Shown piece after piece: positions 1 through 49,628 of a DNA stretch of 49,628 nucleotides; positions within the stretch are counted from its first letter, which is position 1, and each line of letters begins with the position of its first letter. The notes beneath the pieces are model-generated. The model was not told where the DNA came from and searched no databases. It worked only from the letters and a program-made list of their open reading frames with translations. Both the position numbers and the translations under genes were made by a program. The stretch lies in the sequence record NC_041874.1, one strand, 5' to 3'. The DNA comes from Escherichia phage JMPW1.

Positions 1-60
1 ATTGCATGGTTTGCAACAGTTGGTTGATTTGTTGCTTAGATTGCAATGATTGTGAGAGGG
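1..60. repeat. GATTGCA/TTTGCAA repeat tract (continues at 49590-49628 if the ends are joined)
   Basis: attgcatgg, tttgcaac, gattgcaatgattg at the left end; ctgattgcgattgattgcaaatgatg at the right end. Confidence 0.55.
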
Positions 61-105
61 GGGGATCTAGTGTTGCCCGGTTCGCCTGGTAGTCATCTCC
101 ATTTT

Positions 106-120
106 TAGCAAAAAGTGCTA
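106..120. promoter_or_regulatory. palindrome TAGCAaaaagTGCTA (operator-like, no -10 at the usual distance)
   Basis: Perfect 5+5 inverted repeat. Flanks match the consensus ATAGCACTTTTTGCTAAAA on the minus strand. Lies in the large divergent control region. Confidence 0.5.
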
Positions 121-136
121 TCGATTACACTTTACC

Positions 137-165
137 TTGTCACAGATGTAATATTTGTCTAGAAT
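137..165 (+). promoter_or_regulatory. sigma70-type early promoter candidate
   Basis: TTGTCA (137-142), 17-nt spacer, TAGAAT (160-165); overlaps iteron 147-162. Confidence 0.5.
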
Positions 166-437
166 CGCACTTGTGACAAAATTACACACTGTGACGCCTC
201 TAAATATACATATAGATATATGTATCTATATAATATATATAGTGTTTTCTTTATTTATATATATAGATAATTATATTGTAATAGTTGTGTATAGTTGTCT
301 TACATTGTCTAGCGTACTGTTGGCATATTTCTATCTGCATGTTTATATATACAGTACTTTTTTGAGAGCTATATATTTCTATAGTGACTCTAGACAGCTA
401 GACAAATGTTACACAGCTTAATATCGGCTCGCAGTCA

Positions 438-466
438 TTGACAGCTCTGTATCGCACTGTCACAAT
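438..466 (+). promoter_or_regulatory. sigma70-type early promoter candidate
   Basis: TTGACA (438-443), 17-nt spacer, CACAAT (461-466); 59 nt upstream of the first gene. Confidence 0.4.
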
Positions 467-524
467 GTCAATTGTTGACACATTATGACGCCATTTACAC
501 ACGAATAGACAAAGAGGATATATT

Positions 525-1040
525 ATGAGCAATACCAATCAGGAATTAAAAATCACCGATATGATTCGACTAACCTGCGATGCAATGTATCGCGACAAAG
601 GCATGAATGAGTTCTCTTTCGTGGCTGATGATATGGCCCTCGAGGCCGCGCGATTCTACTTCCGTGACCAGGAGGTAAGTGATAGCGATCTTGAATCTGC
701 CGCTGCCGGATGGGTGGACCAGAACCAGGGTGAGGTGGAGAAGCGATTCAAGTCTGCTTTCATTACGCCAATCATTACCCGGCACTTTTGCAAGTATGGC
801 AAGGTGGCAAAGGTGAAGGTAGGCCGGAATGACGCTGCAATCACAATGATAACGGTTATCGTTACCGACGAAGAGATTCCCGTGAAGAAGCGCCGCAGTC
901 GGAAGAAAGTTAGCCTGGCCGATTGCCTGGATTCGTTTGTGGTTGATGTGGGTAAACTGGCTGATAGCGAATTGATGACTCGTGACGTAAACGAGATCGT
1001 TCGCCAGATGAAGGCGCATATCGAAAAGTGTGGACTGTAA
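525..1040 (+). CDS. hypothetical early protein (171 aa)
   Basis: ATG 7 nt after AAAGAGGA SD; first ORF after control region A; no recognisable motif. Confidence 0.6.
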   Translation: MSNTNQELKITDMIRLTCDAMYRDKGMNEFSFVADDMALEAARFYFRDQEVSDSDLESAAAGWVDQNQGEVEKRFKSAFITPIITRHFCKYGKVAKVKVGRNDAAITMITVIVTDEEIPVKKRRSRKKVSLADCLDSFVVDVGKLADSELMTRDVNEIVRQMKAHIEKCGL

Positions 1041-1055
1041 GCACTGAGCGGTAAA

Positions 1056-1098
1056 TAGCACTTTTTGTTAAAACCGGATCGGGATAACGCGGTATAGT
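1056..1098 (+). promoter_or_regulatory. palindrome-promoter cassette
   Basis: TAGCActtttTGTTA, 22-nt spacer, TATAGT 1093-1098; hairpin GGGATAAC/GTTATCCC spans the -10. Confidence 0.55.
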
Positions 1099-1129
1099 TA
1101 TCCCATCAACAACGAATGAGAAAACGAAG

Positions 1130-1324
1130 ATGGAAACGCAAATTGACGTAGTGGTTGTTCAGCGAGACTCAACTCATGAAAAGGGTCTGTTTAAGAAGGG
1201 AACGGAAATCACGATCGACCTTGAGGATATGGTTGCTTATCACTCTGGACTTACCTGGAACGTGGTGCGCGTAGGCAGCGACTATAAACTCAAAGGCTTT
1301 AACACTTACTTTGCAGAGGCTTAA
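1130..1324 (+). CDS. hypothetical early protein (64 aa)
   Basis: ORF directly downstream of promoter cassette 1056-1098; GAGAAAACGAAG leader. Confidence 0.55.
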   Translation: METQIDVVVVQRDSTHEKGLFKKGTEITIDLEDMVAYHSGLTWNVVRVGSDYKLKGFNTYFAEA

Positions 1325-1326
1325 TC

Positions 1327-1797
1327 ATGACAACCATTACCGTATTTCTGGCTAAAGATGAGATTGATGGCGAAATGTCATTCTTCGCATTTGAGCACAA
1401 AACCGGATCGCACTGGCATATGTATAGCCGCTACACGGTTATCGATATCAACTCATACCGCGCAGGCTCACTTACTGAAAAGCTGGGTTGCTTCATTGGA
1501 GCTATCAAGGTGAACAATGGCTGCGAGTGGGCAGATGAGCACGAAGAGCGCCGCATGTGCAATATGATTAACCCGGTCTATCTTGAGTCGTTCGAGCTTG
1601 ATGCTGATGTGAACATTAAGGTGAGAAAGTCTGGTGAGTTATTGCCAGGGATGCGTGTGCTGACTGGTTACTCGGGCCGTAAGGTGTGGCGCACCGTATC
1701 GAAGATTCGCCAGCGTTCTGCAACATGCTACAGCGTATTCTTTGAAGATGGCTGGAATATGATGTCCGGTAGTGAGGTGAAGTATCTCACCAAATAG
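1327..1797 (+). CDS. hypothetical early protein (156 aa)
   Basis: Starts 3 nt after upstream stop; its TAG stop is the TAG of the next palindrome. Confidence 0.6.
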   Translation: MTTITVFLAKDEIDGEMSFFAFEHKTGSHWHMYSRYTVIDINSYRAGSLTEKLGCFIGAIKVNNGCEWADEHEERRMCNMINPVYLESFELDADVNIKVRKSGELLPGMRVLTGYSGRKVWRTVSKIRQRSATCYSVFFEDGWNMMSGSEVKYLTK

Positions 1798-1837
1798 CAC
1801 GAATTGTTAAAACCGGATCGGGGTATCTTGCTATAGT
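1795..1837 (+). promoter_or_regulatory. palindrome-promoter cassette
   Basis: TAGCAcgaatTGTTA, 22 nt, TGcTATAGT 1832-1837; hairpin GGGGTA/TACCCC. Confidence 0.55.
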
Positions 1838-1875
1838 TACCCCATCGAAACGAGATACCAATCAGAGGAATAACC

Positions 1876-2106
1876 ATGTCAATCGTCAAGAACCAGCAAG
1901 CAATCGATTAAACCAATAACAACCGCTTTGCTATTTTCATCACATCGATAGGTCGCCGATTTGCAGTCAAAGCCGTTCCGGGTGGATACAAAACCTACAT
2001 GGAAGATAAAGGAAAGTGGGTGTGGTGCGAAAACCTTGCAAACTTCCTAGTCTGGAATGCAGACCTCCAGGGCTTTGATGATATCAGCACCTTAATTGAG
2101 GAATAA
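1876..2106 (+). pseudogene. early gene interrupted by in-frame TAA (codon 12, 1909-1911)
   Basis: Canonical cassette leader ACCAATCAGAGGAATAACC-ATG. After an 11-aa ORF the same frame stays open for 64 more codons (TNNNRFAIF...STLIEE) to TAA 2104-2106. Confidence 0.45.
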
Positions 2107-2112
2107 ATAATT

Positions 2113-2340
2113 ATGCCACGTTACAATAAACAGACTAAACTCACCCGCGTAAACGGGCACATGATTCCGGCTGAATCCACTCACTACGCAATGGGCGCAA
2201 AGCACGGAGTCTATTTCAAGTGGCGCGGTCAATGGAACTTCACGGCGGTTAGTAATTTCTACATGCGCGTCCCAGGTATTGACCCGCAGACGGTCGTAGA
2301 GGACTCAATCGGCAACAACAAGATCGAGGTGCTAAAATGA
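2113..2340 (+). CDS. hypothetical early protein (75 aa)
   Basis: ORF track; ATG 7 nt after preceding stop. Confidence 0.55.
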   Translation: MPRYNKQTKLTRVNGHMIPAESTHYAMGAKHGVYFKWRGQWNFTAVSNFYMRVPGIDPQTVVEDSIGNNKIEVLK

Positions 2341-2447
2341 ACTTCAATACAATTGCTTTATGGTCTGCCGTCTGGTTCTTCTGTATGGGTCATGTCATGG
2401 TTGGAATCGTAGTTATGCTGCTACTGTGTGCGGGAGCGTTCGAATGA
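2337..2447 (+). CDS. putative 36-aa single-pass membrane peptide
   Basis: ATGA start/stop overlap with upstream gene; MNFNTIALWSAVWFFCMGHVMVGIVVMLLLCAGAFE is almost entirely hydrophobic. Confidence 0.3.
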   Translation: MNFNTIALWSAVWFFCMGHVMVGIVVMLLLCAGAFE

Positions 2448-2617
2448 TGCGCATTCTGATTTGCATGATGGCGGCGGTCGCACTGGCTATCCTGGTAGTG
2501 TCCGGCTGCGGAGAGGCCAAAGAGCGATGCCATGAAACCGGAAACCAGGTTACTACTTTCGTGATGGTTGGCAACGTATTGCTACCAATCACATCAAATG
2601 AAATCACTTGCGAATAG
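2444..2617 (+). CDS. small putative lipoprotein (57 aa)
   Basis: ATGATG overlaps upstream TGA; signal peptide MMRILICMMAAVALAILVVSG-C with lipobox VSGC. The longer 2360 start in the ORF track is less likely. Confidence 0.45.
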   Translation: MMRILICMMAAVALAILVVSGCGEAKERCHETGNQVTTFVMVGNVLLPITSNEITCE

Positions 2618-2626
2618 GATGTTAAA

Positions 2627-2818
2627 ATGGCTGATTTTATGCACCAAATGATTGCAGTATTCAAAGGTAGTGATGACCAGGAGGTGAAAGAGTGCTTTAC
2701 TGTAGACAAGCCTTATAGCGCATCGCTAACCAGCTTCGGGAATATCTCATTGCTTGATGATAACGGCGACCCCTGGGTATTCGACGAAGACACTGATTGC
2801 TTCGAAATTAAAGAATAG
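2627..2818 (+). CDS. hypothetical acidic protein (63 aa)
   Basis: ORF track; D/E-rich; TAG stop lies inside next palindrome. Confidence 0.5.
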   Translation: MADFMHQMIAVFKGSDDQEVKECFTVDKPYSASLTSFGNISLLDDNGDPWVFDEDTDCFEIKE

Positions 2819-2858
2819 CACTTTTTGTTAAAACTCAATATCGGGGTTGCGCTATAGT
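2816..2858 (+). promoter_or_regulatory. palindrome-promoter cassette
   Basis: TAGCActtttTGTTA, 22 nt, TATAGT 2853-2858; hairpin GGGGTT/AACCCC. Confidence 0.55.
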
Positions 2859-2889
2859 AACCCCATCGACAACAAACGAGGACACTAAC

Positions 2890-3378
2890 ATGAAAATCAA
2901 ATTGCTTTGCACTGGCGGTTACAAGGGCTTTACTCGCGACCTGGAAGCGGATCCTATCGTGATTGATGCGGTGAAGTGTGATGATAGCCTCGGCGGCTAC
3001 CGCGTGAAGGTTGACGACCTGGTGAAAGCTGGCGTGTACGATCTGGGCTATGGACTTTCGGTTAGCCCGGTAGTTGGTCCGGCAGACTTCAACGAGAAGG
3101 ATGGAACGATGTTCTTCTTCGAATGGGAAGTCCAGGCAAATCCTAAGCCGCGCAAGGTTCGTCTTCTCAGTAATGGCGGCTACCCGATGCGTCCAGGTTA
3201 TGAGAATCGCACATTCCCGGTTATCGTTGACTTTGAAGAAATCACCGCACACTTAGCTTATATCAACGGTGAACAGCTTCATGCTGTTGGATTCGTGGGA
3301 TGTATGAATCAAGAGGCGCTATGCTTCTTCCATTGTAAAGCCGAGCCGTTCGATATTGAGTGCGAGTTAGTATACTAA
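2890..3378 (+). CDS. hypothetical protein with internal tandem duplication (162 aa)
   Basis: Follows cassette 2816-2858. Repeats KIKLLCTGGYKGF...PIVIDAV and KVRLLSNGGYPMRPGY...PVIVDFE. Confidence 0.6.
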   Translation: MKIKLLCTGGYKGFTRDLEADPIVIDAVKCDDSLGGYRVKVDDLVKAGVYDLGYGLSVSPVVGPADFNEKDGTMFFFEWEVQANPKPRKVRLLSNGGYPMRPGYENRTFPVIVDFEEITAHLAYINGEQLHAVGFVGCMNQEALCFFHCKAEPFDIECELVY

Positions 3379-3419
3379 GCACGAATTGTTAAAAGGGGAT
3401 TTGGCCTGACTGGTATAAT
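3377..3419 (+). promoter_or_regulatory. palindrome-promoter cassette
   Basis: AAGCAcgaatTGTTA, 22 nt, TGgTATAAT 3414-3419; hairpin GGGGATT/AATCCCC. Confidence 0.55.
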
Positions 3420-3449
3420 CCCCGCATAAACCACTAAGAGGAAAGCATC

Positions 3450-3956
3450 ATGTTAAAATTAGAAGACGTAAAATTCCCGATTAAATTTATCAGCCTAGGT
3501 TGCGGTGAAATTACATTCACCAGTGAAGATAAAGGCAAGTGGGACAATGATAAAATGTCTCAGCTTAAGTTGGATTGGTTTATCAATCGGCACAATGAAG
3601 TAAATCCTGAAAACTCAGCCAAGAAGGATTACCATTACATTATTAGTGGTAGTCAGGATGCGTACGAAAAGTATGATGGTTGGAAAATTGTTCGATCAAT
3701 CTTCCACCCCGCAAAGCCAGAAATTAAACCGATGTTACAATGCGCTCAGATCGAGAACATTCCATTGAGCGCGACGCTAAAAGGAGTGCAGCTTGATGAT
3801 AAATCCTGGCTTGAAATAACCGCCACGCCGAAAACTATTGAAGTGCACGACGATATCGTCACTCTTCTATTGCATTACGGCAGCTTTAAGCACAAAGCGG
3901 TATCAGGTGAAATCAGCATTAAGCGCGGAACACTTGTGCGCTATGAGGTGAAATAA
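3450..3956 (+). CDS. hypothetical early protein (168 aa)
   Basis: Follows cassette 3377-3419; AAGAGGAAAGCATC-ATG. Confidence 0.6.
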   Translation: MLKLEDVKFPIKFISLGCGEITFTSEDKGKWDNDKMSQLKLDWFINRHNEVNPENSAKKDYHYIISGSQDAYEKYDGWKIVRSIFHPAKPEIKPMLQCAQIENIPLSATLKGVQLDDKSWLEITATPKTIEVHDDIVTLLLHYGSFKHKAVSGEISIKRGTLVRYEVK

Positions 3957-4030
3957 TGGCTGCATGGGTTTTGATTATCTTAATGAGTACCGGGCCGGAT
4001 CACGTATACATGGAAAGTCAGCAATCATGA
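3956..4030 (+). CDS. possible 24-aa micro-ORF
   Basis: TAATG overlap with upstream stop; MAAWVLIILMSTGPDHVYMESQQS; very short, so weak. Confidence 0.2.
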   Translation: MAAWVLIILMSTGPDHVYMESQQS

Positions 4031-4102
4031 AACAAGGTACGGGAAGTAATTGCAGAGAATAAGCCGTTCGGATATGAAGTAAAAACGATGTGCGTTAAAC
4101 GA

Positions 4103-4145
4103 TAGCACGAATTGCTAAACCTTCCGCAAGGCCATTTGATATAGT
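4103..4145 (+). promoter_or_regulatory. palindrome-promoter cassette
   Basis: TAGCAcgaatTGCTA, 22 nt, TGaTATAGT 4140-4145; hairpin AAGGCCA/TGGCCTT. Confidence 0.6.
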
Positions 4146-4185
4146 GGCCTTATTGAAGCAAGGCAACCAATCAGAGGAATCAGCT

Positions 4186-4392
4186 ATGGCTACACGACTA
4201 ACTCAGTGGCAGATTTACGACAAGGCCTCACGCCTTCGTGAATCGCTTCGCGGACTGACGCCGAATGACCGAATGGAGATTATCGGGCACGCATTGCACG
4301 AACTAACATCTCAGGACGTAATCTATCATTCATGCGGCAATAAATTCTGGAACGTGACATTCGAGGTAAAGAAAGATGAGCAAAACTCATAA
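4186..4392 (+). CDS. hypothetical early protein (68 aa)
   Basis: ATG after conserved leader AACCAATCAGAGGAATCAGCT. The GTG 4144 start in the ORF track lies inside the -10 element. Confidence 0.5.
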   Translation: MATRLTQWQIYDKASRLRESLRGLTPNDRMEIIGHALHELTSQDVIYHSCGNKFWNVTFEVKKDEQNS

Positions 4393-4663
4393 GTTAAAAA
4401 TCGCCCCGATACATTTCATTGGTGTAATGAACGGAACCAAAACGGCAGAGTTCCGCATCAATGACCGCAACTTCCAGGTTGGTGATATCCTTGAGCTACG
4501 CGAGTTCGATCGTGACGACTTTACCGGGTGGGAAGTTCACGCCAGGGTGTCCGATGTTACAGACGTGACGCCATACATCAATCGCGGTTATGACGAGCAA
4601 GAATGCGACTTCACGCAATACGTGATGTTATCAATCAAGCCTTACAGGAAGGTTAGACCATGA
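4376..4663 (+). CDS. DUF3850 / ASCH (PUA-like) domain protein
   Basis: HKLKIAPIHFIGVMNGTKTAEFRINDRNFQVGDILELREF matches my memory of the DUF3850 N-terminal signature. Confidence 0.6.
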   Translation: MSKTHKLKIAPIHFIGVMNGTKTAEFRINDRNFQVGDILELREFDRDDFTGWEVHARVSDVTDVTPYINRGYDEQECDFTQYVMLSIKPYRKVRP

Positions 4664-5298
4664 AATTTGAGTGCGTATCAAGTAGCGGATCTGGTTTTAA
4701 GTGGGGAAAAACTTACAAAGGTGTTCGCGTAAATGATGACAGCTTCATCATTACTGATGAGAACGGTTGCAACGTGAACGTTGTACGGCGTCACGAATAT
4801 CAGGAAATTTTCCTGCCTTATGGCGGTAGCTCAAAATATATCTTCCATCGAATCGTGGATGGTGTTAAATTTAACGACGTAATCGAAGCAATCAACCAAC
4901 TGCATAATAAAGAGGTAAAATTTATGAAATTCGAATGTATCAGCGACAACACTAAAAAATTTACCGTTGGAAAAATTTACAACGTTCCTTCTGAGCACGC
5001 TAAGCACACTTTAGCGCTGACCGACGACACAGGCTGCCAACGCATTGCAACCGTGACGCACAATGGCGAAGGTCTTCGCTGGAACAGCGGCGGCACTAAG
5101 TTCGCAACTTTCGGTAAGAAGCGCAAGCGCAATTTCCGCGTCAACGGCAAGATCAACACCAGCAAGATTAGCAACGTCAAGCCTATTAATGTTGACCACA
5201 AGCCAGAGCTTGATCTTAAAGGCAAGGTGGATATTCCTGATATGGCTTTAGCGATCCTTATTCTTGTTGCTCTAATTTCTATCATGCTCATCATGTAA
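4660..5298 (+). CDS. membrane-anchored protein with two tandem MKFEC mini-domains
   Basis: Repeat 1 starts MKFECVSSSGSGFKWGKTY and repeat 2 MKFECISDNTKKFTVGKIY. Repeat 2 keeps its own AAGAGG-ATG at 4909-4926. C-terminal TM helix MALAILILVALISIMLIM. Confidence 0.6.
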   Translation: MKFECVSSSGSGFKWGKTYKGVRVNDDSFIITDENGCNVNVVRRHEYQEIFLPYGGSSKYIFHRIVDGVKFNDVIEAINQLHNKEVKFMKFECISDNTKKFTVGKIYNVPSEHAKHTLALTDDTGCQRIATVTHNGEGLRWNSGGTKFATFGKKRKRNFRVNGKINTSKISNVKPINVDHKPELDLKGKVDIPDMALAILILVALISIMLIM

Positions 5299-5305
5299 TT
5301 TTAAC

Positions 5306-5339
5306 GGGGAATTGGCTCTGAGCGGTTCCCCTTTCTTTT
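5306..5339 (+). terminator. intrinsic terminator fused to SD
   Basis: GGGGAA...TTCCCC stem then TTTCTTTTGGAG. Confidence 0.55.
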
Positions 5340-5351
5340 GGAGAAAACACT

Positions 5352-5462
5352 ATGCCAGACTTTTCTAACTGGAATAACGAGCCGCCATCATTTCAGGAGT
5401 TGCTATTCTGCCTCCTGGTCCTGACATTATCTCTTAAGGGTGTTTTATGGCTACTATCATAA
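5352..5462 (+). CDS. possible 36-aa membrane peptide
   Basis: GGAG SD fused to terminator T-run; MPDFSNWNNEPPSFQELLFCLLVLTLSLKGVLWLLS; overlaps next gene by 16 nt. Confidence 0.3.
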   Translation: MPDFSNWNNEPPSFQELLFCLLVLTLSLKGVLWLLS

Positions 5463-5665
5463 CAGCAGAAGATGCAGCACGCGACGCAGTGGAAGGAATG
5501 CGCCCAAATACCTCCAGAATAGCACACTACTACAAATCTGAGGTGTCGGCAGTGCAATTGGTCAACGAAATTTTAAGGCTACCACAAGTCGATTCAGCGC
5601 GCGTGGTGACGTGCTTAAAAAATTATTTTTGCATCGCTATTAAAACGAATAGCACGAATTGCTAA
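5447..5665 (+). CDS. hypothetical early protein (72 aa)
   Basis: ORF track; stop lies in palindrome 5650-5664. Confidence 0.45.
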   Translation: MATIITAEDAARDAVEGMRPNTSRIAHYYKSEVSAVQLVNEILRLPQVDSARVVTCLKNYFCIAIKTNSTNC

Positions 5666-5692
5666 AACCTATCAAGGGGAATGCGCTATGAT
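5650..5692 (+). promoter_or_regulatory. palindrome-promoter cassette
   Basis: TAGCAcgaatTGCTA, 22 nt, TATGAT 5687-5692; hairpin GGGAAT/ATTCCC. Confidence 0.5.
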
Positions 5693-5722
5693 TCCCATGC
5701 ACCAACAAACGAGGAAGCACTC

Positions 5723-6169
5723 ATGAAACACTTAATTTGCATTGAAACGCCTAACGACCAGTACACCCTGCACGGCATTGGAATGTTCAAAGGTCACTAC
5801 ATGACAGCAAGTATTCATGATTCGCGTTGCGTCAATGGCGATCTGATGATTACGTCAAAAGAAGTAACTCCGTACATTATGCAGAATCTTGGCAATAACG
5901 AATATATGGCCTACGGATGCAATGCGGTGTACAAGCATATCAAGATCAGAAAACGCGTTGTTCGCGCATTCAAGAAAATTGCAATGAAACAATGGAAGAT
6001 GAGCAAGAAAGATGCTGGACGCTGGGCGCGTAACGTTGCAGATTCATACTTCTACCGTAACGGTGAGTCCTGCCACTTCCTTATCGATGAACTTATGGAA
6101 AACTACGGCGGCGACTTCAGTCAGGGTGGCTTTGACGCTTGGGCTGACTACGAGGTCGATTACTGGTAA
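5723..6169 (+). CDS. hypothetical early protein (148 aa)
   Basis: ATG after ACGAGGAAGCACTC. The 5681 start in the ORF track overlaps the -10 hexamer TATGAT 5687-5692. Confidence 0.55.
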   Translation: MKHLICIETPNDQYTLHGIGMFKGHYMTASIHDSRCVNGDLMITSKEVTPYIMQNLGNNEYMAYGCNAVYKHIKIRKRVVRAFKKIAMKQWKMSKKDAGRWARNVADSYFYRNGESCHFLIDELMENYGGDFSQGGFDAWADYEVDYW

Positions 6170-6212
6170 TAGCACGAATTGCTAAAACTTGCTCAAGGGC
6201 ATTTGATAGAAT
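6170..6212 (+). promoter_or_regulatory. palindrome-promoter cassette
   Basis: TAGCAcgaatTGCTA, 22 nt, TGaTAGAAT 6207-6212; hairpin AAGGGCAT/ATGCCCTT. Confidence 0.6.
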
Positions 6213-6252
6213 GCCCTTCGTTGAGTTAAGCAACCAATCAGAGGAATAAATC

Positions 6253-6864
6253 ATGGATAAAATTACCATTTGGGGCCAGACAATCAACCTGTTTCTCGGC
6301 ACGCGCCGCGTAGCAATCTTTGACTTTGATGGAACACTTAGCGATGGATCTGGTCGACTTCACCTGCTACCTACAAAGGATTTGCACTTAACTGAAAGCT
6401 GGTCCGAGTTTAACCGCGCGGCAATATTTGACAACCCTATCCAAAGCACGATCGATGTGATGAACTCTATGTATGCCGCTGGTCATCATGTGATCATTTT
6501 AACCGGGCGAAGTGATGAGGTGCGTTACGCATCTGAGTTGTGGCTTAAGCATCACGGCGCTCGATATGATTACCTGATTATGCGACCATACACCGATAAC
6601 CGGAAAGACACAGTAATGAAAGAAGAGGCGGTGCGCGCGATCGGCATTGATAACATTCTGGCGGCCTGGGATGACTCACCGCAAATTATTCCATTATTCC
6701 GCTCACTTGGAATAACCACTTACGCTGTAGTTGACTATGGCGATAAAGTTCACGATCATTTAAAATCTCACGGGGTAGATGAGGTTTGCAATCATGAACC
6801 ATCTGAGCCGCTACCGCCATTTGGTGAGAAAATTTGCATTAAGTGCAAGGAGTTATTGAAGTGA
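6253..6864 (+). CDS. HAD-family polynucleotide 3'-phosphatase-like protein (T4 Pnkp C-terminal-domain type)
   Basis: DFDGTL motif I, ILTGR motif, RKDTVMKEEAV and WDDSPQIIPLFRSLGI. These resemble T4 Pnkp phosphatase-domain blocks (RKDDVVKEE, IDDRTQVVEMW) as I remember them. Confidence 0.75.
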   Translation: MDKITIWGQTINLFLGTRRVAIFDFDGTLSDGSGRLHLLPTKDLHLTESWSEFNRAAIFDNPIQSTIDVMNSMYAAGHHVIILTGRSDEVRYASELWLKHHGARYDYLIMRPYTDNRKDTVMKEEAVRAIGIDNILAAWDDSPQIIPLFRSLGITTYAVVDYGDKVHDHLKSHGVDEVCNHEPSEPLPPFGEKICIKCKELLK

Positions 6865-6971
6865 ACCTATACGAATTTATTGCAGCACATCCGGTACTAA
6901 CAGTTATCATTCTGTTAATCATAAACTCCACCATCATCAATGTGGCGAAATTATTTTTAGGGAGATACTGA
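6861..6971 (+). CDS. possible 36-aa membrane peptide
   Basis: GTGA overlap with upstream stop; MNLYEFIAAHPVLTVIILLIINSTIINVAKLFLGRY; its stop lies 1 nt before the next ATG. Confidence 0.3.
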   Translation: MNLYEFIAAHPVLTVIILLIINSTIINVAKLFLGRY

Positions 6972-6972
6972 C

Positions 6973-7545
6973 ATGAAAACAGCTATCATTTTAAACGGTG
7001 CGCCTGGCGCGGGAAAAGACACTATAGGGTGCATCCTGGCTGACACTTACGATCATGTAGCGCTACGCAGCTTTAAAGCTCCAATGTTTGAGATTGCCCG
7101 AGCAATCCTGGGTGAGACTAATTTTGAGTATTTCATGTTCTTGTATGAGGACCGTCGCTATAAAGAAGAGCCAGCATCAATCCTGAACGGTAAAAGCCCG
7201 CGCCAGTTTATGATCTGGATTAGCGAGGAGGTTATCAAGCCGCAGTTCGGAAATCGCTTCTTCGGTATGCGAGCGGAAAGCAAGGTGAAAGAGTCTCACT
7301 CCCTTTCGGTATTTACTGACGGTGGATTCAAAGACGAAATCTTGCAGATGATTGAAGGTGAAATCCAGGTCAAGCTATGTCGAATCCATCGCAACGGTTG
7401 CAACTTTGACAACGACAGTCGCGACTACATCTATCTTGACGATATGATCGGGGTCAACGGTTATCAGGAATGTGACTTCTTCTCTGTCGAAGGTCATCCA
7501 GAAATTACCGCTCAGCACATAGCCGCCACGTTCATCAACAAATAG
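6973..7545 (+). CDS. P-loop kinase of the phage dNMP-kinase family
   Basis: Walker A GAPGAGKDT; LNGKSP and SPRQFMIWISEE blocks resemble T4 gp1 dNMP kinase (GKDT, LNGKSP). Confidence 0.7.
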   Translation: MKTAIILNGAPGAGKDTIGCILADTYDHVALRSFKAPMFEIARAILGETNFEYFMFLYEDRRYKEEPASILNGKSPRQFMIWISEEVIKPQFGNRFFGMRAESKVKESHSLSVFTDGGFKDEILQMIEGEIQVKLCRIHRNGCNFDNDSRDYIYLDDMIGVNGYQECDFFSVEGHPEITAQHIAATFINK

Positions 7546-7585
7546 CACGAATTGCTAAAACGTCGGTGGGGTGACTTGATATAGT
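7543..7585 (+). promoter_or_regulatory. palindrome-promoter cassette
   Basis: TAGCAcgaatTGCTA, 22 nt, TGaTATAGT 7580-7585; imperfect hairpin GGGGTGAC/GTTACCTC. Confidence 0.6.
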
Positions 7586-7617
7586 TACCTCATCGACAAC
7601 GAAGAGAGAAAATCGAA

Positions 7618-7827
7618 ATGATGGTATCAACTGATAAGTTTTTCACTTGCACTAAAACTTCTGAAGTATTCGAACTGGTTCATACTGATAATGGTGACTT
7701 CATGCATGACGGTTGCGACGTTTTCATTGAAGTGAAAGAAAGCGACTATGACTATGGGGTTTATTATAACCCGGCAGTGAACACTCAGTTTTTTACACCG
7801 ATCGAAGAGGAAGGAGAAGAAGCATGA
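7618..7827 (+). CDS. hypothetical acidic protein (69 aa)
   Basis: Follows cassette 7543-7585; acidic C-terminus EEEGEEA. Confidence 0.5.
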   Translation: MMVSTDKFFTCTKTSEVFELVHTDNGDFMHDGCDVFIEVKESDYDYGVYYNPAVNTQFFTPIEEEGEEA

Positions 7828-8168
7828 TCACGATTAACCTGTCAGATAAACAAGCGCGTGAAATCCTCGATACTATCGGCGAACAGCTTCACGTAAAAGT
7901 CGCTACCGCTGAGATTCTTAACCAGATCGAAAGACAGCTAACCCCGGTGTCGACGAATCAGGCTGAGTTCTCAATCTGGAAAAGCGAGCGAATCCTGCCA
8001 AATATCATCAAGGCATGGAAGCGCAAGAATAAAAAAGAAATCAATGTTGATGACTTATTTTCTGATGAATTAAGTCCTTCAAAGGTTGCTCAATATCAGT
8101 TGCGATACATGGAATCAGTTTGCAATCAGGTTTTAAATGTCAACTTTTCATTCGGGAGTGGTAAATAA
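7824..8168 (+). CDS. hypothetical protein (114 aa)
   Basis: ATGA overlap with upstream gene. Confidence 0.5.
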   Translation: MITINLSDKQAREILDTIGEQLHVKVATAEILNQIERQLTPVSTNQAEFSIWKSERILPNIIKAWKRKNKKEINVDDLFSDELSPSKVAQYQLRYMESVCNQVLNVNFSFGSGK

Positions 8169-8398
8169 TGTTTGGTTTAAGTGAAGCGGAATGGAACGTG
8201 GTAAAGCGCGCGGCGAAGGAATTGAATAAATTCGTTAGCGGAATGAAGAAAGAAGATCGCAAAAACGAAAAGATTATGATTGATGTGATCTCAACTCATC
8301 ACAAAAAGGTTGAGCTACTCATCGACCGCTACAAGTTTGTATGGACCGCCGGATATATTGCAGGGCGCGTAGGTAACAAAGAGGGTGATTACGAATAA
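8168..8398 (+). CDS. hypothetical protein (76 aa)
   Basis: TAATG overlap with upstream gene. Confidence 0.5.
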   Translation: MFGLSEAEWNVVKRAAKELNKFVSGMKKEDRKNEKIMIDVISTHHKKVELLIDRYKFVWTAGYIAGRVGNKEGDYE

Positions 8399-8601
8399 TG
8401 GCTAACTTACCGAAGAAAGGCGATCAGGTTCGATGTGTTACATCACGCAATGGTGATGCTTTCTCAGCGGGATGCTTGTATGACGTTGAAAAAGTAAGTA
8501 AAGCAAAGAGACTCGTATTTGTATACGGAGACGATGGAAATATTCATGAGATTGACTACCCGCAGGATATTACTAATGGCCAATTTGAAATTAATGATTG
8601 A
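8398..8601 (+). CDS. hypothetical small beta-rich protein (67 aa), mini-domain family member
   Basis: TAATG overlap; KKGDQVRCVTSRNGDAFSAGCLYDV...GDDGNIHEI resembles the MKFEC-type mini-domains. Confidence 0.5.
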   Translation: MANLPKKGDQVRCVTSRNGDAFSAGCLYDVEKVSKAKRLVFVYGDDGNIHEIDYPQDITNGQFEIND

Positions 8602-8627
8602 CCTGAATCTCTGAGCGGTGATAGTAT
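8598..8627 (+). promoter_or_regulatory. sigma70-type promoter candidate with extended -10
   Basis: TTGACC (8598-8603), 18-nt spacer, TGaTAGTAT (-10 at 8622-8627); heads a 140-nt hairpin-rich untranslated stretch. Confidence 0.4.
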
Positions 8628-8765
8628 TAATCCCGTAGACAGACGAGGCGCAAATAAGCGCAACGCGTGAGACGATTCTCACACTTCCAGCTAACAAGCT
8701 CGGTTGCATAGTGGTTAAGCAACGCCGCAGACCCGTAAGCGGCAACAATTCAAGAGGATTGCATA

Positions 8766-8927
8766 ATGCAAAAAACTAAAGACGAATCAGTCAAAATTGA
8801 AATTAAAGTAACTCGCAACGGTGAAACCACTAGTTATAAAAAACGATTAAATCCTGGCGAGGCTGTTATTGGTCGCATTGCTGGCGTTATGATTAAGGCG
8901 CAGGAAGATGAAGCGATTCAAAGTTAA
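8766..8927 (+). CDS. possible hypothetical protein (53 aa)
   Basis: AAGAGGATTGCATA-ATG; below the ORF-track length cut-off; MQKTKDESVKIEIKVTRNGETTSYKK... Confidence 0.35.
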   Translation: MQKTKDESVKIEIKVTRNGETTSYKKRLNPGEAVIGRIAGVMIKAQEDEAIQS

Positions 8928-9093
8928 ATTAATTATTCGAAAGATGGGAATGTTTTGCCAGTCGTGCAAGCAATCTTTCGAAACTGAATTATCAGCAACC
9001 AGTCAGGATGAAGCCATCACGAAAGCAAAAAAACTTTCCGGCGCTAACCTTGACACTCACAAAATAAATATTGAATTAATCAAGGAGATTTAA
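8908..9093 (+). CDS. hypothetical protein (61 aa; start uncertain)
   Basis: ORF track; contains CQSC; overlaps 8766-8927 by 20 nt. Confidence 0.4.
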   Translation: MKRFKVKLIIRKMGMFCQSCKQSFETELSATSQDEAITKAKKLSGANLDTHKINIELIKEI

Positions 9094-9094
9094 C

Positions 9095-9322
9095 ATGACA
9101 ATTTTTTTATTGATTATCGCTGGTGTCATTATTTTTGGTGCTGGTTTGTTTGCTGGCTTCGCACTTGTGGCGGCAGCAATTGCGATGGACGCGAAGGATA
9201 AAACTGGTGTATGGCTGACCTACTCGCCTAAGAAGGATCAATGGGAAATGACTGGCGACCTTGCTCACTGCTACTCTAAAGCTCAGACCCACCCTAAAGG
9301 CATTAAACGACGATTATCGTGA
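9095..9322 (+). CDS. membrane protein (75 aa)
   Basis: GGAG SD; N-terminal TM helix IFLLIIAGVIIFGAGLFAGFALVAAAIA; followed by terminator 9331-9354. Confidence 0.5.
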   Translation: MTIFLLIIAGVIIFGAGLFAGFALVAAAIAMDAKDKTGVWLTYSPKKDQWEMTGDLAHCYSKAQTHPKGIKRRLS

Positions 9323-9330
9323 TAAATACT

Positions 9331-9354
9331 AACCCGCTTCGGCGGGTTTTTTTA
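9331..9354 (+). terminator. intrinsic terminator (end of early region)
   Basis: ACCCGC ttcg GCGGGT followed by TTTTTTT. Confidence 0.8.
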
Positions 9355-9365
9355 TGCCTGCAATA

Positions 9366-9388
9366 TGGTAAAATAGCACTAAATGTTA
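9366..9388 (+). promoter_or_regulatory. extended -10 promoter overlapped by palindrome (terS)
   Basis: TGgTAAAAT (9366-9374); its last T is the first base of TAGCActaaaTGTTA (9374-9388), 18 nt before the terS ATG. Confidence 0.45.
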
Positions 9389-9406
9389 AACAAAGAGGAT
9401 GGATTT

Positions 9407-9931
9407 ATGAGTGAACCTAAGAACGCCCCCGTAGTCCAGGGAGGTAATTTCAAAGAGCTATACAAGAAAAAGTTCGGCACTGTTCTTGCTAAAAACCGGG
9501 CAATGACGCCTGAGCAACTATTCGATCTGTCAGTTAAGTATTTCGAATGGGCTGAGGACAACGCAATCAAGGCGTCAGAATCAGCCAGCTTTCAGGGTGG
9601 CGTTTATGAATCGCTAGTTCATAAGCCGCGAGTCTTCACCTGGACCGGATACCGACTATTCATCGGTGCAAGCGAGGCAGCAATCATTAAGTGGAAGCGA
9701 GAGGAAGAATACAGTGAGGTTATGGAGTTTGTGGAATCGGTAATCAACGAGCAAAAATTCCAGCTTGCCGCCAACGGTGTTATTAATGCCTCCTTTATCG
9801 GTAAGGATCTCGGAATCGATAAGCCAGCCTCAATCAATATCGAAAACTCGTCAGCTTCCGCATCGACAGTAGTCGCCACCACTGAGGATGCAATGAAAGA
9901 GGCAGTAAATAGCATTCTTGACATGCTTTAA
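9407..9931 (+). CDS. terS: terminase small subunit
   Basis: Immediately upstream of terL; GAGGATGG SD; FEWAEDNAIK...FTWTGYRLFIG resembles T1-type small-terminase proteins (from memory). Confidence 0.7.
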   Translation: MSEPKNAPVVQGGNFKELYKKKFGTVLAKNRAMTPEQLFDLSVKYFEWAEDNAIKASESASFQGGVYESLVHKPRVFTWTGYRLFIGASEAAIIKWKREEEYSEVMEFVESVINEQKFQLAANGVINASFIGKDLGIDKPASINIENSSASASTVVATTEDAMKEAVNSILDML

Positions 9932-9970
9932 CGTTACGGGCGCGCGAGCGCCCACATGGGAGACTTAATC

Positions 9971-11539
9971 ATGATTCAATGGGAAGACCTTAACGCAACG
10001 CAGAAGTTAGCGATCAAGAAAATGAGCGAGGCCAATTTCGAAAAAATGATTCGGATCTGGTTCCAGCTTATGCAGGCGCAGCAGTTCCAGCCTAACTGGC
10101 ATCACCTTTACCTATGTCACGAAGTGGAGGAAATAATTGCAGGCCGACGCGGCAACACTATCTTTAACGTCACGCCTGGTTCCGGTAAAACTGAAGTGTT
10201 CTCAATTCACCTTCCGGTATACGCAATGCTCAAGTGTAAAAAGGTGCGAAACCTTAACGTGTCGTTTGCCGACAGCTTGGTTAAGCGTAACAGTAAGCGT
10301 GTCCGTGAGATTATCAGCAGCAACGAATTTCAAGAGCTATGGCCTTGCAAGTTCGGCACATCGAAAGACGAGGAGATGCAGGTTCTTAACGAAGATGGAA
10401 AGGTTTGGTTTGAGTTGATATCCGCAGCGGCTGGAGGTCGTATTACAGGTTCGCGTGGTGGCTACATGACGCCGGGATTCTCCGGTATGGTAATGCTCGA
10501 CGATATCGACAAGCCTGATGATATGTTCTCAAAGGTTAAGCGTGAGCGTACGCATATGCTACTGAAGAACACCATTCGCTCGCGCCGTATGCACAACGAA
10601 ACGCCAATCATCGCAATTCAGCAGCGACTACACGCACAGGATTCAACATGGTTCATGATGAATGGCGGGATGGGGATCGAGTTTGATCAAATCTCAATTC
10701 CGGCACTGGTGACTGAAGAATACGGAAAGACGCTTCCTGACTGGTTACAACCATACTTCGAGCGCGACGTTTTGTCGTCTGAGTATGTAGAATTGGATGG
10801 AGTTAAGCATTACTCATTCTGGCCCAGCAAGGAAAGCGTTCACGACCTGTTAGCTCTTCGAGAAGCGGACCAGTATACCTTTGACTCTCAGTATCAGCAG
10901 AAGCCGATCGCGCTTGGTGGCTCCGTGTTCAATTCGGAGTGGTGGACTTATTACGGCAGCAGCCTTGACGCTGATGAGCCGGATCCTGGTAAATATGATT
11001 ACCGTTTTATCACCGCTGATACCGCTCAGAAGACAGGTGAGCTAAACGACTACACAGTCTTTTGTTTATGGGGTAAGAAAAACGATAAGGTTTACTTTAT
11101 CGACGGCATTCGCGGAAAGTGGGAAGCGCCGGATATGGAGAAGCAATTTACCGCTTTCGTCAACCAAGCATGGAGGCACAATAAATCAATGGGGGTGCTT
11201 CGTAAAATCTATGTGGAAGATAAGGCGAGTGGTACGGGCTTAATCCAGAATCTAAGGAAAAAGACTCCGATATCCATCACTCCATTGCAGCGTAACAAAG
11301 ACAAAGTTACCCGAGCTATGGATGCCCAGCCAGTTATTAAAGCCGGGCGCGTGGTTCTGCCAGAAGAGCACCCCATGCTTGCGGAAATTATCGCGGAACA
11401 TAGCGCGTTCACTTACGATGACACGCATCCGCACGACGATATTGTCGATAACTTCATGGACGCTGCAAACATTGAACTACTGACAATTGACGATCCTATC
11501 GAGAGAATGAAGCGACTCGCCGGGATGGTTAAGCGGTAA
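9971..11539 (+). CDS. terL: terminase large subunit
   Basis: Walker A VTPGSGKTE, Walker B-like MVMLDDID, C-terminal RNaseH-like nuclease region (ITADTAQK...FCLWG...DD); GGGAG SD before ATG 9971. Confidence 0.9.
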   Translation: MIQWEDLNATQKLAIKKMSEANFEKMIRIWFQLMQAQQFQPNWHHLYLCHEVEEIIAGRRGNTIFNVTPGSGKTEVFSIHLPVYAMLKCKKVRNLNVSFADSLVKRNSKRVREIISSNEFQELWPCKFGTSKDEEMQVLNEDGKVWFELISAAAGGRITGSRGGYMTPGFSGMVMLDDIDKPDDMFSKVKRERTHMLLKNTIRSRRMHNETPIIAIQQRLHAQDSTWFMMNGGMGIEFDQISIPALVTEEYGKTLPDWLQPYFERDVLSSEYVELDGVKHYSFWPSKESVHDLLALREADQYTFDSQYQQKPIALGGSVFNSEWWTYYGSSLDADEPDPGKYDYRFITADTAQKTGELNDYTVFCLWGKKNDKVYFIDGIRGKWEAPDMEKQFTAFVNQAWRHNKSMGVLRKIYVEDKASGTGLIQNLRKKTPISITPLQRNKDKVTRAMDAQPVIKAGRVVLPEEHPMLAEIIAEHSAFTYDDTHPHDDIVDNFMDAANIELLTIDDPIERMKRLAGMVKR

Positions 11540-11555
11540 TAAATGAGATATAATC

Positions 11556-11583
11556 AGGGCTGTCAATTGACGGCCCTTTTTAT
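11556..11583 (+). terminator. terminator-like hairpin between terL and portal
   Basis: GGGCTGTCAATTGACGGCCC palindrome then TTTTTATTGGAGG. Confidence 0.55.
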
Positions 11584-11593
11584 TGGAGGAAAC

Positions 11594-12877
11594 ATGAAAA
11601 TTGTTAAGCATGATGGATATAACGATATTTTTAACGGCGGTGCAGACGGATCGCCTAAGCCATTCTTTATGTCTGATGCATCATATCACGTCGGTTCTTT
11701 CTACAACGACAACGCAACCGCGAAGCGAATTGTGGATGTTATCCCGGAAGAGATGGTGACGGCTGGTTTTAAAATGTCAGGCGTTAAGGATGAAAAAGAG
11801 TTCAAGTCTTTATGGGATAGCTACAAACTTGATTCAAGTCTGGTGGATCTTCTTTGTTGGGCGCGACTTTACGGTGGCGCGGCGATGGTGGCAATCATCA
11901 ACGACAACCGGATGTTAACCAGTCAGGCAAAGCCTGGAGCCAAACTTGAAGGCGTCCGAGTTTACGATCGATTTGCTATCACTGTTGAAAAGCGAGTCAC
12001 CAATGCAAGATCCCCTCGCTATGGTGAGCCTGAAATCTACAAGGTATCCCCTGGCGACAATATGCAGCCGTATCTGATTCATCACTCAAGAGTCTTTATT
12101 GCTGATGGTGAGCGAGTAACGCAACAGGCAAGAAAACAGAATCAAGGATGGGGAGCATCGGTATTGAACAAGTCACTGATTGATGCAATCTGTGACTATG
12201 ATTACTGTGAATCTCTGGCTACTCAGATCTTGAGACGTAAGCAACAGGCTGTATGGAAGGTCAAAGGTCTTGCCGAAATGTGTGATGATGATGATGCTCA
12301 GTACGCCGCGCGCCTGCGACTTGCTCAGGTTGATGATAACTCCGGCGTGGGCCGTGCGATCGGTATCGATGCTGAGACTGAGGAATATGACGTTCTCAAC
12401 TCTGATATCAGCGGAGTTCCTGAGTTCTTATCAAGCAAGATGGACCGCATCGTCTCCCTATCCGGGATCCATGAGATTATCATCAAGAATAAGAACGTAG
12501 GCGGCGTATCAGCGAGCCAAAACACAGCGCTTGAGACTTTCTATAAGCTAGTCGATCGCAAGCGCGAGGAAGATTACAGGCCGCTTCTTGAGTTCTTGTT
12601 GCCGTTCATTGTTGATGAGGAAGAGTGGTCGATCGAGTTTGAGCCTTTGTCTGTTCCGAGTAAGAAAGAGGAATCAGAGATCACGAAGAATAACGTTGAG
12701 TCAGTCACGAAGGCTATCACTGAGCAAATCATCGATCTGGAAGAAGCTCGCGACACGTTGCGATCCATTGCCCCTGAGTTCAAACTCAAGGATGGTAATA
12801 ACATCAACATTCGCGAACCGGAAGAAACAACCGAACCGGAGCCGGGATTAGGGGAGAAGTTAGAAGATGAAAATTAA
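11594..12877 (+). CDS. portal protein
   Basis: Position after terL, about 427 aa, acidic C-terminus; TTGGAGGAAAC-ATG. The 11543 start in the ORF track runs through the terminator hairpin. Confidence 0.85.
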   Translation: MKIVKHDGYNDIFNGGADGSPKPFFMSDASYHVGSFYNDNATAKRIVDVIPEEMVTAGFKMSGVKDEKEFKSLWDSYKLDSSLVDLLCWARLYGGAAMVAIINDNRMLTSQAKPGAKLEGVRVYDRFAITVEKRVTNARSPRYGEPEIYKVSPGDNMQPYLIHHSRVFIADGERVTQQARKQNQGWGASVLNKSLIDAICDYDYCESLATQILRRKQQAVWKVKGLAEMCDDDDAQYAARLRLAQVDDNSGVGRAIGIDAETEEYDVLNSDISGVPEFLSSKMDRIVSLSGIHEIIIKNKNVGGVSASQNTALETFYKLVDRKREEDYRPLLEFLLPFIVDEEEWSIEFEPLSVPSKKEESEITKNNVESVTKAITEQIIDLEEARDTLRSIAPEFKLKDGNNINIREPEETTEPEPGLGEKLEDEN

Positions 12878-13628
12878 TGGCGTTGCAACACAGTGGCGCT
12901 ATCCTGAAATGAGCGAGCGCGCAATGTCGCGCTCCCTACAGGATGTTGCAGCCAAACTAACTGAAAAAATGCGTGACGAATTAAAGCCGATGAAATTTGA
13001 CGCTACTGACGAAGAGATAGATCAGACAGAAAGGTCATTGCTTGATTACGTCGAATCACTCATCGCTCCGATTATTGGTTCTCTATCATCCGTTGCGCTC
13101 GCGATCTATAAATTCAACTCTAAGCAGTGGCTGCGCATCGCTCGCAATGCTGGAGGTAAGAAGAATCAAGCCGTGATGCTACTAGCCCTGATTGGTCCTA
13201 CCGCTGCCGAAAGCTGGTACTCAGGACAATATAATCTGTGGCGATCGCAGGTGACTACTTCTATCAGGAAATTTGCCGCCAACATGGTTACTGATTTCAC
13301 TGATAAACTTCGTGCGGCATCCGGTCAGGGTAAAAGCAAGGATTTTGTTGTTGAACTTGCTAAGGAGCGATTTGGTATTTACCGTAGCTGGGCCAAAAAT
13401 AGAGCGTCGGGAATTGTCGGAACCTGGAACAGTAGACTGATGCGGCAGCGCATAAAAGACGCTGGTGTATCTTACTATTTCTGGCGCGGGGTGATGGATT
13501 TACGCGAACGTGAAAAACATGTAAGATGGGAAGGTAAGCGCATAGCGGTAGATTCCGATCACGTATTCCCGGGTGAAGAATACAACTGCCGCTGTTGGGC
13601 TGTTCCAGACTTTTCTACAGGAGATTAA
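12867..13628 (+). CDS. head morphogenesis protein (SPP1 gp7 / Mu F-like)
   Basis: Follows portal; C-terminal HVFPGEEYNCRCWAVP matches the Mu-F-family NCRC signature. Confidence 0.8.
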   Translation: MKINGVATQWRYPEMSERAMSRSLQDVAAKLTEKMRDELKPMKFDATDEEIDQTERSLLDYVESLIAPIIGSLSSVALAIYKFNSKQWLRIARNAGGKKNQAVMLLALIGPTAAESWYSGQYNLWRSQVTTSIRKFAANMVTDFTDKLRAASGQGKSKDFVVELAKERFGIYRSWAKNRASGIVGTWNSRLMRQRIKDAGVSYYFWRGVMDLREREKHVRWEGKRIAVDSDHVFPGEEYNCRCWAVPDFSTGD

Positions 13629-13630
13629 AA

Positions 13631-14743
13631 ATGAAGGCAAAGCAAAGATTCGATTCAGTAAAAATCAAGGCTCACTTTGATGATAACGGTTTTTTAGTTG
13701 ACCGCCCAATCGTGGCGCGAATCGGCGCTCAGGTTTACAAAACGCCGCACGGCGATCGAGTTGAGTTCCGTCCGGCGTCCGAAGTTTTCAAGCAAGATTC
13801 CTTGCAAAGTTTTGCAGGCAAGCCGATAACAGTCGGTCACGTAACGGTGACACCCCAAAATGCTAAGGACGTTGTTGTCGGATCGTGTGCTGGCGCTGGT
13901 ATTGCTTCAGGGGTTGGCGTTGAAGTTCCTTTGAGTATTTACAGCGACTACGCGATCAGCAAAGCTAAAGCGAAGGAGGCCGGGGAATTATCTGTAGGGT
14001 ATACGTCGGTAGATATTGATAAGCCCGGCTGGGGTTCAAATGAGACTGGAGAATATATCTTCGAAGAGGATATGAAACAGGACGAAGCGCCGCCTGAAGG
14101 TTGGGTGAAATTCGACGCGGTACAAACTAATATCAAGGTCAACCATATTGCCCTAGTTTTTAAAGGTCGTGCGGGAATTGCTAAATTAAATCTTGATGCC
14201 GAACAGGAGTTCCCGTATGATAATAACGTTCAATTAACTAACGAGGACAAGCAAATGAAAAAAATTAAGATCGACTCAGTTGATGTGGAAGTAACCGAAG
14301 ACGTTGCGAACCATATCGAAAAATTAACCGCGCAGATTGCCACCATTCAGGGGAAAGCTGATGGCTTCGAAGCTGAGCGCGATGCGCTGAAGGTTAAGGT
14401 TGACTCTCTGCCGGAACTTGTGAAGGCCGAGGTAGAGAAGCAAAAAGCCGATGCCGCCGCACGCGCAGAAGTTACCGCAGTAGCAGAAACCGCAGGCGTC
14501 AAACATGATGGTCTTGATATCAAAGACGTCAAGATTGCCGTAGTTAAAGCCATGCTTGATAAAGATGTTAGTGAAAAATCAGACGCATATATCGACGCTA
14601 TGTTTGATGTTGCTAAAGATTCTGATATCATGGCTATTCAGCGTAAAGCAGTAAAAGGCGACTCTATCGAAGGCGGTAAGCCGGAAGAGAAAAACGACGC
14701 CGCGCCTGTTACGCCAAATTCACGTTTAAGCAAAGTAATGTAA
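13631..14743 (+). CDS. head scaffolding / prohead core protein (DUF2213-like)
   Basis: Position between Mu-F-like and capsid genes; coiled-coil A/E/K-rich C-terminal half; GGAG SD before ATG 13631. Confidence 0.6.
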   Translation: MKAKQRFDSVKIKAHFDDNGFLVDRPIVARIGAQVYKTPHGDRVEFRPASEVFKQDSLQSFAGKPITVGHVTVTPQNAKDVVVGSCAGAGIASGVGVEVPLSIYSDYAISKAKAKEAGELSVGYTSVDIDKPGWGSNETGEYIFEEDMKQDEAPPEGWVKFDAVQTNIKVNHIALVFKGRAGIAKLNLDAEQEFPYDNNVQLTNEDKQMKKIKIDSVDVEVTEDVANHIEKLTAQIATIQGKADGFEAERDALKVKVDSLPELVKAEVEKQKADAAARAEVTAVAETAGVKHDGLDIKDVKIAVVKAMLDKDVSEKSDAYIDAMFDVAKDSDIMAIQRKAVKGDSIEGGKPEEKNDAAPVTPNSRLSKVM

Positions 14744-14754
14744 GGGGAAATATC

Positions 14755-15231
14755 ATGGCACAAATTAATGCATCTTATCAGCGAGATATGGCGATTGCGC
14801 TTCCGGGTATGGTTGCGGATACTTCAAAGTACAATATTGACGGCGCTTGTGTCGTTAATGAAGGTGATGTTCTTGTTGGCGCTGCCGTACAAGTTGTTCA
14901 AGCTCAGGCGGTTGATGGTCATAAGTTGGTTAAGGCTCTTACTACCGGAACCACTCCTTACGGCGTGGCAATCCGATCTCACTGGCAGACTGTTAACGCT
15001 CAAAATCAGATGATTTACGAAGATGGCGGCGCTATCAACGTGATGACTTCAGGCCGAGTATGGATGCTTTCCAAATCCACCGAAGCACCAACTTTCGGCT
15101 CTGCCGTTAAACTTGATGTTGATGGTCAGGAAAAATCTGATGGCACGATCGAAACAACCTGGACCTACGCTGGCGGTTGGACTAAATACAAAGATATTCA
15201 GCTTGTTGAGGTTCAGTTGCATCAACTGTAA
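14755..15231 (+). CDS. capsid decoration / cement protein paralog 1
   Basis: Upstream of major capsid; N-terminus ALPGMVADTSKYNIDGACVV is paralogous to the next gene. Confidence 0.55.
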   Translation: MAQINASYQRDMAIALPGMVADTSKYNIDGACVVNEGDVLVGAAVQVVQAQAVDGHKLVKALTTGTTPYGVAIRSHWQTVNAQNQMIYEDGGAINVMTSGRVWMLSKSTEAPTFGSAVKLDVDGQEKSDGTIETTWTYAGGWTKYKDIQLVEVQLHQL

Positions 15232-15245
15232 TTAGCGTTTAATAT

Positions 15246-15280
15246 GGGGACTATCTTTTTTTTGGATAGTCCTTTTTTTA
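15246..15280 (+). terminator. terminator-like hairpin fused to SD
   Basis: GGACTATC ... GATAGTCC then TTTTTTTATGGAG. Confidence 0.6.
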
Positions 15281-15293
15281 TGGAGAAATCATT

Positions 15294-16061
15294 ATGGCTT
15301 ACGAAAATTTGTTCTTGCGCCCCGCGTGTCCGGGAAATATTTCTGATACTTCAACCTACAATATTGATGGAGCTTGTGTGGCTCAAGGTGACATTGGGTT
15401 CGGCTCAGCGGTTCAGGTTGTAGGCATCGTTGACGGTGTAAAAGTTGTGGCGGCGCTTCCTGATGGTGGAACTCCTTACGGTATCGCTTTCCGTTCCCAA
15501 TATGAACACCTGAGCGGTAAAATCCTTGACGGTGAAGTGTGCAACGTCGTTTCTCACGGTCGCGTATGGACTCTTACTTCTCTTGGTGAGGCTCCCAGCT
15601 TGTTCTCAAAGTTACAGTTTGGGTCTGGTGGAGTTGTTACTGGTGGATCTGGTTCCGCAGGTTGGACATTTGCGGGTGGCTTTGTTAAGCATGAAGATGG
15701 CTACATCATTGAGGTTCAGGTGAAACAAAATGCTTTCATCGCTCCACCGCCACCGCCCCCTGTCGTTCTTGTTGAATCTGCTACAATCGCCACTGACAAG
15801 GAAAGCCCTCAACCAAACAATGTTACGATCCAGTGTGTAGCTAATGCTCTTCCGGATAATGCAACCGATAAGACTGGTAAATGGTCAATCGACGCTACCA
15901 ATATCGCCACTGTCGATCCGGACTCAGGTCTTGTAACTCCTGTTGGTGGAGAGGTAGTCGGTGATTTCAATATTACCTGGACGGCTAACGATGCCAGCAA
16001 GACGACGGCAACTATTGCTTATCGCGTAGAAGCAGTGCCAACGCCAGAGGTTGATGCATAA
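15294..16061 (+). CDS. capsid decoration paralog 2 with poly-Pro linker and Ig-like C-terminal domain
   Basis: ACPGNISDTSTYNIDGACVA paralogous to 14755 gene; APPPPPPVV linker; Big_2-like C-terminus (NVTIQCVANALPDNATDKTGKWS). Confidence 0.6.
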   Translation: MAYENLFLRPACPGNISDTSTYNIDGACVAQGDIGFGSAVQVVGIVDGVKVVAALPDGGTPYGIAFRSQYEHLSGKILDGEVCNVVSHGRVWTLTSLGEAPSLFSKLQFGSGGVVTGGSGSAGWTFAGGFVKHEDGYIIEVQVKQNAFIAPPPPPPVVLVESATIATDKESPQPNNVTIQCVANALPDNATDKTGKWSIDATNIATVDPDSGLVTPVGGEVVGDFNITWTANDASKTTATIAYRVEAVPTPEVDA

Positions 16062-16073
16062 CATAAAAACACT

Positions 16074-16101
16074 TTGACGCTTTAACAAAAAGTGCTATTA
16101 T
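16074..16101 (+). promoter_or_regulatory. promoter candidate with palindrome in the spacer (capsid gene)
   Basis: TTGACG (16074-16079), 16 nt, TATTAT (16096-16101). TAACAaaaagTGCTA (16083-16097) fills the spacer and -10. A terminator-like hairpin follows, so function is uncertain. Confidence 0.3.
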
Positions 16102-16103
16102 TG

Positions 16104-16132
16104 AAGCCGTGAACATAATCACGGCTTTTTTA
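16104..16132 (+). terminator. terminator-like hairpin upstream of capsid gene
   Basis: GCCGTG aacataat CACGGC then TTTTTTATT. Confidence 0.6.
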
Positions 16133-16152
16133 TTAACTACGGAGAAGTAATC

Positions 16153-17112
16153 ATGACTACTAAAAAATTTGATGAAGCAGATAAAAGCAATGTTGAAATG
16201 TATCTGATCCAGGCTGGCGTAAAACAGGATGCAGCCGCAACGATGGGTATCTGGACCGCTCAGGAACTACACCGCATCAAGAGTCAGTCCTATGAAGAAG
16301 ACTACCCGGTCGGCTCCGCTCTACGAGTATTCCCGGTTACAACCGAACTCTCTCCGACCGACAAGACGTTTGAGTACATGACCTTTGATAAGGTTGGTAC
16401 TGCTCAGATTATCGCTGACTATACCGATGACCTGCCTCTGGTTGATGCACTTGGTACTTCTGAATTTGGTAAGGTGTTCCGTTTGGGTAACGCGTATCTG
16501 ATCTCAATCGACGAAATCAAAGCAGGTCAGGCAACTGGTCGCCCACTGTCAACCCGTAAGGCGAGCGCGTGCCAGTTGGCGCATGATCAGCTTGTTAACC
16601 GCCTGGTGTTCAAAGGTTCCGCACCGCACAAGATTGTGTCCGTGTTTAACCATCCGAACATCACTAAAATTACCTCCGGTAAGTGGATTGATGCATCTAC
16701 TATGAAGCCGGAAACTGCGGAAGCTGAGCTAACTCAAGCGATCGAAACCATCGAGACGATTACTCGGGGTCAGCACCGCGCAACCAACATCCTGATCCCG
16801 CCTTCCATGCGTAAGGTTTTGGCGATTCGTATGCCTGAGACAACCATGTCTTATCTGGACTATTTTAAGTCTCAGAACTCCGGTATCGAAATCGACTCTA
16901 TCGCAGAGCTTGAGGATATTGACGGCGCAGGCACCAAAGGCGTACTGGTGTACGAAAAGAATCCGATGAACATGTCCATCGAGATCCCGGAAGCATTTAA
17001 TATGCTGCCAGCACAACCGAAAGACTTGCACTTTAAAGTGCCTTGCACTTCTAAGTGTACTGGTCTTACAATTTATCGCCCGATGACTATTGTCTTAATC
17101 ACTGGCGTGTAA
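16153..17112 (+). CDS. major capsid protein
   Basis: 319 aa, strong SD, position; sequence resembles T1-family major capsid (DUF2184-type) from memory. Confidence 0.85.
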   Translation: MTTKKFDEADKSNVEMYLIQAGVKQDAAATMGIWTAQELHRIKSQSYEEDYPVGSALRVFPVTTELSPTDKTFEYMTFDKVGTAQIIADYTDDLPLVDALGTSEFGKVFRLGNAYLISIDEIKAGQATGRPLSTRKASACQLAHDQLVNRLVFKGSAPHKIVSVFNHPNITKITSGKWIDASTMKPETAEAELTQAIETIETITRGQHRATNILIPPSMRKVLAIRMPETTMSYLDYFKSQNSGIEIDSIAELEDIDGAGTKGVLVYEKNPMNMSIEIPEAFNMLPAQPKDLHFKVPCTSKCTGLTIYRPMTIVLITGV

Positions 17113-17119
17113 TATTATA

Positions 17120-17147
17120 GGGGCTAACTTAGTTAGTCCCTTTTTTA
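17120..17147 (+). terminator. terminator after capsid gene, fused to SD
   Basis: GGGGCTAAC tta GTTAGTCCC then TTTTTTATTGGAG. Confidence 0.65.
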
Positions 17148-17161
17148 TTGGAGAAATCAAA

Positions 17162-17449
17162 ATGGCTAAAGAAAAAACTGTTGTTATCGTAAACGTTGGT
17201 GTAGCTCTTCAGATGTTCCGTCTTGAAGATGGTTCCTTTGCTAAAGTTCTTCCAGATGAAGAGGTCACGCTTCCGGCGTCCGTTCTTGATTTGCCTGGCC
17301 TGCGTTGCTTAATTGCTCGCGAAGAAATCGAAGTTAAAGACGACAGTGCAACCAACCGCAAAATCCGCGCTGAAATGGCAAAGATCACTAAGCCAGATCC
17401 GTGGGATAGCAAAAGCGTTAAAGAGCTTGAGGACGGCGGCGAATATTAA
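17162..17449 (+). CDS. hypothetical head-associated protein (95 aa)
   Basis: Terminator-SD junction TTTTTTATTGGAGAAATCAAA-ATG; directly after capsid gene. Confidence 0.5.
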   Translation: MAKEKTVVIVNVGVALQMFRLEDGSFAKVLPDEEVTLPASVLDLPGLRCLIAREEIEVKDDSATNRKIRAEMAKITKPDPWDSKSVKELEDGGEY

Positions 17450-17456
17450 TCATCAA

Positions 17457-17481
17457 GGCGCTCATGTAGCGCCTTTTTTTA
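17457..17481 (+). terminator. terminator-like hairpin fused to SD
   Basis: GGCGCT catgt AGCGCC then TTTTTTTATGGGGG. Confidence 0.65.
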
Positions 17482-17492
17482 TGGGGGTAATT

Positions 17493-17903
17493 ATGAATCA
17501 AGAAACTTTAATTGCAGCTGTTGAGCAAATGCGAAAGCTGGTTCCGGCACTTCGTAAGGTTCCAGACGAAACGCTTTATGCGTGGGTAGAAATGGCTGAG
17601 CTTTTTGTATGCCAGAAGACCTTTAAAGACGCATACGTCAAAGCGATCGCTCTTTATGCATTACACCTTGCTTTCCTTGATGGGGCGCTAAAAGGTGAAG
17701 ATGAGGATCTGGAATCGTACTCACGCCGCGTTACGTCATTCTCACTGAGCGGTGAATTTAGCCAGACTTTCGGAGAGGTTACGAAGAACCAGTCAGGGAA
17801 CATGATGCTTTCTACGCCGTGGGGTAAGATGTTCGAACAGCTTAAAGCGAGACGCCGTGGTAGATTCGCATTAATGACAGGACTCCGTGGAGGATGCCAC
17901 TAA
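17493..17903 (+). CDS. head-tail connector (adaptor) protein
   Basis: GGGGG SD then ATG 17493 just after terminator 17457-17481. Position and size fit a gp6-type adaptor. The 17313 start in the ORF track crosses the terminator. Confidence 0.55.
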   Translation: MNQETLIAAVEQMRKLVPALRKVPDETLYAWVEMAELFVCQKTFKDAYVKAIALYALHLAFLDGALKGEDEDLESYSRRVTSFSLSGEFSQTFGEVTKNQSGNMMLSTPWGKMFEQLKARRRGRFALMTGLRGGCH

Positions 17904-18274
17904 TGAACTACTCACAGATTGAAAGAATGGCTCGCAAAGGCGTGGCTTTCTTCACCGATCCGTCAAGACCTATGAACCTGATAAAACAAGGTGAATACGG
18001 ATATGATGAAAACGGATTCGAGATCCCACCGATGGAACAGGTTATTCCAATATCCGGCGCGACGAGAAGACCGAACGCGCGTGAGATTGACGGGGAAACT
18101 ATCCGCGCCTCAGATATTTTGGGGATCTTCAATAATGATCATGAAATAAACGAAGGTGACTATATAGAGATTGATGGCATTCGTCATGTTGTCGTTGATG
18201 CTCGCCCGGTTCAGGCGTCACTGGAACCAGTTGCCTATCGTCCAGTGTTGCGGAGGGTATCAGTCGGTGGCTAA
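17903..18274 (+). CDS. head closure / head-tail joining protein
   Basis: TAATG overlap; GTGGAGG SD 9 nt upstream; position. Confidence 0.5.
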   Translation: MNYSQIERMARKGVAFFTDPSRPMNLIKQGEYGYDENGFEIPPMEQVIPISGATRRPNAREIDGETIRASDILGIFNNDHEINEGDYIEIDGIRHVVVDARPVQASLEPVAYRPVLRRVSVGG

Positions 18275-18710
18275 TTATCAGATTCGTAGATTTCAAGGCG
18301 AGATTGATGCGTGGATTAAGGCAGCTGAAAGCACGTTAGAACATGCCATTGAGATATTCGTAAGGGATGTTCACGACGCTCTTGTTAGCCGCTCCCCTGT
18401 TGATACAGGTCGATTCAAGGGTAACTGGCAGATAACTTTTAACGAAATCCCTAACCACGCATTAAACCGATACGATAAAACTGGCAGTGTCGTAAGAGGT
18501 GAGGAGCAGGCCAAAACTTATGGCATGTTCAGCCGTGGCGGCGCGATAACATCAGTTCACTTTTCAAACATGTTGATTTATGCAAACGCTCTTGAGTACG
18601 GTCATTCACAGCAAGCACCGAGCGGAGTTGTCGGTCTTGTGGCATTAAGGCTGAGATCATATATGGCTGACGCAATCAAGCAGGCAAGGAGACAGCAAAA
18701 TGCACTATGA
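18266..18710 (+). CDS. HK97 gp10-like neck/tail component
   Basis: GTG start with GGAGGG SD 8 nt upstream; SPVDTGRFKGNWQ motif typical of the HK97 gp10 family. Confidence 0.6.
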
Positions 18711-19098
18711 GTTATCAGCGGCGGCGCGAGCCGCTTTTCTATCAAAGTACAGAGACTTTCCTCACTACATGGAAAACAGAAATTTCACACCTCCTAAGGA
18801 TGGCGGCATGTGGCTGAGGTTCAACTACATTGAGGGGGATACGCTTTATCTATCCATTGACAGAAAGTGTAAATCTTACATCGCAATCGTTCAGATCGGC
18901 GTAGTGTTCCCTCCAGGCTCCGGCGTTGACGAAGCAAGATTGAAGGCAAAAGAGATTGCTGATTTTTTCAAAGATGGTAAAATGCTTAACGTTGGTTATA
19001 TTTTCGAGGGTGCAATCGTGCATCAAATTGTTAAACATGAAAGCGGGTGGATGATTCCGGTTCGCTTTACAGTACGAGTAGACACAAAGGAGACTTAA
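18700..19098 (+). CDS. tail completion / tail terminator protein
   Basis: Immediately precedes major tail gene; 132 aa. Confidence 0.5.
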   Translation: MHYELSAAARAAFLSKYRDFPHYMENRNFTPPKDGGMWLRFNYIEGDTLYLSIDRKCKSYIAIVQIGVVFPPGSGVDEARLKAKEIADFFKDGKMLNVGYIFEGAIVHQIVKHESGWMIPVRFTVRVDTKET

Positions 19099-19099
19099 T

Positions 19100-19768
19100 A
19101 TGCACTTACCAAATGGCGCGCAAATTTTCGTGGAAACCTCTCGCGGAGAAGAGATAGAGGCGACCGCTGTCACTAACGAAAAAAATCCTGTTGCTACAGT
19201 TGCATCTAAAGGTGACTTAGTAAAAGGTGATTACGTTATTGTAACTCAGTCAACTTGGGCTAAGATGGTTAGTCGAGTACTAATTGTTACTGACGCTCAG
19301 GAAACAAGTATTACTCTTGCTGGAATTGACACTACTGATACTCTTGTTTTCCCGGCTGGCGGTACAATGAGCTTTGCAAAAGTTACTGGTTGGACTGAGA
19401 TCCCTTGCGTACAGGAGATTGGTCAGGACGGCGGCGAGCAGCAGTATTACACTTATCAGTGTTTGTCCGACGATAAAGAACAGCAGATCCCTACGTTTAA
19501 ATCTGCAATCTCGCTAACGTACACCTTCGCGCACGAATTTGATAACCCTATCTATCCTATTCTGCGTAAGCTGGATTCTTCTGGTCAGGTAACTGCGGTT
19601 CGGATGTATGTTCCAAAAGCGAACGAGATGCGCATGTGGGCTGGTATCTTGTCTTTTAACGACATTCCGTCTACGCAAGTAAACGAAATGGAAACGGTAC
19701 AACTAGCCGTATCCCTGAAAGGTGACTTTACTTTCATCTCATCCACTCTGGCATCGCCTGGTGCTTAA
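19100..19768 (+). CDS. major tail (tube) protein
   Basis: 222 aa, position between terminator protein and G/GT chaperone, followed by hairpin 19781-19806. Confidence 0.8.
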   Translation: MHLPNGAQIFVETSRGEEIEATAVTNEKNPVATVASKGDLVKGDYVIVTQSTWAKMVSRVLIVTDAQETSITLAGIDTTDTLVFPAGGTMSFAKVTGWTEIPCVQEIGQDGGEQQYYTYQCLSDDKEQQIPTFKSAISLTYTFAHEFDNPIYPILRKLDSSGQVTAVRMYVPKANEMRMWAGILSFNDIPSTQVNEMETVQLAVSLKGDFTFISSTLASPGA

Positions 19769-19780
19769 ATACCATCCATA

Positions 19781-19806
19781 GGGGGCTTGCGCCCCCTTAT
19801 TCATTT
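19781..19806 (+). terminator. hairpin after major tail gene (weak T-run)
   Basis: GGGGGC ttgc GCCCCC then TTATTCATTT. Confidence 0.45.
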
Positions 19807-19844
19807 CTGTAAAATCATCCTATCAACTCTATTCACTTAACTTT

Positions 19845-19859
19845 TAACAAAAAGTGCTA
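19845..19859. promoter_or_regulatory. palindrome TAACAaaaagTGCTA upstream of tail chaperone gene
   Basis: Consensus flanks are in minus orientation, 22 nt from TGaTAGGAT on the minus strand. On the plus strand it abuts the leader CAACCAATCAGGAG. Confidence 0.4.
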
Positions 19860-19881
19860 TCAACCAATCAGGAGAAACATC

Positions 19882-20199
19882 ATGGCTAAATTCAATTTCG
19901 TGTTGGGCCAGCTTCCAGACTTCAAACTTCCGGTGACGTTCACCATGCCAAACGGCGAGGATGCAACTATTATTTTTACAGTGCGCCACCTTTCCAGTAA
20001 AGAAGTGCAAGATATGTATGCGAAGCAGGGCGAAATGAATGATAGCGATTTCATCACTAAGATCGCGTCAGGCTGGAATCTGGAAGAAGAATTTAACGAA
20101 GAGAATACGCGTAAACTGGTACAGTATTATCCTTCCGCAGCGTACAACCTGACGGCAACTTACATCAAGGCGCTTGCCGGACACCGCGCAAAAAACTAA
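19882..20199 (+). CDS. tail assembly chaperone (gpG analogue)
   Basis: Position before tape measure; ends ...GCA AAA AAC TAA with a slippery heptamer. Confidence 0.75.
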   Translation: MAKFNFVLGQLPDFKLPVTFTMPNGEDATIIFTVRHLSSKEVQDMYAKQGEMNDSDFITKIASGWNLEEEFNEENTRKLVQYYPSAAYNLTATYIKALAGHRAKN

Positions 20200-20516
20200 A
20201 AAGGGCGGTTTATCTGTTATATCAGAAACCGCCGACAGAAGAGCAATTACGATCGGTTGGCCTCAGTCTTTCTGACTATGAAGACGAGGAACCGGAAACG
20301 ATAATCGGCGATACTGAAATGGTGAAGGCGTGGAATGTTTTTACGTCAATGCTCACTCAGTGGAGAAGTTCAGGCGCTGGAGCTTATGGTCTTGACTATA
20401 ATGTTTTGCCTATGTTGTTCAAAATCTATAAAATAGAAGATGAAGAACTGGCATTGCAGGACGTTAGAATCATGGAAGCGAAAGCGCTTGAAATGGTTGC
20501 TAAGCAAAACAACTAA
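19882..20516 (+). CDS. tail assembly chaperone frameshift product (gpGT analogue, -1 shift at 20190-20196)
   Basis: The -1 frame is open from the slip site through the ORF-track ORF 20319-20516, which ends just before the tape measure gene. Confidence 0.6.
20190..20196 (+). other. -1 programmed ribosomal frameshift slippery heptamer A_AAA_AAC
   Basis: In phase (GCA AAA AAC TAA) one codon before the chaperone stop; the -1 frame stays open to 20516. Confidence 0.65.
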
Positions 20517-20538
20517 GCCGCCGTTTGGCGGTTTTTTC
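20517..20538 (+). terminator. terminator-like hairpin before tape measure
   Basis: GCCGCC gttt GGCGG then TTTTTTCG. Confidence 0.55.
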
Positions 20539-20554
20539 GTATATAGGGGGTTAT

Positions 20555-23428
20555 ATGGTTGATAAGGTAGCAGGTCTGTCGCTTGACGTTGATGTGTCAA
20601 CAGTGCAGCGCGCCGTCAAGTCACTGAAAGAGTTTTCAAAGGCCAACGACCAGGCCGCTGATTCTATGGGTTCTTTAATCAATGAGTCAGAGGTTGCAAA
20701 ACAGAAGGCCAAAGAACACGCTGAACAACTAAGGCGCCAGAGAAAAGAGTATGAGGCCGTGGAGAAGGCAATCGATCCTACAGTATCAAAAATGGAAAGG
20801 TTGAAGATTGCATCTCAGCAGCTTGATAAACTCTGGCAGCAGGGAGTCGTTCCAGATGAGACGTTTTTCCGTTTGGGTGAAATGCTGGATCTGCAAAACG
20901 CAAAACTTGCTCGCAGCCGGGCTATGCTTACGGAAGAAGGTCAGGCGGCATTGCAGGAAGCGAAAGCAAAAGAGCAGGCGGCAGCACGAAGCAAGGCGTT
21001 CATGGATGCCCTGAATGGTCAAGTTAACGCGATCGGCAAGACTCATGCTGAATTGATGGAACTGAAAGCGGCTGAGCTTGGTTTATCGAAAGAAGCAGCA
21101 CCACTAATCGCAAAACTTAAAGATCAAGGCCGAGCTATGAATGCAGCAGGTATTAGCGCCGGGGAATACAGGCAAGCAATGCGAATGCTTCCTGCACAGA
21201 TTACCGACGTCGTTACATCTCTTGCGTCCGGCATGCCAGTTTGGATGGTTGCCATCCAGCAAGGCGGTCAAATCAAGGACTCGTTCGGCGGGATTGGTAA
21301 TACGTTTAAAGTGTTGCTGAGTTATATTAATCCAGTCACAGCAGGTATTGGCGTTCTTGTTGGTTCGTTAGGTCTTCTGGCGAAAGCTGGTTATGACTCT
21401 TACAAGTCAATAACTGATATTCAGAATGCGCTTATTGAGACTGGCGGTTATGCAGGTGTTACGGCTGAAGATCTTGATTCAGTGTCTAAAAAGATCGCGC
21501 AGACAAGTAACTCAACCATTGGGAGTATTCGCGAGATTGTAACGGAGTTGGCAAGTTCTGGTAAGTACACCCGCGAGCAGATCCAGAACATCACTAAGGC
21601 TACCGCAGAGTGGTCAGCGTCAACAGGAAAATCAGCAAGTCAAATTATTTCTGAGTTCGACAAAATCGCAAGCGATCCGGTAAAAGGTCTGAAGAAGTTA
21701 AATGAGCAATATAATTTCCTTGAAAAAGGGCAGCTTACCTATATCGATACATTAAGCCGGACGAAAGGAGAAACTGAGGCAGTATCTGAAGCAACGAAAT
21801 TATTCGCCGACGTAATGGAAAAGCGAATGAAGTCAATAGCGGATAATGCTACCCCTCTGGAAAAAATGTGGAACGATATTAAACAATGGGCTTCGGACGC
21901 GTGGGGATGGGTGGGTGATCATACACTTGGGGCGCTAAACCTGATTATTGATGTGGTTCAGGGTACAGTGATTCAGGTAAAAATGATTCTTGCGAAAGGT
22001 GACGAATACATCTCAAACTTTATTGCCTCTGCGATTAAGGCTACACAGTCTCTTCCTGGTATGAGTGATTTCGGCGCTGATGTACTGAAGGAGCAGGAGA
22101 ATATTGTAAAAAGTTCTCGCGACAACTACGATCAGTTATCTTCAGAGCTTGACGCTATTAACGCTCGTGTAGAAAAAGGAGAGATGGGATACATTGAAGC
22201 AATGAGGCAGCGTCGCACTCTTGAAAAGCAGTACAGCGAGGAAACTAAGGAGGCAATAAGGAAAGAAGCAGAAGAGATCGAGAAGCGAAACCGAGAACGA
22301 AATAAGCAGTCGAAAATTGTACGCTCACCGACAGAGCAATTCGACAAGGAGTTAATTTCACTCAAGGCTCAACTTAAGGTATTGCAGGAGCACAAGGAGA
22401 TCGGGCAAAAACTTTCCGCACAGAGAAAGGCGTTGTTTACAACTGAGGCTACGATCGCTGTTCTTCGCGAAGCCAGCTCTAAGCGTCAGTTGTCTGCGGA
22501 AGAAAAAGCGTTGCTGGCAAGTCAGGAGAGAGTTATTGAGCTTGCAAAACAGAAGGCCGAGATTGGCGATCAGATTGTTAAGCAACAACAGTTGAATGAT
22601 CTTACCGATAAATCTCTGAAGTTTGTCAATGAGATGACGGCGGCGACAGAACAGCTTAACGCGTCACGCGGTCTTAGCACGCGCGAAATGGAACGACAAG
22701 CGGAACTGGCTAAAATAACCACTGATTACATCAACTCTGGAGGTAGTGAGGGAGACGAAAAACTCCAGAACATGATTAAGGCGCAAAATGATTACTACGC
22801 TGCGGAAGATGCCAAGCGTGCTGACTGGTTAGCTGGTGCTGAAAGTGCTTTTGCTGATTACGGTGATGCAGCAATGGATATGTACGGCAATGTTAACGAT
22901 ATCGCGTCAAGTGCACTTAACGGAATGTCAGATATGATGGTTCAATTTCTGACCACAGGAAAAGCGAACTTTGAGGACTTTGCGAAAAATATCATCGGCA
23001 TGATTATAAAGATGATTGCTCAGATGGTAATCTTCAATACGATCTCAGGCATGATGGGCGGTAAGACGTGGAGCTTTGCTGGAGGGGCGTCGTCTGGTGC
23101 TTCTGCGGCATCACAGGCAACCCCTACACCTGCCGCTTCTGTTTTTAGATCTGCATCATCCGGCGGGGCCGCTGTATCACTTGCTGCCGCAGCGGGTAGC
23201 GTGGCAACCTCTGGATTCAACGCATCAAACTCGGCGCCAAAGGCGATAAACCATTCAGGAGGTGGAACGGTAGTTGATGTTAGTGGAATGGAGGTGAGAG
23301 TTGACAACGGCTCAGATCCGAGGGGGATTTCTCAGGGTGTAGAAATGATGTTCAAAAAGATGATTCGCGAGTCTTGTTCGCAGGGCGGCGAGGTTTATAA
23401 TTACATTCAGGAAAAAACAGGAGGCTAA
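20555..23428 (+). CDS. tape measure protein
   Basis: About 957 aa, coiled-coil rich, hydrophobic Gly/Ala segments; AGGGGG SD before ATG 20555. The 20525 start in the ORF track lies in a terminator. Confidence 0.9.
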
Positions 23429-23430
23429 TA

Positions 23431-23784
23431 ATGGCTGCACTTGACACTTTCGGTTGGTGTACGCAGGTTCAAGGGGGCGGCGGCTCCCTTACCACTACCA
23501 ATAACGACCGCTCCATCCAGTTTGGTAACGGCTACATGCAGCTTGCATCGTCTGGATTTAACACCACTCGACGCGAGTATTCAGTCGTCTATGCCGGGGA
23601 AGATTTCATGGCTGTTTACGACTTCTGCAACTCTCACCGCATAAAGCCGTTCGCATGGACGCCGCCGGACGGGAAGATCGGAATATGGGTTGTAAAGCCT
23701 AACAGCTTGGGAGCTAAGCCAGTATCACGCGACGTGATGGAAATTAACGTAACGTTTATGGAGCAGTTTACATCTATGGAATAG
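23431..23784 (+). CDS. minor tail protein (lambda gpM-like)
   Basis: 117 aa directly after tape measure; order M-L-K-I-J. Confidence 0.8.
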   Translation: MAALDTFGWCTQVQGGGGSLTTTNNDRSIQFGNGYMQLASSGFNTTRREYSVVYAGEDFMAVYDFCNSHRIKPFAWTPPDGKIGIWVVKPNSLGAKPVSRDVMEINVTFMEQFTSME

Positions 23785-23873
23785 CACCTCATGACAAAAG
23801 CCCGCCTTGCGCGGGTGGCGCTCAGGTTTACAGATTTCACGGAGAGAATATCCAGTACACTCCAGAAGAAATA

Positions 23874-24479
23874 ATGCAGGCCCAGCAAACCGGAACACTA
23901 CCGCCGAAAGAAATTACATTCCGTGGTGAGCAATACGGAGCGCGCCCGTTCGGTATATCCGGGATCTCGTTTGATAGTTCCGGCAAGGCAACAAAACCAC
24001 AATTAACAGTGGCAAATATTGATAGCAGAGTGTCGGCAATGATTCGCGCATATAACGGATTGATGCAGGCGAAGGTGACAATCTGGATCACTCAAAAGGA
24101 CTTAATTCAACCTGACGGCTCAATCGCTGATGGAGCTTACCGTAAACTGGTATACTATATCGAACGCCCGAGCTATGTCGATAAGAGTGTTGCGTGGTTC
24201 GATCTCACATCACCGTATGATATGGATGGCATCATGATCCCATCTCGACTCACACAAAGCGTATGCTATTGGGCGCAGCGTGGATGGTATAAAACCGGGA
24301 AGGGCTGCGGATATAACGGGCAAAACGGTTACTTTGATAAAGACAATAACCCGGTAGATGATCCTTCACTGGACTTTTGCCCAGGAACGGTAACGGCCTG
24401 CCGCCTGCGATTCGGCGCAAACAATGAATTGGATTTTGGCGGTTGCGCTGTCGCTTCACTACAGAGGAAAAATCAATGA
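23874..24479 (+). CDS. minor tail protein (lambda gpL-like); N-terminus may be incomplete
   Basis: ITFRGEQYGARPFGISGISFDSSGKATKPQLTVANI aligns with lambda L VTWQGRQYQPYPIQGSGFELNGKGTSTRPTLTVSNL (from memory). Cys-rich C-terminus. Confidence 0.8.
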   Translation: MQAQQTGTLPPKEITFRGEQYGARPFGISGISFDSSGKATKPQLTVANIDSRVSAMIRAYNGLMQAKVTIWITQKDLIQPDGSIADGAYRKLVYYIERPSYVDKSVAWFDLTSPYDMDGIMIPSRLTQSVCYWAQRGWYKTGKGCGYNGQNGYFDKDNNPVDDPSLDFCPGTVTACRLRFGANNELDFGGCAVASLQRKNQ

Positions 24480-25210
24480 TTAGTGCAAAAATTAAACTTG
24501 AAATTATGACTCACGCTCAAGAAGAATACCCACGCGAATGCTGCGGGGTAGTCACCCAAAAGGGCCGATTGCAAAAATACCATCGCGTTGATAATGTACA
24601 TCGCGATCCTGAGAATCACTTCATGATGGACGCAGTGCAATACGCATGTATTGAGGACGACGCAGACTCAACCACGATCGCAATTGTCCACAGCCACACC
24701 GGTGACGGAGCTACAACTCTTCCCAGCGCTCACGATACGTGCATGTGTAATGAGATGGAAGTGACCTGGATTATTGTTAGCGTGCCGGAAGGAGATATGC
24801 GCTTTGTGAAGCCTGAGAAATTGCCCCTGATTGGTCGCCCGTGGTCGTTAGGCTCCTTTGATTGTTACGGCCTTGTGATGGCGTGGCATAAAGAGCATGG
24901 CGTAGAGTTGCGCGATCGCCGATTGAATTTTGAATGGTGGAAGCCTGAGCACGGACTTAATCTCTATCAGGATTATTACAAGCAAGATGGATTCGTAGAG
25001 ATTCCAGATCAGAATAACCCGTCATTCGGTGATATGGTAATCATGCAGATAGGGCAAAACGTTCCGGTATGGAACCATGCAGGGATTTACCTGGGAGATA
25101 ATCAGATCTTGCATCATGCCTTCGGCAAGCTATCTCGTCGTGATATTTATTCCGGATGGTATCAGGATCACACTGTTTTAATTGTTCGCCATAAGGATCT
25201 CAAATTATGA
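24476..25210 (+). CDS. tail assembly protein (lambda gpK-like; JAB/MPN + NlpC/P60)
   Basis: ATGA overlap with L; EYPRECCG and HSH..D JAB motifs; C-terminal NlpC/P60-like DCYGLV...H. Confidence 0.85.
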   Translation: MISAKIKLEIMTHAQEEYPRECCGVVTQKGRLQKYHRVDNVHRDPENHFMMDAVQYACIEDDADSTTIAIVHSHTGDGATTLPSAHDTCMCNEMEVTWIIVSVPEGDMRFVKPEKLPLIGRPWSLGSFDCYGLVMAWHKEHGVELRDRRLNFEWWKPEHGLNLYQDYYKQDGFVEIPDQNNPSFGDMVIMQIGQNVPVWNHAGIYLGDNQILHHAFGKLSRRDIYSGWYQDHTVLIVRHKDLKL

Positions 25211-25806
25211 ATGATGTAAAAGTAATCAAATTATCAGGTTCACTTGGAAGGCGCTTTGGCGTCTTTCACCGATTTGCTGTTGACTCTTACCCGGAAGCTA
25301 TCCGGGCGCTATCTAGTCAGGTAGACGGATTTAAAGAATACATGCAAAGTGAGGTAGGTTCGCGTAGCAAGTTTGCAATATTTGTGGACGGCGTTAACGT
25401 AGGCCACCATGAAGAGGAGAAATTCAAGTGCGCAAAAGAGATAAGAATTGTGCCGATCCCAACTGGTTCTAAGTCCGGCGGTCTATTCCAGGTGGTATTG
25501 GGAGCGGCAATAATGGTTGCGGCATTCTATACTGGAGGCGCATCTCTGGCGTTAATGGGTACAATGTCCTCATCACTGTTTATGATGGGCGGCGCTATGG
25601 TGTTGGGTGGAGTGATGCAGATGATTTCACCGCAGCCGGGAGGCGCAAACTTTGAAGTTCAATCAAGCAAGAATAAACCTTCTTACGCGTTCGGCGGTGC
25701 TGTCAATACGACGGCGGCTGGATACCCTCTCCCGGTCCCGTATGGATATCGCGCCGGAGGTGGCGCAACTTTCTCAGCAGGTTCTTATGCCGAGGATATG
25801 AGTTAA
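25207..25806 (+). CDS. tail assembly protein (lambda gpI-like)
   Basis: ATGA overlap with K; Gly/Ala-rich hydrophobic middle segment; position. Confidence 0.8.
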   Translation: MNDVKVIKLSGSLGRRFGVFHRFAVDSYPEAIRALSSQVDGFKEYMQSEVGSRSKFAIFVDGVNVGHHEEEKFKCAKEIRIVPIPTGSKSGGLFQVVLGAAIMVAAFYTGGASLALMGTMSSSLFMMGGAMVLGGVMQMISPQPGGANFEVQSSKNKPSYAFGGAVNTTAAGYPLPVPYGYRAGGGATFSAGSYAEDMS

Positions 25807-25810
25807 AATT

Positions 25811-25836
25811 AACCCGCCTTGCGCGGGTTTTTTTTC
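25811..25836 (+). terminator. intrinsic terminator after gpI-like gene
   Basis: ACCCGC cttgc GCGGGT then TTTTTTTT; its 16-mer CCCGCCTTGCGCGGGT recurs at 23801-23816. Confidence 0.75.
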
Positions 25837-25883
25837 GCCTGTATAATGAGTCCACCGATAAATAGCACAAAAAGGTAAACATC

Positions 25884-28800
25884 ATGATTCAAAAAGTGAT
25901 AAGTGGATCTAAAGGCGGCTCGCCTAAGCCTCATAATCCAGTTGAGATGGAAGACAATCTAATCTCAATCAACAAAATCAAGATCCTGTTAGCTGTATCT
26001 GATGGTGAAATTGACGAAACATTCAGCCTGAAGCAGTTGATGTTTAACTCAGTCCCGGTGCAAAACGAGGATGGATCGTTCAACTTCGAAGGGGTAAAGG
26101 CTGAGTTCAGGCCGGGAACTCAGACGCAGGAATACATCAAGGGCATGGAGGATAGTTCCAGCGAGGTAACTGTAAATCGTGAGGTTACTACCGATAACCC
26201 ATACACGATCTCAGTGACCAATAAAACACTATCGGCAATACGCATCAAAATGTTCATGCCTCGCGGTGTACGAATTGAAAGTAACGGTGATAAAAATGGC
26301 GTAAGAGTTGAGTATGAGGTGCAACAAGCTGTTGATGGCGGTTCGTTTGAGACTGTTCTTACTGACGTAATTGAAGGCAAAACAATGTCAGGTTACGACA
26401 GAAGTCGACGTGTAAACCTGCCTAGCTTTAACAACCAGGTAATATTCAGAGTTGTTCGAAAGACTCCAGACTCTAACGACTCTAACGTTGTTGATGCGAT
26501 CCAGGTAAAGAGCTATGCCGAGGTGATTGATGCCAAATTCCGTTACCCTCTGACAGGTCTTCTTTTCGTCGAGTTCGACTCGAAGATGTTCCCAAACCAG
26601 TTACCTACGATCTCAATTCGTAAGCGCTGGAAGATTGTAAACGTTCCATCAAACTACGATCCGGAATCACGAACCTACAACGGCAATTGGGATGGGACTT
26701 TCAAGAAGGCGTGGACTAACAACCCGGCATGGGTTCTATACGATCTGATGATTAATCAGCGCTACGGTCTGGATCAGAAGGAGCTTGGAATCTCCGTCGA
26801 TAAATGGGCGCTCTACGAGGCCGCGCAATATTGCGATCAGATGGTTCCTGATGGGAAGGGCGGGACGGAGCCTAGATACCTTTGCGACGTGATAATTCAG
26901 TCACAGACTGATGCGTACAAGGTGATTCGAGATATTTGCTCAATATTCCGTGGCATGAGCTTCTGGAATGGTGAAAGCATCTCGGTAATCATCGACAGAC
27001 CGCGTGAGCCTGCGTACATCTTCACTAACGACAACGTTGTTAATGGTGACTTCTCCTATACGTTCGCAAGCGAAAAGAGTATGTACACGACGTGTAACGT
27101 GATGTTTGACGATGAACAAAACATGTATCAACAGGACGTTGAGCCAGTATTCGATCGCGAGGCGACTCTGCGGTTCGGTAATAACGTAACCAGCATTACA
27201 GCGATAGGTTGCACGCGTCGAAGCGAGGCTAACCGACGAGGGCGATGGATTCTGAAGACCAACCTTCGCAGCACTACGGTAAACTTCGCGACCGGACTGG
27301 AAGGGATGATCCCGACAATCGGAGATGTTGTGGCAATAGCTGATAACTTCTGGTCAAGTAACTTGACGATGAACCTATCAGGGCGCTTGCTCGAAGTGTC
27401 TGGAAGTCAGATTTTCTTGCCGTTCCGTGTGGATGCACGCGCGGGTGACTTTATTATCGTAAATAAGCCAGATGGCAAGCCCGTGAAGCGCACAATCTCA
27501 AGCGTTAGTGCGGATGGCAAGACTATAGAGATTAACATCGGCTTTGGCTTTCCTGTAAAGCCTAACACGGTATTCGCTATCGACAGAACCGACATTGCGT
27601 TACAGCAGTACGTCGTGACAAAAATCGATAAGGGCGATGATGACGAGGAATTTACCTACAAAATCACGGCGGTGGAGTACGATCCTAACAAGTACGATGA
27701 GATTGATTACGGAGTTAACATCGACGACAGGCCGACGAGCATCGTTGAACCAGATCAGATCCCTAGACCGGAAAACGTGCAAGTGTCCTCAGAGTCGAGA
27801 ATCGTCCAGGGGATGAGCGTAGAAACGATGATTGTTAGCTGGGATAAAGTGCCGTACGCAGTTTTCTATGACGTACAGTGGAGAAAGGATAACGGCAACT
27901 GGCAAAACGTTCCGCAGACAGCAAACAAAGAGGTTTATGTTGAAGGGATTTACGCTGGCAACTATCAGGTTCGCGTTCGCTCCGTAGCTGGTTCCGGTAC
28001 GACTTCAGGATGGTCAAATGTCGTAGCTGCGACGCTGACGGGCAAACAAGGTGAGCCGGGTGGACCGATTAACCTTACAGCTACGGATGATGTTGTTTTT
28101 GGTATCCGTACAAAATGGGGGTTCTCTGATGGTTCTGGAGATACGGCCTATACAGAGTTGCAACAGTCACCAGATGGAACAGTGGATAACGCAAGTTTGC
28201 TTTCTTTGATTCCGTACCCGCAGCATGAGTATTATCACTCACCGATGCCTGGAGGGAATATTGTTTGGTATCGTGTAAGGACGGTTGATAGGATCGGTAA
28301 CGTGTCTCAGTGGACTGATTTTGTCAGAGGTATGGCATCAACAAACGTTGACGATATCATTGGGGAGATTTCTGTCGATATCGAAAACTCGCCGGGTTAC
28401 GAGTGGCTTGTTGATAACGCAACCGACAACGCGGCGCAGAACGCAGCTAACGCAGAGGCAGCAATAGAAAACGCGCTCGCCAATGACAAAGACGCGATCT
28501 ACATGAAGAAGGAGAACGGAAAACGAAAAGCTGAGTACACGAAATCACTGAAACTTATTGCTGATGAGACGCAGGCGCGAGTGACGGCGATCGAGCAATT
28601 GAAGGCAAGTTTTGGCGATCAGATTAGCGCTAGCAACAGCGAATTGCGTGAAGTTATCGCAACTGAGACTGGAGCGCTATCGCGTGAAATTGACCAACTC
28701 AGGGCAGAGATTGGTGATGATATCCAGGCAAGTTTGACCGATATCAGAGAGGCTATAGCAAACGAGACTGAGGCGAGAACGCAAGCTGACTTGTCGTTAA

Positions 28801-29303
28801 GCGCGAGGCTTGGGAATAATGAGGCAGCACTTTCTCAAAAACTTGATTCGTGGAGCAATGCAGATTCGACTGGTGCAATGTACGGCGTCAAGCTCGGTCT
28901 GAAGTATAACGGCCAAGAATACAGTGCAGGCATGGCTATGTCTCTGATTGGTTCCGGAGCTGCGGTTAAGGCGCAGATTTTGTTTGAGGCATCACGATTT
29001 GCCATCATGAATGGAATGAATGGTCAGACTCAGTACCCATTCGTTGTTGAGAATGGCCAGGTTATTTTAAGTAGCGCGATTATCAAGAACGGATTCATCA
29101 CTAACGCAATGATTGGAAACTTCATCCAGTCGAATAACTATGTATTTAACCAGTCCGGATGGAGGCTTGACAAGGGTGGAACATTCGAAAACTACGGAAG
29201 TGACGGTGAGGGTGCAATGAAGCAAACTAATACCACAATATCTGTTAGGGATGCGAGTGGTCGCCTGAGGGTTCAGATTGGCAGGTTGACTGGTTCATGG
29301 TAA
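25884..29303 (+). CDS. host-specificity / tail tip protein (lambda gpJ-like)
   Basis: 1139 aa; WTNNPAWVLYDL block typical of J; FN3-like domain (VSWDKVPYAVFYDVQWRKDNGNWQ); C-terminal coiled coil. Confidence 0.9.
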   Translation: MIQKVISGSKGGSPKPHNPVEMEDNLISINKIKILLAVSDGEIDETFSLKQLMFNSVPVQNEDGSFNFEGVKAEFRPGTQTQEYIKGMEDSSSEVTVNREVTTDNPYTISVTNKTLSAIRIKMFMPRGVRIESNGDKNGVRVEYEVQQAVDGGSFETVLTDVIEGKTMSGYDRSRRVNLPSFNNQVIFRVVRKTPDSNDSNVVDAIQVKSYAEVIDAKFRYPLTGLLFVEFDSKMFPNQLPTISIRKRWKIVNVPSNYDPESRTYNGNWDGTFKKAWTNNPAWVLYDLMINQRYGLDQKELGISVDKWALYEAAQYCDQMVPDGKGGTEPRYLCDVIIQSQTDAYKVIRDICSIFRGMSFWNGESISVIIDRPREPAYIFTNDNVVNGDFSYTFASEKSMYTTCNVMFDDEQNMYQQDVEPVFDREATLRFGNNVTSITAIGCTRRSEANRRGRWILKTNLRSTTVNFATGLEGMIPTIGDVVAIADNFWSSNLTMNLSGRLLEVSGSQIFLPFRVDARAGDFIIVNKPDGKPVKRTISSVSADGKTIEINIGFGFPVKPNTVFAIDRTDIALQQYVVTKIDKGDDDEEFTYKITAVEYDPNKYDEIDYGVNIDDRPTSIVEPDQIPRPENVQVSSESRIVQGMSVETMIVSWDKVPYAVFYDVQWRKDNGNWQNVPQTANKEVYVEGIYAGNYQVRVRSVAGSGTTSGWSNVVAATLTGKQGEPGGPINLTATDDVVFGIRTKWGFSDGSGDTAYTELQQSPDGTVDNASLLSLIPYPQHEYYHSPMPGGNIVWYRVRTVDRIGNVSQWTDFVRGMASTNVDDIIGEISVDIENSPGYEWLVDNATDNAAQNAANAEAAIENALANDKDAIYMKKENGKRKAEYTKSLKLIADETQARVTAIEQLKASFGDQISASNSELREVIATETGALSREIDQLRAEIGDDIQASLTDIREAIANETEARTQADLSLSARLGNNEAALSQKLDSWSNADSTGAMYGVKLGLKYNGQEYSAGMAMSLIGSGAAVKAQILFEASRFAIMNGMNGQTQYPFVVENGQVILSSAIIKNGFITNAMIGNFIQSNNYVFNQSGWRLDKGGTFENYGSDGEGAMKQTNTTISVRDASGRLRVQIGRLTGSW

Positions 29304-29310
29304 TATCAAG

Positions 29311-29336
29311 GGCATCGAGAGATGCCATTTTCTTTT
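29311..29336 (+). terminator. terminator-like hairpin after J, fused to SD
   Basis: GGCATC gaga GATGCC then ATTTTCTTTTGGAGG. Confidence 0.55.
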
Positions 29337-29348
29337 GGAGGATTTATT

Positions 29349-29654
29349 ATGGCGTACGGTATATCAACTTGGGACGCAAATGGCGTTTATAATAACTATG
29401 GAATTAAGCCTGTTACGGTTGTTGGTTGGAACTTTTTGTCAGCAGGACAGAATTCAGCATCGTTCAGCTATCAAGTTCCTCCTGGTATGCATGTGAACTA
29501 CGTTATAAGCCTTGACGATGGCGCCATTAGTGGGCCTGGCAGGAAAATTATTGCTAGCGGTAATACGATAACAGTAACGCCAACAAACTCACCTGGGCCA
29601 AACGTGTACCCATCATCAAACTGTTACTTAATAGCATATCTGGAGAATGATTAA
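29349..29654 (+). CDS. post-J tail-associated protein, YG-x3-WD-x-NG domain (101 aa)
   Basis: TTGGAGG SD fused to terminator; MAYGISTWDANGV is paralogous to repeats in the next gene. Confidence 0.5.
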   Translation: MAYGISTWDANGVYNNYGIKPVTVVGWNFLSAGQNSASFSYQVPPGMHVNYVISLDDGAISGPGRKIIASGNTITVTPTNSPGPNVYPSSNCYLIAYLEND

Positions 29655-30343
29655 TGTCATACGGTGCTTTTATAGATGTAAACGGAAACCCATTCATAAC
29701 CCCGTTATCCACGCCATTCGCCTTATATGAGAGAGGGGAAATTCAATCAGTAAATGTTAGTGGTTCACAGGTTGCGGAGAGATATGTTCGGATACCTACA
29801 GGTGTTCCGGTTATAGCTTTTTGCAAAACAACAAACACGCAGCAGGGGACCGCGCTTTCAGCCTTTACTTTCAGAAGCGGACCCAATGTTGGAACTGTTT
29901 ATATAAGGGGGACAAATCCAGCAAACCAATCATACACGCTAACATACTACATATTTGCCATATTTGAGCAGTCACTACCGAGCTGGGGTATGGCAATATG
30001 GGATTCGTCAGGAAAGCTAGTGCTGACAAATGAGACAAAAGTCCTTAGTGATTTGGTTACAATCGGCACTCCTGGATACGCTGGAGGTGGATTAAACATA
30101 GACACAACACTCAGCGGAAGCTACGCAGTTGTTCCAACTATACTTGGCAACTATCAAATTGTTATTGGCAGGCTGCCAACTGGGCAACCCATAATAGGAA
30201 ACTCAACAGCAGGCAGCTCATGCAGGTACAACGGGAGCGCAACTAGGATAAATGCAGCAGCAACCACAGCGGCAGGTCAGATAATGAACACCACGAATAA
30301 TGGAAATATCATAACAGCAATCAACACAGCAGCGTATGACTAA
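29654..30343 (+). CDS. post-J tail-associated protein with two copies of the same domain (229 aa)
   Basis: TAATG overlap; MSYGAFIDVNGNP and SWGMAIWDSSGKLVL repeats. Confidence 0.55.
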   Translation: MSYGAFIDVNGNPFITPLSTPFALYERGEIQSVNVSGSQVAERYVRIPTGVPVIAFCKTTNTQQGTALSAFTFRSGPNVGTVYIRGTNPANQSYTLTYYIFAIFEQSLPSWGMAIWDSSGKLVLTNETKVLSDLVTIGTPGYAGGGLNIDTTLSGSYAVVPTILGNYQIVIGRLPTGQPIIGNSTAGSSCRYNGSATRINAAATTAAGQIMNTTNNGNIITAINTAAYD

Positions 30344-30366
30344 GCCCCTTGCGGGGCTTTTCTTTT
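30343..30366 (+). terminator. intrinsic terminator (end of late operon)
   Basis: GCCCC ttgc GGGGC then TTTTCTTTT. Confidence 0.7.
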
Positions 30367-30592
30367 ATATCGAGCAATCGTGAGACTTGAAGTTTTTCTC
30401 TGATACGTAGTTGAATGAGAATGGGTATCCAGCACGCAATAGCATCTCCTCTCCGCGCATCTTAGATCCAAAAACGTAAACCGAGTACTCTGCGCCTCCT
30501 GATTCATAAATTGCCGTACAAGTGCGCTCAGGCATCGATGAGCAACCAGTCAGGATGAATGCCGCAGCGATAATGGTGATTAACTTTTTCAT
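30365..30592 (-). CDS. outer-membrane lipoprotein, Cor/Llp-type superinfection-exclusion candidate
   Basis: Signal peptide MKKLITIIAAAFILTG-C with lipobox LTGC; lone reverse gene after the tail genes, as for cor in T1/phi80-type phages. Confidence 0.6.
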   Translation of the reverse strand: MKKLITIIAAAFILTGCSSMPERTCTAIYESGGAEYSVYVFGSKMRGEEMLLRAGYPFSFNYVSEKNFKSHDCSI

Positions 30593-30599
30593 TTGTATG

Positions 30600-31116
30600 T
30601 CCTCGTCGTTAGTGTGATTGCATTGTATGTCGCATTTACTTTTATTGCAATAGCACTATTACAATTTTTTCGTGTAACAGGTGTCTATTTTTGTAACCGG
30701 AGCGGGTGTTACAAAATCCACCCCATCCGACCGCAGAGGGATATGATAAAAACTCTATATAATATATATAGATAGATAATATTTAATTTTAGCTTTATAT
30801 ATAATTATTGTTGTGTAACAGTTGTCTATTGTGTAACTGGTGATTTGATTGATTCGTCAAATTTCTATCATATATGTTCAAAATTTAATCAATATGGATT
30901 CTACTTGTAGCTATCTCTGTATTTCTAAGAAAAAGCGGTTACAAGTATTACACAGTAGACATCACATAAAAATAGACTTAAGCCATTGATTCCGTTAATG
31001 CTGGTTGTAACTTGAGCGATATAGACACGCTATTACACACCAATTACATGTATCCGATTGACTAAACGCTGTTAATGGCTATAATGGATTCATCGTAAAC
31101 GAAGGAGATAAACGCA
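30600..31116. repeat. control region B: paralog of region A
   Basis: GTGTAACAGGTGTCTAT 30672-30688; GTGTAACAGTTGTCTATTGTGTAAC 30813-30838; inverted copies 30938-30962 and 31021-31040; 17-mer at 30755-30771; GATTGCA repeats 30613-30650. Confidence 0.7.
31058..31085 (+). promoter_or_regulatory. near-consensus sigma70 promoter of recombination operon
   Basis: TTGACT (31058-31063), 16-nt spacer, TATAAT (31080-31085); 31 nt upstream of ATG 31117. Confidence 0.6.
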
Positions 31117-32181
31117 ATGTTCCAAGTATTCACATCAAGTCAGCTTTCTAATGACGAGTATCATAGCAACGAAGGTTGGGCGGCAGAGTATGTAAGCGGT
31201 TCGAGCCTTGCAGAAATTTATCAGACTTGCCCGGCTAACTGGCGATTCAAGAAGAACGAGACGACTAAAGCGCTGGAGTTTGGTACTCAGTCGCACACCA
31301 ACTTTGAGAGCCGAGATCTGTTTACTGCATCGTATGCGCGTTGTCCGGCTCCGGCAGAGTTTAAAGATCTCATTACTTCGCAGGCGGCGCTGGCAGCAAA
31401 ATTAAAATCTTTTGGCCTGAAAGGTACATCCGGTAAGCAGTACCCGGACCTCATCAAAATGATGGTTGATTGTGGCGAAGACCTTAACGTTCAATACCTG
31501 ATTGAACTGATCGCAGAGGCTGAGGCGCGCGCTGAAGGAAAGAAACTCGTCGACGCTGATAAATACGACGCCTGCATGAAGATGAGAGCTATACTTGAAC
31601 AGAACCCCGATCATGAAGCGTGCATCAACAGCGAAACAGCGCAGCGTGAAATCTCAATATTCGGTGAAATATCCGGCGTCAAGGTTAAGGTTCGACTAGA
31701 TCATCTTGACTACAAAGAGAATGTACCAGGTCGTGTACTGACTGGTTATGATGAGAATGGTGATCCGGTATTTGAAGACGTAATTTTCCCGGAAGCACTG
31801 ATTATCACAGATTTCAAAACTACGATGAGCGCCAACCCGTTAGAGTTCCCGAGACTGGCATACAATCACGGTTATTACCTGAAGATGGCATTGCAGCATG
31901 ACCTGCTACGTCGCGCAATCCAGGCTGGCGCTTTTGAAGGAAACTTCCCGGAAGATATTCCGATCGTAGTTCGATTGCTTGCGCAGGAGAAAAAAGAGCC
32001 TTATATCGCACTGGCTTACCGTATGACTATGGAGCAAATCAGGATCGGTCGTAACCAGTACATTAGCGTAGTCCACACTTACAAGGCTTGCTCTGAAATG
32101 GATGTTTGGCCTGGGTACGCTGGCGACGCAAGCGAGATCGAACTTGAAACGCCATCATGGGTGCGTTACCAAAATAAGTAA
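31117..32181 (+). CDS. RecE-like PD-(D/E)XK exonuclease
   Basis: N-terminal DEYHS...VSGSSL...EFGTQSHT block (DUF3799/RecE-type, from memory); sits upstream of erf and ssb. Confidence 0.65.
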   Translation: MFQVFTSSQLSNDEYHSNEGWAAEYVSGSSLAEIYQTCPANWRFKKNETTKALEFGTQSHTNFESRDLFTASYARCPAPAEFKDLITSQAALAAKLKSFGLKGTSGKQYPDLIKMMVDCGEDLNVQYLIELIAEAEARAEGKKLVDADKYDACMKMRAILEQNPDHEACINSETAQREISIFGEISGVKVKVRLDHLDYKENVPGRVLTGYDENGDPVFEDVIFPEALIITDFKTTMSANPLEFPRLAYNHGYYLKMALQHDLLRRAIQAGAFEGNFPEDIPIVVRLLAQEKKEPYIALAYRMTMEQIRIGRNQYISVVHTYKACSEMDVWPGYAGDASEIELETPSWVRYQNK

Positions 32182-32182
32182 A

Positions 32183-32224
32183 CGGCACAAATAGCTAAAC
32201 AAATAATTAATGAGGTGTTATAAT
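32183..32224 (+). promoter_or_regulatory. degenerate palindrome-promoter cassette
   Basis: CGGCAcaaatAGCTA, 21 nt, TGtTATAAT 32219-32224; hairpin GAGGTG/CACCTC; leader ACCAATCAGGAG. Confidence 0.45.
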
Positions 32225-32255
32225 GCACCTCATACACCAATCAGGAGAAGTTAAG

Positions 32256-32903
32256 ATGCAATTATCACCAGAAACAAACGAAATCCTTCCTGCACTGTTC
32301 AATGCTCGCAACAAATTCGCGAAAGCAAAGAAGGACGCTAAAAACAATCACCTGAAAAACTCATACGCAACTCTTGATGCAATGATGGCGGCAGTAAGCC
32401 CAGCACTAACCGATAACGATATTATGATCCTGCAATCAATGCTGGATACCAGCACTGAAACAACTTTCCATCTTGAAACTATGCTTATTCACAAATCCGG
32501 GCAGTGGGCCAAATTCTTCATGATGATGCCGATTGCAAAGCGCGATCCGCAAGGCGTAGGTTCCGCAATGACGTATGCTCGACGTTACTCATTAGCCGCA
32601 GCGCTGGGGATTAGCCAGAGTGATGACGATGCTCAGCTTGCAGTGAAATCTGTCAAGGACTGGAAAAAAGAACTTGATGCGTGTGAAGATATCGAATCAC
32701 TGAAAGAGGCATGGGCTAACGCTTACCGCCAGACGGACACGGCAAGCAAGTCAATCATTCAGGATCACTACAACGCACTTAAGGCTAAGTTTGAGATCGG
32801 TAAAGCTCGTGGCATTCGCCCGGCGCAACCGGAACAGAAAAAACAGGTTGAAGCAACGAGCGCGAAGCCTGTACAATCTCAATCAATCACCAACTTCGAA
32901 TAA
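32256..32903 (+). CDS. erf: Erf-family single-strand annealing protein
   Basis: ILPALFNARNKFAKAKKDAKN..LKNSYATLDAMMAAVSPALTDNDIMILQS matches the ERF N-terminal signature; AATCAGGAG leader. Confidence 0.75.
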   Translation: MQLSPETNEILPALFNARNKFAKAKKDAKNNHLKNSYATLDAMMAAVSPALTDNDIMILQSMLDTSTETTFHLETMLIHKSGQWAKFFMMMPIAKRDPQGVGSAMTYARRYSLAAALGISQSDDDAQLAVKSVKDWKKELDACEDIESLKEAWANAYRQTDTASKSIIQDHYNALKAKFEIGKARGIRPAQPEQKKQVEATSAKPVQSQSITNFE

Positions 32904-32948
32904 CCATCAGGGCGGCTTCGGTCGCCCATAAATTTTAGGAGAGAAATA

Positions 32949-33365
32949 ATGCATATTATCACTGGCGAGATCCGCAAAGAACCTAAGATTCTTGAACGTA
33001 ACGGCGGCAATACTTATATCATCGAACTGGCAGAAAGCTATAAGCCTCGCGATGGCGATCGTGAATACACCAACTACACATTCTTTTTTAGCGATGGTGG
33101 AAAGCCTGGCCTTGCTGACTGGTATCGTGAAGCGTTCCAGGTTGGTCGCGTAGTATCAGTGTCGTGCGAAACTCTGAAAATCTCATCCCGTGAGCACAAC
33201 GGAACTGTTTACAATTCATTGCAGGCCGCTGATTTTCCTAAGCTGGTATTCAGTCAGCGAGGACAAAGCAATCAACAACAGCGATCGCCTCAGCAACAAC
33301 AGCGAACTCAACAACAACCACAACCGAACCATCAGTCAACATTTGACGATGATATCCCATTCTAA
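32949..33365 (+). CDS. ssb: single-stranded DNA-binding protein
   Basis: OB-fold-sized N-terminus, Q/P-rich linker, C-terminal tip TFDDDIPF (SSB hallmark). Confidence 0.85.
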   Translation: MHIITGEIRKEPKILERNGGNTYIIELAESYKPRDGDREYTNYTFFFSDGGKPGLADWYREAFQVGRVVSVSCETLKISSREHNGTVYNSLQAADFPKLVFSQRGQSNQQQRSPQQQQRTQQQPQPNHQSTFDDDIPF

Positions 33366-33366
33366 T

Positions 33367-33398
33367 AAGAAAGCCCCGCATTGCGGGGCTTTTCTTTA
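33367..33398. terminator. bidirectional terminator between ssb (+) and tail fibre (-)
   Basis: AGAAA GCCCCGCA TTGCGGGGC TTTTCTTT. Confidence 0.75.
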
Positions 33399-35243
33399 TG
33401 ATTGTTTAAGTGATTTTATTTCTTCTTTTAGAGAAGATACTTGCTTTGAAAGCTCCTGTATCGCAGCTATAGCGTCAAGCAAAAGAACGTTCTCATCCAG
33501 TGATAGCGTGTAATCTTCTCCATTCATATTTCCGTACTTTCTAACGTACTGACTATCTATGCTCATAAGTTGTTGAGCTATGAACCCTCTCCTTACAGTT
33601 TTCTCCTTGTCATAATTGTATGTGAATGATCGGTATTTCATTTTCATCAAATTATCAAGCGCCAATCTTGTTTCAATATCATTTATGTCGCTTTTAAGTC
33701 TCTCATCTGACACTGGAGACTTTGAAAATATATAGTTGACAGTACCTGAGTTATTCCCAAACGTTATGTCGTAACTCTCAGCGTTGAACGATGTATTCCT
33801 TACAATGTTACCGTTTGGCTGATTACCTGAAGCTATATCATAATCGTACACCTGAGATATTACCGCGTGGGGGTGAGAACCATTTGGAAAAATAAGCGAA
33901 CCAAGAGAGATAAAATTCCTCCAACCGCCGTTGGATACACCAACGCCGCCACCAACTAAACCAATATAACCGCTGTACTGAGAACTCATCCATGTGTTAG
34001 CCAATGTCAAATAGGTATTACCTGGAGCATATCCAGTTCCATTTGGTACTAGACCCTTGTTAAAAATCAACTTTCCGTCCAGTTTGAAATCCCACGTTGC
34101 CGCGCCCTGCTTATATCTGTCATTGATTGTTGTTATCCTTGTCCATATATCTATTTCATTACCTCCCTGCAATTCGAAAGAGGATCTGTACTTATCAACT
34201 TCACCAACCTTGAATTTTGAATCAATCCTGCCGCCTGAAGAATCGGAACCGCTTGGCGGCTCAGAGTCTACATTTTTATAAATAGACCAGTCGTTTACTT
34301 TTAGGCCTTTCTCAACCCAACCCTTAGTAGTTGCGTCCATATTGCCTTCAGGATCTTTAAGTAACTCTAATGGGGCGTCTGGCCTCAAGTTTTTCCATGA
34401 TTCTAATTTATCCTCAAGACCAGCTAAATTACCGTCCTTAGTTAAAAGATTGTCAGCATTAACGCTATTTGCTGCGTCTTTCGCTTCCTGAGCACTTACT
34501 GCCGCCGCGTCTTTTGAACTAACCGCATCATCACGCGCCGATTGAGCATCGTTCTTTGCAGAGGTTGCAGTTTGTGCTGCCGTTTGAGCGTCATTAACGT
34601 AACCTGATAAATCACCTTTCGCCTCATTAATGGCCTGAATCGCTGCCGCCTCTTCAGTGTCAATGTGAGTGATGACAGATGATTCCTTAGATCCGATATC
34701 AGTAATAGCCTGTTCCTTTGCTGCATTAATACTACCTACAGCACCGTCAACAATTTGTTGAGTCTGGTTCTTGATTGAGTTAGTTTCATCGCGTGCAGCG
34801 TTGGCTGCGTCACGCGCTAATTCAGCCTGATTTTGCGCAGCTTGAGAATCAGGTTTCGCCTTATTCACCTCAGTAACTATTTGCTCAAGTTTATCCATAT
34901 CAAGCTGATTGATGATATCAAGAGCCGCAGCAATCTCAGTTTCTTTGCTCTGGTAGTATCGCAGCGTTTCAGCAACGTTTTGAGCTAAGCCGTTTACAGT
35001 CAGTGAATCGTTAAGCAGGATCACATACTTACCGTCAGCGGCAGTCTGACCATCCGTAGAGATAGCCTTTAACTCAGTGTCGCTCACGATATCGCTGATT
35101 ACAGCCAGCTTAATTGGTTGCTCCAGGAATACGATAGTTGCACCTACTCGAATCAGAGCAAGCTGATCCTTCCATTTTGTATCGGTTCCGCGAACCGTTC
35201 CATCTGCATCCATTGATGCTGTACCGCGTCTATATAAAGCCAT
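33396..35243 (-). CDS. tail fibre with C-terminal intramolecular chaperone (peptidase S74) domain
   Basis: Ala/Gln/Asp coiled-coil shaft; C-terminus SDERLKSDINDI...RSFTYN...RRGFIAQQL...LSLDENVLLLDAIAAIQELSKQ typical of S74 chaperone domains. Confidence 0.85.
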   Translation of the reverse strand: MALYRRGTASMDADGTVRGTDTKWKDQLALIRVGATIVFLEQPIKLAVISDIVSDTELKAISTDGQTAADGKYVILLNDSLTVNGLAQNVAETLRYYQSKETEIAAALDIINQLDMDKLEQIVTEVNKAKPDSQAAQNQAELARDAANAARDETNSIKNQTQQIVDGAVGSINAAKEQAITDIGSKESSVITHIDTEEAAAIQAINEAKGDLSGYVNDAQTAAQTATSAKNDAQSARDDAVSSKDAAAVSAQEAKDAANSVNADNLLTKDGNLAGLEDKLESWKNLRPDAPLELLKDPEGNMDATTKGWVEKGLKVNDWSIYKNVDSEPPSGSDSSGGRIDSKFKVGEVDKYRSSFELQGGNEIDIWTRITTINDRYKQGAATWDFKLDGKLIFNKGLVPNGTGYAPGNTYLTLANTWMSSQYSGYIGLVGGGVGVSNGGWRNFISLGSLIFPNGSHPHAVISQVYDYDIASGNQPNGNIVRNTSFNAESYDITFGNNSGTVNYIFSKSPVSDERLKSDINDIETRLALDNLMKMKYRSFTYNYDKEKTVRRGFIAQQLMSIDSQYVRKYGNMNGEDYTLSLDENVLLLDAIAAIQELSKQVSSLKEEIKSLKQS

Positions 35244-35264
35244 AGTATAAACTCCTTAAGTAAA

Positions 35265-35295
35265 TAGCACTAATTGCTAAACGCTGATTTTATCA
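35265..35295 (-). promoter_or_regulatory. extended -10 promoter followed by palindrome (tail fibre)
   Basis: Minus strand reads TGaTAAAAT (35295-35287), 7 nt, TAGCAattagTGCTA (35279-35265), then AAGGAG and the fibre ATG. Confidence 0.45.
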
Positions 35296-35320
35296 TTGTG
35301 CTATCCGACTTGCAATGGAC

Positions 35321-35344
35321 AATAAAAAACCGCCAGAAGGCGGT
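35321..35344 (-). terminator. intrinsic terminator after primase gene
   Basis: Minus strand: ACCGCC ttct GGCGGT then TTTTTTATT. Confidence 0.75.
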
Positions 35345-36279
35345 CAGAGTAGGTCACTTGCTGAGAATAACTTGGCTTGCATTCCTGAGCGGTATCCTCC
35401 AGGATTTGGGATGATTATTTTTAATTGTCGGTCGTCTGCCATGTATAAAGTCTCCTTGTCTGAAGGTTCGCACGCAACCCTTACTTCTCGATCCCCTTTA
35501 TATCTGTATGCAACCATTTCCAGATTCTCAGGAGTGAAGCAGGCCCATACCTCTTGCTTTGTGTGAAATGCAATATGCTGAGCATCAATCCAATTAAGGC
35601 ATAAGTAGATCGCTTTTTCTGTTTTACCAGTCACGGCAACCGAGCAACTTGTGTATTTCTTAGCGTAAAATGACTCCCTACCCTCCTCATCAATAATCAA
35701 AATATTACAAAACTCATCATCAAGACCGTCCTCGTGTACAAGTTGACATGGTATGGTGTGAAATACGCTCTCGCCGCCATCCTCGCGACGTTTTACGCCA
35801 ACGTCGAATGATTCAGTAGGTAGAGATTCAAACATGCTTAGAGGTGTGTTTACGCGCTTCTCTGTGCGCTCCATGACTTTCATCACCGCTTCATGATCTG
35901 CCATCATGACATTGACACCAGATACCGGAGTTCGGCGCGCTTTCTTGTTTGCCTTGACGATGTATTCCTGCGGAACTTTTCCGAGAAATCTTCCCAGGAT
36001 ATTTATGCATTCGCTATACGGCATACCAGTTAATTTCATTAGCCACCCGATCCCGGAGTCGTTACCGCATGAGTTGCAGATCGCACCTCCGTCGCCCGGA
36101 GTGTTCAGGTTATCAGTCCAGCGAAAGCGGTCTTTACCTCCGCAGTTAGGGCAAGGTTGGTGCTTCTTATTAAAAACATCATTCGGCAATCCGCAGATTG
36201 ATTGGAAAGCCTCGCGCCATAACCCCTTCATGTACGGCAAAACGTCCTCTTTCTGAAACATCATAAATTCTTCGTTCAC
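35344..36279 (-). CDS. DNA primase (Zn-ribbon + Toprim type)
   Basis: HQPCPNCGGKDRFRWTD...GGAICNSCG matches the primase Zn-ribbon of T7 gp4 / P4 alpha type. Confidence 0.8.
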   Translation of the reverse strand: MNEEFMMFQKEDVLPYMKGLWREAFQSICGLPNDVFNKKHQPCPNCGGKDRFRWTDNLNTPGDGGAICNSCGNDSGIGWLMKLTGMPYSECINILGRFLGKVPQEYIVKANKKARRTPVSGVNVMMADHEAVMKVMERTEKRVNTPLSMFESLPTESFDVGVKRREDGGESVFHTIPCQLVHEDGLDDEFCNILIIDEEGRESFYAKKYTSCSVAVTGKTEKAIYLCLNWIDAQHIAFHTKQEVWACFTPENLEMVAYRYKGDREVRVACEPSDKETLYMADDRQLKIIIPNPGGYRSGMQAKLFSASDLL

Positions 36280-36291
36280 TTCCAGATCTCC

Positions 36292-36332
36292 AAAATAAAA
36301 AACGCGTAGAAGGATGTTAACCCGCTACGCGT
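36292..36332 (-). terminator. intrinsic terminator after HTH gene
   Basis: Minus strand: ACGCGTAG ...15 nt... CTACGCGT then TTTTTATTTT. Confidence 0.6.
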
Positions 36333-36340
36333 CGTTTGTT

Positions 36341-36793
36341 TTAACTAAAAATGCTATTGGTCGTTCCGATATCTTCCTTCTTCACGACGCGCATAAATTT
36401 CTTGTTCTTGCATCGCTTCTCAAGGCACTTGCCGTTACCGTCAAACTTCAGGTCGAATCGCAACCATGCGGCACGAAATCCTTTGCACCCCTGTCGGCGG
36501 TAAGCGCGATGCGCAGCTTCAGCGCCTTGCCATGAAATCATATTTCGATCTTTCCAGCCTTGCACCGTCTGATTGCTAACTTTTAGAGCCTTTGCGCAGG
36601 CCGCAGGGCCGCCGTAATATTCGATAAGAGCATCAAGTCGCGCTCGCAGTCCGGCGCGTGTTTCTTCTTTATGAATATAGAACCCGCAACGCTGTCGAGG
36701 CTTTTTATCTTTACCGCGCCGTGTTCCGTTGTTACCATTGATGTGACGTTTATCGATTTTACCAGTTGATTCTGCGATACGTTGAATACTCAT
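36341..36793 (-). CDS. HTH DNA-binding protein (Cro/YdaS-like) with basic N-terminus
   Basis: ACAKALKVSNQTVQGWKDRNMIS helix-turn-helix; divergent from helicase gene across palindrome 36807-36821; followed by terminator. Confidence 0.6.
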   Translation of the reverse strand: MSIQRIAESTGKIDKRHINGNNGTRRGKDKKPRQRCGFYIHKEETRAGLRARLDALIEYYGGPAACAKALKVSNQTVQGWKDRNMISWQGAEAAHRAYRRQGCKGFRAAWLRFDLKFDGNGKCLEKRCKNKKFMRVVKKEDIGTTNSIFS

Positions 36794-36806
36794 CTTGATT
36801 CTCCTA

Positions 36807-36849
36807 TAGCACTTTTTGCTAAAAACGTTTACTTTATGCCGTGTATTAT
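36807..36849 (+). promoter_or_regulatory. palindrome-promoter cassette (helicase); shared divergent region with HTH gene
   Basis: TAGCActtttTGCTA, 22 nt, TATTAT 36844-36849. Confidence 0.5.
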
Positions 36850-36886
36850 AGCGTAAACGTTACAACGATTCAAAGGATTAATAGCC

Positions 36887-38905
36887 GTGACAATGAACAT
36901 TAAAAAACAGATTGCGTTACTTGGAGAGGACTACATAAAGCGAACTCAGGAGCGATTCACTGTAGGTGAGGTAGTTCCTTATCCGTATCAGGTTGTTGCT
37001 TACGCCGAGATCGCGAAGCGCTTGTCAAATTATGAGCACCCATTCTTCGTTAAAGCGTCTGTATCCGCAGGCAAGACAATTATTTTCGCTATGGTGGCAA
37101 AGCAGTGTCAGAAAATGGGCTTAAAAATGCTTGTCCTGGCTCGACAGGGTGAGATTGTCGATCAGGATAGCGAAGAGATCGACAACTTCGGGGTAACGAA
37201 CTCCATCTTCTCAGCATCGCTTGGAATCAAGTCCTGCTACTTCCCGATCGTGGTTGGCTCTGAGGGTACGGTTGCAAATGGCCTCGACAATGAGTTGGCT
37301 GATTTTGTCCCGCATGTAATTGGGATCGACGAATGTCACCAGGTGGATTGGGAAGACCTTGCGCAAGCCATCGAGGGTAAGGAAACAATGGAACAGATGA
37401 GGGGCGAGAAAGGGAAAATTATCATGGACGGAGATATTCCCCTGATTGGTAATGATGGAAAACCTTTGCTTGGAACTAAGCGTAGTCAGTACACGATCGT
37501 AATCATGGAAATGATGCGGCGCTGTAAAAAGGTTCACGGGCACGATCTTAGAATATTCGGCATGACGGGATCTGAATTTCGTGGCGTAGTTCCTATTCTG
37601 GTAGAGAATCCGAAAGCATTGGGATTCTGGCGTGAGCGAGTAACTGATATCGACACAAACTATCTGATTGAGTTCGGCTCTGTCGTTCCGACTATATTCG
37701 GATCAACAGACGGAGTTCATTACGATCTGGATAAGTTCAAGGCGTCTAGCGAGGACGGAGTGCAGGACTTTACAGAGAAAGACATGAAGGCTATGGAAGA
37801 TGAGATCCTTCATGATAAATCTCTGACTCAGCGAATCATGCAAATGGTCGCCAAAAAGGCAGAAGAACGCAATGCGGTCTTGATTACATGTGCTGGTGTG
37901 CGCCACTGCAAAGAGGCAGCGGCAGCACTTCCTCCGGGAAGCACCTATGCAATTATTACTGGCGACACAGACAACAAATCGCGCAAGAAGATTCTGGACG
38001 ATGTAAGGGCTGGGAAAATTAAATACACCTTTCAGGTTATGGCGCTCACTACTGGCGTTAACGTTCCAAATTGGGATTTCAGTGTCATACTCCGCAAGAT
38101 AGGGTCGCTCACACTATTGATTCAACTTTTGGGTAGGGGTATGCGTCTGCTTAAATCCTGGCAGGTTGCTGAGGGAATGGTTAAGCAGGACCATCTGGTA
38201 TGGGATTTCGCAGGTACGATGGATGAGTTGGGTCAGCTTTATTTCGATCCGATACTTGAGCAGGCGCAATTCCAAAATCGTTTTGAAAACGGCAAAGATC
38301 CGAAAACATGTCCGAAATGCGGTTGCGTAAATAGCTTCTATGCTCGACGATGCGTTAATGTCATTGATGGTGAACGTTGCGATCATTTCTGGACTTCTCA
38401 AATTTGTGAGGACCAGGTTGACGAGCGCACCGGAAAAATCCTTGTTAAAGGATGCGGTGCAGAGAATGACGTTGTGGCCCGAGTCTGTCGCTGTTGCGAT
38501 GTTTCTCTTGTTGATCCTAACCTTAAGTTATCCGGTAAGGCGTACACTAAGAATGACTGGTACGAGGTCAAGAATTTTGAAGTTACGTTAACCAAAAACC
38601 AAAAGGGTGTGATATACAAATACACACTTATTAATGATGAGGGTGACGAGTTCAAGGCGTATGAAAAATTCTTCCCTGAGTCAGACTCTAAGATTTGCGG
38701 TACGCTATGGAAAACGAAAGGAGTATTACCTCACGTATCAGATCCTAAAATGCGCCGCTACTTTATCGGAATGAAGAACGCCATCAAGATCGTGCAGTAC
38801 GCACATCATATTGCTCACCCGGTGCGCGTAACTCATCGTCGCAACCAGAAGAAAGAAGATATTATCTCACGCAAAGACTTCGGTATGGAGGATATCCCGG
38901 AATGA
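36887..38905 (+). CDS. SF2 (DEAH-type) ATP-dependent DNA helicase with C-terminal Zn-fingers
   Basis: Walker A SVSAGKT, DEAH box GIDECH, motif VI LLGRGMR; CPKCGC...RRC and CRCC clusters; GTG start 9 nt after AAGGA. Confidence 0.85.
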   Translation: MTMNIKKQIALLGEDYIKRTQERFTVGEVVPYPYQVVAYAEIAKRLSNYEHPFFVKASVSAGKTIIFAMVAKQCQKMGLKMLVLARQGEIVDQDSEEIDNFGVTNSIFSASLGIKSCYFPIVVGSEGTVANGLDNELADFVPHVIGIDECHQVDWEDLAQAIEGKETMEQMRGEKGKIIMDGDIPLIGNDGKPLLGTKRSQYTIVIMEMMRRCKKVHGHDLRIFGMTGSEFRGVVPILVENPKALGFWRERVTDIDTNYLIEFGSVVPTIFGSTDGVHYDLDKFKASSEDGVQDFTEKDMKAMEDEILHDKSLTQRIMQMVAKKAEERNAVLITCAGVRHCKEAAAALPPGSTYAIITGDTDNKSRKKILDDVRAGKIKYTFQVMALTTGVNVPNWDFSVILRKIGSLTLLIQLLGRGMRLLKSWQVAEGMVKQDHLVWDFAGTMDELGQLYFDPILEQAQFQNRFENGKDPKTCPKCGCVNSFYARRCVNVIDGERCDHFWTSQICEDQVDERTGKILVKGCGAENDVVARVCRCCDVSLVDPNLKLSGKAYTKNDWYEVKNFEVTLTKNQKGVIYKYTLINDEGDEFKAYEKFFPESDSKICGTLWKTKGVLPHVSDPKMRRYFIGMKNAIKIVQYAHHIAHPVRVTHRRNQKKEDIISRKDFGMEDIPE

Positions 38906-39318
38906 TTACAGACAAAGGTGATTATTTAGAGTTTTACGAGCGAGATCCCAGCGACACTCGAAAGGAGGACGCTCATCAGGTGGATTGTGTGTCCTGGCTG
39001 AAATACAATTTCCCTCACCTTCTATTTTGGCACACTGTCAATGAAGGTGAAAAAACAATCACATCAGCGCTCAGGGATGAGCAGGCCGGATTACTTAAAG
39101 GAGTGTCGGACTTCGTTATCCTGATTGGTGTTAACTCAAGATACCCGTTTGCAGCAATCGAACTTAAGCGGGTTAATAAGTCAGGCAAAGGAAAGGCGTC
39201 ACCAGTCAGCGACAAGCAAAGGGAATTTCTCAGAAAGGTCATGGAGCGTGGCGGCTTCTCTGCCGTCGCATACGGATTTGAGCAATTCAAGATCGCAATT
39301 TACGAAATGATGAAATAG
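38902..39318 (+). CDS. VRR-NUC domain nuclease
   Basis: GVSDFVIL...AAIELKR...SDKQREFL matches the D..ExK..Q VRR-NUC pattern; ATGA overlap with helicase. Confidence 0.8.
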   Translation: MITDKGDYLEFYERDPSDTRKEDAHQVDCVSWLKYNFPHLLFWHTVNEGEKTITSALRDEQAGLLKGVSDFVILIGVNSRYPFAAIELKRVNKSGKGKASPVSDKQREFLRKVMERGGFSAVAYGFEQFKIAIYEMMK

Positions 39319-39358
39319 CACTTTTTGTTAAAACTGCCGGAATGGAATCTGGCATTAT
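39316..39358 (+). promoter_or_regulatory. palindrome-promoter cassette (dam)
   Basis: TAGCActtttTGTTA, 22 nt, TGgCATTAT 39353-39358. Confidence 0.5.
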
Positions 39359-39385
39359 TATCTCACCAACACTAGAGGACTAAAA

Positions 39386-40099
39386 ATGAAAGACTTTAAT
39401 GATATCGAAACTATCGACTTTGCTGAAACTGGTTGCTCATTCACTCGCGAAGCAATAGCGTTTGGCGGTTATTATCAGGCACTAAAAACTCCAACATGCA
39501 AAGAGATTTCAGGCCGTCGATATAAGGGAACCAATACGCCGGATGTTGTTCGTGATTTATGGTCAACCCCGCGCGAGGTTATTGCGTACCTTGAGGGGCG
39601 TTATGGAAAATACGATCTCGACGCTGCGGCAAGCGAAGAAAATAAAGTTTGCGAGAAGTTTTATTCTCAGGAAACAAACTGCTTAAAACGTTGGTGGGGT
39701 AAAAACAAGCATGTATGGTTAAACCCTCCTTATAGTCGACCTGATATATTCGTCAAGAAGGCGATCGAGCAAATGGAGCACAATAATCAGATTGATATTC
39801 TGTTGCCTGCCGATAATTCTACAGCGTGGTTTACTGAGGCGCGACAGCACGCGGCTGAAATCATCTGGATTGAAGCTGACTTGACTGAGGATATTGACGG
39901 CAACAAGTATGCTCGATCCGGACGACTGGCGTTTATATCCGGTGAAACCGGAAAGGCCGTAGATGGTAATAACAAAGGTTCGGTAATTTTTATCATGCGC
40001 GAACTTAAAGATGGTGAGACGCAGCAAACTCACTATATCCCAATCACAAGCATTTTCCCTTCGGTGAAAAACAAGCGCGCAAAAGTGAGGAAAGTATGA
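39386..40099 (+). CDS. dam: DNA N6-adenine methyltransferase (phage Dam family)
   Basis: WSTPREV...DLDAAAS...WLNPPYS (NPPY catalytic motif). Confidence 0.85.
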   Translation: MKDFNDIETIDFAETGCSFTREAIAFGGYYQALKTPTCKEISGRRYKGTNTPDVVRDLWSTPREVIAYLEGRYGKYDLDAAASEENKVCEKFYSQETNCLKRWWGKNKHVWLNPPYSRPDIFVKKAIEQMEHNNQIDILLPADNSTAWFTEARQHAAEIIWIEADLTEDIDGNKYARSGRLAFISGETGKAVDGNNKGSVIFIMRELKDGETQQTHYIPITSIFPSVKNKRAKVRKV

Positions 40100-40347
40100 T
40101 GAACGAGAAAATGATTCCGGTTAAGTTAACTGATCAAGGTTTATGGCTGCTTTATCGAGCTACCTGCTGCGAAATTATGGAGCGAAACGGATTGACTCAG
40201 GATGTTATTGGTTGCGATCTGTGGGAGTTCACTAGTTCTCTTGATATGTCTTTCGATGAGATAAAAAATGAATACATAGAGAATTGGCCTTCAATCATAC
40301 AGAAAGACGTGGAAGAACTTAAAGCTGATACAATCGTACAGCACTAA
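40096..40347 (+). CDS. hypothetical protein (83 aa)
   Basis: ATGA overlap with dam. Confidence 0.5.
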   Translation: MMNEKMIPVKLTDQGLWLLYRATCCEIMERNGLTQDVIGCDLWEFTSSLDMSFDEIKNEYIENWPSIIQKDVEELKADTIVQH

Positions 40348-40381
40348 TTGCTAAAAATACCCGACGAAAGTCGGGTATAGT
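40339..40381 (+). promoter_or_regulatory. palindrome-promoter cassette
   Basis: CAGCActaatTGCTA, 22 nt, TATAGT 40376-40381; hairpin CCCGAC/GTCGGG in the spacer. Confidence 0.5.
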
Positions 40382-40413
40382 TATTTCATAGAAACGAAAT
40401 GAGGAATCAGAAG

Positions 40414-40623
40414 ATGGCACGCATTAATGCAAACTTTTTCAATATCGCTCAACAGTCCGCAAAAATGGCTGTTCATATCACTGACAAGAAAGGCGGCAAC
40501 TTTGATTGGGATATTGCTATGAACTTCCTAAAAATGGCTTATTACCTCTGCTCAGTCAAAGAGGTTGAGTGTTTTATTGAAAGCGTGGAGAAACTAACTA
40601 ATGCTGATAAAAAAACAAGGTAA
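40414..40623 (+). CDS. hypothetical protein (69 aa)
   Basis: GAGGAATCAGAAG-ATG after cassette 40339-40381. Confidence 0.5.
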   Translation: MARINANFFNIAQQSAKMAVHITDKKGGNFDWDIAMNFLKMAYYLCSVKEVECFIESVEKLTNADKKTR

Positions 40624-40873
40624 ACGCGAGGTTTGGGAACACGCGAAGGAATGTGGGATCTCAGACGATATAGCGCTAATAGCGAAATATTTCGATATAA
40701 AGGATGTTAGCATTATCTCAAACGGCAAGATTTCATTTATGGAAGATATGCCGAGAAAAATGCATAGAGTTCCAGCAACTCCATCACTTGAGTTTTACCG
40801 CGAAGAGGGAAAGAGAATTGAGCGAGAAAGAAAATCCACAAAAAACGGCAAGTCTTCCCGGCTTAAATATTAA
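40601..40873 (+). CDS. hypothetical protein (90 aa)
   Basis: ORF track; basic C-terminus; contains A_AAA_AAC at 40840-40846. Confidence 0.45.
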   Translation: MLIKKQGKREVWEHAKECGISDDIALIAKYFDIKDVSIISNGKISFMEDMPRKMHRVPATPSLEFYREEGKRIERERKSTKNGKSSRLKY

Positions 40874-41105
40874 TGCGGACGAATACCAGGCAATATGGAT
40901 CGGTAAAAAGCAGGTTAAGCAAATTCATTTCTCTGACTGGTTGCCACCTGACTTTGTTAACGTGCTTTGCACTATCGGTATTGAGCAGGAGTTGCATATA
41001 GGTTACTACTCACCTGGCCGAAACAGTATGATGCTTGAGGTTGACGGAAAACTCGTTGAGTTTAAATCTTCAGATCTAGGATTCTGGTTGAAGGCTGTGG
41101 CATGA
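40818..41105 (+). CDS. hypothetical protein (start uncertain; TTG 40818 proposed)
   Basis: Frame open from 40704. GAGGGA SD 7 nt before TTG 40818. Overlaps 40601-40873 in the +1 frame. Confidence 0.35.
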   Translation: MSEKENPQKTASLPGLNINADEYQAIWIGKKQVKQIHFSDWLPPDFVNVLCTIGIEQELHIGYYSPGRNSMMLEVDGKLVEFKSSDLGFWLKAVA

Positions 41106-41173
41106 AACTTTATTTTGCTGTAGTATTAACACCGCTAATTTCATTTTCAGTAATGTATTTCATTATCATGTAA
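41102..41173 (+). CDS. possible 23-aa hydrophobic peptide
   Basis: ATGA overlap with upstream stop; MKLYFAVVLTPLISFSVMYFIIM. Confidence 0.25.
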   Translation: MKLYFAVVLTPLISFSVMYFIIM

Positions 41174-41183
41174 GGATTAAAAT

Positions 41184-42335
41184 ATGTCACAAGCTAAAAT
41201 CACTACCGAGCAACTTGTCGAAGAGCGCATGAACGGCCTTACACTTCGCGAGATCGCGGAAAAGTACGGTATGCATATTCGAACTGTTGAGGCTCGACAC
41301 GCAAAATTGGCAAAAGAAGGCCACTTTCACGGCAATGAGCATGTTGCTAAAAACGTTCCTGAAGGCTTCATGGTAAAAGGCACATCAACAATGATTCGCG
41401 GTGATGGGACTGAGGTCGTGCGATGGGTTAAGACCGATCAGGACCGTGAGAAGATTGCAGCTATGATGGAAGCTGCACGCATTGCATTTTGTGAAGACTT
41501 GCCGCGAGCAAAGCCAACTGAGCTGCTCACATCGCAAGGTCTTACAACCTCTATTGGAAAGCTGGCACTATACCCGGTGTTCGATCTTCACATTGGCGCG
41601 CTTGCTCATAAGCATGAATGTGGAGAGAACTACTCTACCGACGTAGCGGAAAAAGTGCTTAGCGACTTCTTTAATTACGCGATCGATATTGCTCCGAACG
41701 CAGAGAAGGCCGTTCTTTTAATCGGCGGTGACTTCCTTCACTCGGACGGTCTTGATGCTGTTACCCCGGCAAGTGGTCACGTTCTGGATCAGGATTCACG
41801 ATATGCAAAATTGGTGCATGTAGCTATTAGATCTGTTCGTCGCGCTATCGACAAAATGCTACTGAAACACAAAGAAGTCGAGGTCCAGGTTATCGAAGGG
41901 AACCACGATCAGTCTGGGATGATTTGGCTGCGCGCTGCAATGTCGGCATATTATGAAGACGAGCCGCGAGTATTCGTTGACGTTAGTCCTATGATTCTGC
42001 ATAAGACTCGTTGGGGAAATACCTTGTTGGGATACACTCACGGGCACACTATGAAAAAGGCAGAGACTCGACTCGCAGCTATGGCAGCAGATTTCCGCGC
42101 AGATTTTGGTGAAAGCAAATACGTGTACACGCATAGCGGTCACTGGCATCACCAGACAATCACTGAGCACTCACTCGGTATTGATGAGGTTCACGGCCAG
42201 TTAGGCGCGAAAGACGCATACGCAGCACGAGGAGGGTGGCGCTCGTATCGCCAGGCGGCTGTAATTGTTTACGATAAGCAATTTGGGGAAATCGGTCGTT
42301 TCATCTATCGTCCAGAAATGACAGGATCGCACTAA
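41184..42335 (+). CDS. HTH domain fused to calcineurin-like metallophosphoesterase
   Basis: N-terminal LTLREIAEKYGMHIRTVEARH HTH; phosphoesterase motifs DLHIG, GGDFLH, EGNHD, GHTH, SGHWHH. Confidence 0.7.
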   Translation: MSQAKITTEQLVEERMNGLTLREIAEKYGMHIRTVEARHAKLAKEGHFHGNEHVAKNVPEGFMVKGTSTMIRGDGTEVVRWVKTDQDREKIAAMMEAARIAFCEDLPRAKPTELLTSQGLTTSIGKLALYPVFDLHIGALAHKHECGENYSTDVAEKVLSDFFNYAIDIAPNAEKAVLLIGGDFLHSDGLDAVTPASGHVLDQDSRYAKLVHVAIRSVRRAIDKMLLKHKEVEVQVIEGNHDQSGMIWLRAAMSAYYEDEPRVFVDVSPMILHKTRWGNTLLGYTHGHTMKKAETRLAAMAADFRADFGESKYVYTHSGHWHHQTITEHSLGIDEVHGQLGAKDAYAARGGWRSYRQAAVIVYDKQFGEIGRFIYRPEMTGSH

Positions 42336-42369
42336 TTGATAAAAACTCCCGAAGGGATTCGGGCATAGT
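42327..42369 (+). promoter_or_regulatory. palindrome-promoter cassette (degenerate)
   Basis: TCGCActaatTGATA, 22 nt, CATAGT 42364-42369; hairpin CCCGAA/TTCGGG in the spacer. Confidence 0.45.
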
Positions 42370-42398
42370 AACCACATCGAAAACAAAGAGGCTATATC

Positions 42399-42575
42399 AT
42401 GAAGCTAGTTAAGTGCATCCGAAATGATTCCAAAACGCTTCCATTCCGCGTAAATCAGATCTATAGTGTTGGTTATGATTTCGGTGGTGGATTATTTGAG
42501 GTTTACGACGGGAGAGGCTCGGCAATCCATGTTCCTCTGAACGGTCACTACCTGGAATTTATTGAGATAGATTAA
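42399..42575 (+). CDS. hypothetical 58-aa mini-domain protein
   Basis: Below the ORF-track cut-off; follows cassette 42327-42369; MKLVKCIRNDSKTLPFRVNQIYSV... resembles MKFEC repeats; followed by terminator. Confidence 0.45.
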   Translation: MKLVKCIRNDSKTLPFRVNQIYSVGYDFGGGLFEVYDGRGSAIHVPLNGHYLEFIEID

Positions 42576-42596
42576 CAATAGCATTCATCACCTTAC

Positions 42597-42628
42597 AGGC
42601 TGGCATGATTTAGATGCTGGCCTTTTTG
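42597..42628 (+). terminator. intrinsic terminator before lysis cassette
   Basis: AGGCTGGCAT ... ATGCTGGCCT imperfect stem then TTTTT. Confidence 0.5.
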
Positions 42629-42693
42629 CGTTGTGTCAAATAAATTTGAAGGTTAAAATCAACTCACTTGTTCAAAAAATATATGGTGAGATT

Positions 42694-42909
42694 ATGAAAG
42701 AATTTTTAACCGCAGCTACGTCTAGCACGGGCGGGGCTTCATTAGTGGGGGCGGCGACCGGGCAGCTTTATATTGCTGGCGCTACATTCATTTGCTTTCT
42801 GCTTTTTGGTGCTTGGGGCGCATACTGGAAGTATCGTGATAGCAAGGCGATTCAGGAAGCGTTAAACGATGGCGATCTAAATAAGGCACTTAAGATCAGG
42901 GGGAGATAA
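42694..42909 (+). CDS. holin (small, possibly pinholin-like)
   Basis: 71 aa, two hydrophobic segments, charged C-terminus; immediately upstream of endolysin; GGTGAG SD. Confidence 0.65.
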
Positions 42910-43397
42910 TGAGCTTAAAAAATAACGTTATAGGCGCATCGATCGGGGCTGCTTTGACGTTGACGCCTACCCTGCTGGAACGAATCGAAGGGATAGAATA
43001 CGAGGTGTATTACGATATAGCCGGAGTCCCTACCGTATGCAGCGGAATAACCGGGCCGGACGTCATACCTGGTAAGAAATACACTAAGCGAGAATGCGAT
43101 GCATTGCTGATAAAACATATCGGCGTCGCTCAGCGATACGTTGACAAAAAGGTGAATGTTGATATTCCGGTAACGATGCGCGCGTCACTGTACAGCTTCA
43201 CTTTCAACGTCGGTACTGGCGCGTTCGGATCTTCTACAATGCTTAAGCTAATAAATCAGAGTAAGCACAAGGAAGCGTGCAATCAGTTATGGCGATGGGT
43301 ATACTACTACAACCCAAAAACCAAAAAGCGCGAAGTGTCTAGAGGACTAAAGAACCGACGCGCTGAAGAATACGCGTATTGCGTTAAGGAATTATGA
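42909..43397 (+). CDS. endolysin, GH24 lysozyme with SAR-like N-terminus
   Basis: E-x8-D-x5-T triad in [21 protein letters not shown]; strong resemblance to P21 R21 (from memory); N-terminal [17 protein letters not shown] is Gly/Ala/Thr-rich. Confidence 0.85.
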
Positions 43398-43798
43398 TGA
43401 AACTGAAGAAAACGTGCATTGCGATTGCAGTGGCTGTTGGCGTTATTTCCCTATCCGGTTGTTCGACGGCATCTGCCCTGAGCGGTTTAATCGGATCTAA
43501 ACCGGAAGTTACAGCACAAATCGGAGAGGAGAACACAAAGCAATTAGCAGGAGTAACCGCAAAATCCGAAGATAAGCGAGATGTTAAAGTTGAGAAGTCC
43601 AATGTAGGAAAGATTGACTCTTCCTTGAAGAAGTCAATTGAAGTGTCAACCATTAAGGCTAACACGGTTAACGCTGAAAGCATCACAGTAACAAAACCGG
43701 AAAACTGGTACGATGCTATCGTTGGCTGGATTCTCGTTTTTATCGGTCTATTGCTGGTTTATTTTTCACTTCGTAAGGACGAAAAAAAGGAGGCTTAG
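43394..43798 (+). CDS. unimolecular spanin (T1 gp11-type)
   Basis: N-terminal lipoprotein signal (ISLSG-C) plus C-terminal TM helix ([16 protein letters not shown]) in one 134-aa chain; last gene of lysis cassette. Confidence 0.8.
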
Positions 43799-43812
43799 CC
43801 TCCTTTGTTATT
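43782..43812. terminator. bidirectional terminator between spanin (+) and leftward operon (-)
   Basis: AAAAAAA GGAGGC tta GCCTCC TTTGTTATTT. Confidence 0.7.
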
Positions 43813-44011
43813 TGTACCTTTTTACGTTAAGTAGTAACTCCCCATCCTGGTCGCAAAGATTATGCTCGCTTTCGTTACTGGCCCTCATTGAAGTGAGCAA
43901 CAGACTCAACAACCCTTGCTCAAATTCTTCTTTCGTAAGCTGGAGCCTTGCGCACAATTCGACGTTCCGATCTATCAATGTTTCTACGTTCTCCAAACAA
44001 ATCCTCATCAC
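43808..44011 (-). CDS. hypothetical protein (67 aa)
   Basis: GGAGAG SD 8 nt before ATGATG; helical-looking sequence; overlaps 3' end of 43920-44327 by 92 nt. Confidence 0.4.
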   Translation of the reverse strand: MMRICLENVETLIDRNVELCARLQLTKEEFEQGLLSLLLTSMRASNESEHNLCDQDGELLLNVKRYK

Positions 44012-44327
44012 TCATCTCTCCAATGTGCATCATTTCCCACGTATACCGATTGTTGTAGCCATCAATACACATCAGCTTCATCATTACCGGGCGCTTAATC
44101 TTTCCCTTGCACCAGTAAAACCCATCCCTGCAATCAAGATAACCCTCAGTTACACAGCGTGAGCAAAACTCCTTAGATAGCGCGCTTGTAAATTCACGGC
44201 GAGTCATTCCTGCGGCCTTAGCAAATCGCTCACTTTCCTTGTGGGCGTATATAAATTTCGCTATGTGCTGTCGAGTGTATTTGTCGTAACCTTCGCAGAA
44301 CCTGAACAGATCTAAAAGAAGAAGCAT
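43920..44327 (-). CDS. hypothetical Cys-rich protein (135 aa)
   Basis: ORF track; starts 4 nt after upstream stop; C-terminal 30 aa are low-complexity R/E-rich. Confidence 0.5.
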   Translation of the reverse strand: MLLLLDLFRFCEGYDKYTRQHIAKFIYAHKESERFAKAAGMTRREFTSALSKEFCSRCVTEGYLDCRDGFYWCKGKIKRPVMMKLMCIDGYNNRYTWEMMHIGEMSDEDLFGERRNIDRSERRIVRKAPAYERRI

Positions 44328-44331
44328 ATTA

Positions 44332-45900
44332 TTAACCCATCAGTCGAGGGTTGATGAAAACAATATCATCAATCCGGCAAGTGTAGTTCATCTCTTCGAG
44401 CGTGATCAGCAGGCTGTCGATTCGCTCAGATACTTTCTGTTGACCGTTGAACGGCGTAACGTTCCGGCACTTTGCAACGATGCTATGAATAGGTGCGCGG
44501 CCTTTGTTCTTCTTCGCGATCTCAGTGATAACATCAATCAGCTTACGAGATTCAGCCTCATCACCTGCATACCCGGCAGCGCTGGCAGATGACAGGTAAG
44601 TCCTGGAAAGCTCATTGAAGATCATGATCGCTTCCTGCATTGTTTCAAGGTCAATCTCACGATTAGATCGGTTCGGTGATTCACCCTCCCAATTCTTGAT
44701 CGTGTGAAGAACTGAAGCAATGCGCAAAGCGTGCTTATCGAACTTACCGAGATGACCGCGTAGCATTGAGTGAGAGTATTTGCCCCCGGCGGCGAAATCA
44801 GGCTCCATCGCCTGGCGAGCAAGGTTTAATTCACGCATAGCGTTACGGCTTACAGAGAGAACGACGTTGTCCTCCTTCATAATGTTGTGCACGAGTCTGT
44901 AATATTTGCTAACCAGTCCGCGATCTACTTCCTTATACAGCGCATCACCATTTTCATCGCAAAGAATACGAGTACCTAAAAGCGGTTCCTCTCGAACCAG
45001 GAGGAAACGCTCAGATACACCGATACCGCGCTGGCCTGCGTCCATGATACCCTTGATTGTTTCATCCTGCGCAATGACGCAGATCGAACCGACCGGGCAA
45101 AGAGATAAGTTGTTGTCCTGATTTGAACGCGCGACCTCCATATGGTTTTTATCCCACGCCTTAAGAATAAGCTCGCTGTTTGATTTCTTATCAGAACCGC
45201 CATAAGTCAGACCAAGCAATGTATTGATTGCCGTTGCTTCATCAGATATTACGGAAAAGTGGCCTTGAACAGCCGCAACTTTCGCAAGACCTTCAGGTGT
45301 AGGATCTGATACCGCGAAAACAATATCAGCCATCTTCTTGATCTTTTCTTCCAGTTTTTCCTTGTCTTCGTACAGAGCCGCCGTCGTGTTACCCTTTGGA
45401 TCGTTTTTTATTTCTTTCTCGACCTGACGTAGCTGACTGGTTAAACGTATGCGCTCCTTTTTGCGCTCTTCATTCAGTCGCTGAATCTCCGCACGCATAG
45501 GTGTAATCGCCGCTGAGTTAATAGCGGACTTACCTGTTGATGGTGGCTGGCTGATTACCATGTAAAGCGCGGTCGGCTGTTCTTCGCCGTGATATTGCAC
45601 CCAAAACTTCCCGAGCATAGCGGCTGAGATGCACCCAATGAAATGAGCGTACGCAGACGAAACAGGGAACTGTACAGACTCAGCCTTTGCCTTTGCATAT
45701 TCGAATACCAGGTTATCGCCACCTAACGAAATCAGCGGGAACTTATCGTTTCCACTGTTGATATCGATCGGATCTTGCCAAAACGAAACTGAATCCCCAT
45801 AGCTGTTTTCACGAATTGCGATCGACACCGGATTAACTCCAGTGCTATTTGCGATCTCAATAATCTGTTGGTAATTCAATTTTGGCTTAATATTAAACAT
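44332..45900 (-). CDS. DUF3987-type replicative helicase-like P-loop protein
   Basis: P-loop-like SQPPSTGKSA; overall YfjI/DUF3987 look; AAGGAG SD before ATG 45900. The longer 45963 start in the ORF track runs into the promoter cassette. Confidence 0.7.
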   Translation of the reverse strand: MFNIKPKLNYQQIIEIANSTGVNPVSIAIRENSYGDSVSFWQDPIDINSGNDKFPLISLGGDNLVFEYAKAKAESVQFPVSSAYAHFIGCISAAMLGKFWVQYHGEEQPTALYMVISQPPSTGKSAINSAAITPMRAEIQRLNEERKKERIRLTSQLRQVEKEIKNDPKGNTTAALYEDKEKLEEKIKKMADIVFAVSDPTPEGLAKVAAVQGHFSVISDEATAINTLLGLTYGGSDKKSNSELILKAWDKNHMEVARSNQDNNLSLCPVGSICVIAQDETIKGIMDAGQRGIGVSERFLLVREEPLLGTRILCDENGDALYKEVDRGLVSKYYRLVHNIMKEDNVVLSVSRNAMRELNLARQAMEPDFAAGGKYSHSMLRGHLGKFDKHALRIASVLHTIKNWEGESPNRSNREIDLETMQEAIMIFNELSRTYLSSASAAGYAGDEAESRKLIDVITEIAKKNKGRAPIHSIVAKCRNVTPFNGQQKVSERIDSLLITLEEMNYTCRIDDIVFINPRLMG

Positions 45901-45929
45901 CACAATAAACTCCTTAGTTGACGGTGTGA

Positions 45930-45972
45930 ATGATACACCGCCAATGGTACACGCGTTTTGCAAAAAGTGCTA
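45930..45972 (-). promoter_or_regulatory. palindrome-promoter cassette
   Basis: Minus strand: TAGCActtttTGCAA, 22 nt, TATCAT (45935-45930); hairpin GGTGT/ACACC around the -10. Confidence 0.5.
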
Positions 45973-45976
45973 TTGG

Positions 45977-46393
45977 TTATAAGTATTTGGCCTCAAAGGT
46001 TGTGCCATCTGCGATACTAAAACCGATCTCTTCGCGAAATAATGTCCAACGGCATCCGTCCTCATCAAAGATGTAACCAGCTACGCCGCCGAGAGCGCGA
46101 CCGCTTTCTACCTGGTAACGCTTTCCAACTTTGAATGATTTTTTCATCGGGTTGCGATGGTCAAGTCCGGTGCACTTTAGCGTCTTTGTTTTCAACTCGG
46201 TGAATTTCGCGAAGAAGATTTCATCAGTTCCGTGAATCTGTAATTCATCATGCTTTTCAAGTTTTAAATACTTCCCGCATTTTAGTTTTACTTCGCGAGT
46301 ACCATCATAGCGCTCACGACCTTTATACAAATTGTTTACTTCGAATCCTGTGATCTTGTCTGCGGAAGTGCATTTCAGTTTGATGGATTTCAT
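45977..46393 (-). CDS. hypothetical protein with two K-x-KC mini-domains (138 aa)
   Basis: MKSIKLKCTSADKITGFEVNNLYKG and KTKTLKCTGLD...FKVGKRYQV...DEDGC repeats; AACCAATCAGGAG leader. Confidence 0.55.
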   Translation of the reverse strand: MKSIKLKCTSADKITGFEVNNLYKGRERYDGTREVKLKCGKYLKLEKHDELQIHGTDEIFFAKFTELKTKTLKCTGLDHRNPMKKSFKVGKRYQVESGRALGGVAGYIFDEDGCRWTLFREEIGFSIADGTTFEAKYL

Positions 46394-46429
46394 GGCGCTA
46401 GCTCCTGATTGGTTATCTTGAATAAGGCC

Positions 46430-46472
46430 ACTTTATCAAATGACCTTACGGCAATATTAACAAATCGTGCTA
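46430..46472 (-). promoter_or_regulatory. palindrome-promoter cassette
   Basis: Minus strand: TAGCAcgattTGTTA, 22 nt, TGaTAAAGT (46435-46430); hairpin AAGGTCA/TGGCCTT; AACCAATCAGGAG leader. Confidence 0.55.
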
Positions 46473-46473
46473 T

Positions 46474-46683
46474 TTACCAGGGAATATAATTGTCGTCGTC
46501 CTCATCAATATCATCACCAGGTAACTCGAAGTCTGGATTATATTCGCTTTCTGCGTCCATATCCATATTCCCTAGAGCGTCATCAAGCGTAATTTCTTTA
46601 TACGCAACCTTTATACACCATTCCGCACTAAGCCCAGCATCAAGAGCGGCAAAATAACGAGTCCAGAAATTATCCTGCTCCAT
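46474..46683 (-). CDS. small acidic protein with SSB-like C-terminal tip (69 aa)
   Basis: ATG 46683; the TTG at 46686 abuts the upstream TGA. C-terminus PGDDIDEDDDNYIPW. Confidence 0.55.
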   Translation of the reverse strand: MEQDNFWTRYFAALDAGLSAEWCIKVAYKEITLDDALGNMDMDAESEYNPDFELPGDDIDEDDDNYIPW

Positions 46684-46686
46684 CAA

Positions 46687-46911
46687 TCAACCCCATGAAT
46701 TAATGTAAATTGAGTTAGCCTCAAGCGTAGCGCGCACATCCGCATCTGTTGCATTTACTAAGCGCGAGCCTGGCGTGCTGCCGATAACGTTATTACCGTT
46801 ACGAGCCTTAGTTACCGTCATTGAAATAAAACCGGAAGACTTATCCATTTTGATAACTACACGGCCTTTAGCGTTCAGGTGCGTGATGATATTCTCAACT
46901 TTAATGCTCAT
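46687..46911 (-). CDS. hypothetical protein (74 aa)
   Basis: Follows cassette 46945-46988; AAAGGAATTAAAA-ATG. Confidence 0.55.
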   Translation of the reverse strand: MSIKVENIITHLNAKGRVVIKMDKSSGFISMTVTKARNGNNVIGSTPGSRLVNATDADVRATLEANSIYINSWG

Positions 46912-46944
46912 TTTTAATTCCTTTGTTTCGTTTGGTGTGGGAGT

Positions 46945-46988
46945 AATATACCTTACCCCCTATTGTATGTCTTTAGCAATTCGTGCTA
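46945..46988 (-). promoter_or_regulatory. palindrome-promoter cassette
   Basis: Minus strand: TAGCAcgaatTGCTA, 23 nt, TATATT (46950-46945). Confidence 0.5.
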
Positions 46989-47132
46989 TCAGTACTCAGA
47001 AATTACTTTGCACTCTTTGATTGTTCCACCCAAAACTACTTTCTGCATCATTGCTTTTTGTTGGCTATCGTAAACGCGAACATTTTTTACTCTGTTAAAT
47101 TTGCCAGTATAGAAGGTGTGAATATAAATCAT
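46989..47132 (-). CDS. possible hypothetical protein (47 aa)
   Basis: ATGA overlap with upstream stop; fills an otherwise empty 140-nt gap; its TGA abuts palindrome 46974-46988. Confidence 0.35.
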   Translation of the reverse strand: MIYIHTFYTGKFNRVKNVRVYDSQQKAMMQKVVLGGTIKECKVISEY

Positions 47133-47452
47133 TTTTTACCGTCCCACGTTTGATATGCCGTAACCAGGTTAATGCTGTGGTCGAACTCGTCAACGCTAAG
47201 CGATCCGATTCTAACAAGCTCTTTGTCGTGCTTAATATCAATCATCCGGCTATATGGATGGCCTGGCACATACTTGAACAGTCGTTTGCTGTCGGCAATG
47301 TCTGCGTTGATTCCGTAGAATCGGCCTACCGCCGCCTTAACGCGCTCCATGATGTTTTTTTCGTGGATTGCCGCCGCGTTATTTAGTGCCGCAACCGTGC
47401 TTCCGTTAATCTTCGGTGACTTCGTTGTGATTTTGTAAGTGTGGTTCATCAT
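47129..47452 (-). CDS. hypothetical protein (about 107 aa), paralog of 47659-48030
   Basis: AGGGGG SD before ATGATG at 47452/47449; ERVKAAVGRFYGINAD block shared with EKAVRAALTAYYGVSD. Confidence 0.5.
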   Translation of the reverse strand: MMNHTYKITTKSPKINGSTVAALNNAAAIHEKNIMERVKAAVGRFYGINADIADSKRLFKYVPGHPYSRMIDIKHDKELVRIGSLSVDEFDHSINLVTAYQTWDGKK

Positions 47453-47465
47453 TCCCCCTAACCAG

Positions 47466-47684
47466 TCAGGATAGCTTTCGCGCTTCATCAATGATAACAG
47501 GCTCAAGGCGTTCAAGTCGAACGCGGAACGAGTTCATAAATCCTTCGTTGTTCTTCAGTAGTTCGAATGCGTCTGTAGCTTCAATGGCGCTATTCCCCAT
47601 GTAGGCAATTACTTTTTTCTGAGTCTTACGTGAGATCGCCACTACGCGGTAAATATTATCACTCATACAATGCCTCTTTAACAC
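47466..47684 (-). CDS. hypothetical protein (72 aa)
   Basis: ORF track; overlaps upstream gene end by 26 nt. Confidence 0.45.
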   Translation of the reverse strand: MLKRHCMSDNIYRVVAISRKTQKKVIAYMGNSAIEATDAFELLKNNEGFMNSFRVRLERLEPVIIDEARKLS

Positions 47685-48030
47685 GATCCGCTACACATGA
47701 GTTAACGGTGATTGAATAGTTAGCCACGCCCCATAATGCAATATTGCCAAGCTCGGTACGCATTGATGGATTGTTTAGCTGAATGATTGTCTCGCCAGTA
47801 TCTTTATCGACGAAGCGAGACACGCCAGAATGGTCCACCACGCGCGTTACTCGGTTCACGCACTCCATTGCATCACTTACACCATAATAGGCGGTTAGGG
47901 CGGCTCTCACGGCCTTCTCTTGCTTGTTGTAAATCTTGCGAGCGATGTTCTCGATCGCTACGCTTTCTTTCTCGTCAGTCTGGATTGCCGTGCTGGCTGA
48001 GAAGTCCAGATCTGTGAACTGCTTAAACAT
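47659..48030 (-). CDS. hypothetical protein (123 aa), paralog of 47129-47452
   Basis: ACGAGGAAATAATC-ATG after cassette 48062-48104. Confidence 0.5.
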   Translation of the reverse strand: MFKQFTDLDFSASTAIQTDEKESVAIENIARKIYNKQEKAVRAALTAYYGVSDAMECVNRVTRVVDHSGVSRFVDKDTGETIIQLNNPSMRTELGNIALWGVANYSITVNSCVADRVKEALYE

Positions 48031-48061
48031 GATTATTTCCTCGTTTGCTGCTGATGGGATG

Positions 48062-48104
48062 ACTATACCAGCCATCCCGGATGCGCGTTTAGCAAAAAGT
48101 GCTA
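48062..48104 (-). promoter_or_regulatory. palindrome-promoter cassette
   Basis: Minus strand: TAGCActtttTGCTA, 22 nt, TGgTATAGT (48067-48062); hairpin GGGATG/CATCCC. Confidence 0.6.
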
Positions 48105-48105
48105 T

Positions 48106-48291
48106 TTAGAATTTTACTTCCTCAACAAGCTCAACCATTTTATAACCCAGGCGATATGAGTCGCCGAACAACAACAGACCCATAAATTCATCGTTGGTTA
48201 TCGACTCCTTACCAACAGTTTTAAGTTCTCCGTTGTGAATCACAGTATCGCCGATCTTGATTTCTGATTTATGCACTAATTTCGTTTTCAT
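48106..48291 (-). CDS. hypothetical protein (61 aa)
   Basis: ORF track; its stop lies next to palindrome 48090-48104. Confidence 0.5.
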   Translation of the reverse strand: MKTKLVHKSEIKIGDTVIHNGELKTVGKESITNDEFMGLLLFGDSYRLGYKMVELVEEVKF

Positions 48292-48306
48292 TTGTTAGCC
48301 TGTTAA

Positions 48307-48492
48307 TTAAAAGAACGCTACATAGTTTGCAATACCTTTTGCATCGTCGTTAGGCATCGCCTTGACAGCCAGGTCATAACCAGCCTCTACCTTCTGCTTT
48401 GCTGATTCTTCGTTGTATCCCCAAATAACCAGGATTTTAACTACGTTTTCTTTGTTCAGAACTTTAAGGTATTTAGTGATGCGACGTGCCAT
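48307..48492 (-). CDS. hypothetical protein (61 aa)
   Basis: GAGGAAAAACAAA-ATG after cassette 48526-48568. Confidence 0.5.
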   Translation of the reverse strand: MARRITKYLKVLNKENVVKILVIWGYNEESAKQKVEAGYDLAVKAMPNDDAKGIANYVAFF

Positions 48493-48525
48493 TTTGTTTT
48501 TCCTCAATCTCGTTTCGATGAGGTA

Positions 48526-48568
48526 ATTATGCCAAATCGCACCGATCGAGTTTTAACAAAAAGTGCTA
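48526..48568 (-). promoter_or_regulatory. palindrome-promoter cassette
   Basis: Minus strand: TAGCActtttTGTTA, 22 nt, TGgCATAAT (48531-48526). The palindrome lies inside the last codons of the C5-MTase gene. Confidence 0.55.
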
Positions 48569-49257
48569 TTTGCGATCGCTTTGAAAAATCCACGAGGAGA
48601 TAAGGAACGTATCAGCTTCGTTTTGGCAGACTTGCCGCCCAGCTTGTTTTGCTGTGCAGAGTACCCGTCATGCAGGTTTACAGGCTTCCTTTCTGGCATG
48701 ACAAAGTCGTCCGAAGTCCAAAGACAAGTTTTCTTCGGGTAAGCATCGCGCGGCGCAATATACATCGGGAACCAGGGGTGTGCGTCATTCTCAGGAAGAT
48801 AGCCGCCATACTCCCAGGGATTGAAAGTGTGGTCAGCCTTTCGCCAGGCTGATGACAGGACGCTAACCGGATTCTCAATGATGTAAGTCACACCCAGGCT
48901 ATCACCGATGTTCGCGGCAATCCGGGCGGTGGCAACAGCTTTCTCCTGGAATAGCGGATCACGTTTACGCTTGCTGGCAAAGTGTCGAGCACCACTAACG
49001 GCCAGGTCAGTGCACGGCGGGAAGGCCATAATGAAATCCGGCTTGCCATACACACCCGCGATCGCATCACGTTCGAACGTTTCATCAATGAACACGTTCA
49101 CATACTCAATGTTGGGATGCTCTACCCGGGCATTGTACTTTGCATAATCTCCGTGATCGGCTCCGTCAAAGTTGAAGCACATCACTTTATGACCTTGCTT
49201 TGCCAGTTCATGACCAGCCAGGCCCGAGCCGTCGAATAGTGACCAGATTAATTTCAT
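48553..49257 (-). CDS. DNA (cytosine-5)-methyltransferase, compact form
   Basis: Motif I LFDGSG, motif IV FPPCTDLAVSG (PC), motif VI IIENPV. The 3' end encodes palindrome 48554-48568. Confidence 0.8.
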   Translation of the reverse strand: MKLIWSLFDGSGLAGHELAKQGHKVMCFNFDGADHGDYAKYNARVEHPNIEYVNVFIDETFERDAIAGVYGKPDFIMAFPPCTDLAVSGARHFASKRKRDPLFQEKAVATARIAANIGDSLGVTYIIENPVSVLSSAWRKADHTFNPWEYGGYLPENDAHPWFPMYIAPRDAYPKKTCLWTSDDFVMPERKPVNLHDGYSAQQNKLGGKSAKTKLIRSLSPRGFFKAIANSTFC

Positions 49258-49466
49258 TTCGTTACCTCCTGGAAAACAGTTTGTCCGCTATTGGTCAGGA
49301 AGCGCCCGATCTTATTCATTGACCGGAACACGCCGATCTGATTCTGATGATTGTCAGTCGCGAAGTAACCGCCATCAATAAGGTAGATTTCATACACTGA
49401 TTGATTCGTGAAGCTGTCAGTGCTGACGCTAACACATCGTACGGTACATTCAAATTCTGGTTCCAT
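49254..49466 (-). CDS. hypothetical protein (70 aa), first gene of leftward early operon
   Basis: AACCAATCAGAGGACTCAGGCA-ATG after cassette 49499-49542. Confidence 0.5.
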   Translation of the reverse strand: MEPEFECTVRCVSVSTDSFTNQSVYEIYLIDGGYFATDNHQNQIGVFRSMNKIGRFLTNSGQTVFQEVTK

Positions 49467-49498
49467 TGCCTGAGTCCTCTGATTGGTTGATGTGATGA

Positions 49499-49542
49499 AT
49501 CATACCCTGCCGACCTGGCTGAGTCGTTAGCAAAAAATGCTA
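49499..49542 (-). promoter_or_regulatory. palindrome-promoter cassette (first of leftward operon)
   Basis: Minus strand: TAGCAtttttTGCTA, 23 nt, TATGAT (49504-49499); AACCAATCAGAGGA leader. Confidence 0.5.
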
Positions 49543-49628
49543 TTCCAATAATTGCTCATTATTCCATCAATAGCGGAATAGGTGGAATAATTCTGATTGC
49601 GATTGATTGCAAATGATGAAACGTGATT

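Follow-up and report, generated by a model that had tools for sequence, protein, structure and literature searches.

The family repeat at the terS and tail fibre promoters of the T1-like Escherichia phage JMPW1: a probable operator for turning early genes on and late genes down

T1 belongs to the seven classic T phages. Its family, which has more than 800 sequenced relatives, uses the host RNA polymerase throughout; many of these relatives are therapy candidates against Klebsiella and E. coli. To our knowledge the transcription programme of T1 has never been worked out, and no transcription-start, transcriptome or time-course data for T1, Tunavirus, Webervirus or Drexlerviridae were found in the accessible literature.

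The closest described element comes from the 2024 reannotation of phage TLS (Phage (New Rochelle), PMC11447400), which revealed a 21-nt "direct repeat", aaATAGCACnnnTTGnTAAAA, with 18 intergenic copies that lie ~76 nt 5' of start codons and are co-oriented with transcription. The repeat was said to occur in T1, Rtp and Rogue1 as well, its function was left open between a stoperator, an enhancer and a UP-like element, and only three ordinary sigma-70 promoters were found by the same authors in TLS (PMC11447400). Neither a 19-nt spacing to a -10, nor a class of copies that overlap promoters, nor a candidate binder is reported in that paper (PMC11447400).

The DNA analysed here, referred to as the window, is the 49,628 nt of Escherichia phage JMPW1 (NC_041874.1). 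The 3 kb around the terS/fibre finding has 99.9% identity to Escherichia phages IME167 and phi2013 and 94% to T1, and on this sequence evidence JMPW1 is therefore a T1-like Tunavirus (Drexlerviridae); gene names are taken from the annotated T1 record. The preliminary description of this DNA had drawn attention to a palindrome at two late promoters, and this palindrome is, judged by its letters, the published 19-21-bp Drexlerviridae repeat, the TLS repeat being the same multi-copy, intergenic sequence element. The repeat is real, although it is not a strict palindrome but an oriented, pseudo-palindromic 19-mer with the consensus ATAGCACnnnTTGnTAAAA (ATAGCAC-N3-TTGnTAAAA), of which the fibre copy is inverted. 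The positions that are conserved make up a pseudo-dyad of two half-sites, TAGCA and TAnCA, 10 bp apart, as would be expected for a dimeric HTH protein. If one mismatch is allowed, the window contains 23 matches to TAGCA-N5-TGCTA, where 1.4 would be expected and none of 100 shuffles gave more than 4. The TLS repeats DR7 and DR8 are the counterparts of the MCP (major capsid protein) and J copies described below, whereas TLS, unlike JMPW1, is without the terS and fibre copies. Although the repeat itself was known, the fixed -42 geometry, the promoter-overlapping class and the candidate binder appear to be new with respect to the accessible literature.

The usual position of the repeat becomes clear from a scan with the oriented 19-mer (up to three mismatches) of the window, T1, IME-JL8 (Sertoctavirus), TLS and KP36 (Webervirus). 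At 99 of the 123 sites in these five genomes a hexamer with A2 and T6 is found 16-22 nt downstream, the distance being exactly 19 nt in 83 of these 99 promoter-linked copies, and in 43 of the 83 the hexamer is preceded by TG. The hexamers vary in a sigma-70-like manner (TATAGT, CATAAT, TATTAT, TATCAT and TAAAGT among others) and no -35 could be found at the repeat promoters, where the best match at 16-18 nt averages 2.52/6 compared with 2.47 at random genomic positions. An exact 19-nt spacing without a -35 puts the centre of the repeat at -42, which is the geometry of class II activators, and the 83 sites in the five genomes all combine the features of class II (-41.5) promoters, that is a centre at ~-42, a fixed distance to the -10 and no usable -35. 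There are ~20 promoters per genome that carry an operator centred at -42, often with an extended -10, and the same repeat/-10 pattern is seen in MM01 (Rogunavirinae). An operator in this position most likely recruits the host sigma-70 RNA polymerase in the manner of a class II activator. The idea that the 3' half of the repeat (TGnTAAAA-C) might itself be an extended -10 was discarded, since it has no T at -7 and the A2/T6 hexamer stands at its fixed distance downstream in the 83 sites.

At the -42-type promoters the 19-nt spacer and the -10 are embedded in hairpins, the sequences of which differ from site to site with the pairing kept (mean z of -3.0 across 77 sites); in 46 of these the -10 is enclosed by a helix of 5 bp or more, and at the remaining sites the hairpin ends at the -10. 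Examples in the window are found at 1074-1111, 4121-4158 and 7561-7598, with others in L024 (IME-JL8), L025, L026 and L046 (MM01). These look like terminator or 3'-end hairpins that have been fused to promoter cassettes, and transcripts begun at such promoters would be without the 5' arm. At 36295-36357 on the minus strand the repeat of the primase promoter overlaps the end of the regulator gene described below and is followed by an intrinsic terminator (hairpin and T-run). The -10 (TAACAT) is situated in the loop of this terminator, and its distance from the repeat is exactly 19 nt, a design that recurs in IME-JL8 (TAGAAT) and in TLS and KP36 (TATCAT). Furthermore, MM01 has an activator-type repeat promoter at 14821-14897 within its tail gene block, just after the major-tail terminator, and therefore the equation of activated with early is not strict.

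The copy at terS lies in a different setting. The early operon ends 5' of terS in an intrinsic terminator (stem-loop and T-run, 9331-9355, plus strand) that is kept in all Drexlerviridae lineages aligned, and downstream is P_terS, an extended -10 TGGTAAAAT (TGgTAAAAT, 9366-9374, plus strand, hexamer 9369-9374) without a -35. The T of TG and TA.A.T are invariant among nine lineages that represent several genera and subfamilies (alignment A3) and, judged by this conservation and that of the terminator, P_terS looks like a real promoter. The repeat copy ATAGCACTAAATGTTAAAC (9373-9391, plus strand) is in sense orientation and contains the core palindrome TAGCACTAAATGTTA at 9374-9388, the final T of TGGTAAAAT being the first base of TAGCACTAAATGTTA. 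With the start taken 7 nt after the hexamer, the copy spans ~-8 to +11 of P_terS and is centred at ~+1.5. It departs from the 19-mer consensus at 2 of the 15 specified positions, its end is 15 nt before the ATG rather than at the ~76-nt norm of TLS, and it falls outside the -42 class II arrangement, having no -10 hexamer 19 nt downstream. The terS gene itself (terminase small subunit, 9407-9931, plus strand) is 100% identical to the annotated T1 terS and has an SD between the repeat and the ATG at 9407. An ATG inside the repeat at 9383 (AAATGTTAAAC) opens an in-frame extension of terS, and in the record of IME-JL8 (L018/L024) the start of terS is annotated at this repeat-internal ATG; the true start is more likely to be the ATG further downstream, which is preceded by a proper SD and is the one annotated in T1.

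The terS repeat is present in Tunavirus, Sertoctavirus (IME-JL8) and L013 and was found to be absent in Tempevirinae, Webervirus and Rogunavirinae; the promoter is kept without the repeat in tuinn, slyngel, a Tlsvirus, KP36 and MM01, and the terS copy is therefore dispensable at the level of the family. Among 10 distinct Tunavirinae sequences 2 of the 26 columns of the 26-nt block of -10 and repeat vary, both at known degenerate positions, compared with 16 of 27 flanking columns (Fisher p = 1e-4), in a set that is biased as the pattern with which it was, at least in part, retrieved required an intact block. When the set was instead assembled by similarity of the terS protein, 1 of 15 sequences (L003, a natural Tunavirus) had a G-to-A change in the core of the copy, which reads TAACAC there.

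The tail fibre gene (615 aa, 33396-35243, minus strand, ATG at 35243) matches PHROGs tail fibre families with E = 1.6e-84, and upstream of it are an intrinsic terminator after the primase gene (35322-35345, minus strand) and P_fibre (35287-35315, minus strand), which consists of TTGCAA (35315-35310), 17 nt and the extended -10 TGATAAAAT (TGaTAAAAT, 35295-35287). The extended -10 is invariant in eight lineages (alignment A2), and from this conservation P_fibre also has the look of a real promoter. The fibre copy of the repeat, ATAGCACTAATTGCTAAAC (35264-35282, plus strand), is inverted relative to the fibre gene, and its core palindrome TAGCAATTAGTGCTA, at 35279-35265 on the minus strand, begins 7 nt after the extended -10. 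It spans ~-2 to +17 of P_fibre with its centre at ~+8 and is mismatched at 1 of the 15 specified positions of the consensus. The TLS description of a co-oriented repeat ~76 nt from the start codon does not fit this copy, which has the opposite orientation and stops 20 nt short of the ATG; read on the plus strand it has no -10 at 19 nt downstream and does not belong with the class II sites.

The arrangement of an extended -10, a gap of 4 or 9 nt and an inverted repeat is found in T1, IME-JL8, MM01 and Ec-G8 and also in 50EP (Nouzillyvirus), G3B1 (Warwickvirus) and K50evo13; TLS and AHP24 have no fibre copy. In the eight-lineage alignment the invariant columns are TG.TA..AT, TT..CAA...GTGCT and those around the ribosome-binding site and start codon, and within the repeat they are the high-information positions of the -42 logo (A3-C7, T11-G13 and A16-17). 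The fibre repeat is thus far wider in its distribution than the terS repeat, which is specific to Tunavirinae. An antisense promoter of the activator type was considered at the fibre and MCP copies and rejected, there being no conserved -10 19 nt away.

In position, on the sequences compared, the terS and fibre copies are an atypical subclass of the Drexlerviridae repeat. The coordinates first given for the palindrome and the -10 at both sites were all confirmed by reading the sequence, and both sites are genuine conserved copies of the element that stands at -42 of ~20 promoters without a -35. The proposal that they have a repressor-type geometry is borne out in that both copies overlap the predicted starts of promoters with a phylogenetically conserved -10; in each case the operator lies over the -10 to +20 region of a promoter whose function we infer from conservation. 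The further suggestion that these promoters have a -10 of a different flavour does not hold: TGNTAAAAT occurs eight times in the window against ~3 expected and so is not significantly special, and TAAAAT is not a -10 class of its own, as orthologous promoters use TATAAT, TACAAT or TATTAT. Both the counts and the orthologous hexamers speak against TGnTAAAAT as a distinct late -10, and the TAAAAT of terS arises because the hexamer runs directly into aaAT, the A-rich 5' flank of the repeat.

Whilst both non-activating sites are real, the set to which they belong is larger than the two originally described and includes the MCP, tape-measure-chaperone, J-like fibre and regulator promoters. In the late region of Tunavirinae all five promoter-bearing gaps hold a repeat in a non-activating position; these late copies have 1-3 mismatches, compared with 0-1 in most -42 copies, and three of the five are inverted. 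P_MCP (16074-16101, plus strand; TTGACG, 16 nt, TATTAT) has an inverted repeat at 16080-16098 that fills its spacer and that is kept in T1, IME-JL8 and TLS and degenerate in KP36. Right after this promoter, at 16103-16128 (in the region 16074-16135), there is a terminator-like hairpin with a T-run, and since the predicted MCP start is inside the 5' arm of the hairpin only upstream transcripts should be terminated. P_J (25842-25880, plus strand) has its -10 TATAAT at 25842-25847 and is followed by a partial repeat, ATAGCACAAAAAGGTAAAC (25862-25880), which reaches up to the SD/ATG of the J-like fibre gene and is kept in T1, IME-JL8 and TLS.

The control region of the tape-measure-chaperone gene (19810-19860) has a sense -10 TAAAAT at 19810-19815 and an inverted repeat at 19842-19860, and it is the only one of the late copies with an activator-type antisense promoter, in which the extended -10 TGaTAGGAT (19825-19817, minus strand) is exactly 19 nt from the repeat. 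This antisense -10 reads TGaTAAGAT in T1 and TGaTACGAT in IME-JL8 and adjoins the sense -10, and activation of the antisense promoter should shut the sense promoter, which would not be simple occlusion. The antisense promoter, which faces away from the chaperone gene, would also yield an antisense RNA that extends into the 3' end of the gene for the major tail protein.

Three further copies in the window deserve mention. A copy with two mismatches lies over the stop codon of the tail-tip M gene and is followed by a GC hairpin (23781-23815) with no T-run and no -10, and the repeat was not detected there in T1 (up to three mismatches), IME-JL8, TLS or KP36. A perfect repeat in minus orientation at 103-121 is 15 nt 5' of the -35 of a good rightward sigma-70 promoter (137-165, TTGTCA-17-TAGAAT). 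This copy, situated in the large divergent control region at one end of the genome, lacks a -10 at 19 nt; it is kept in T1, and IME-JL8 has a copy in a comparable position. Finally, at 32182-32240, 5' of the recombinase gene, a degenerate repeat (four mismatches) precedes a 9-bp hairpin, ATGAGGTG...CACCTCAT, the loop of which contains a perfect TATAAT.

A protein of 150 aa (36341-36793, minus strand), which corresponds to T1 CPTT1_056 (AAP49976), is a candidate for the binder of the repeat. The T1 record annotates it as "transcriptional regulator, HHpred P22 C2" and in PHROGs it belongs to phrog_2856, transcriptional regulator. Its Pfam matches are below the gathering thresholds (P22_Cro PF14549, 23.4 vs 30.2 bits; YdaS PF15943, 19.2 vs 30), and several homologues with ~60% identity have precomputed PF14549/PF15943 matches. 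A sequence search of the PDB gave no meaningful match and the fold search alone was informative: the AlphaFold2 model has a pLDDT of 81, with the 10-residue blocks from 41 to 130 all averaging >90, and the best matches are Xfaso1 Cro (3bd1) and N15 Cro-DNA (6on0), with a target TM of ~0.7 and a probability of 0.98-1.0, at E values of only 0.02-0.2. The predicted structure is thus an all-alpha Cro-like HTH fold. Outside this minimal Cro fold are a highly conserved basic tail at residues 1-37 that is predicted to be disordered (RIAxSTGEIDKRxxNGNNGTRRGKDKKPR) and conserved cysteines at residues 100-130, of which C128 alone is invariant in an alignment of 17 sequences. The regulator is carried by ~820 phage records, all apparently of Drexlerviridae type (T1-like), and Salmonella phage 36, which has a T1-like primase and was taken as a negative control, proved to carry it as well, fragmented in the annotation, and was thus uninformative.

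The promoter of this gene, P_reg (36845-36873, minus strand; TTGAAT, 17 nt, TATAAT), is among the few near-consensus sigma-70 promoters of the genome and should therefore need no activator. It is divergent from the helicase promoter P_hel, with which it shares a repeat (36806-36824, plus strand) centred at -42 of P_hel and at ~+14 to +32 of P_reg, and the -10 of P_hel (TATTAT, 36844-36849, plus strand) overlaps the TATAAT of P_reg on the opposite strand with an offset of 1 nt. The module is kept in 11 of the 11 genomes examined (the window and 10 others), and it constitutes the strongest circumstantial link between protein and repeat, suggesting binding of one by the other. By their overlapping hexamers P_reg and P_hel are also a mutually exclusive pair of promoters. 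The single factor that had been postulated for both classes of site therefore has a plausible form in a Cro-like HTH candidate with a strong promoter of its own and a repeat copy in its leader, and this protein is the best candidate for the binder. Two other conserved HTH-annotated proteins (43920-44327 and 45977-46393, both minus strand) are alternative candidates; as they are encoded in the leftward block, which has promoters of the repeat type, they would probably need the same factor to be expressed.

Taken together, these features suggest that one phage regulator probably turns early genes on and the terS and fibre late genes down. The explanation that we favour, and on balance hold to be probable, is that the Cro-like regulator uses a single operator to activate from -42 and to repress late promoters. 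What has been observed directly is which sequences the sites have, where they lie, how they are conserved and that the -42 geometry is fixed elsewhere; the identity of the binder, the repression and the timing are proposed on this basis. The host polymerase would begin with the activator-independent promoters, P_reg included; the regulator would then activate the ~20 promoters of the -42 type, which serve early and middle cassettes, and damp P_reg, and it would occupy the copies on P_terS, P_fibre, P_MCP and P_J and drive the antisense promoter of the chaperone gene. Packaging and structural promoters would in this way be held down, and read-through blocked, for as long as the regulator is active. 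A protein bound over -10 to ~+17 should exclude or trap RNA polymerase and stop read-through from upstream, and P_terS and P_fibre are both placed just after terminators; a bound protein would be anticipated to lower transcription at both operators. A repressor that is made early does not itself account for the release of the late promoters, no switch following automatically from autoregulation, and it is speculation that release might come from titration on replicated DNA or from a phage-made antagonist. That the late copies merely set a low constant level of expression is a reading weakened by the MCP copy, as MCP is the most abundant protein of the virion.

Several other readings of the late copies have to be set against this. 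The bound protein might act not on local promoters at all but as a roadblock or insulator, stopping read-through from the early operons over leaky terminators much as L5 stoperators do, which would agree with the place of each late copy just after a terminator and just before an SD, with the co-orientation of most copies with transcription and with the stoperator analogy proposed by the TLS authors (PMC11447400). The rigid 19-nt spacing to the -10 does not sit well with the L5 comparison, nor do the three inverted late copies out of five, as L5 stoperators are orientation-dependent; moreover the MCP copy is within a promoter spacer, and at terS and at the fibre gene the repeat is tightly spaced (0, 4 or 9 nt) from a conserved -10, for which a pure roadblock would have no need; we consider this reading unlikely. 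It seems unlikely, too, that the late copies are non-functional relics, decayed or displaced pieces of a mobile repeat-promoter cassette. Such an origin could explain their patchy presence and absence between subfamilies, their greater number of mismatches than in the -42 copies and the natural core mutation at terS in L003, yet core positions are kept while flanks diverge, the position relative to the -10 is kept across lineages whose primase proteins share only ~45-65% identity, and none of the five promoter-bearing gaps in the late region of Tunavirinae is without a copy.

No phage protein would be needed if the host machinery read the repeat, be it as a UP-like element, as a displaced -35 (TTGnTA) or through a host transcription factor. 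TTGnTA does resemble a -35, the hosts are all Enterobacteriaceae and UP-like elements were mentioned by the TLS authors (PMC11447400), but TTGnTA is 22 bp from the -10 and half a helical turn out of register, the dyad symmetry with half-sites 10 bp apart points to a dimeric HTH protein, and the element is kept where a promoter element makes no sense, in the interior of a spacer or downstream of +1; it would therefore seem very unlikely. The weakest of the four, and to our minds highly improbable, is an RNA element, the palindrome forming a structure in the 5' UTR through which the terS and fibre mRNAs would be regulated in their translation or stability. In the fibre, tape-measure-chaperone and regulator leaders the copies are indeed 3-13 nt 5' of the SD, but the hairpins (-1.2 and -3.8 kcal/mol, z = -1.5 and -1.8) are no better than those of shuffled sequences, the variable n14 breaks the pairing in IME-JL8 and no Rfam family matches anywhere in the window. 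In addition, a P_terS transcript would be without the 5' half of the hairpin, and transcription from P_MCP does not include the MCP copy.

Switching by one regulator according to the position of its operator has well-known precedents, and the regulatory logic suggested here is by analogy that of lambda CI, phi29 p4 and the controller (C) proteins of restriction-modification systems. As with lambda CI or P22 C2 at OR, where PRM is activated from -42 and PR occluded, there would be a dimeric HTH protein and one type of operator that activates when centred at -42 and represses when it overlaps the core promoter, together with a divergent, autoregulated regulator gene. The differences are that this is a virulent phage without lysogeny, that its ~25 operators are dispersed and single rather than tripartite and cooperative, that the -10 hexamer to be activated overlaps the repressed one on the other strand, and that the protein is, by prediction, Cro-like with extra N- and C-terminal regions. 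Another precedent is phi29 p4, a small protein of a lytic phage that both activates and represses sigma-A/sigma-70-type promoters and sets temporal order, although it activates late and represses early promoters, the opposite sign to what is proposed here, binds upstream sites, acts with p6 and has a fold unrelated to that of the regulator. The C proteins are small Cro/CI-like HTH dimers that bind palindromic boxes with a position-dependent sign in a timed switch, and C.EcoT38I (PDB 2ef8) is a weak fold match to the regulator (rank 20, E = 2), but they act at a single autoregulated locus and not genome-wide as would be the case here. The centre of the fibre copy at ~+8 is equivalent to that of lac O1 at +11, a proven repressing geometry, a likeness to LacI that is positional only as the protein families are unrelated. 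In T4 the MotA/AsiA system also has a phage-specific upstream box, containing TGCT as the repeat does, that replaces the -35 at extended -10 promoters used by the host polymerase; the MotA box, however, is a 9-bp monomer site at -30 that works with appropriation of sigma by AsiA, as opposed to a 19-bp dyad at -42.

A position-dependent activator/repressor would thus be an ordinary kind of switch, so far undescribed for T1. It can be taken further, though only tentatively and with more doubt than conviction, to the idea that the temporal programme of T1 and the Drexlerviridae is encoded, essentially in full, by one Cro-like protein and one 19-bp operator used in three geometries: activation from -42, occlusion of core promoters, and pairs of overlapping -10 hexamers on opposite strands in which turning one on would shut the other, with late release by titration or inactivation of the regulator and with promoters fused to covarying terminator hairpins that insulate the cassettes. 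For the family, a repeat of open function in TLS would become a concrete wiring map of activator-dependent promoters, repressed promoters and a candidate protein. If true, this would make it possible to set early and late expression rationally when T1-like phages are engineered, and a compact example from a lytic phage would join the textbook switches in which position decides between activation and repression.

Follow-up and report, generated by a model that had tools for sequence, protein, structure and literature searches.

Terminator-like hairpins adjoining ribosome-binding sites and promoter-like elements in the late region of the T1-like phage JMPW1

Introduction

In phage T7, a leaky terminator, T-phi, follows the major capsid gene 10. 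The closest described counterpart of the arrangement treated here is the late region of coliphage T1, for which a division into terminator-bounded 'transcriptons' has been published (Roberts, Martin and Kropinski 2004, PMID 14972552, as summarised in PMC11447400). The T1 capsid promoter is annotated immediately ahead of its terminator (AY216660.1), and the GenBank records of T1, SA30RD and Stevie mark the hairpins discussed below in Escherichia phage JMPW1 as rho-independent terminators abutting ribosome-binding sites and also carry the capsid promoter. The late-region hairpins are therefore not new. The portal and after-tail-tube hairpins have no terminator annotation in T1, and neither the two geometries in which promoter and terminator overlap nor the placement of stop codons is stated in the T1 annotation or in the PMC11447400 summary. 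No transcript map of a T1-like phage turned up in literature searches. The effect of a nearby stop codon on an intrinsic terminator is known from lambda tR2: moving the stop codon to 5 bp from the terminator lowered termination efficiency from ~90% to <10%, and termination was maximal only with the stop codon >30 bp away (PMC4824070), values that come from a plasmid reporter with one terminator and not from phage-infected cells.

The sequence comparisons reported here suggest that the JMPW1 hairpins are probably ordinary Rho-independent terminators for the host RNA polymerase, splitting the late region into short units in a 'transcripton' layout.

Results

The window analysed is the 49,628-nt sequence of JMPW1 (NC_041874.1), a T1-like coliphage whose positions 11000-18000 are 100% identical to phi2013 and 97% identical to T1. 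The original prediction listed eight hairpins, all of which were located, displaced by 1-2 nt at most (Table 1). They fold with ΔG values of -9 to -15.6 kcal/mol, have 5-7 T in the next 8 nt, and are separated from the ATG by 16-24 nt, counted from the stem end. These stem energies, U-tracts and spacings support the view that the late gene block contains canonical terminator-like hairpins, set close against the ribosome-binding site of the following gene. Equivalent hairpins that the list had lacked stand before terS, after the major tail protein gene, before J and at the end of the rightward late block, which there faces a convergent cor-like gene.

Table 1. Hairpins of JMPW1 and the elements that adjoin them (ΔG in kcal/mol; all hairpins on the + strand)
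Site	Hairpin	ΔG	Followed by	Module and start codon	Setting and annotation
Early	5306-5331; U-tract to 5339	-13.2	TTTCTTTTGGAG	small ORF start (5352) 20 nt on	7 nt past stop of ORF 4660-5298; T1 ortholog annotated as rho-independent terminator abutting ribosome-binding site
terS	9331-9348 (with U-tract)			extended -10 TGGTAAAAT (9364-9372), conserved, downstream of hairpin and upstream of terS	8 nt past stop of ORF 9095-9322; T1 terminator annotated; ATAGCAC repeat copy (9373-9391) covers predicted transcription start
Portal	11556-11577	-15.6	TTTTATTGGAGG	11549-11593: TATAAT (11549-11554), 1 nt, hairpin, TTTTATT, GGAGG; ATG 11594	
Decoration 2	15246-15274	-14.1	TTTTTATGGAGA	15217-15293: TTGCAT-17-TAATAT (-10 at 15240-15245) abutting hairpin, U-tract, GGAG; ATG 15294	terminator annotated in T1 and SA30RD
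Capsid	16103-16128	-14.5	TTTATTAACTACGGAG	16074-16152: sigma70-like TTGACG-16-TGcTATTAT (16074-16101), hairpin directly after, U-tract, GGAG; ATG 16153	promoter and terminator both annotated in T1 and SA30RD
orf95	17119-17141	-13.3	TTTTTATTGGAG	17090-17161: TTGTCT-17-TATTAT (17090-17118) abutting hairpin, then TTTTTTATTGGAG; ATG 17162	6 nt past capsid stop
Connector	17455-17475	-11.4	TTTTTATGGGGG	17455-17492: hairpin without promoter-like element, then TTTTTTTATGGGGG; ATG 17493	5 nt past orf95 stop
Chaperone G	19780-19797			19780-19881: loop TTGCGC as -35-like element, 17 nt, TAAAAT (19810-19815); ATG 19882	11 nt past major tail protein stop; U-tract degenerate in this clade; inverted ATAGCAC repeat 19842-19860
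Tape measure	20515-20534	-11.8	TTTCGTATATAGGGGG	20515-20554: hairpin without promoter-like element, then TTTTTTCGTATATAGGGGG; ATG 20555	overlaps stop codon (20514-20516) of -1 frameshift chaperone product; T1 terminator annotated
J	25811-25829			25811-25883: loop TTGCGC, 17 nt, TATAAT (25842-25847); ATG 25884	4 nt past tipI stop; A and T runs on flanks; T1 terminator annotated; weak ATAGCAC repeat copy 25862-25880
Post-J	29311-29326 (6 bp, weakest)	-9.0	ATTTTCTTTTGGAGG	29278-29348: TTGGCA-17-TAATAT (29278-29306), TG ahead of -10, then hairpin; ATG 29349	7 nt past J stop; T1 terminator annotated
Late-block end	30342-30359; U-tract to 30365				overlaps stop of ORF 29654-30343; T1 terminator annotated

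Scanning with strict criteria (stems of ≥7 bp including ≥4 GC pairs, loops of 3-8, ≥5 T in 7) gave 22 sites, 16 on the plus strand and 6 on the minus strand, whereas dinucleotide shuffles (n = 40) averaged 2.4 and never exceeded 6. All 16 plus-strand sites are intergenic. With a looser scanner the excess was only modest (26 against 18 and 27 against 17), as might be expected if GC palindromes and T-runs arose from AT-rich intergenic DNA and from the U-rich leaders that ribosome-binding sites favour. The consensus proposed to join the T-run to the Shine-Dalgarno sequence survives only as a looser common pattern, a U-tract leading through (A)T(T) into GGAG or GGGG: the 12-mer ATTGGAGAAATC (up to 2 mismatches) has 10 matches against 6.1 expected, which is not significant, and fits only four of the eight sites, and at the capsid and tape-measure hairpins 9-10 extra nt separate the T-run from the Shine-Dalgarno sequence. 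The strict-scan excess, with its strand-specific and intergenic sites, nevertheless makes an origin by chance or composition extremely improbable, as does the retention of the hairpins at the same junctions, with changed stems, in relatives with 57-90% capsid identity.

This comparison covered 62 related Drexlerviridae loci; the 100 nt ahead of each ortholog were searched for hairpins, and distinct sequences were counted by clade. The hairpins recur at the same junctions across these loci, with stems that differ between clades: at terS in 11/12, 28/30 and 6/6 distinct sequences, at the portal in 9/10 and 25/26 (the two closer clades), at orf95 in 7/7 and 31/32, at the connector in 12/12, 23/29 and 6/6, and at the tape measure in 10/11, 19/23 and 4/4. 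Among ~50 distinct sequences, the overlapping-gene control junctions morph, deco1 and tipL had no hairpin at all and conn2 and orf43 had at most two; the remaining junctions gave sporadic weak matches (~-9 kcal/mol) well upstream of the start. Pairing is kept as the stems change, a count made on hairpins picked by folding that measures stem diversity and does not serve as independent evidence of structure; a covariation test built on an alignment did not bring the inner stems into register.

The genes downstream of the hairpins had been thought to lack promoters, so that transcription would have to read through at least seven terminators. Neither claim is supported: conserved, promoter-like -10 or -35/-10 elements abut or overlap the hairpins at eight of ten junctions (terS, portal, decoration 2, capsid, orf95, chaperone G, J and post-J). 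Such an element is missing only at the connector and tape measure, so at most one or two read-throughs would be needed per transcription unit. The elements take two forms. At the portal, decoration 2, capsid and orf95 junctions the -10 hexamer ends 0-4 nt ahead of the hairpin base, and post-J probably has the same abutting geometry; at terS, chaperone G and J, the hairpin loop or the U-tract serves as the -35 and spacer of a downstream -10.

In a genome this AT-rich, sigma70-like sequences that match at 9/12 positions often arise by chance (41 found against 33 expected), so the promoter calls rest on conservation and not on score. A TAnnnT hexamer finishing 0-2 nt upstream of the hairpin occurs in 84-100% of distinct sequences at the portal (97%, at 0-1 nt), decoration 2, capsid and orf95, against 0-5% at terS, connector, chaperone G and tape measure. 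A -35 TTG at 16-17 nt spacing is kept in 84% of sequences at the capsid and 97% at orf95, including relatives with different flanks. At terS, a -10 with at least 5 of 6 positions lies between the hairpin and the Shine-Dalgarno sequence in 40/40 distinct relatives, 31 of them with an extended TG, and at chaperone G the downstream -10 occurs in 23/35 distinct sequences, 22 of these with the loop TTG. An inverted ATAGCAC repeat copy forms part of the capsid promoter-like element. The portal has a poor -35 (TGGTTA), and in the more distant clade this phage-specific repeat takes its place, so some of these predicted promoters may need a phage factor.

The AU-rich hexamers TATAAT, TAATAT and TATTAT directly 5' of four hairpins could also be read differently, as RNase E sites next to a stem-loop fit an AU-rich single-stranded stretch beside a hairpin. 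The hairpins would then act mainly after transcription, shielding 3' ends from exonucleases, or 5' ends left by RNase E cuts just upstream, with termination minor and with segments of one long late transcript having different half-lives. The conserved stable stems, and the encoding of the most abundant proteins (decoration, capsid and tail tube) immediately upstream of a hairpin, are in keeping with this. We nonetheless think it unlikely, since the pairing of TAnnnT with TTG at the capsid and orf95 is a property of promoters and not of RNase E sites, and since nearly all relatives keep a U-tract right after the stem, a feature for which a stabiliser has no need, also at junctions where it adjoins no Shine-Dalgarno sequence. 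At terS and chaperone G the Shine-Dalgarno sequence is 50-85 nt distant, which indicates that the U-tract belongs to the terminator. Stabilisation is compatible with the terminator explanation as a second role.

Stop codons lie close to many of the hairpins, with stop-to-hairpin distances of -2 to 8 nt in JMPW1 at the connector, tape-measure, orf95, post-J, J, terS and early sites. The medians in relatives are 6 nt at terS, 5 nt at the connector (range 4-9 nt), 5 nt at chaperone G and -2 nt at the tape measure (32 distinct relatives). Such tight placement at the promoterless hairpins would have no explanation if termination were fully overridden late in infection, as under dedicated processive antitermination, in which the terminator chain would keep both early and leftward-arm transcription out of the late genes and an unrecognised phage factor made early would modify the host RNA polymerase to pass every terminator, on the model of lambda Q or N, Xp10 p7 or P23-45 gp39. 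Many terminators do follow one another on a single strand, just past an early block of the same orientation; function is not known for most early proteins, and one small early protein (4376-4663) carries DUF3850 (PF12961), its best PHROG family, phrog_986, being labelled 'RNA-binding protein'. As originally noted, however, no antitermination mechanism is identifiable: an Rfam search gave no family match, none of the 30 early and right-arm proteins scanned against PHROG and Pfam matched Q, N, Nun or any other antiterminator family, and the curated HHpred-based T1 annotation names no antiterminator. To our knowledge, homology does not reveal the known small antiterminators outside their own groups, and these empty searches are absence of evidence, not disproof. 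The need for such a factor is what has fallen away: with conserved promoter-like elements adjoining most hairpins, no special antitermination system is required, and we regard one as improbable.

Discussion

If the hairpins are ordinary terminators, transcripts arriving from upstream would terminate in part at each of them. Where a -10 abuts the hairpin, new transcripts would start ~7 nt past it, inside the 5' arm, and so would lack the hairpin and escape termination. The connector and tape-measure terminators would be read through when a ribosome completing translation of the upstream gene sits over the 5' arm, which would make them translation-dependent attenuators. Genome compactness may account for the position of the U-tract against the Shine-Dalgarno sequence, and the U-tract may double as a U-rich translation enhancer. 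The net outcome would be a gradient of expression, with the decoration proteins, capsid and tail tube at high levels and the portal, connectors and tape measure at low levels. Among the three options first offered for these hairpins, leaky terminators that help to set structural-protein stoichiometry appear the most plausible.

T7 T-phi is similar in being a partial intrinsic terminator just after the most abundant structural gene that reduces expression of downstream low-copy genes, but T7 has its own RNA polymerase and one main terminator, whereas JMPW1 would use the host polymerase and has about a dozen sites, most with promoter-like elements. The lambda Q and N systems likewise involve a long co-directional gene block with several intrinsic terminators; JMPW1 differs in having no detected Q or N homologue or RNA family and in its conserved internal promoter-like elements, while the lambda late operon has a single promoter. 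Stabilisers of the ompA-leader type also place a stable hairpin shortly upstream of a Shine-Dalgarno sequence, but they depend on a hairpin located at the very 5' terminus, whereas transcription in JMPW1 is predicted to start within the hairpin or beyond it, and the stem runs into a U-tract. Lambda tR2 near a stop codon (Li et al. 2015, PMC4824070) and the pyrBI attenuator share with JMPW1 a stop within ~10 nt of the hairpin base, where a terminating ribosome can block folding; in JMPW1 this masking is predicted from distances, and at the tape measure the masking ribosome would need to have made the -1 frameshift. The T1 'transcriptons' (AY216660.1) have orthologous hairpins at 97% DNA identity, and most T1 terminators directly abut ribosome-binding sites, as those of JMPW1 do.

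Results

Eight terminator-like stem-loops, one in the early region and seven in the late operon that are named here after the next gene, are located where the original prediction placed them. An intrinsic terminator is expected to have a GC-rich stem-loop of ~5-14 bp with a short loop. Here the stems are 6-11 bp with 4-6 GC pairs, the loops are 3-8 nt, the folding energies of the isolated hairpins are -9.0 to -15.6 kcal/mol, and 5-7 T within the first 8 nt 3' of every stem make an immediate U-tract. The next start codon is 16-24 nt from the stem end, and stop-to-hairpin distances across sites are -2 to 41 nt. The observation is correct and non-random: a strict scan of the window gave 22 sites, whereas 40 dinucleotide shuffles averaged 2.4 and never exceeded 6, and all 16 plus-strand sites of the scan are intergenic and follow a stop codon on the coding strand; a looser scanner gave a modest excess over expectation. 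Equivalent hairpins that had been overlooked lie before terS, between the major tail protein and chaperone G, before J and at the end of the late block (9331, 19780, 25811 and 30342). The proposed 12-mer consensus ATTGGAGAAATC does not stand as a repeat family, its 10 matches against 6.1 expected not being significant; what the hairpins have in common is no repeat element but a U-tract that continues into GGAG or GGGG.

We regard the hairpins as predicted terminators that would release transcripts at their U-tracts. DNA-level signals for packaging or replication were rejected because of the strand specificity of the T-run and the position of the sites 3' of coding-strand stop codons. RNase III processing sites of the T7 type were also rejected, stems of 6-11 bp being too short for them. 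Terminator scores were obtained on both strands for three hairpins (25811-25829, 33369-33393 and 43786-43806), each with A-run and T-run flanks; two of the three are at convergent gene junctions. The hairpin GCCCGCCTTGCGCGGGT at 23781-23815, after the tail-tip gene M, has a T-run on the minus strand and none on the plus strand, yet the T1 record annotates a plus-strand terminator there.

Over positions 11000-18000 the sequence matches Escherichia phages phi2013 and IME167 at 100% identity and phage T1 (Tunavirus, Drexlerviridae) at 97%, and the window is essentially a whole T1-type genome. ORF layout and T1 annotation give a rightward early block at ~150-9320 and packaging, head and tail genes at 9407-30343, every one on the plus strand. 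Rho-independent terminators in the T1 GenBank record map onto the hairpins at 5306, 9331, 15246, 16103, 17119, 17455, 20515, 25811, 29311 and 30342, to which they are orthologous. Most adjoin the next annotated ribosome-binding site directly, and the record has a promoter immediately 5' of the capsid terminator. The T1 late region has been described as a set of 'transcriptons', modules made up of a promoter, one or more genes and a terminator (PMC11447400). The same junctions are annotated independently in SA30RD, whose record used TransTermHP and WebGeSTer, and in Citrobacter phage Stevie, a more distant relative.

Conservation across relatives

In 62 related loci (capsid protein identity 57-100%) we identified the orthologues of 23 late genes; their 100-nt upstream stretches were screened for hairpins of -8 kcal/mol or lower with a T-rich tail 3' of the stem, and distinct sequences were counted by clade (Table). 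Five junctions with overlapping genes served as controls: morph, deco1 and tipL had zero hairpins upstream in the relatives' distinct sequences, and conn2 and orf43 had at most 2 among ~50. The remaining junctions gave sporadic weak matches (~-9 kcal/mol) far upstream of the start. In the middle clade, the hairpin between the two decoration genes is missing in ~18 of 29 distinct decoration 2 junction sequences. These two genes have a 56-nt stretch in common at 79% identity (14797-14852 and 15324-15379), a likeness that is consistent with paralogy.

Stem sequence varies by clade while complementarity is kept, as in the orf95 hairpin arms AGGGGCTAAC/GTTAGTCCCT, GGGGAATCC/GGGTTCCCC, GGGAGCCTC/GAGGTTCCC and AAGCCTCTC/GAGAGGCTT. 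Alignment of the orf95 hairpins with MAFFT and RNAalifold gave no compensatory counts and left 4 basal pairs alone in register, because the inner stems are non-homologous between clades. We replaced this analysis with base-anchored counts, which gave 1-7 pair types per basal stem position, mostly 2-5; being made on hairpins chosen by folding, these show stem diversity and are no independent test of structure. The U-tract also persists at the terS and chaperone G junctions, with the Shine-Dalgarno sequence 50-85 nt further downstream, and it is therefore part of the hairpin and not of the ribosome-binding site.

Promoter-like elements at the hairpins

It had been argued that the downstream late genes lack promoters, so that at least seven terminators must be read through. 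This premise is contradicted by conserved -10 or -35/-10 elements at 8 junctions. Since sigma70-like matches are frequent by chance in this genome, it is their conservation at a fixed offset that supports the promoter calls, and we describe all eight as predicted, sigma70-type promoter-like elements.

Anchoring the relatives on the hairpin base separated two kinds of site. At portal, decoration 2, capsid and orf95, TAnnnT ends 0-2 nt 5' of the hairpin in 84-100% of distinct sequences, and its frequency at other offsets is mostly near zero. A TTG lies 16-17 nt upstream in 84% of capsid and 97% of orf95 sequences, including relatives with different intervening sequence, and the TTG at the -35 spacing of decoration 2 is likewise kept, as judged by eye. 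Other -10 candidates fall inside the portal and capsid hairpin loops, which are AT-rich, match easily and vary in offset. TAnnnT occurs at the abutting offsets in 0-5% of sequences at terS, connector, chaperone G and tape measure. The terS -10 matches at 5 or more of 6 positions in 40/40 distinct relatives, 31 of them with the TG, and the loop/-10 arrangement of the tail-tube junction (chaperone G) is conserved in relatives, the loop TTG being kept in 22. The connector and tape-measure junctions are the only two at which no promoter-like element adjoining the hairpin was found.

Hairpins, predicted promoter-like elements and repeats in the window
Feature	Position	Strand	Element	Stop to hairpin (nt)	Hairpin in distinct relatives, by clade	Status
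Early hairpin	5306			7		
terS hairpin	9331			8	11/12, 28/30, 6/6	
terS extended -10, downstream of hairpin	9364-9372	+	TGGTAAAAT			conserved, predicted
Portal -10	11549-11554	+	TATAAT			conserved, predicted
Portal hairpin	11556				9/10, 25/26	
Decoration 2 promoter-like element	-10 at 15240-15245	+	TTGCAT-17-TAATAT			conserved, predicted
Decoration 2 hairpin	15246				8/9, 11/29	
Capsid promoter-like element	16074-16101	+	TTGACG-16-TGcTATTAT			conserved, predicted
Capsid hairpin	16103				11/11, 14/31	
orf95 promoter-like element	17090-17118	+	TTGTCT-17-TATTAT			conserved, predicted
orf95 hairpin	17119			6	7/7, 31/32	
Connector hairpin	17455			5	12/12, 23/29, 6/6	
Chaperone G hairpin	19780				8/9, 24/28, 6/6	
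Chaperone G promoter-like element	19810-19815	+	hairpin-loop TTGCGC, 17 nt, then TAAAAT			predicted
Tape-measure hairpin	20515			-2	10/11, 19/23, 4/4	
J hairpin	25811			4		
J promoter-like element	25842-25847	+	hairpin-loop TTGCGC, 17 nt, then TATAAT			predicted
Post-J promoter-like element, probable	29278-29306	+	TTGGCA-17-TAATAT			predicted
Post-J hairpin	29311			7		
Hairpin at end of late block	30342					
ATAGCAC repeat, examples	1055-1073, 1794-1812, 5649-5667, 7542-7560	+				
ATAGCAC repeat, examples	45955-45973, 48551-48569	-				
Late ATAGCAC copy, terS	9373-9391	+				
Late ATAGCAC copy, capsid	16080-16098	-				
Late ATAGCAC copy, chaperone G	19842-19860	-				
Late ATAGCAC copy, J	25862-25880	+				
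Early inverted repeats	1076-1105, 1815-1843, 2836-2864, 4123-4150, 6187-6216, 7561-7592	+				
Early-type inverted repeats	about 46420-46450, 48050-48082	-				

Stop codons and read-through

A terminator can be masked by ribosomes when the upstream stop codon lies no more than ~10-15 nt from the hairpin base (PMC4824070), and seven window hairpins have a stop codon within 8 nt. For the lambda tR2 terminator, termination dropped from ~90% to <10% once the stop codon had been brought to a distance of 5 bp, recovered when upstream translation was removed, and was fully efficient only with more than 30 bp between stop and terminator (Li et al., PMC4824070). On these data, a ribosome that finishes translating the upstream gene is an established cause of read-through, and it would suffice at the connector and tape-measure hairpins, the two sites that require read-through. 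Among relatives, the upstream stop is a median of 5 nt (range 4-9) from the connector hairpin base and -2 nt from that of tape measure (32 distinct relatives). At the latter (20514-20534), the hairpin's first two bases also belong to the stop codon that ends the -1 frameshift chaperone product; this overlap is conserved and suggests that read-through into the tape-measure gene could depend on frameshifted ribosomes.

The other way past the terminators would be a phage antitermination factor of a novel kind, which we consider improbable. No antiterminator family was found among 30 early and right-arm proteins (PHROG for all 30, Pfam for the six most suggestive), an Rfam gathering scan for known RNA families gave no match, the T1 annotation names no antiterminator, and neither an antiterminator protein nor a cis-acting antiterminator RNA emerged from these scans. 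The protein scans brought up a C2/Cro-like regulator (36341-36793), a DUF3850 protein and a DUF3987 protein, with no others; the T1 annotation adds two HTH proteins (43920-44327 and 45977-46393). Among the early proteins, the DUF3850 protein (95 aa, 4376-4663, plus strand; PF12961, E = 2.6e-16) alone hints at RNA binding, its best-matching family, phrog_986, being annotated 'RNA-binding protein'. The DUF3987 protein is helicase-like by PHROG family, and its T1 orthologue is annotated as a RavA-like AAA ATPase.

The ATAGCAC repeat and early inverted repeats

The repeat ATAGCACnnnTTGnTAAAA, called ATAGCAC here, has 26 copies at up to 3 mismatches between 103 and 49543, against 1.8 expected, and corresponds to the direct repeat of 21 nt that has been reported in TLS and T1 (PMC11447400). 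A partial palindrome, TAGCA-N5-TGCTA, forms its core; in RNA, the TGTTA variant would preserve pairing as G-U only. Copies in the early blocks are oriented as the genes are, with a TATAGT-like -10 ~19 nt downstream. Four copies in the late region, two of them inverted, overlap the predicted core promoter or first transcribed bases of terS, capsid, chaperone G and J. More distant relatives have a copy directly 5' of the portal -10. In the window, a weak copy overlaps the gene M stop codon just 5' of the 23781-23815 hairpin. The placement of the four late copies and of the portal copy looks like that of an operator, at which a phage regulator could control the timing of late transcription.

The early repeat units also carry a -10-like hexamer inside an inverted repeat, with arms that vary between copies while complementarity is kept (GGGGTA..TATAGT TACCCC, AAGGCCA..TATAGTGGCCTT and AAGGGCA..TAGAATGCCCTT; -8 to -25 kcal/mol). 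A U-tract after these inverted repeats is absent, and we found no published description of this -10-in-inverted-repeat structure.

Discussion

The hairpins have canonical terminator features, positions conserved across the family, a fixed link to conserved promoter-like hexamers and, for the promoterless ones, placement at the stop codon. With conserved promoter-like elements adjacent to the hairpins and stop codons so placed, the paradox of an operon that must read through its own terminators disappears. Each hairpin would partly terminate host polymerase arriving from upstream. Where a -10 abuts the hairpin, the unit would start ~7 nt downstream of that hexamer, within the 5' arm, and a start at that point would leave the unit's own RNA without the hairpin. 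Leakage through the connector and tape-measure terminators would be proportional to upstream translation. A terminator directly follows each of the decoration, capsid and tail-tube genes, and capsid and decoration 2 are single-gene units, a layout that fits graded expression. Of the three options first proposed, leaky terminators that set stoichiometry are the best supported, and dedicated antitermination finds no support in the scans. Hairpins could also stabilise mRNA: as a 5'-terminal stem-loop, a hairpin has to lie within a few nt of the transcript's 5' end, but the start positions that the abutting -10 hexamers predict are located within the 5' arm, which argues against this role. Protection of 3' ends, as an additional function, would fit with termination.

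These elements can be drawn together, tentatively and with more doubt than confidence, as terminator-promoter modules of two designs conserved in Drexlerviridae, with translation-gated promoterless hairpins and an ATAGCAC operator. In the first design, the -10 would adjoin the hairpin base, and transcripts starting in the 5' arm would be immune to the terminator; in the second, the hairpin loop would supply the -35 hexamer and the U-tract the spacer. At tape measure, only -1 frameshifted chaperone ribosomes would reach the stop codon that overlaps the hairpin, which would couple transcription of this gene to frameshift frequency. The ATAGCAC repeat would be the operator through which a phage regulator times the promoters beneath it.

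Literature searches found no RNA 3' end data or transcript maps for any T1-like phage. From the family comparison come exact, testable predictions of where transcripts start and end and of two points at which read-through would depend on translation. RNA 3' ends are predicted at 11578-11584, 15275-15281, 16129-16134, 17142-17148, 17476-17482, 20535-20540 and 29327-29336, and primary 5' ends near 9379, 11561, 15252, 16108, 17125, 19822, 25854 and 29313, with none ahead of connector or tape measure. Phage engineering could make use of the compact terminator-promoter designs as parts. The terminator structure itself is already annotated and described for T1 and is not new; the finding as first posed is a rediscovery of a classical phage's annotated terminators, with little consequence. 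To that T1 picture, the overlap designs, the translation-gated promoterless sites and a possible frameshift coupling, all read from sequence, may add modest refinements.

Follow-up and report, generated by a model that had tools for sequence, protein, structure and literature searches.

The window analysed here, a stretch of 49,628 nucleotides from Escherichia phage JMPW1 (NC_041874.1), is by nucleotide identity that of a T1-like coliphage: over the 5.1 kb from 15200 to 20300 it matches Escherichia phage phi2013 at 100% identity and phage T1 at 96%. Phages of this type order their gene expression with host RNA polymerase only, and the present analysis sets the copies of a short repeat against the core promoter elements around them.

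Two intergenic regions of the late region are at issue. Following the T1 annotation, the first lies between the gene for an Ig-domain decoration protein, whose stop codon is at 16061, and the major capsid protein gene (16153..17112), and the second separates the major tail protein gene (stop at 19768) from a tape-measure chaperone gene (19882..20199), which is the first gene of the unit 3' of this site; the genes around both sites are all on the plus strand. Terminators are numerous across the late region according to both a terminator scan and the T1 annotation, among them those at 17119, 17455 and 19780. Each intergenic region holds an exact copy of the same 15-mer, TAACAAAAAGTGCTA on the plus strand, at 16083..16097 (site 1) and 19845..19859 (site 2), and both copies read TAGCACTTTTTGTTA on the minus strand. 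An earlier note on this DNA had placed the two motifs at exactly these coordinates with their consensus flanks on the minus strand, which is accurate, and had called them palindromes, a term that needs softening: the 15-mer is only a pseudo-palindrome, TAACA-N5-TGCTA, against TAGCA-N5-TGYTA as the consensus of the family, and its centre is asymmetric. The same note's statement that the two most highly expressed late genes carry the site does not hold, since the gene after site 2 is that of the tape-measure chaperone and the major tail gene lies upstream. An Rfam scan of 15000-21000 at E<=1 returned two sub-threshold SraG-like matches only, at terminators and away from both sites.

The repeat and its usual geometry

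On their match to the consensus aaATAGCACnnnTTGnTAAAA, both 15-mers are reversed copies of the published 21-nt direct repeat of the Drexlerviridae; their fuller reads against this consensus are TAATAGCACTTTTTGTTAAAGC (site 1) and TGATAGCACTTTTTGTTAAAAG (site 2). A PWM made from the clear copies scores them at 32.2 and 31.0, compared with 36.0 for the best copy, and detects about 24 repeat copies in the window. Allowing up to three mismatches, the 15-mer pattern occurs 18 times, where shuffled sequences lead one to expect 1.95. In phage TLS, such 21-nt direct repeats have been published in 18 intergenic copies and are said to be present in T1, Rtp and Rogue1 as well; stoperator, enhancer or UP-element roles were proposed for them (PMC11447400). 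The TLS repeats, DR1-DR18, have the same consensus aaATAGCACnnnTTGnTAAAA (German, Kropinski et al. 2024, PMC11447400). The motif family is therefore already published, as are the annotation of the capsid promoter and the dual activity of the regulator Pir; what is new here is the positional reading of the copies, the conserved leftward core at site 2, the promoter modules embedded in terminators and the proposed link between the motif and Pir. Sequences, geometry and conservation are the observations on which this analysis is built. Reportedly, the T1 genome paper already drew attention to the repeat; searches of the literature, by motif string and for T1-like phage transcriptomes, gave nothing useful.

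Most other copies are co-directional with the gene they precede. Fourteen of 17 co-directional copies are followed by a TAnnnT hexamer at 22-23 nt (e.g., TATAGT, TATGAT or TATTAT), the remaining three carry CATTAT, CATAGT or CATAAT in its place, and none has a -35 element at the proper distance. At these promoters the repeat spans about -49 to -35 and is centred at -42, the position of a class II activator site as in CRP/FNR-type and lambda CI/PRM promoters. Sites 1 and 2 break this rule in that their repeats are reversed and end 56 nt (site 1) and 23 nt (site 2) before the start codon. They had been singled out as the two inverted copies, which is right as to orientation, but they are not the only reversed ones. 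Two more copies are reversed relative to a gene they precede: 35265-35279, at +2 to +16 of a minus-strand promoter (TTGCAA-17-TAAAAT) upstream of the homologue of T1 orf26, and 36807-36821, in the pir leader. On the minus strand, both sites lack the inverted repeat flanking the -10, the leader ATCRAMAACGAG and the downstream gene that are found at co-directional promoters.

Some general accounts of the repeat can be set aside. That the inverted copies are non-functional and decaying is ruled out, because both sites are conserved. A sigma-54 promoter has the consensus TGGCAC-N5-TTGCW; the repeat, TAGCAC-N3-TTGYTA, lacks the first G of the GG and falls 2 nt short in spacing. Spacing likewise rules out the sigma-54 and sigma-32 readings of the repeat taken together with its downstream leader.

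The capsid promoter at site 1

For comparison, we sampled 62 loci around homologues of the capsid gene (57-100% protein identity), from which counts are given over 49 distinct sequence contexts for site 1 and 25 for site 2; the conservation stacks comprise 38 and 23 distinct sequences, respectively. A repeat at the site 1 position is present at 58 loci including the window, always in the same reversed orientation. Among the TLS repeats, DR7 has a negative-strand entry adjacent to terminator T35, at the position homologous to site 1; the TLS text describes the repeats as following the direction of transcription, approximately 76 nt upstream of start codons, and leaves the reversed copy undiscussed (PMC11447400).

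On the plus strand, the repeat lies within a sigma-70-type promoter, P_MCP (16074..16101), which is composed of TTGACG (16074-79), a 16-nt spacer and the extended -10 TGcTATTAT (16093-16101), with a predicted start at about 16108, such that the repeat covers -25 to -11. With ten of 12 matches plus the TG, this is the best sigma-70-like match between 14500 and 21000. The earlier note had mentioned TTGACG-16-TATTAT, with the repeat filling its spacer, as the plus-strand reading of this copy, and comparison bears this out: TTGnnn-16/17-TAnnnT is found in 49 of 49 distinct relatives, and in the T1 record (GenBank AY216660) the same 28 nt are annotated as a promoter (15062..15089), followed by a terminator. 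The sequence variants, five in the -35 (TTGCAC, TTGACG, TTGAAC, TTGACC, TTGCTG) and four in the -10 (TATCAT, TATTAT, TATATT, TATTCT), all stay consensus-like. Every relative has the TG before the -10, which comes from the TGCTA of the repeat itself; three relatives carry a 1-nt insertion that leaves TATCAT intact and alters the final base of the repeat. Upstream of the -35, an A-tract (AACATAAAAACAC, 16060..16072, plus strand) that is highly conserved in the 38-sequence stack occupies about -48 to -36. This tract, which shares bases with the decoration gene's stop codon and resembles a half copy of the repeat, is from its position probably a proximal UP element.

Downstream, a hairpin followed by a T-run (16103..16134, plus strand) was recognized as an intrinsic terminator by the terminator scan, and a terminator stands in the T1 annotation as well. 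The hairpin begins 2-3 nt after the -10, and six of its ten pairs show compensatory changes among 13 relatives. In read-through RNA it folds with -19 kcal/mol, and in RNA that begins at 16108, i.e., inside the 5' arm, only a 5-bp stem is left. Because the predicted P_MCP start lies inside its stem, the hairpin should be a full terminator only for RNA reading through from the decoration gene. We thus read site 1 as a strong plus-strand capsid promoter whose transcripts would be insulated from transcription upstream.

What, then, of the minus strand? The geometry that the earlier note had reported is correct for both sites (TTGTTA, 22 nt and TGtTATGCA at site 1; TTGTTA, 22 nt and TGaTAGGAT at site 2). 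In this genome, therefore, each reversed copy is followed after 22 nt by TGnTAnnnn on the minus strand, which equals the geometry of the co-directional copies and is conserved at site 2. From this it had been proposed that both could act as antisense promoters directed at the decoration and major tail genes, whose 3' ends they would transcribe. At site 1, however, the hexamer 22 nt from the repeat is TAnnnT in only two of the 49 distinct relatives; elsewhere it reads TATGCA, TATACA, TATGCG, TAGCAC and the like, so that the key T at -7 is missing. The TGnTA on this strand is explained by TAACAnAAAAA, a conserved TAACA/A-tract element upstream of the plus-strand -35. Since the minus-strand -10 is kept in two of 49 relatives and the plus-strand promoter in all 49, site 1 does not qualify as an antisense promoter on comparative grounds, and the tempting antisense reading of the capsid-proximal copy is corrected here. 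That both sites are antisense promoters is accordingly very improbable in our estimate; for site 2, the proposal fares better. The antisense starts that had been given, 19795 and 16033, are in either case about 15 nt off, since the quoted -10 elements imply starts near 19810 and 16048.

A repeat placed between the -35 and the -10 of a strong promoter, with a terminator directly after it and a late region rich in terminators beyond, also brings to mind the Q-binding element of phage lambda: it would load a factor that makes polymerase resist the terminators of the late region, and CATAAT at +7 to +12 could be a sigma-dependent pause signal. We give this reading hardly any credence. Relatives do not conserve the pause-like CATAAT, T1 has no annotated Q-like protein, the repeat elsewhere stands at -42 or in leaders, and antitermination would be unneeded at this terminator because the predicted start of P_MCP is already inside its stem. 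As a rightward -10 belonging to the repeat, CATAAT was rejected as well: it lies 16 nt past site 1 and not at the usual 22 nt, in the hairpin loop, and is not conserved.

A rightward and an overlapping putative leftward promoter before the chaperone gene

Site 2 is more narrowly distributed. Its repeat is found, always in the same orientation, at 30 loci including the window, with 75-100% capsid-protein identity, and is absent from TLS-like genomes, which differ from the window in this respect. On the plus strand it abuts CAACCAATCAGGAG, as the earlier note had stated. The major tail gene ends in an intrinsic terminator (19780..19797, plus strand), recognized by the terminator scan and in relatives, whose loop carries TTGCGC. 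This hexamer (19787-92), together with a 17-nt spacer and TAAAAT (19810-15), makes up a rightward promoter (19787..19815) that is embedded in the terminator and has its predicted start at about 19822, with the repeat at +24 to +38 of its leader. The pattern TTGnnn-17-TAnAAT (TAAAAT, TAGAAT or TACAAT) is conserved in 24 of 25 distinct relatives, and the promoter would serve the chaperone and tape-measure unit. Analogous rightward modules lie at TerS (TTCGGC-17-CAATAT, 9338-9366) and the tail fibre gene (TTGCGC-17-TATAAT, 25819-25847), and neither has a leftward element. This rightward promoter, conserved and with its -35 in the terminator loop, had escaped the earlier note, and the antisense promoter proposed for site 2 overlaps it.

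On the minus strand, the extended -10 TGaTAGGAT (19817..19825) belongs to a putative leftward promoter with a predicted start at about 19810, of which the repeat would occupy -49 to -35. Comparison supports the antisense proposal here: at 22 nt from the repeat, all 25 of 25 distinct relatives have TAnnnT, in nine different hexamers, and TGn precedes it in 22 of the 25. The hexamer is invariant at -12, -11 and -7 and free at the three positions in between. The spacer keeps its 22 nt throughout and varies in sequence, and its length equals the distance at the co-directional copies. Read rightward, the 23-sequence stack runs from the terminator with its TTGCGC loop through the T-run to an invariant CTGTAnAATCA, three variable bases and an invariant TA, and continues with a moderately conserved YCAA, about 15 variable bases and the repeat. 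In relatives that lack the site 2 repeat, the rightward promoter is retained, its leader being short, and the leftward -10 is absent.

Should the leftward -10 be a mere by-product of these constraints, site 2 would be only an operator or roadblock in the rightward leader, and no antisense RNA would be made. Several features speak for this. The invariant CTGTAnAATCA, and the TA at -1/+1, fall within the core of the rightward promoter, and the former could alternatively serve that promoter alone; the sequence at the predicted start, ATCAAC, is similar to ATCRAM, the leader found after the -10 of co-directional copies; and downstream of the leftward -10, the minus strand holds no plausible gene or conserved terminator. 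Moreover, the 72 nt from the terminator loop to the repeat are free of indels as a whole module, and because of this the constant 22-nt spacing is not uniquely diagnostic. Nevertheless, the profile of TA, three variable bases and T is that of a minus-strand -10, the distance of 22 nt is the one seen at co-directional copies, and at the corresponding -1, where T creates the TA of site 2, these copies carry C. Furthermore, the relatives that have the rightward promoter and no repeat also lack the leftward element. On balance, we consider a pure roadblock rather unlikely, and a leftward-firing promoter at site 2 plausible and conserved.

Such a leftward promoter would exclude the rightward one. 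The two predicted starts lie about 12 bp apart and diverge, and for this reason RNA polymerase could not occupy both promoters at once; the leftward promoter thus probably competes with the rightward one. The leader RNA of site 2 has no structure beyond that of shuffled sequences (z = 0.13), which disfavours a role of the repeat at the RNA level and favours one at the level of DNA. A plus-strand promoter built on the repeat's own TGCTAT was also considered and rejected, since the hexamer is TATCAA and the T at -7 is missing in relatives, too. The two reversed late copies are thus conserved parts of two different promoter modules.

Pir as candidate binder and the proposed mechanism

A candidate for the protein that reads the repeat is encoded in the window itself. 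The pir gene (T1 orf23; 36341..36793, minus strand) is annotated in T1 as a Cro/C2-like HTH regulator, and its Pfam match, to P22_Cro, is only weak; the same search with Orf65 gave no match. The two proteins were considered as paralogues and rejected as such (BLASTP E = 2.2). The locus search with the single Pir sequence reached close relatives only, so tblastn was used instead; it found homologues of Pir in 823 phage records, mostly of Klebsiella, Escherichia, Shigella and Salmonella phages, and these host genera are the ones that dominate the matches to the capsid region.

PWM scan and promoter mapping place one repeat copy (36807..36821, plus strand) in common to the helicase and pir promoters. 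It spans -49 to -35 of the helicase promoter, whose -10 is TATTAT (36844-49); with respect to pir it is reversed and sits in the leader, at +18 to +32. The pir promoter is a minus-strand consensus sigma-70 promoter (TTGAAT-17-TATAAT) with a start at about 36838 and has its -10 region in common with the helicase promoter, the two -10 hexamers overlapping with a 1-bp offset (TATTATA). The layout recurs in TLS (P57, DR11), in the Webervirus KOX1 and in the Rogunavirus AHP42 and, as far as the arrangement of elements goes, this divergent pair is the same layout as site 2. A further copy, found by pattern match upstream of dam (39316..39330, plus strand), is identical in its 15-mer to sites 1 and 2 and occupies -49 to -35 of Pdam. 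At Porf65, the repeat belongs to the GAA class and is arranged co-directionally. A search of Phol and PrecE for the repeat yielded no clear copy, only a single half-site in PrecE.

Published GFP reporter data can be set beside these positions. Pir (Orf23) is an activator of Pdam and Phol and a repressor of PrecE and of its own promoter; the responses of Pdam and Ppir are seen with plasmid-borne Pir in E. coli that is not infected; and Orf65 represses Ppir and activates its own promoter, which is independent of Pir (Laganenka et al. 2019). Pdam, with its repeat at -42, is thus activated by Pir, and Ppir, with its repeat in the leader, is repressed, which links the repeat to Pir. The suggestion of the earlier note that the motif is a regulator site is reasonable in this light and fits the reporter data. 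We read the repeat as an operator for a dimeric phage HTH regulator, most likely Pir, our candidate binder. Porf65 carries a repeat and yet is independent of Pir, so the binding protein may differ between repeat classes. Among the Pir-responsive promoters, Phol (activated) and PrecE (repressed) have no evident repeat, which is a weak point of the link.

The repeat might also be recognized by something other than Pir. The TLS authors proposed UP-element, enhancer or stoperator roles (PMC11447400), and many repeat promoters precede apparent early genes and would need a factor that is present at infection, such as a host protein. Lrp is an example: counted by eye, the consensus YAGHAWATTWTDCTR, a string in use in the Lrp literature, agrees at 13 of 15 positions with TAGCACTTTTTGCTA, the TGCTA form of the repeat, and at 12 of 15 with the 15-mer of the two sites. 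We nonetheless hold a UP-like or enhancer element or a host protein site to be unlikely. An UP element cannot act from within a spacer, as at site 1, or from beyond the start, as at Ppir, site 2 and the copy at 35265; the symmetry of the TAGCA/TGCTA half-sites suggests a dimeric HTH protein; and the response of Pdam and Ppir to plasmid-borne Pir in uninfected cells (Laganenka et al. 2019) is at odds with a role for host factors or UP elements.

Taken together, we lean, at somewhat better than even confidence, towards a mechanism in which both late sites are Pir-type operators that gate two late promoters, with a competing leftward promoter at site 2. The effect of the regulator would depend on position, being activation from -42 and interference within or just downstream of sigma-70 promoters. 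At site 1, the bound protein and sigma-70 would be rivals for the extended -10 of the capsid promoter, and the protein would thereby gate this promoter, most simply by repression. That Pir activates the late holin promoter sits uneasily with the idea that the same protein simply represses the capsid promoter. At site 2, a full leftward promoter of the activated type would be built around the operator as its core, and this core overlaps the rightward one. Here the regulator would recruit polymerase leftward and shut the overlapping rightward core, as it may at pir/helicase, and leftward firing would mean less rightward initiation; a short antisense RNA is predicted against the 3' end of the major tail transcript and may be a by-product or accessory. 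The direction of regulation at both late sites, like the leftward transcript, we infer from this positional logic.

A bolder variant would treat the repeat as a family-wide operator code, in which a TTT centre is read by Pir and a GAA centre by Orf65, and the reversed late copies as switches of promoter direction. At site 2 and at pir/helicase, the regulator would then flip polymerase from a constitutive sigma-70 promoter to the promoter on the opposite strand, and at site 1 it would occlude the capsid promoter. We find this doubtful as a whole; if true, the switches would time terminator-insulated late units in a phage with neither its own polymerase nor its own sigma factor.

The principles involved, an operator inside a promoter and overlapping divergent promoters, are well known. 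At OR of phage lambda, CI activates PRM from about -42 and at the same time represses PR. The situation described here is comparable in that one type of operator is found at about -42 of promoters without a -35 as well as inside or downstream of consensus sigma-70 promoters, in that the regulator gene is autoregulated and lies in a divergent promoter region, and in that Pir has a published dual activity. Unlike those of CI, the putative Pir operators are single instead of grouped in cooperative triplets; they number about 24 across a virulent-type genome, and binding to them is proposed from position and reporter responses. Overlapping divergent (bidirectional) bacterial promoters with a common -10 region have reportedly been described by Warman and colleagues in 2021. 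The pir/helicase pair resembles them in its overlapping -10 elements, and site 2 in its adjacent -10 elements with divergent starts; they differ in that one partner would be operator-dependent and, at site 2, the other has its -35 in a terminator loop and the leftward partner is without a gene. Since T1-like phages are common contaminants and candidates for therapy, defined late promoters with their regulator could be of some practical use. Finally, antisense promoters inside late or regulatory phage operons are known from lambda (paQ) and P22 (sar). From site 2, a short RNA complementary to the end of a late gene's transcript would likewise arise, but unlike paQ and sar this transcript is a prediction, and its effect would likely lie in promoter competition and not in RNA pairing.

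Repeat classes and additional copies

The roughly 24 copies of the 21-nt Drexlerviridae direct repeat in the window, which we read as a candidate operator, differ in their central bases, which define three classes. Members of the TTT class include the two reversed copies at the capsid promoter (site 1, 16083-16097) and in the chaperone leader (site 2, 19845-19859), as well as the dam and pir promoters, while the GAA class comprises most left-arm copies (1795 to 7543), the orf65 promoter among them, and the TAA class consists of the copies at 9374, 35265, 40339 and 42327. Reporter assays in the literature give a hint that the T1 regulators Pir and Orf65 each act on a different class.

The TAA copy at 35265-35279, TAGCACTAATTGCTA, is also reversed. 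It lies at about +2 to +16 of a minus-strand sigma-70-like promoter (TTGCAA-17-TAAAAT, 35315-35287) upstream of the gene for a 615-aa protein (33396-35243), such that 35265-35315 is a further case of a candidate operator within a promoter. Near the left end of the window, an orphan copy on the minus strand (106-120) faces leftward and lacks a -10 at the customary 22-23 nt. Relative to a plus-strand sigma-70-like promoter within 137-172 (TTGTCA-17-TAGAAT, start about 172), this copy is upstream by about 59 bp.

Sequences around the -10 and the start codon

In co-directional repeat-bearing promoters, a covarying inverted repeat encloses the -10. It is found at 1071-1110, 1810-1850, 2831-2870 and 48045-48089 (minus strand) and, in T1, at 4364-4400, with the arms GGGATAAC/GTTATCCC, GGGGTA/TACCCC, GGGGTT/AACCCC, GGGATG/CATCCC and GGGGAAT/ATTCCCC, and is followed on its 3′ side by a conserved leader, ATCRAMAACGAG. 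Because the predicted start falls beyond the 3′ arm, a hairpin around the -10 is expected in read-through RNA only. Possible roles for this inverted repeat are as a processing site or as a feature acting at the DNA level.

A second leader, ACCAATCAGGAG or ACCAATCAGAGGA, recurs directly 5′ of several start codons, at 19864-19875 and also 3′ of the repeat copies at 1795, 4103, 6170, 46458 and 49528; it could be a common ribosome-binding or translation-enhancer sequence.

The capsid region and terminator-loop promoters

A conserved TAACA(T/C)AAAAA (16059-16069) precedes the -35 of the capsid promoter (16074-16101) and overlaps the decoration gene's stop codon. It looks like a half-repeat, is separated by 24 bp from the complete repeat, and may serve as an UP element or as an additional half-site. 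The terminators that follow the capsid gene overlap with two SraG-like Rfam matches (17116-17228 and 17452-17537, minus strand). These score 29 and 25 bits, below the gathering threshold of 50, and are probably both due to chance.

Three modules of the late region carry a -35-like hexamer, TTGCGC or TTCGGC, within the loop of an intrinsic terminator, and exactly 17 nt downstream a -10 preceded by cCTG: CAATAT (9338-9366), TAAAAT (19787-19815) and TATAAT (25819-25847). In each of them, termination of the upstream unit overlaps initiation of the next, which agrees with the "transcripton" idea reportedly put forward in the T1 genome paper.

Follow-up and report, generated by a model that had tools for sequence, protein, structure and literature searches.

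The question raised by this locus is which protein reads the short repeat lying beside a regulatory gene. The window analyzed here, which is the whole 49,628-nucleotide stretch from Escherichia phage JMPW1 (NC_041874.1), contains on its minus strand an open reading frame of 150 amino acids (36341-36793, ATG start at 36793). An earlier note described the product as a protein with a helix-turn-helix (HTH) and a basic N-terminus. It also took this protein to be the best candidate for a dimeric factor that recognizes the palindrome TAGCA-N5-TGCTA.

The phage belongs to the T1-like group (Tunavirus). By sequence, the gene is the orthologue of T1 pir, and its product belongs to PHROG 2856 ('transcriptional regulator', E = 2.8e-76). 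The counterpart in T1 is CPTT1_056 (Orf23, Pir), with 98% identity to the T1 locus L015. The product is 100% identical to the copy in vB_EcoS_IME167. Over 35200-37200, the DNA is 93.6% identical to T1 and 99.8% identical to IME167. The gene order of T1 is kept, with pir divergent from and downstream of the helicase gene and upstream of the primase gene, and this order is conserved in related loci. Pir was found in 823 phage records. In reporter assays, Pir of T1 activates Pdam and Phol and represses its own promoter and PrecE (Laganenka et al. 2019, PMC6737242), which bears out the autoregulatory divergent layout proposed in the earlier note. The likeness to this published protein extends from the 98% identity to the position between primase and helicase genes and to the promoter region; there is virtually no difference, and we regard the two as one gene in two isolates. 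The gene itself is thus already characterized and ordinary, and the repeat beside it has also been described before.

The HTH of Pir is real, and the modeled fold is that of the all-alpha Cro proteins. The sequence includes ACAKALKVSNQTVQGWKDRNMIS (HTH) and the basic N-terminus GKIDKRHINGNNGTRRGKDKKPRQR. The Pfam families P22_Cro (PF14549; E = 5e-5, 23.4 bits, below the gathering cut-off of 30.2) and YdaS (PF15943; E = 1e-3, 19.2 bits, below the cut-off of 30) both match Pir, and precomputed matches to the two families are present in several homologues. The AlphaFold2 model has a mean pLDDT of 81, and the blocks covering residues 41-130 are all above 90. Foldseek searches with this model returned the all-alpha Cro structures 3bd1 (Xfaso-1), 6on0 and 2hin (N15), with target TM scores of 0.64-0.73 and rmsd values of 1.9-2.7 Å. 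The ORF, this model with its Cro matches, and the PHROG assignment together confirm the earlier description of the product. The likeness to all-alpha Cro proteins (Xfaso-1 Cro 3bd1, N15 Cro 6on0, P22 Cro 1rzs) lies in the HTH core, which corresponds to 55-67 columns in Foldseek. Unlike these proteins, Pir has a basic N-terminal segment, highly conserved and modeled as disordered, as well as a C-terminal extension, and at 150 residues it is larger than the roughly 60-70 residues of single-domain Cro/CI-type proteins. Residues 5-33 contain the most invariant residues of any block in the family and are disordered in the model. No ydaT-like partner gene of a YdaS/YdaT-type module lies beside pir, where the neighbors are the primase and helicase genes.

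With 10 occurrences in the window, where 0.05 would be expected, the palindrome TAGCA-N5-TGCTA is repeated far beyond chance. The copy at this locus (TAGCACTTTTTGCTA, 36807-36821) lies 13 nt from the pir ATG (36793), as the earlier note had stated. The unit is not the symmetric 15-mer proposed there. The palindrome forms the core of a longer, directional element, the 20-mer ATAGCAC-NNN-TTGYTAAAAc (the box), of which the window contains about 26 copies; only 10 of these carry the perfect palindrome, and the copy beside pir (36806-36825) is directed toward the helicase gene. In about 40% of copies the right half-site is TTGTTA, and box position 14 is C in 61% and T in 28%. Position G4 is invariant among the cassettes of the window, and the conserved flanks are asymmetric and A-rich on both sides. 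Information reaches about 2 bits at GCA and at AAA, which are spaced like two adjacent major-groove contacts.

About 20 copies form cassettes in which the box takes the place of the -35 element and a predicted -10 hexamer follows 18 bp downstream (exactly so in at least 17). These boxes are oriented GCAC...AAA toward the downstream gene and precede early, replication and lysis-region genes. Family-wide, the 18-bp gap is the mode and was found at 191 of 349 anchored sites. In a search for box clusters without Pir, among the matches listed, the sequences with several box matches were nearly all 46-53 kb long, like this family. We rejected TTGCTA within the box as a -35 element, because its 22 bp to the -10 are too far for sigma70. 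In phage TLS, 21-nt direct repeats have been reported (German et al. 2024, PMC11447400), with 18 copies between genes that read in the direction of the genes and fall into TTT, GAA and AAA subtypes. They are the same element, aaATAGCACnnnTTGnTAAAA, and DR11 adjoins the pir promoter P57. That paper makes no mention of a fixed -10 spacing or of a marbox match, both of which are seen here.

At the locus itself, pir is probably transcribed from a canonical sigma70 promoter (36845-36873, minus strand), of which the genome has few. The intergenic DNA of the window has about four strong ones, and in TLS only three sigma70 promoters are predicted, the pir promoter P57 among them. The -10 of Ppir overlaps the predicted helicase -10 on the opposite strand, and this overlap recurs in 14 of 17 clades. 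If transcription of pir starts about 7 nt past the -10, the box would occupy about +13 to +32 of the transcript. It adjoins the pir start in all clades examined except L059. The claim that the palindrome drives the divergent helicase gene agrees with the box being 18 bp before the predicted helicase -10, and the box would here be part of the helicase promoter. Given the overlapping -10 elements and the place of the box in the pir transcript, an occupant of the box may recruit RNA polymerase to the helicase promoter and shut pir off by occlusion. The features of this region and the other box sites are listed in Table 1.

Table 1. Coordinates of the pir locus, of the boxes and of related features in the window.
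Feature	Position	Strand	Basis
pir CDS	36341..36793	-	150 aa, T1 Orf23/Pir orthologue, 98% to L015
HTH, residues 63-83; recognition helix NQTVQGWKDR	36545..36607	-	AlphaFold2 helices H63-70, H74-83; Cro matches
Basic N-terminal segment, residues 5-33, RIAxSTGxxDxRxxNGNNGTRRGxDxxxR	36695..36781	-	Family alignment and AlphaFold2
pir Shine-Dalgarno AGGAG, directly adjoining box	36801..36805	-	Sequence
20-bp box ATAGCACTTTTTGCTAAAAA, marbox-like, forward to helicase gene, spans palindrome 36807-36821	36806..36825	+	Motif scans
Inverted repeat AACGTTTAC (36824-36832) / GTAAACGTT (36853-36861), brackets both overlapping -10s	36824..36861	.	Sequence
Predicted -10 TATTAT of helicase promoter, 18 bp past box	36844..36849	+	Spacing analysis
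Canonical sigma70 pir promoter TTGAAT (36873-36868), 17-nt spacer, TATAAT (36850-36845)	36845..36873	-	Promoter scan; T1 annotation; TLS P57
Helicase gene, 672 aa, under predicted box promoter	36887..38905	+	ORF and domain/PHROG matches
Degenerate box ATAGCATTTTTAGTTAAAAC just past pir stop; predicted primase promoter	36338..36357	-	Motif scan
pir terminator hairpin, then T-run; loop carries predicted primase -10 TAACAT	36303..36331	-	Sequence; T1 annotation
Primase gene	35344..36279	-	ORF and domain/PHROG matches
Box at left end of window, no clear -10	102..121	-	Motif scan
Cassette-layout box	1055..1074	+	Motif and spacing
Cassette-layout box	1794..1813	+	Motif and spacing
Cassette-layout box	2815..2834	+	Motif and spacing
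Cassette-layout box, TAAGCAC variant	3376..3395	+	Motif and spacing
Cassette-layout box	4102..4121	+	Motif and spacing
Box of orf65 promoter, GAA subtype; published Porf65 reporter begins 9 nt upstream	5649..5668	+	Reporter mapping
orf65 orthologue, 148 aa, second T1 regulator, no family assignment	5723..6169	+	Literature and domain searches
Cassette-layout box; -10 TAGAAT as at micF	6169..6188	+	Motif and spacing
Cassette-layout box	7542..7561	+	Motif and spacing
Box 14 nt before small terminase start codon; outside class II position	9373..9392	+	Motif scan
Reversed box within spacer of major-capsid promoter 16074-16101(+)	16079..16098	-	Motif and promoter scans
Reversed box just upstream of tail chaperone gene	19841..19860	-	Motif scan
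Box 2 nt before long tail-fibre gene start codon	25862..25881	+	Motif scan
Canonical PrecE TTGACT/TATAAT, without box; Pir-repressed in T1	31058..31085	+	Promoter scan
Box before recombinase gene; gap 17, -10 TATAAT	32182..32201	+	Motif and spacing
Box, core (35267-35281) matches MarA ChIP-seq consensus 15/15; reversed relative to adjacent tail-fibre gene	35264..35283	+	Motif scan
dam promoter box, TTT subtype, -10 CATTAT; Pir-activated in T1	39315..39334	+	Reporter mapping
Box, core (40341-40355) matches MarA ChIP-seq consensus 15/15; class II cassette layout	40338..40357	+	Motif scan
N-terminal HTH of SbcD-like exonuclease, alternative reader in the earlier note	41184..41340	+	Domain searches
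Box before orf14, the gene preceding the holin gene	42326..42345	+	Motif and spacing
Cassette-layout box	45954..45973	-	Motif and spacing
Cassette-layout box	46454..46473	-	Motif and spacing
Cassette-layout box	46970..46989	-	Motif and spacing
Cassette-layout box	48086..48105	-	Motif and spacing
Cassette-layout box	48550..48569	-	Motif and spacing
Degenerate cassette-layout box	49524..49543	-	Motif and spacing

The box corresponds closely to the marbox, the site at which the stress activators MarA, SoxS and Rob of the host bind DNA. The 20-bp marbox consensus AYNGCACNNWNNRYYAAAY has 21 sites in the window at no more than one mismatch, against 0.99 expected. A 15-mer definition derived from ChIP-seq (GCANNWWNTGNNAAA, gcannwwntgnnaaa) has 21 exact sites against 0.94 expected. 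The MarA ChIP-seq consensus gcactaattgctaaa is matched at 15 of 15 positions by the cores at 35267-35281 and 40341-40355. The helicase box differs from the 20-bp consensus AYNGCACNNWNNRYYAAAYN at position 19 only; this position is usually A in the box where the consensus has Y, and it is also A at micF. The conserved unanchored positions of the box, except position 3, are likewise specified by the MarA consensus.

The layout agrees as well. The host micF promoter consists of a 20-mer marbox, 18 bp, TAGAAT, 7 nt and the transcription start, which is the geometry of the phage cassettes, whose starts are predicted. RamA binds at micF at about -41. The cassettes resemble class II marbox promoters (MarA/SoxS/Rob, e.g. 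micF) in their fit to both consensus sequences, in their forward orientation, in the 18 bp to the -10 and in a center at about -41. Unlike host marboxes, they lie in a phage genome, in about 26 copies within 50 kb, and are much nearer to the consensus than most host sites. In sequence, orientation and spacing, the box thus matches a host marbox in class II configuration.

Since the box matches the site of MarA, SoxS and Rob, its reader may be a host protein and not Pir. A monomeric host activator, as opposed to a Pir dimer, is the reader that we favor over Pir, although we place it slightly short of an even chance. Several points weigh against it. According to the literature, unstressed cells contain little MarA or SoxS, and most of the Rob is sequestered. 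Our literature search gave no paper linking any of the three to a T1-like phage. Searches for mapped transcription starts in Drexlerviridae, or for phages and marboxes, likewise found nothing relevant. T1 grows fast in ordinary cultures. Pdam, which is activated by Pir, has the box as its sole obvious upstream element, and Pir and the box co-occur family-wide. The conserved N-terminal segment of Pir could contact a conserved box, and the 10-bp spacing of the half-sites would suit a Cro-type dimer. Finally, the -10 assignments are predictions, and several late-region boxes are outside the class II position.

The second explanation is that a Pir dimer binds TAGCA-N5-TGCTA, acts as a class II activator from about -41 and drives a switch from immediate-early to delayed-early transcription. 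Autorepression would follow from the place of the box in the pir leader and from the occlusion of Ppir by the helicase promoter. Phage activators such as T4 MotA/AsiA, Mu Mor/C and lambda CII offer a model for Pir in this role, as they serve a class of promoter with an upstream box and a normal -10 but no -35. The MotA box is centered at -30 and needs AsiA, the sites of Mu Mor and C are dyads at -43.5, and lambda CII binds TTGC-N6-TTGC. To our knowledge, none of these boxes matches the consensus of a host activator.

Much at this locus is consistent with Pir as the reader. It is a proven regulator that represses itself and activates the box-bearing Pdam, and it is the only recognizable transcription factor that accompanies the box family-wide (823 records, against 64 for Orf65). 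The placement of pir on one of the few canonical promoters is as expected of an early activator. A Cro fold implies dimers on dyads with the observed half-site spacing, and the box adjoins the pir start in nearly every clade. However, when the published reporters were mapped on the sequence, the Pir regulon and the presence of the box did not coincide. Pdam has a box and Ppir has a reversed one, and both respond to Pir. Phol and PrecE respond as well, yet neither carries a box (5 mismatches in the best match). The Porf65 reporter, which consists only of a perfect box, the -10 and the leader, is independent of Pir.

The recognition helix also argues against Pir. Positions 74, 75, 76 and 79 in helix 3 differ between clades (NQT..G, LKT..G, TKV..G, HGA..W, VCR..N). 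The box consensus is constant in 14 clades despite these varying DNA-facing residues, and co-variation was not found. The frequent TTGTTA right half and the asymmetric flanks would suit a symmetric dimer site less well, and the MarA consensus already explains the conservation of the box apart from position 3. We therefore consider a Pir dimer unlikely as the reader. Of the earlier interpretation, the Cro-like HTH, the autoregulatory divergent layout and the helicase promoter stand, but in view of the asymmetry, the marbox match, the reporters and the varying helix, Pir as the best dimeric candidate is not supported.

Three hexamers are common to the four Pir-responsive fragments, against 0.5 by chance. 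The sole non-trivial one, CGTAAA, is absent from Porf65 and could be a weak lead to a Pir operator. Clade-specific palindromes found by eye in the Ppir spacer (AACGTT-based in T1; AAATGGCATTT in TLS and others) show no correspondence with the variants of the recognition helix and were rejected.

A further explanation is that another phage protein reads the box, namely Orf65 of Tunavirus, the N-terminal HTH of the SbcD-like exonuclease (41184-41340) or an unrecognized factor. In the published reporters (PMC6737242), Orf65 activated Porf65, the minimal fragment with a box, and repressed Ppir with its reversed box. Both effects fit a box binder. Its homologues are confined to 64 phage records from essentially one genus, whereas the box is family-wide. 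The Pfam search with Orf65 gave no match to a DNA-binding or any other family, and its PHROG is one of unknown function, so we rejected it as a MarA/AraC-like family-wide reader. The exonuclease HTH has a recognition helix (xIRTVExRxxKL) that is better conserved across clades than that of Pir. Its domain matches are weak (E about 0.01), however, and its fusion to a nuclease suggests DNA targeting rather than promoter activation. A phage-encoded homologue of MarA, SoxS or Rob was likewise rejected, since tblastn and a three-sequence HMM found nothing below E of about 1 in the window. Taken together, a different phage-encoded reader seems improbable.

The least probable explanation in our view is that the box has no dedicated reader. 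It would then be a structural or RNA element, a terminator-promoter module, a UP-like element or a stoperator-type roadblock, with the extended -10 alone sufficing for transcription. Stoperator, enhancer or UP-element functions were indeed proposed for the TLS repeats and left open (German et al. 2024, PMC11447400). Many cassettes have a TGn extended -10 and a hairpin bracketing the -10, and some boxes adjoin ribosome-binding sites or sit reversed in late promoters, as this explanation would allow. UP elements are A/T-rich, unlike the G+C-containing core of the box. The high information content at GCA and AAA (about 2 bits), their spacing as adjacent major-groove contacts and the fixed 18 bp to the -10 are typical of a protein site, and the exact marbox match would have to be a coincidence.

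We found no earlier report in the literature that this repeat matches the marbox in sequence, orientation and spacing. The match turns a vague question about a repeat into one that is simply testable, with MarA, SoxS and Rob set against Pir. More tentatively still than for the reader itself, we suggest from the sequence comparison that in each genome of the T1-like phages (Drexlerviridae) about 20 promoters of early, replication and lysis-region genes may be built on class II marboxes of consensus type, and be driven or gated by MarA, SoxS or Rob (RamA in Klebsiella). If this is true, Pir would act on other, clade-specific operators. The reversed boxes in late promoters, and the titration of host factor by replicating phage DNA, could aid the switch from early to late transcription. 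Bile salts, salicylate, oxidants and antibiotics would then directly modulate infection by a very common family of gut phages. The productivity of this family, which is a frequent component of therapy cocktails and a notorious laboratory contaminant, would be coupled to the responses of the host to antibiotic and bile stress.

Across 35200-37200 the window shares 99.8% identity with vB_EcoS_IME167 and phi2013 and 93.6% with coliphage T1, and it is thus a T1-like phage (Tunavirus, Drexlerviridae). The ORF at 36341-36793(-) corresponds to CPTT1_056 (Orf23, 'transcriptional regulator') of the re-annotated T1 record, where the primase gene lies on one side and the helicase gene on the other. Laganenka et al. 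(mBio 2019, PMC6737242) renamed Orf23 Pir. Both this gene and the repeat described here are known. An earlier note had ascribed a helix-turn-helix (HTH) and a basic N-terminus to the 150-aa product, and both are present in the translated ORF. The palindrome it placed 13 nt from the pir ATG, TAGCACTTTTTGCTA at 36807-36821, was confirmed.

The pattern TAGCA-N5-TGCTA occurs 10 times in the window against 0.05 expected, so its recurrence stands; the palindrome is, however, the core of a directional 20-mer (the box) and not a private symmetric site. Relaxed searches found about 26 copies of ATAGCAC-(TTT/GAA/TAA)-TTG(C/T)TAAAAc. Around 20 share one layout, the cassette, in which the box is followed by exactly 18 bp and a -10-like hexamer (TATAGT, TATAAT, TAGAAT and similar), frequently preceded by TGn. 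Next comes a conserved leader (...CATCGACAACAAACGAGGA), the start codon lies 50-64 nt past the box, and the downstream gene always runs in the direction of the box. TTGCTA inside the box was rejected as a -35 element; it lies 22 bp from the -10, which is too distant, and the cassette promoters therefore have no -35. The 21-nt repeat already described in TLS, T1, Rtp and Rogue1 is this same element, and a stoperator, enhancer or UP element was suggested for it. German et al. (PMC11447400) divided the TLS repeats into AAA, TTT and GAA subgroups.

Boxes and strong (at least 10/12) intergenic sigma70-type promoters in the window
Feature	Coordinates	Strand	Remark
TTT-spacer boxes (examples)	1055, 2815, 36806, 39315, 48086
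GAA-spacer boxes	1794, 3376, 4102, 5649, 6169, 7542, 46970
TAA-spacer boxes	9373, 35264, 40338, 42326
Reversed box, major capsid gene	16079-16098	-	inside spacer of promoter 16074-16101(+)
Reversed box, tail chaperone gene	19841-19860	-
Reversed box, 615-aa tail fibre gene	35264-35283	+
Forward box, small terminase gene	9373-9392	+	14 nt before start codon
Forward box, long tail-fibre gene	25862-25881	+	2 nt before start codon; counterpart of TLS DR8
Promoter	137-165	+
Promoter PrecE	31058-31085	+
Promoter Ppir	36845-36873	-

In its sequence the box is the host marbox, the binding site of MarA, SoxS and Rob. The soxbox/marbox consensus AYNGCACNNWNNRYYAAAYN is found at 21 sites with at most one mismatch (0.99 expected), and the Grainger laboratory definition, gcannwwntgnnaaa, has 21 exact matches (0.94 expected). 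The MarA ChIP-seq consensus of that laboratory, gcactaattgctaaa, is matched at 15/15 positions at 35267-35281 and 40341-40355, at 14/15 by the GAA subtype and at 13/15 by the TTT subtype. For a family-wide profile, 60 related loci supplied 191 non-identical sites, with GCA, AAA and TAnnnT as the sole anchors. In this profile the unanchored positions 1, 2, 7, 10, 13, 14 and 15 are conserved as in the 20-bp marbox consensus, and positions 11-12 are chiefly TT, in agreement with the ChIP-seq consensus. The A at position 3 is conserved more than either marbox definition calls for, and at position 19 A is commoner than Y, A being present in micF too. MarA-family proteins bind non-palindromic sites as monomers with two HTH motifs; the marbox consensus itself already contains the partial dyad GCA-N5-TGC.

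In class II marbox promoters the marbox is forward and overlaps the -35; at micF, RamA is placed near -41. The E. coli micF promoter reads ACAGCACTGAATGTCAAAAC, 18 bp, TAGAAT, 7 nt and transcription start, and it shares with the phage cassettes the geometry of a 20-mer, 18 bp and a -10. As expected, the class I marbox of mar, ATGCCACGTTTTGCTAAATC, has the reverse orientation. No MarA-like ORF was found in the window. We tentatively favor a host protein, MarA, SoxS or Rob, as the reader of the box, which on present evidence seems likelier than a cognate pair of Pir and box.

The two forward boxes close to start codons leave no room for a -10 and are therefore not class II promoters. Before three late genes the box has the opposite orientation to the gene. 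The capsid promoter is a strong sigma70-type promoter (TTGACG-16-TATTAT), and the reversed box in its spacer is in a repression-type or stoperator-type position, not one for activation. Inverted repeats flank the -10 in about 15 of 22 cassettes and place it in the loop (1076-1101, 4108-4160, 6190-6225, 7562-7597, 36824-36861, others). The arms vary (GGGATAAC/GTTATCCC, AAGGCCA/TGGCCTT, AGGGCAT/ATGCCCT, others), with differences that look compensatory. The same hairpin with a T-run is the upstream gene's terminator after pir (36303-36331) and at TLS T57 and T62; since it doubles as a terminator, box and hairpin look like a compact terminator-promoter module.

The earlier note's preferred reader, Pir, is possible but doubtful. 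We mapped the published T1 GFP reporter primers onto T1 and the window. Pir activates Pdam, which has a forward box, and Phol, which has none (best match, 5 mismatches); it represses PrecE, which has no box, and its own promoter Ppir, where the box is reversed (PMC6737242), in keeping with the proposed autoregulatory layout. The Porf65 fragment holds only a perfect box, the -10 and the leader; it is independent of Pir and activated by the second regulator, Orf65, which also represses Ppir (PMC6737242). Ppir is repressed by cAMP-CRP as well. The Pir regulon thus does not track the box, and Laganenka et al. (PMC6737242) defined no Pir binding site. The sole Pir-activated box is of the TTT subtype and the sole Pir-independent one GAA, one example each. 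Among non-trivial hexamers, CGTAAA (or TTTACG) alone is shared by all four Pir-responsive fragments and missing from Porf65; it lies at 36851-36861, 36824-36834, ~31095, ~39300 and ~42500, twice around the pir/helicase -10s. With 3 shared hexamers where 0.5 were expected, the sharing is not significant, and the hexamer is no more than a lead to a Pir operator.

The recognition helix of Pir spans residues 74-83, and 434-type docking suggests that positions 74, 75, 76 and 79 face the DNA. By clade these read, for example, N-Q-T..G (T1), L-K-T..G (TLS), T-K-V..G, H-G-A..W and V-C-R..N, while the box consensus is constant in the 14 clades that differ there. This too speaks against Pir, since a protein that reads some 20 to 26 invariant sites should conserve the residues that contact them, as the host MarA, SoxS and Rob do. 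In favor of Pir are the activation of Pdam, its family-wide co-occurrence with the box, and residues 5-33 (36695-36781(-)), RIAxSTGxxDxRxxNGNNGTRRGxDxxxR. No other part of the protein is as well conserved; the segment holds most of the invariant residues among homologues of only ~50% overall identity, and it could contact a conserved partner, DNA or RNA polymerase.

AlphaFold models this segment as disordered. The AlphaFold2 model, from 20 homologues, has a mean pLDDT of 81, with all blocks over residues 41-130 above 90; residues 1-30 are at 47-54, which indicates disorder. The core resembles the all-alpha Cro proteins Xfaso-1 Cro and N15 Cro (Foldseek, target TM ~0.7), and a PDB-sequence profile search again gave Cro proteins (E ~0.01). 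Pfam matches to P22_Cro (5e-5) and YdaS (1e-3) are under the gathering score; PHROG 2856 'transcriptional regulator' matches at 2.8e-76. The family is narrow (22 clusters at E<1e-10 among 1.84 billion representative proteins) and is found in 823 phage records, chiefly from phages of Enterobacterales.

The palindrome was also said to drive the divergent helicase gene, and the layout bears this out: box 36806-36825, 18 bp, TATTAT at 36844-36849 and the helicase GTG at 36887. On the opposite strand, a promoter scan found TTGAAT-17-TATAAT (10/12) at 36873-36845, the T1-annotated pir promoter and equivalent of TLS P57. The two predicted -10 hexamers overlap, as they do back to back in 14 of 17 representative clades. 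The pir SD adjoins the box. If transcription of pir begins ~7 nt past its -10, the box would fall at about +13 to +32 of the transcript. All clades examined have a box beside the pir start, save one locus (IMGVR_UViG_2974632794, 53 kb). There, pir is seemingly split or truncated (~10001-10346), with 43 aa of the N-terminal part in one piece and the HTH in another, the box usually found upstream is absent, and boxes elsewhere have a 1-nt shorter spacer (TAGCACTTTTGTTAAAA).

Given the overlap, recruitment of RNA polymerase to the helicase promoter should shut out Ppir, and any factor activating the box promoter would give 'repression of Ppir'. Another phage factor as reader is unlikely. Orf65 fits both its reporter results, but it occurs in only 64 records and belongs to no recognisable DNA-binding family. 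In the SbcD-like exonuclease, the N-terminal HTH (41184-41340(+)) has a recognition helix, xIRTVExRxxKL, conserved in every clade examined and better than that of Pir, but its HTH matches are weak. A box with no dedicated protein reader is quite improbable. The promoter of pir is one of very few canonical ones: three are predicted in TLS, and only ~4 strong ones lie in intergenic DNA of the window. Ppir and PrecE are the two tested in T1, and Pir represses both. A general action of Pir against promoters that depend on a -35 would fit this repression too.

The marbox identity of the repeat appears to have had no earlier report, and it makes the question of what reads the box directly testable.

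Follow-up and report, generated by a model that had tools for sequence, protein, structure and literature searches.

Several described metallophosphoesterases (MPEs) bear on the phage protein considered here. Mre11 and SbcD, including the T4 gp47 and T5 D13-type proteins, have a capping domain and a Rad50/SbcC ATPase partner. Motif II of Mre11 is GDLFH, with a histidine at the D+3 position, and in Mre11 and SbcD together this motif takes the form GD(L/I)F(H/D). Archaeal PolD DP1, a 3'-5' proofreading exonuclease, contains an OB fold and needs DP2 to function. The Pseudomonas putida MPE / PdeM, a ligase-associated endonuclease of the DNA-damage response, is a stand-alone DNA nuclease encoded beside end-healing and end-sealing enzymes. 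Lambda PP/NinI belongs to the same superfamily and is likewise phage-encoded. Mycobacteriophage A10ZJ24 Gp48 is a phage MPE with five motifs; it has been shown by experiment to be a phosphodiesterase, it disrupts host genomic DNA early in infection, and its role is counter-defence by silencing host genes (PMC12287305).

Phages T1 and TLS break down the host's genome and recycle the nucleotides. This host-chromosome degradation of T1-type phages was defined genetically in about 1981, and the TLS paper of 2024 states explicitly that the genes responsible are unidentified (PMC11447400). A defence system that restricts the tunavirus Bas12 detects m6-dAMP arising from phage-induced host DNA degradation (bioRxiv 10.64898/2026.01.15.699771). 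The Metis and PUA-Cal-HAD papers deal with MPEs on the defence side and with T-even denA, not with the protein studied here. Other candidates for host degradation in T1-like phages are the RecE-like exonuclease VIII and VRR-NUC.

Results

Identity and family of the HTH-MPE gene

The window, that is, the whole stretch of 49,628 nucleotides of Escherichia phage JMPW1 (NC_041874.1), comes from a T1-like coliphage. An earlier note on this DNA had reported one open reading frame as a helix-turn-helix (HTH) domain fused to an MPE, and we find that frame, with its ATG start and 383 codons, exactly where it had been placed (Table 1). The N-terminal peptide quoted there corresponds to residues 13-46. 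The HTH-MPE protein is 100% identical to gp63 of phage vB_EcoS_SH2, and the gene has 100% nucleotide identity with five deposited T1-like phages. Its ortholog in TLS is gp66 (63% identity, E 2e-179), and the T1 ortholog, CPTT1_064, is named in the supplement of the TLS paper (PMC11447400). In SH2 and TLS, as in the window, the gene lies directly upstream of the lysis cassette.

Table 1. Coordinates of the HTH-MPE gene, its parts, the adjoining repeat and the two distant partner genes in the window
Feature	Position	Strand	Details and basis
AAGGA Shine-Dalgarno of HTH-MPE gene	41172..41176	+	7 nt 5' of ATG; read from sequence
HTH-MPE gene, complete	41184..42335	+	ATG, 383 aa plus stop; ORF list, sequence
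Three-helix HTH domain, residues 8-44	41205..41315	+	AlphaFold2 model, Pfam/profile matches; recognition helix ~32-44, HIRTVEARHAKLAK
Connector, beta-hairpin of residues 62-71 and 77-86, helix 88-104	41367..41495	+	AlphaFold2 model; alignments
Binuclear metallophosphoesterase core, residues 123-375	41550..42308	+	motifs I-V and conserved insert
T1-family promoter-associated repeat copy, ATCGCACTAATTGATAAA	42326..42343	+	repeat families, pattern count
Stand-alone Pnkp-type HAD 3'-phosphatase	6253..6864	+	HAD_PNKP E 3.1e-16; phrog_415 E 2.7e-66
T4-gp1-type dNMP kinase	6973..7545	+	phrog_139 E 2e-46

The protein matches the PHROG 704 profile, annotated 'DNA repair exonuclease', with an E value of 1.9e-156, and residues 4-380 cover profile positions 2-389 of 390. 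By this profile comparison it is a full-length member of PHROG 704 and has the same architecture as the rest of the family, as do the members T1 CPTT1_064, TLS gp66 and SH2 gp63. The earlier note had called the fusion of an HTH with a phosphoesterase unusual; it is in fact the hallmark of this catalogued family, which is spread over about 2,030 phage records and comprises 4,614 protein clusters at 50% identity. One long member, P0195, has 538 residues and an N-terminal extension. The names given to the family conflict with each other and are all computed: RefSeq uses 'DNA repair exonuclease', TLS gp66 carries the published label 'proof-reading exonuclease' (PMC11447400), and 'phosphoesterase' is also found. 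We found no experiments on any PHROG 704 member in the literature on Drexlerviridae and T1 phosphoesterases, anti-defence MPEs, escaper and essentiality screens, or Mre11 and HTH proteins, and the published retron, HIDEN-SEQ, Tn-seq and CRISPRi-ART studies examined for the protein do not mention it.

The N-terminal HTH and the connector

The HTH proposed in the earlier note is borne out by structure prediction and by the family. AlphaFold2 gives a confident three-helix bundle (residues 8-16, 21-27 and 32-44; pLDDT about 93-95). For the protein by itself the Pfam HTH matches are below threshold (Sigma70_r4_2, E 0.011; HTH_23, E 0.013), while other members give significant matches (Sigma70_r4_2, 1.5e-9; GerE, 2.4e-8), and a relative 72% identical to HTH-MPE has a precomputed Sigma70_r4_2 match. 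The family profile matches GerE/LuxR HTH structures with an E value of 0.02, and the PHROG 704 consensus has an AAxxLG-type HTH. Iterative search tied the N-termini of 134 of 143 representatives, about 94% of the close family, to that of HTH-MPE. The HTH appears to be under purifying selection, because its mean identity among close homologs is 63%. Across the whole family its identity is 14%, compared with 32% for the connector and 38% for the catalytic part. G75 and W81 of the connector are near-invariant in the alignments. We infer that the HTH would bind DNA.

The metallophosphoesterase core

All five superfamily motifs (DxH, GD, GNH[DE], H and GHxH) are found in the core, as is the alpha/beta-sandwich MPE fold. 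They are D134-x-H136 (I), G182-D183-F-L-H186 (II), G239-N240-H241-D242 (III), H286 (IV) and G319-H320-x-H322 (V). The strings DLH (D134/H136), GDFLH (G182-H186), GNHD (G239-D242) and GHWHH (G319-H323) listed in the earlier note are present literally; its 'GHTH' is not, the sequence at that place being Y-T-H286-G-H-T, in which H286 is the invariant motif-IV residue. In a set of 130 diverse homologs with 30-67% identity, D134, H136, G182, D183, N240, H241, H286, G319 and H322 are invariant. Since the metal ligands are invariant over these homologs, the protein is expected to be an active enzyme and not a relic. H186, which supplies the D+3 histidine of motif II as in Mre11 and SbcD, is conserved in 98%. 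The core also contains a family-specific conserved insert (D188, T194, D202, D204 and R206). The Pfam models Metallophos (15.5 bits, cut-off 21.5) and Metallophos_2 (16.4 bits, cut-off 27) both stay below threshold. The family is thus too divergent for these models, and its place in the superfamily is judged from motifs and fold. The gene encodes an HTH joined to a complete calcineurin-like MPE that is apparently active.

Fold comparison and relatives

The earlier note had left the fold between a lambda PP/NinI type, an Mre11/SbcD type and a cyclic-nucleotide phosphodiesterase type and proposed structure prediction and Foldseek. In our comparison the core is nearest to the DNA-nuclease branch (PolD DP1, Mre11 and SbcD) by small margins over other branches, and it is distant from the lambda-PP-type protein phosphatases. 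Several non-nuclease folds score near Mre11 (MJ0936, 13.9; LpxH, 13.6; YfcE and Vps29, 12.9; Rv0805, which with CpdA and Icc represents the class III cyclic-nucleotide phosphodiesterases, 12.2), and Foldseek TM scores are low, at 0.3-0.4. On the predicted model, the nuclease and non-nuclease branches are therefore not cleanly separated. A PDB sequence search gave noise with the single protein, and weak GerE and Mre11 matches alone with the family profile.

HTH-MPE differs in its build from Mre11, SbcD and DP1. It has 11-20% identity to Mre11 and SbcD; it has the HTH and the hairpin in place of their capping domain and ATPase partner, and the conserved insert in addition. No C-terminal capping domain is present, because in the AlphaFold2 model the protein of 383 residues ends 8 residues past the last core strand (E368-375). 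A Rad50/SbcC-type partner was found neither among the 80 genes annotated in the identical phage nor beside the gene at the other surveyed loci. Identity to DP1 is 12-13%, and ahead of the core HTH-MPE has a hairpin and a helix instead of an OB fold. Among the same 80 genes there is no gene for DP2 or for a phage DNA polymerase. The cut-off of TIGR04123, the ligase-associated PdeM model, was not reached. The NCBIfam nucleotide-phosphodiesterase models gave no match, and the PADLOC defence models gave one spurious 17-residue match (E 0.01).

Gene neighbourhood

A contiguous arrangement of HTH-MPE, Pnkp-type 3'-phosphatase and dNMP kinase occurs in phages of unrelated lineages: a kagunavirus, a Klebsiella jedunavirus and a Yersinia myophage. 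A Ralstonia podophage has the MPE-phosphatase pair with a ligase farther downstream, a set analogous to the gene arrangement of P. putida MPE / PdeM; endonuclease VII is also nearby. The window encodes both partners of the cassette, but 34 kb away from the HTH-MPE gene. The phosphatase is annotated 'polynucleotide kinase' yet lacks a kinase domain; in other lineages its gene directly follows that of HTH-MPE. The copies adjoining the MPE at loci L009, L013, L014 and L006 share 39-59% identity with it, and the phosphatase domain of T4 Pnkp matches the same PHROG, phrog_415. The kinase is 33-45% identical to those that follow the MPE and the HAD phosphatase at L009, L013 and L014. T4 gp1 matches phrog_139 in the same profile region (E 1.8e-65), and direct hhalign of the kinase to T4 gp1 is weak (32% probability). 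We also asked whether the annotated 'polynucleotide kinase' and the P-loop kinase could be the two halves of a split Pnkp for RNA end-healing. This was rejected, as the P-loop protein belongs with T4 gp1 and has no match to Pnkp-kinase PHROGs. HTH-MPE can also occur without the 3'-phosphatase: it is present in 373 Salmonella phage records, and Salmonella lies outside the ten best-represented genera for the 3'-phosphatase, which leaves at most 51 Salmonella records with it.

The remaining contexts are those of replication, recombination or nucleotide metabolism. At single loci the gene follows dCTP deaminase, MazG and thymidylate synthase; adjoins a dUTPase; follows a DUF3799 exonuclease and an AAA_24 Sak4-like ATPase; stands between T4-like gp59, gp32 and clamp loader on one side and RegA on the other; has a primase-helicase upstream; has its start overlapped by a PD-(D/E)XK nuclease; or has RusA among its neighbours. 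In the window the order is helicase, VRR-NUC, Dam, small genes and then HTH-MPE. Members are found in phages with a family-A polymerase and in phages without any polymerase.

The promoter-associated repeat

The pattern ATAGCAC-N3-TTGNTAAA (also given as ATAGCAC-N3-TTGNTAAAA) occurs in 26 copies in the genome, against 0.49 expected. The same 21-nt consensus has been published for TLS as a promoter-associated element of T1-like phages (PMC11447400). One copy overlaps the stop codon of the HTH-MPE gene; the DUF7244 gene that comes next and the lysis cassette are probably driven from it. The earlier note had suggested that the enzyme may cut at palindromes or iterons, but this most conspicuous repeat of the genome gives that idea no support, being missing from the other phage lineages with the gene.

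Discussion

We tentatively favour, with slightly less than even confidence, that HTH-MPE is a nuclease acting on DNA that serves to break down the host chromosome for nucleotide reuse. The protein would be a catalytically competent two-metal phosphodiesterase from a phage-specific family, most likely an Mn2+/Mg2+-dependent DNA exo- and/or endonuclease like Mre11, SbcD and PolD DP1. The HTH and the hairpin connector would keep it on DNA, replacing the missing capping domain and Rad50/SbcC partner. The enzyme would then break the host chromosome into nucleotides, the Pnkp-type phosphatase would strip blocking 3'-phosphates, and the gp1-type kinase would return the freed dNMPs towards dNTPs. DNA as the substrate and a role in host-DNA degradation and salvage are what we infer from the architecture, the intact active site, the fold neighbourhood, the conserved cassette and the DNA-metabolism contexts, and HTH-MPE is plausibly the degradation and salvage enzyme of T1 and TLS. 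Counting against it are the poor separation of nuclease from non-nuclease folds, the dispensability of the 3'-phosphatase, the 34 kb between the genes in the window and the other nuclease candidates of T1-like phages. By analogy, Gp48 is a functional precedent for this role; the two proteins are compared at the superfamily level only, and Gp48 has no N-terminal HTH, as its motif I begins at D10.

A wider version of this proposal is doubtful. In it, HTH-MPE is the host-chromosome nuclease of T1-type phages and belongs with the 3'-phosphatase and the dNMP kinase to a portable three-enzyme 'DNA-to-dNDP' salvage cassette common to many unrelated phages; selectivity would come from the HTH, for example by steering the enzyme towards host DNA or off phage DNA, and the enzyme would be the source of the m6-dAMP that the Metis and PUA-Cal-HAD defences sense in tunavirus infection.

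The strongest alternative keeps the same biochemistry and changes the biological role. HTH-MPE may be a Rad50-independent Mre11-like nuclease whose task is to trim or open the ends and intermediates of phage DNA in recombination-dependent replication, together with RecE/Erf, Sak4, RusA or endonuclease VII, and not to degrade host DNA. The neighbouring endonuclease VII, Pnkp-type phosphatase and DNA ligase, the RusA, the DUF3799 exonuclease with the Sak4-like ATPase, and the VRR-NUC and helicase in the window are consistent with such end processing, as are the nearness of the fold to Mre11, SbcD and DP1 and the database label. However, the lack of a Rad50/SbcC-like partner and of a capping domain speaks against it, and the repeated association of the gene with those for dNMP kinase, dUTPase, thymidylate synthase, dCTP deaminase and MazG favours nucleotide supply over end repair. 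We regard it as unlikely, though a serious competitor.

An improbable reading is that the enzyme is a small-molecule phosphodiesterase or pyrophosphatase for cyclic or linear signalling nucleotides, Ap4A, 2',3'-cNMP, dNDP or dNTP, possibly in counter-defence, with the HTH serving regulation or localisation. A DNA-binding-type HTH in nearly all close representatives is hard to square with a soluble nucleotide hydrolase. The Mre11-type motif II histidine, the lack of matches to nucleotide-phosphodiesterase models of PADLOC or NCBIfam, and the replisome and recombination genes among the contexts also argue against it.

Two further readings are very improbable. The published TLS label implies a DP1-like exonuclease editing 3' ends on behalf of a DNA polymerase, but by gene annotation T1-like phages lack both a DNA polymerase and a DP2-like partner (PMC11447400). 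The low identity to DP1, the hairpin and HTH in place of the OB domain, and the occurrence of the family with and without a polymerase weigh against proofreading as well. HTH-MPE could instead be a dual-function transcription factor whose HTH acts on the ATAGCAC repeats or another operator, the enzyme domain being secondary. The orientation of the repeat copies ahead of transcription units and the likeness of the HTH to sigma-70 region 4 and LuxR fit this idea. However, the repeat occurs at Drexlerviridae loci alone and is missing at 23 of 23 other loci, including other HTH-MPE-bearing lineages; recognition of it by the HTH therefore finds no support, and the copy at the stop codon should not be taken as a sign that HTH-MPE binds there. 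Moreover, the invariant part of the protein is its catalytic residues and not the HTH, and the phage has another annotated transcriptional regulator. Finally, a lambda-PP/NinI-like Ser/Thr/Tyr protein phosphatase, which has the superfamily motifs in common, is extremely unlikely and was rejected on fold distance and on motif II, since the GDxVDRG form and the close PPP fold of these phosphatases are absent.

If HTH-MPE is the host-DNA nuclease, a gene would be assigned to a 45-year-old T1 phenotype, and the nucleotide supply of small polymerase-less phages would be explained. The enzyme would be a likely trigger source for defences that sense methylated mononucleotides. The proposal also predicts how generalised transduction by T1-like phages goes up or down, since transduction is higher in mutants impaired in host degradation. 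If it is merely a generic end-processing nuclease, the gene is an ordinary accessory gene of DNA metabolism. Few uncharacterised enzymes of tailed phages are as widespread as this family, which occurs in about 4% of deposited phage genomes and is present in therapy-relevant phages of Klebsiella, Salmonella, E. coli and Campylobacter.

Gene identity and context

By sequence, JMPW1 can be classed as a T1-like coliphage. The helix-turn-helix (HTH)-metallophosphoesterase (MPE) gene ends a rightward block of helicase, VRR-NUC and Dam methylase genes and four small ORFs, and is followed by a DUF7244 gene and then the holin/endolysin/spanin cassette. Its 1,152-bp stretch is 100% identical to that of Escherichia phage vB_EcoS_SH2 (Tunavirus, Drexlerviridae) and of four further deposited phages; it is a copy of a gene already deposited and labelled (SH2 gp63, RefSeq name "DNA repair exonuclease"). 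The phosphatase protein encoded at 6253-6861 is 96% identical to the SH2 copy and 100% identical to the vB_Henu5_2 copy. Because the MPE gene matches SH2 completely at the nucleotide level but the phosphatase only at 96%, the window is a mosaic relative of these two phages and not SH2 itself. For the 133-aa mechanical ORF, PHROG profiles match only residues 50-133 and 80-133, the RefSeq product there has 54 aa, and the long form overlaps the preceding 90-aa gene; its true start is probably internal.

Positions of the features discussed
Feature	Position	Strand	Remarks
HTH-MPE gene	41184..42335	+	ATG, AAGGA upstream; 383 aa
His/Gly-rich loop (residues 46-51, GHFHGN)	41319-41336		directly after HTH
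Preceding 90-aa gene	40601-40873		
Mechanical ORF	40704-41105	+	133 aa
DUF7244 / phrog_4788 gene	42399-42575	+	58 aa; between MPE gene and holin
Strong terminator-like hairpin	42597-42623		3' of DUF7244 gene
Pnkp-type 3'-phosphatase gene	6253..6864	+	HAD_PNKP, phrog_415
T4-gp1-type dNMP kinase gene	6973..7545	+	phrog_139; adjoins phosphatase gene
ATAGCAC repeat, example copies	1055-1072, 4102-4119, 6169-6186, 7542-7559	+	
ATAGCAC repeat, example copies	35264-35281, 39315-39332, 40338-40355, 42326-42343	+	last copy overlaps HTH-MPE stop codon
ATAGCAC repeat, example copies	104-121, 16081-16098, 46972-46989, 48088-48105	-	

Domain architecture and active site

With Pfam alone both domains fell below threshold (best matches Metallophos_2, E 0.009, and Sigma70_r4_2, E 0.011). 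The fusion of an HTH to an MPE, as claimed in the earlier note, was nevertheless confirmed by three independent lines: PHROG 704, the profile of this family, covers residues 4-380 (E 1.9e-156); an alignment of 130 homologs (30-67% identity) shows the expected conservation; and an AlphaFold2 model built from this alignment (mean pLDDT 93.6, pTM 0.81) shows a bundle of three helices (8-16, 21-27 and 32-44), next a beta-hairpin with a helix (62-104) and then the sandwich of the MPE (123-375). D134, H136, G182, D183, N240, H241, H286, G319 and H322 are invariant and coincide exactly with the ligands of the binuclear MPE site, which, judged from the alignment, is intact; conservation is 90% or higher at H186, D188, T194, D202, D204, R206, G75 and W81. 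The motifs listed previously are all present except "GHTH", where the actual sequence is T-H286-G-H-T. The loop G-H-[FG]-H-G-N is kept among Drexlerviridae homologs, not family-wide, with a lower pLDDT of about 75, and may act as a hinge or form an additional metal site.

A large phage family

Of 50,697 phage records, about 2,030 gave a tblastn match to the protein. The host genera are chiefly Escherichia (558), Klebsiella (468), Salmonella (373) and Vibrio (254); smaller groups include those of Campylobacter (60), Shigella (42) and also Rhodobacter (23). An exhaustive HMMER scan gave 4,614 clusters at 50% identity, mostly 370-420 aa long (958 with E <= 1e-30). Iterative search connected the N-termini of 134 of 143 representatives to that of the window's protein, and many members have significant Pfam HTH matches (HTH_1, HTH_8, HTH_50, Sigma70_r4_2 and GerE; best E-values 1.5e-9 for Sigma70_r4_2 and 2.4e-8 for GerE). 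The HTH is a family feature, although more distant branches lack it, for instance those of Campylobacter CP81 (317 aa) and of Synechococcus S-CBS2. Its identity is 63% versus 78% for the core among close homologs, and 14% versus 38% across the family, so it is maintained yet evolves faster than the enzyme. This is a very large, already catalogued family; contrary to the earlier note, phages therefore quite commonly carry a phosphoesterase targeted to DNA, and the term "unusual" does not apply.

Relation to known phosphoesterases

Fold comparison placed the core nearest the DNA-nuclease branch (PolD DP1, Mre11 and SbcD). Scores of the model included T. maritima Mre11 (14.7), S. aureus SbcD (14.6), MJ0936 (13.9), LpxH (13.6), further Mre11 structures (12.5-13.5), YfcE and Vps29 (12.9) and Rv0805 (12.2). 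The top Foldseek match was DNA-bound M. jannaschii Mre11 (2e-7), with DP1, Vps29, Rv0805 and GpdQ within one log of it and TM scores of only 0.3-0.4. Viral relatives in BFVD frequently carry the automatic names "DNA polymerase II small subunit", "SbcD" and "calcineurin-like phosphoesterase". Motif II is GDFLH with a histidine at D+3, which is typical of Mre11 (GDLFH). Together, fold scores, Foldseek and this histidine favour the nuclease branch; the margin over nucleotide phosphodiesterases is small. The earlier interpretation was partly right, in that a nuclease-like affinity is favoured over a PP-like one; the lambda PP-like reading was rejected, as motif II is not GDxVDRG and PPP-type protein phosphatases score only about 9.

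A bona fide Mre11/SbcD or DP1 is ruled out as well. Unlike Mre11/SbcD, the protein has neither capping domain nor Rad50/SbcC partner (from the model and the annotated phage genes); unlike DP1, it has neither OB fold nor DP2; identity to either is at most 20%, and the phage's annotated gene set contains no DNA polymerase. The most fitting description is that of a separate variant among the MPE nucleases, one that bears an HTH.

A cassette with 3'-phosphatase and dNMP kinase

Neighbourhoods were surveyed in annotated phages as well as in metagenomic contigs, and the one that told most was a recurring cassette in which the HTH-MPE gene is immediately followed by a gene named "polynucleotide kinase" and one named "deoxynucleoside monophosphate kinase". 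This order occurs in Escherichia kagunavirus EcoPhCCP1, Klebsiella jedunavirus VLCpiM12a and Yersinia myophage vB_YenM_646; Ralstonia podophage Reminis has the HTH-MPE gene, the same "polynucleotide kinase" and, further downstream, DNA ligase. The "polynucleotide kinase", also in T1-like phages, consists only of a Pnkp HAD-type 3'-phosphatase domain (HAD_PNKP, E 3e-16; DxDGT motif) without a kinase domain, and is a member of phrog_415, a PHROG that is also matched by T4 Pnkp through its phosphatase half. The kinase falls in phrog_139, where it aligns to the profile region that T4 gp1, an authentic dNMP kinase, also matches; the PHROGs to which the kinase domain of Pnkp aligns gave no match. 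The window's phosphatase and kinase share 33-59% identity with their counterparts in the cassettes; tunaviruses have the whole trio, but not in one place. The link to the phosphatase does not hold everywhere, since the MPE-bearing Salmonella phages (373 records) mostly lack a detectable phosphatase homolog.

Proposed function

T1 and TLS degrade the host genome enzymatically and reuse its nucleotides, according to the TLS re-annotation (PMC11447400). As the leading reading, we tentatively propose a DNA phosphodiesterase that depends on metal and that the HTH and hairpin tether to DNA, where they would stand in for the capping domain and Rad50 of Mre11; in T1-type phages it would help to turn host DNA into dNMPs; the 3'-phosphatase would unblock 3'-phosphate ends and the dNMP kinase would recycle the dNMPs. 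The intact active site, conserved HTH, fold nearest DNA nucleases, gene contexts and three-gene cassette form the basis of this proposal. For a different phage MPE, mycobacteriophage A10ZJ24 Gp48, which has no HTH, phosphodiesterase activity and disruption of host genomic DNA have been demonstrated (PMC12287305). The PUA-Cal-HAD defence is reported in a preprint to protect against a tunavirus, Bas12 (bioRxiv 10.64898/2026.01.15.699771). We found no experiments on any family member in the literature searched. The protein matters mainly because it offers a concrete candidate, easy to test, for host-DNA degradation and nucleotide salvage by T1-like phages.

HTH-MPE genes lie systematically among DNA-replication, recombination and nucleotide-metabolism genes. 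An N4-like roseophage has dCTP deaminase, MazG and thymidylate synthase before it, and another locus has a T4-like block of gp59, gp32 and clamp-loader genes before it and RegA and a MazG-like gene after it; single neighbourhoods contain an adjacent dUTPase, a preceding DUF3799 exonuclease and Sak4-like ATPase, a primase-helicase, an overlapping PD-(D/E)XK nuclease gene, RusA, or an SSB-like OB-fold protein. The same biochemistry might serve recombination and end processing, an alternative we regard as less likely. A small-molecule nucleotide phosphodiesterase is less probable still. TLS gp66, an ortholog (63% identity, E 2e-179), was labelled "proof-reading exonuclease" from an HHpred match to PolD (6KNB) in the 2024 re-annotation of phage TLS, which names T1 CPTT1_064 as its homolog (PMC11447400). 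A DP1-like proofreader, a transcription factor and a protein phosphatase are each very improbable.

The ATAGCAC repeat and mobile endonucleases

With regard to the "palindromes or iterons" of the earlier note, ATAGCAC-N3-TTG(C/T)TAAA occurs in 26 oriented copies in the window versus 0.49 expected, always pointing with local transcription. It is followed about 22 nt downstream by a TATAGT-like box, which often has an extended-10 TGn; the arms of a hairpin between them vary by copy with complementarity kept (for example GGGGTA..TTACCCC, AAGGCCA..TGGCCTT). The element is already published for TLS, as a 21-nt repeat proposed to be an enhancer, UP element or stoperator; the available text says nothing of a covarying hairpin that spans the -10 region (PMC11447400). 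Among the loci fetched, the repeat occurs only in Drexlerviridae and is absent from other lineages with HTH-MPE, and no link between it and the protein was found.

In two lineages HNH-type homing endonuclease genes are inserted next to the HTH-MPE gene, directly downstream in Salmonella jerseyvirus ER23 (locus L003, 6128-6598) and directly upstream in TLS (locus L026, 1466-2137), which suggests that mobile endonucleases repeatedly target this locus.
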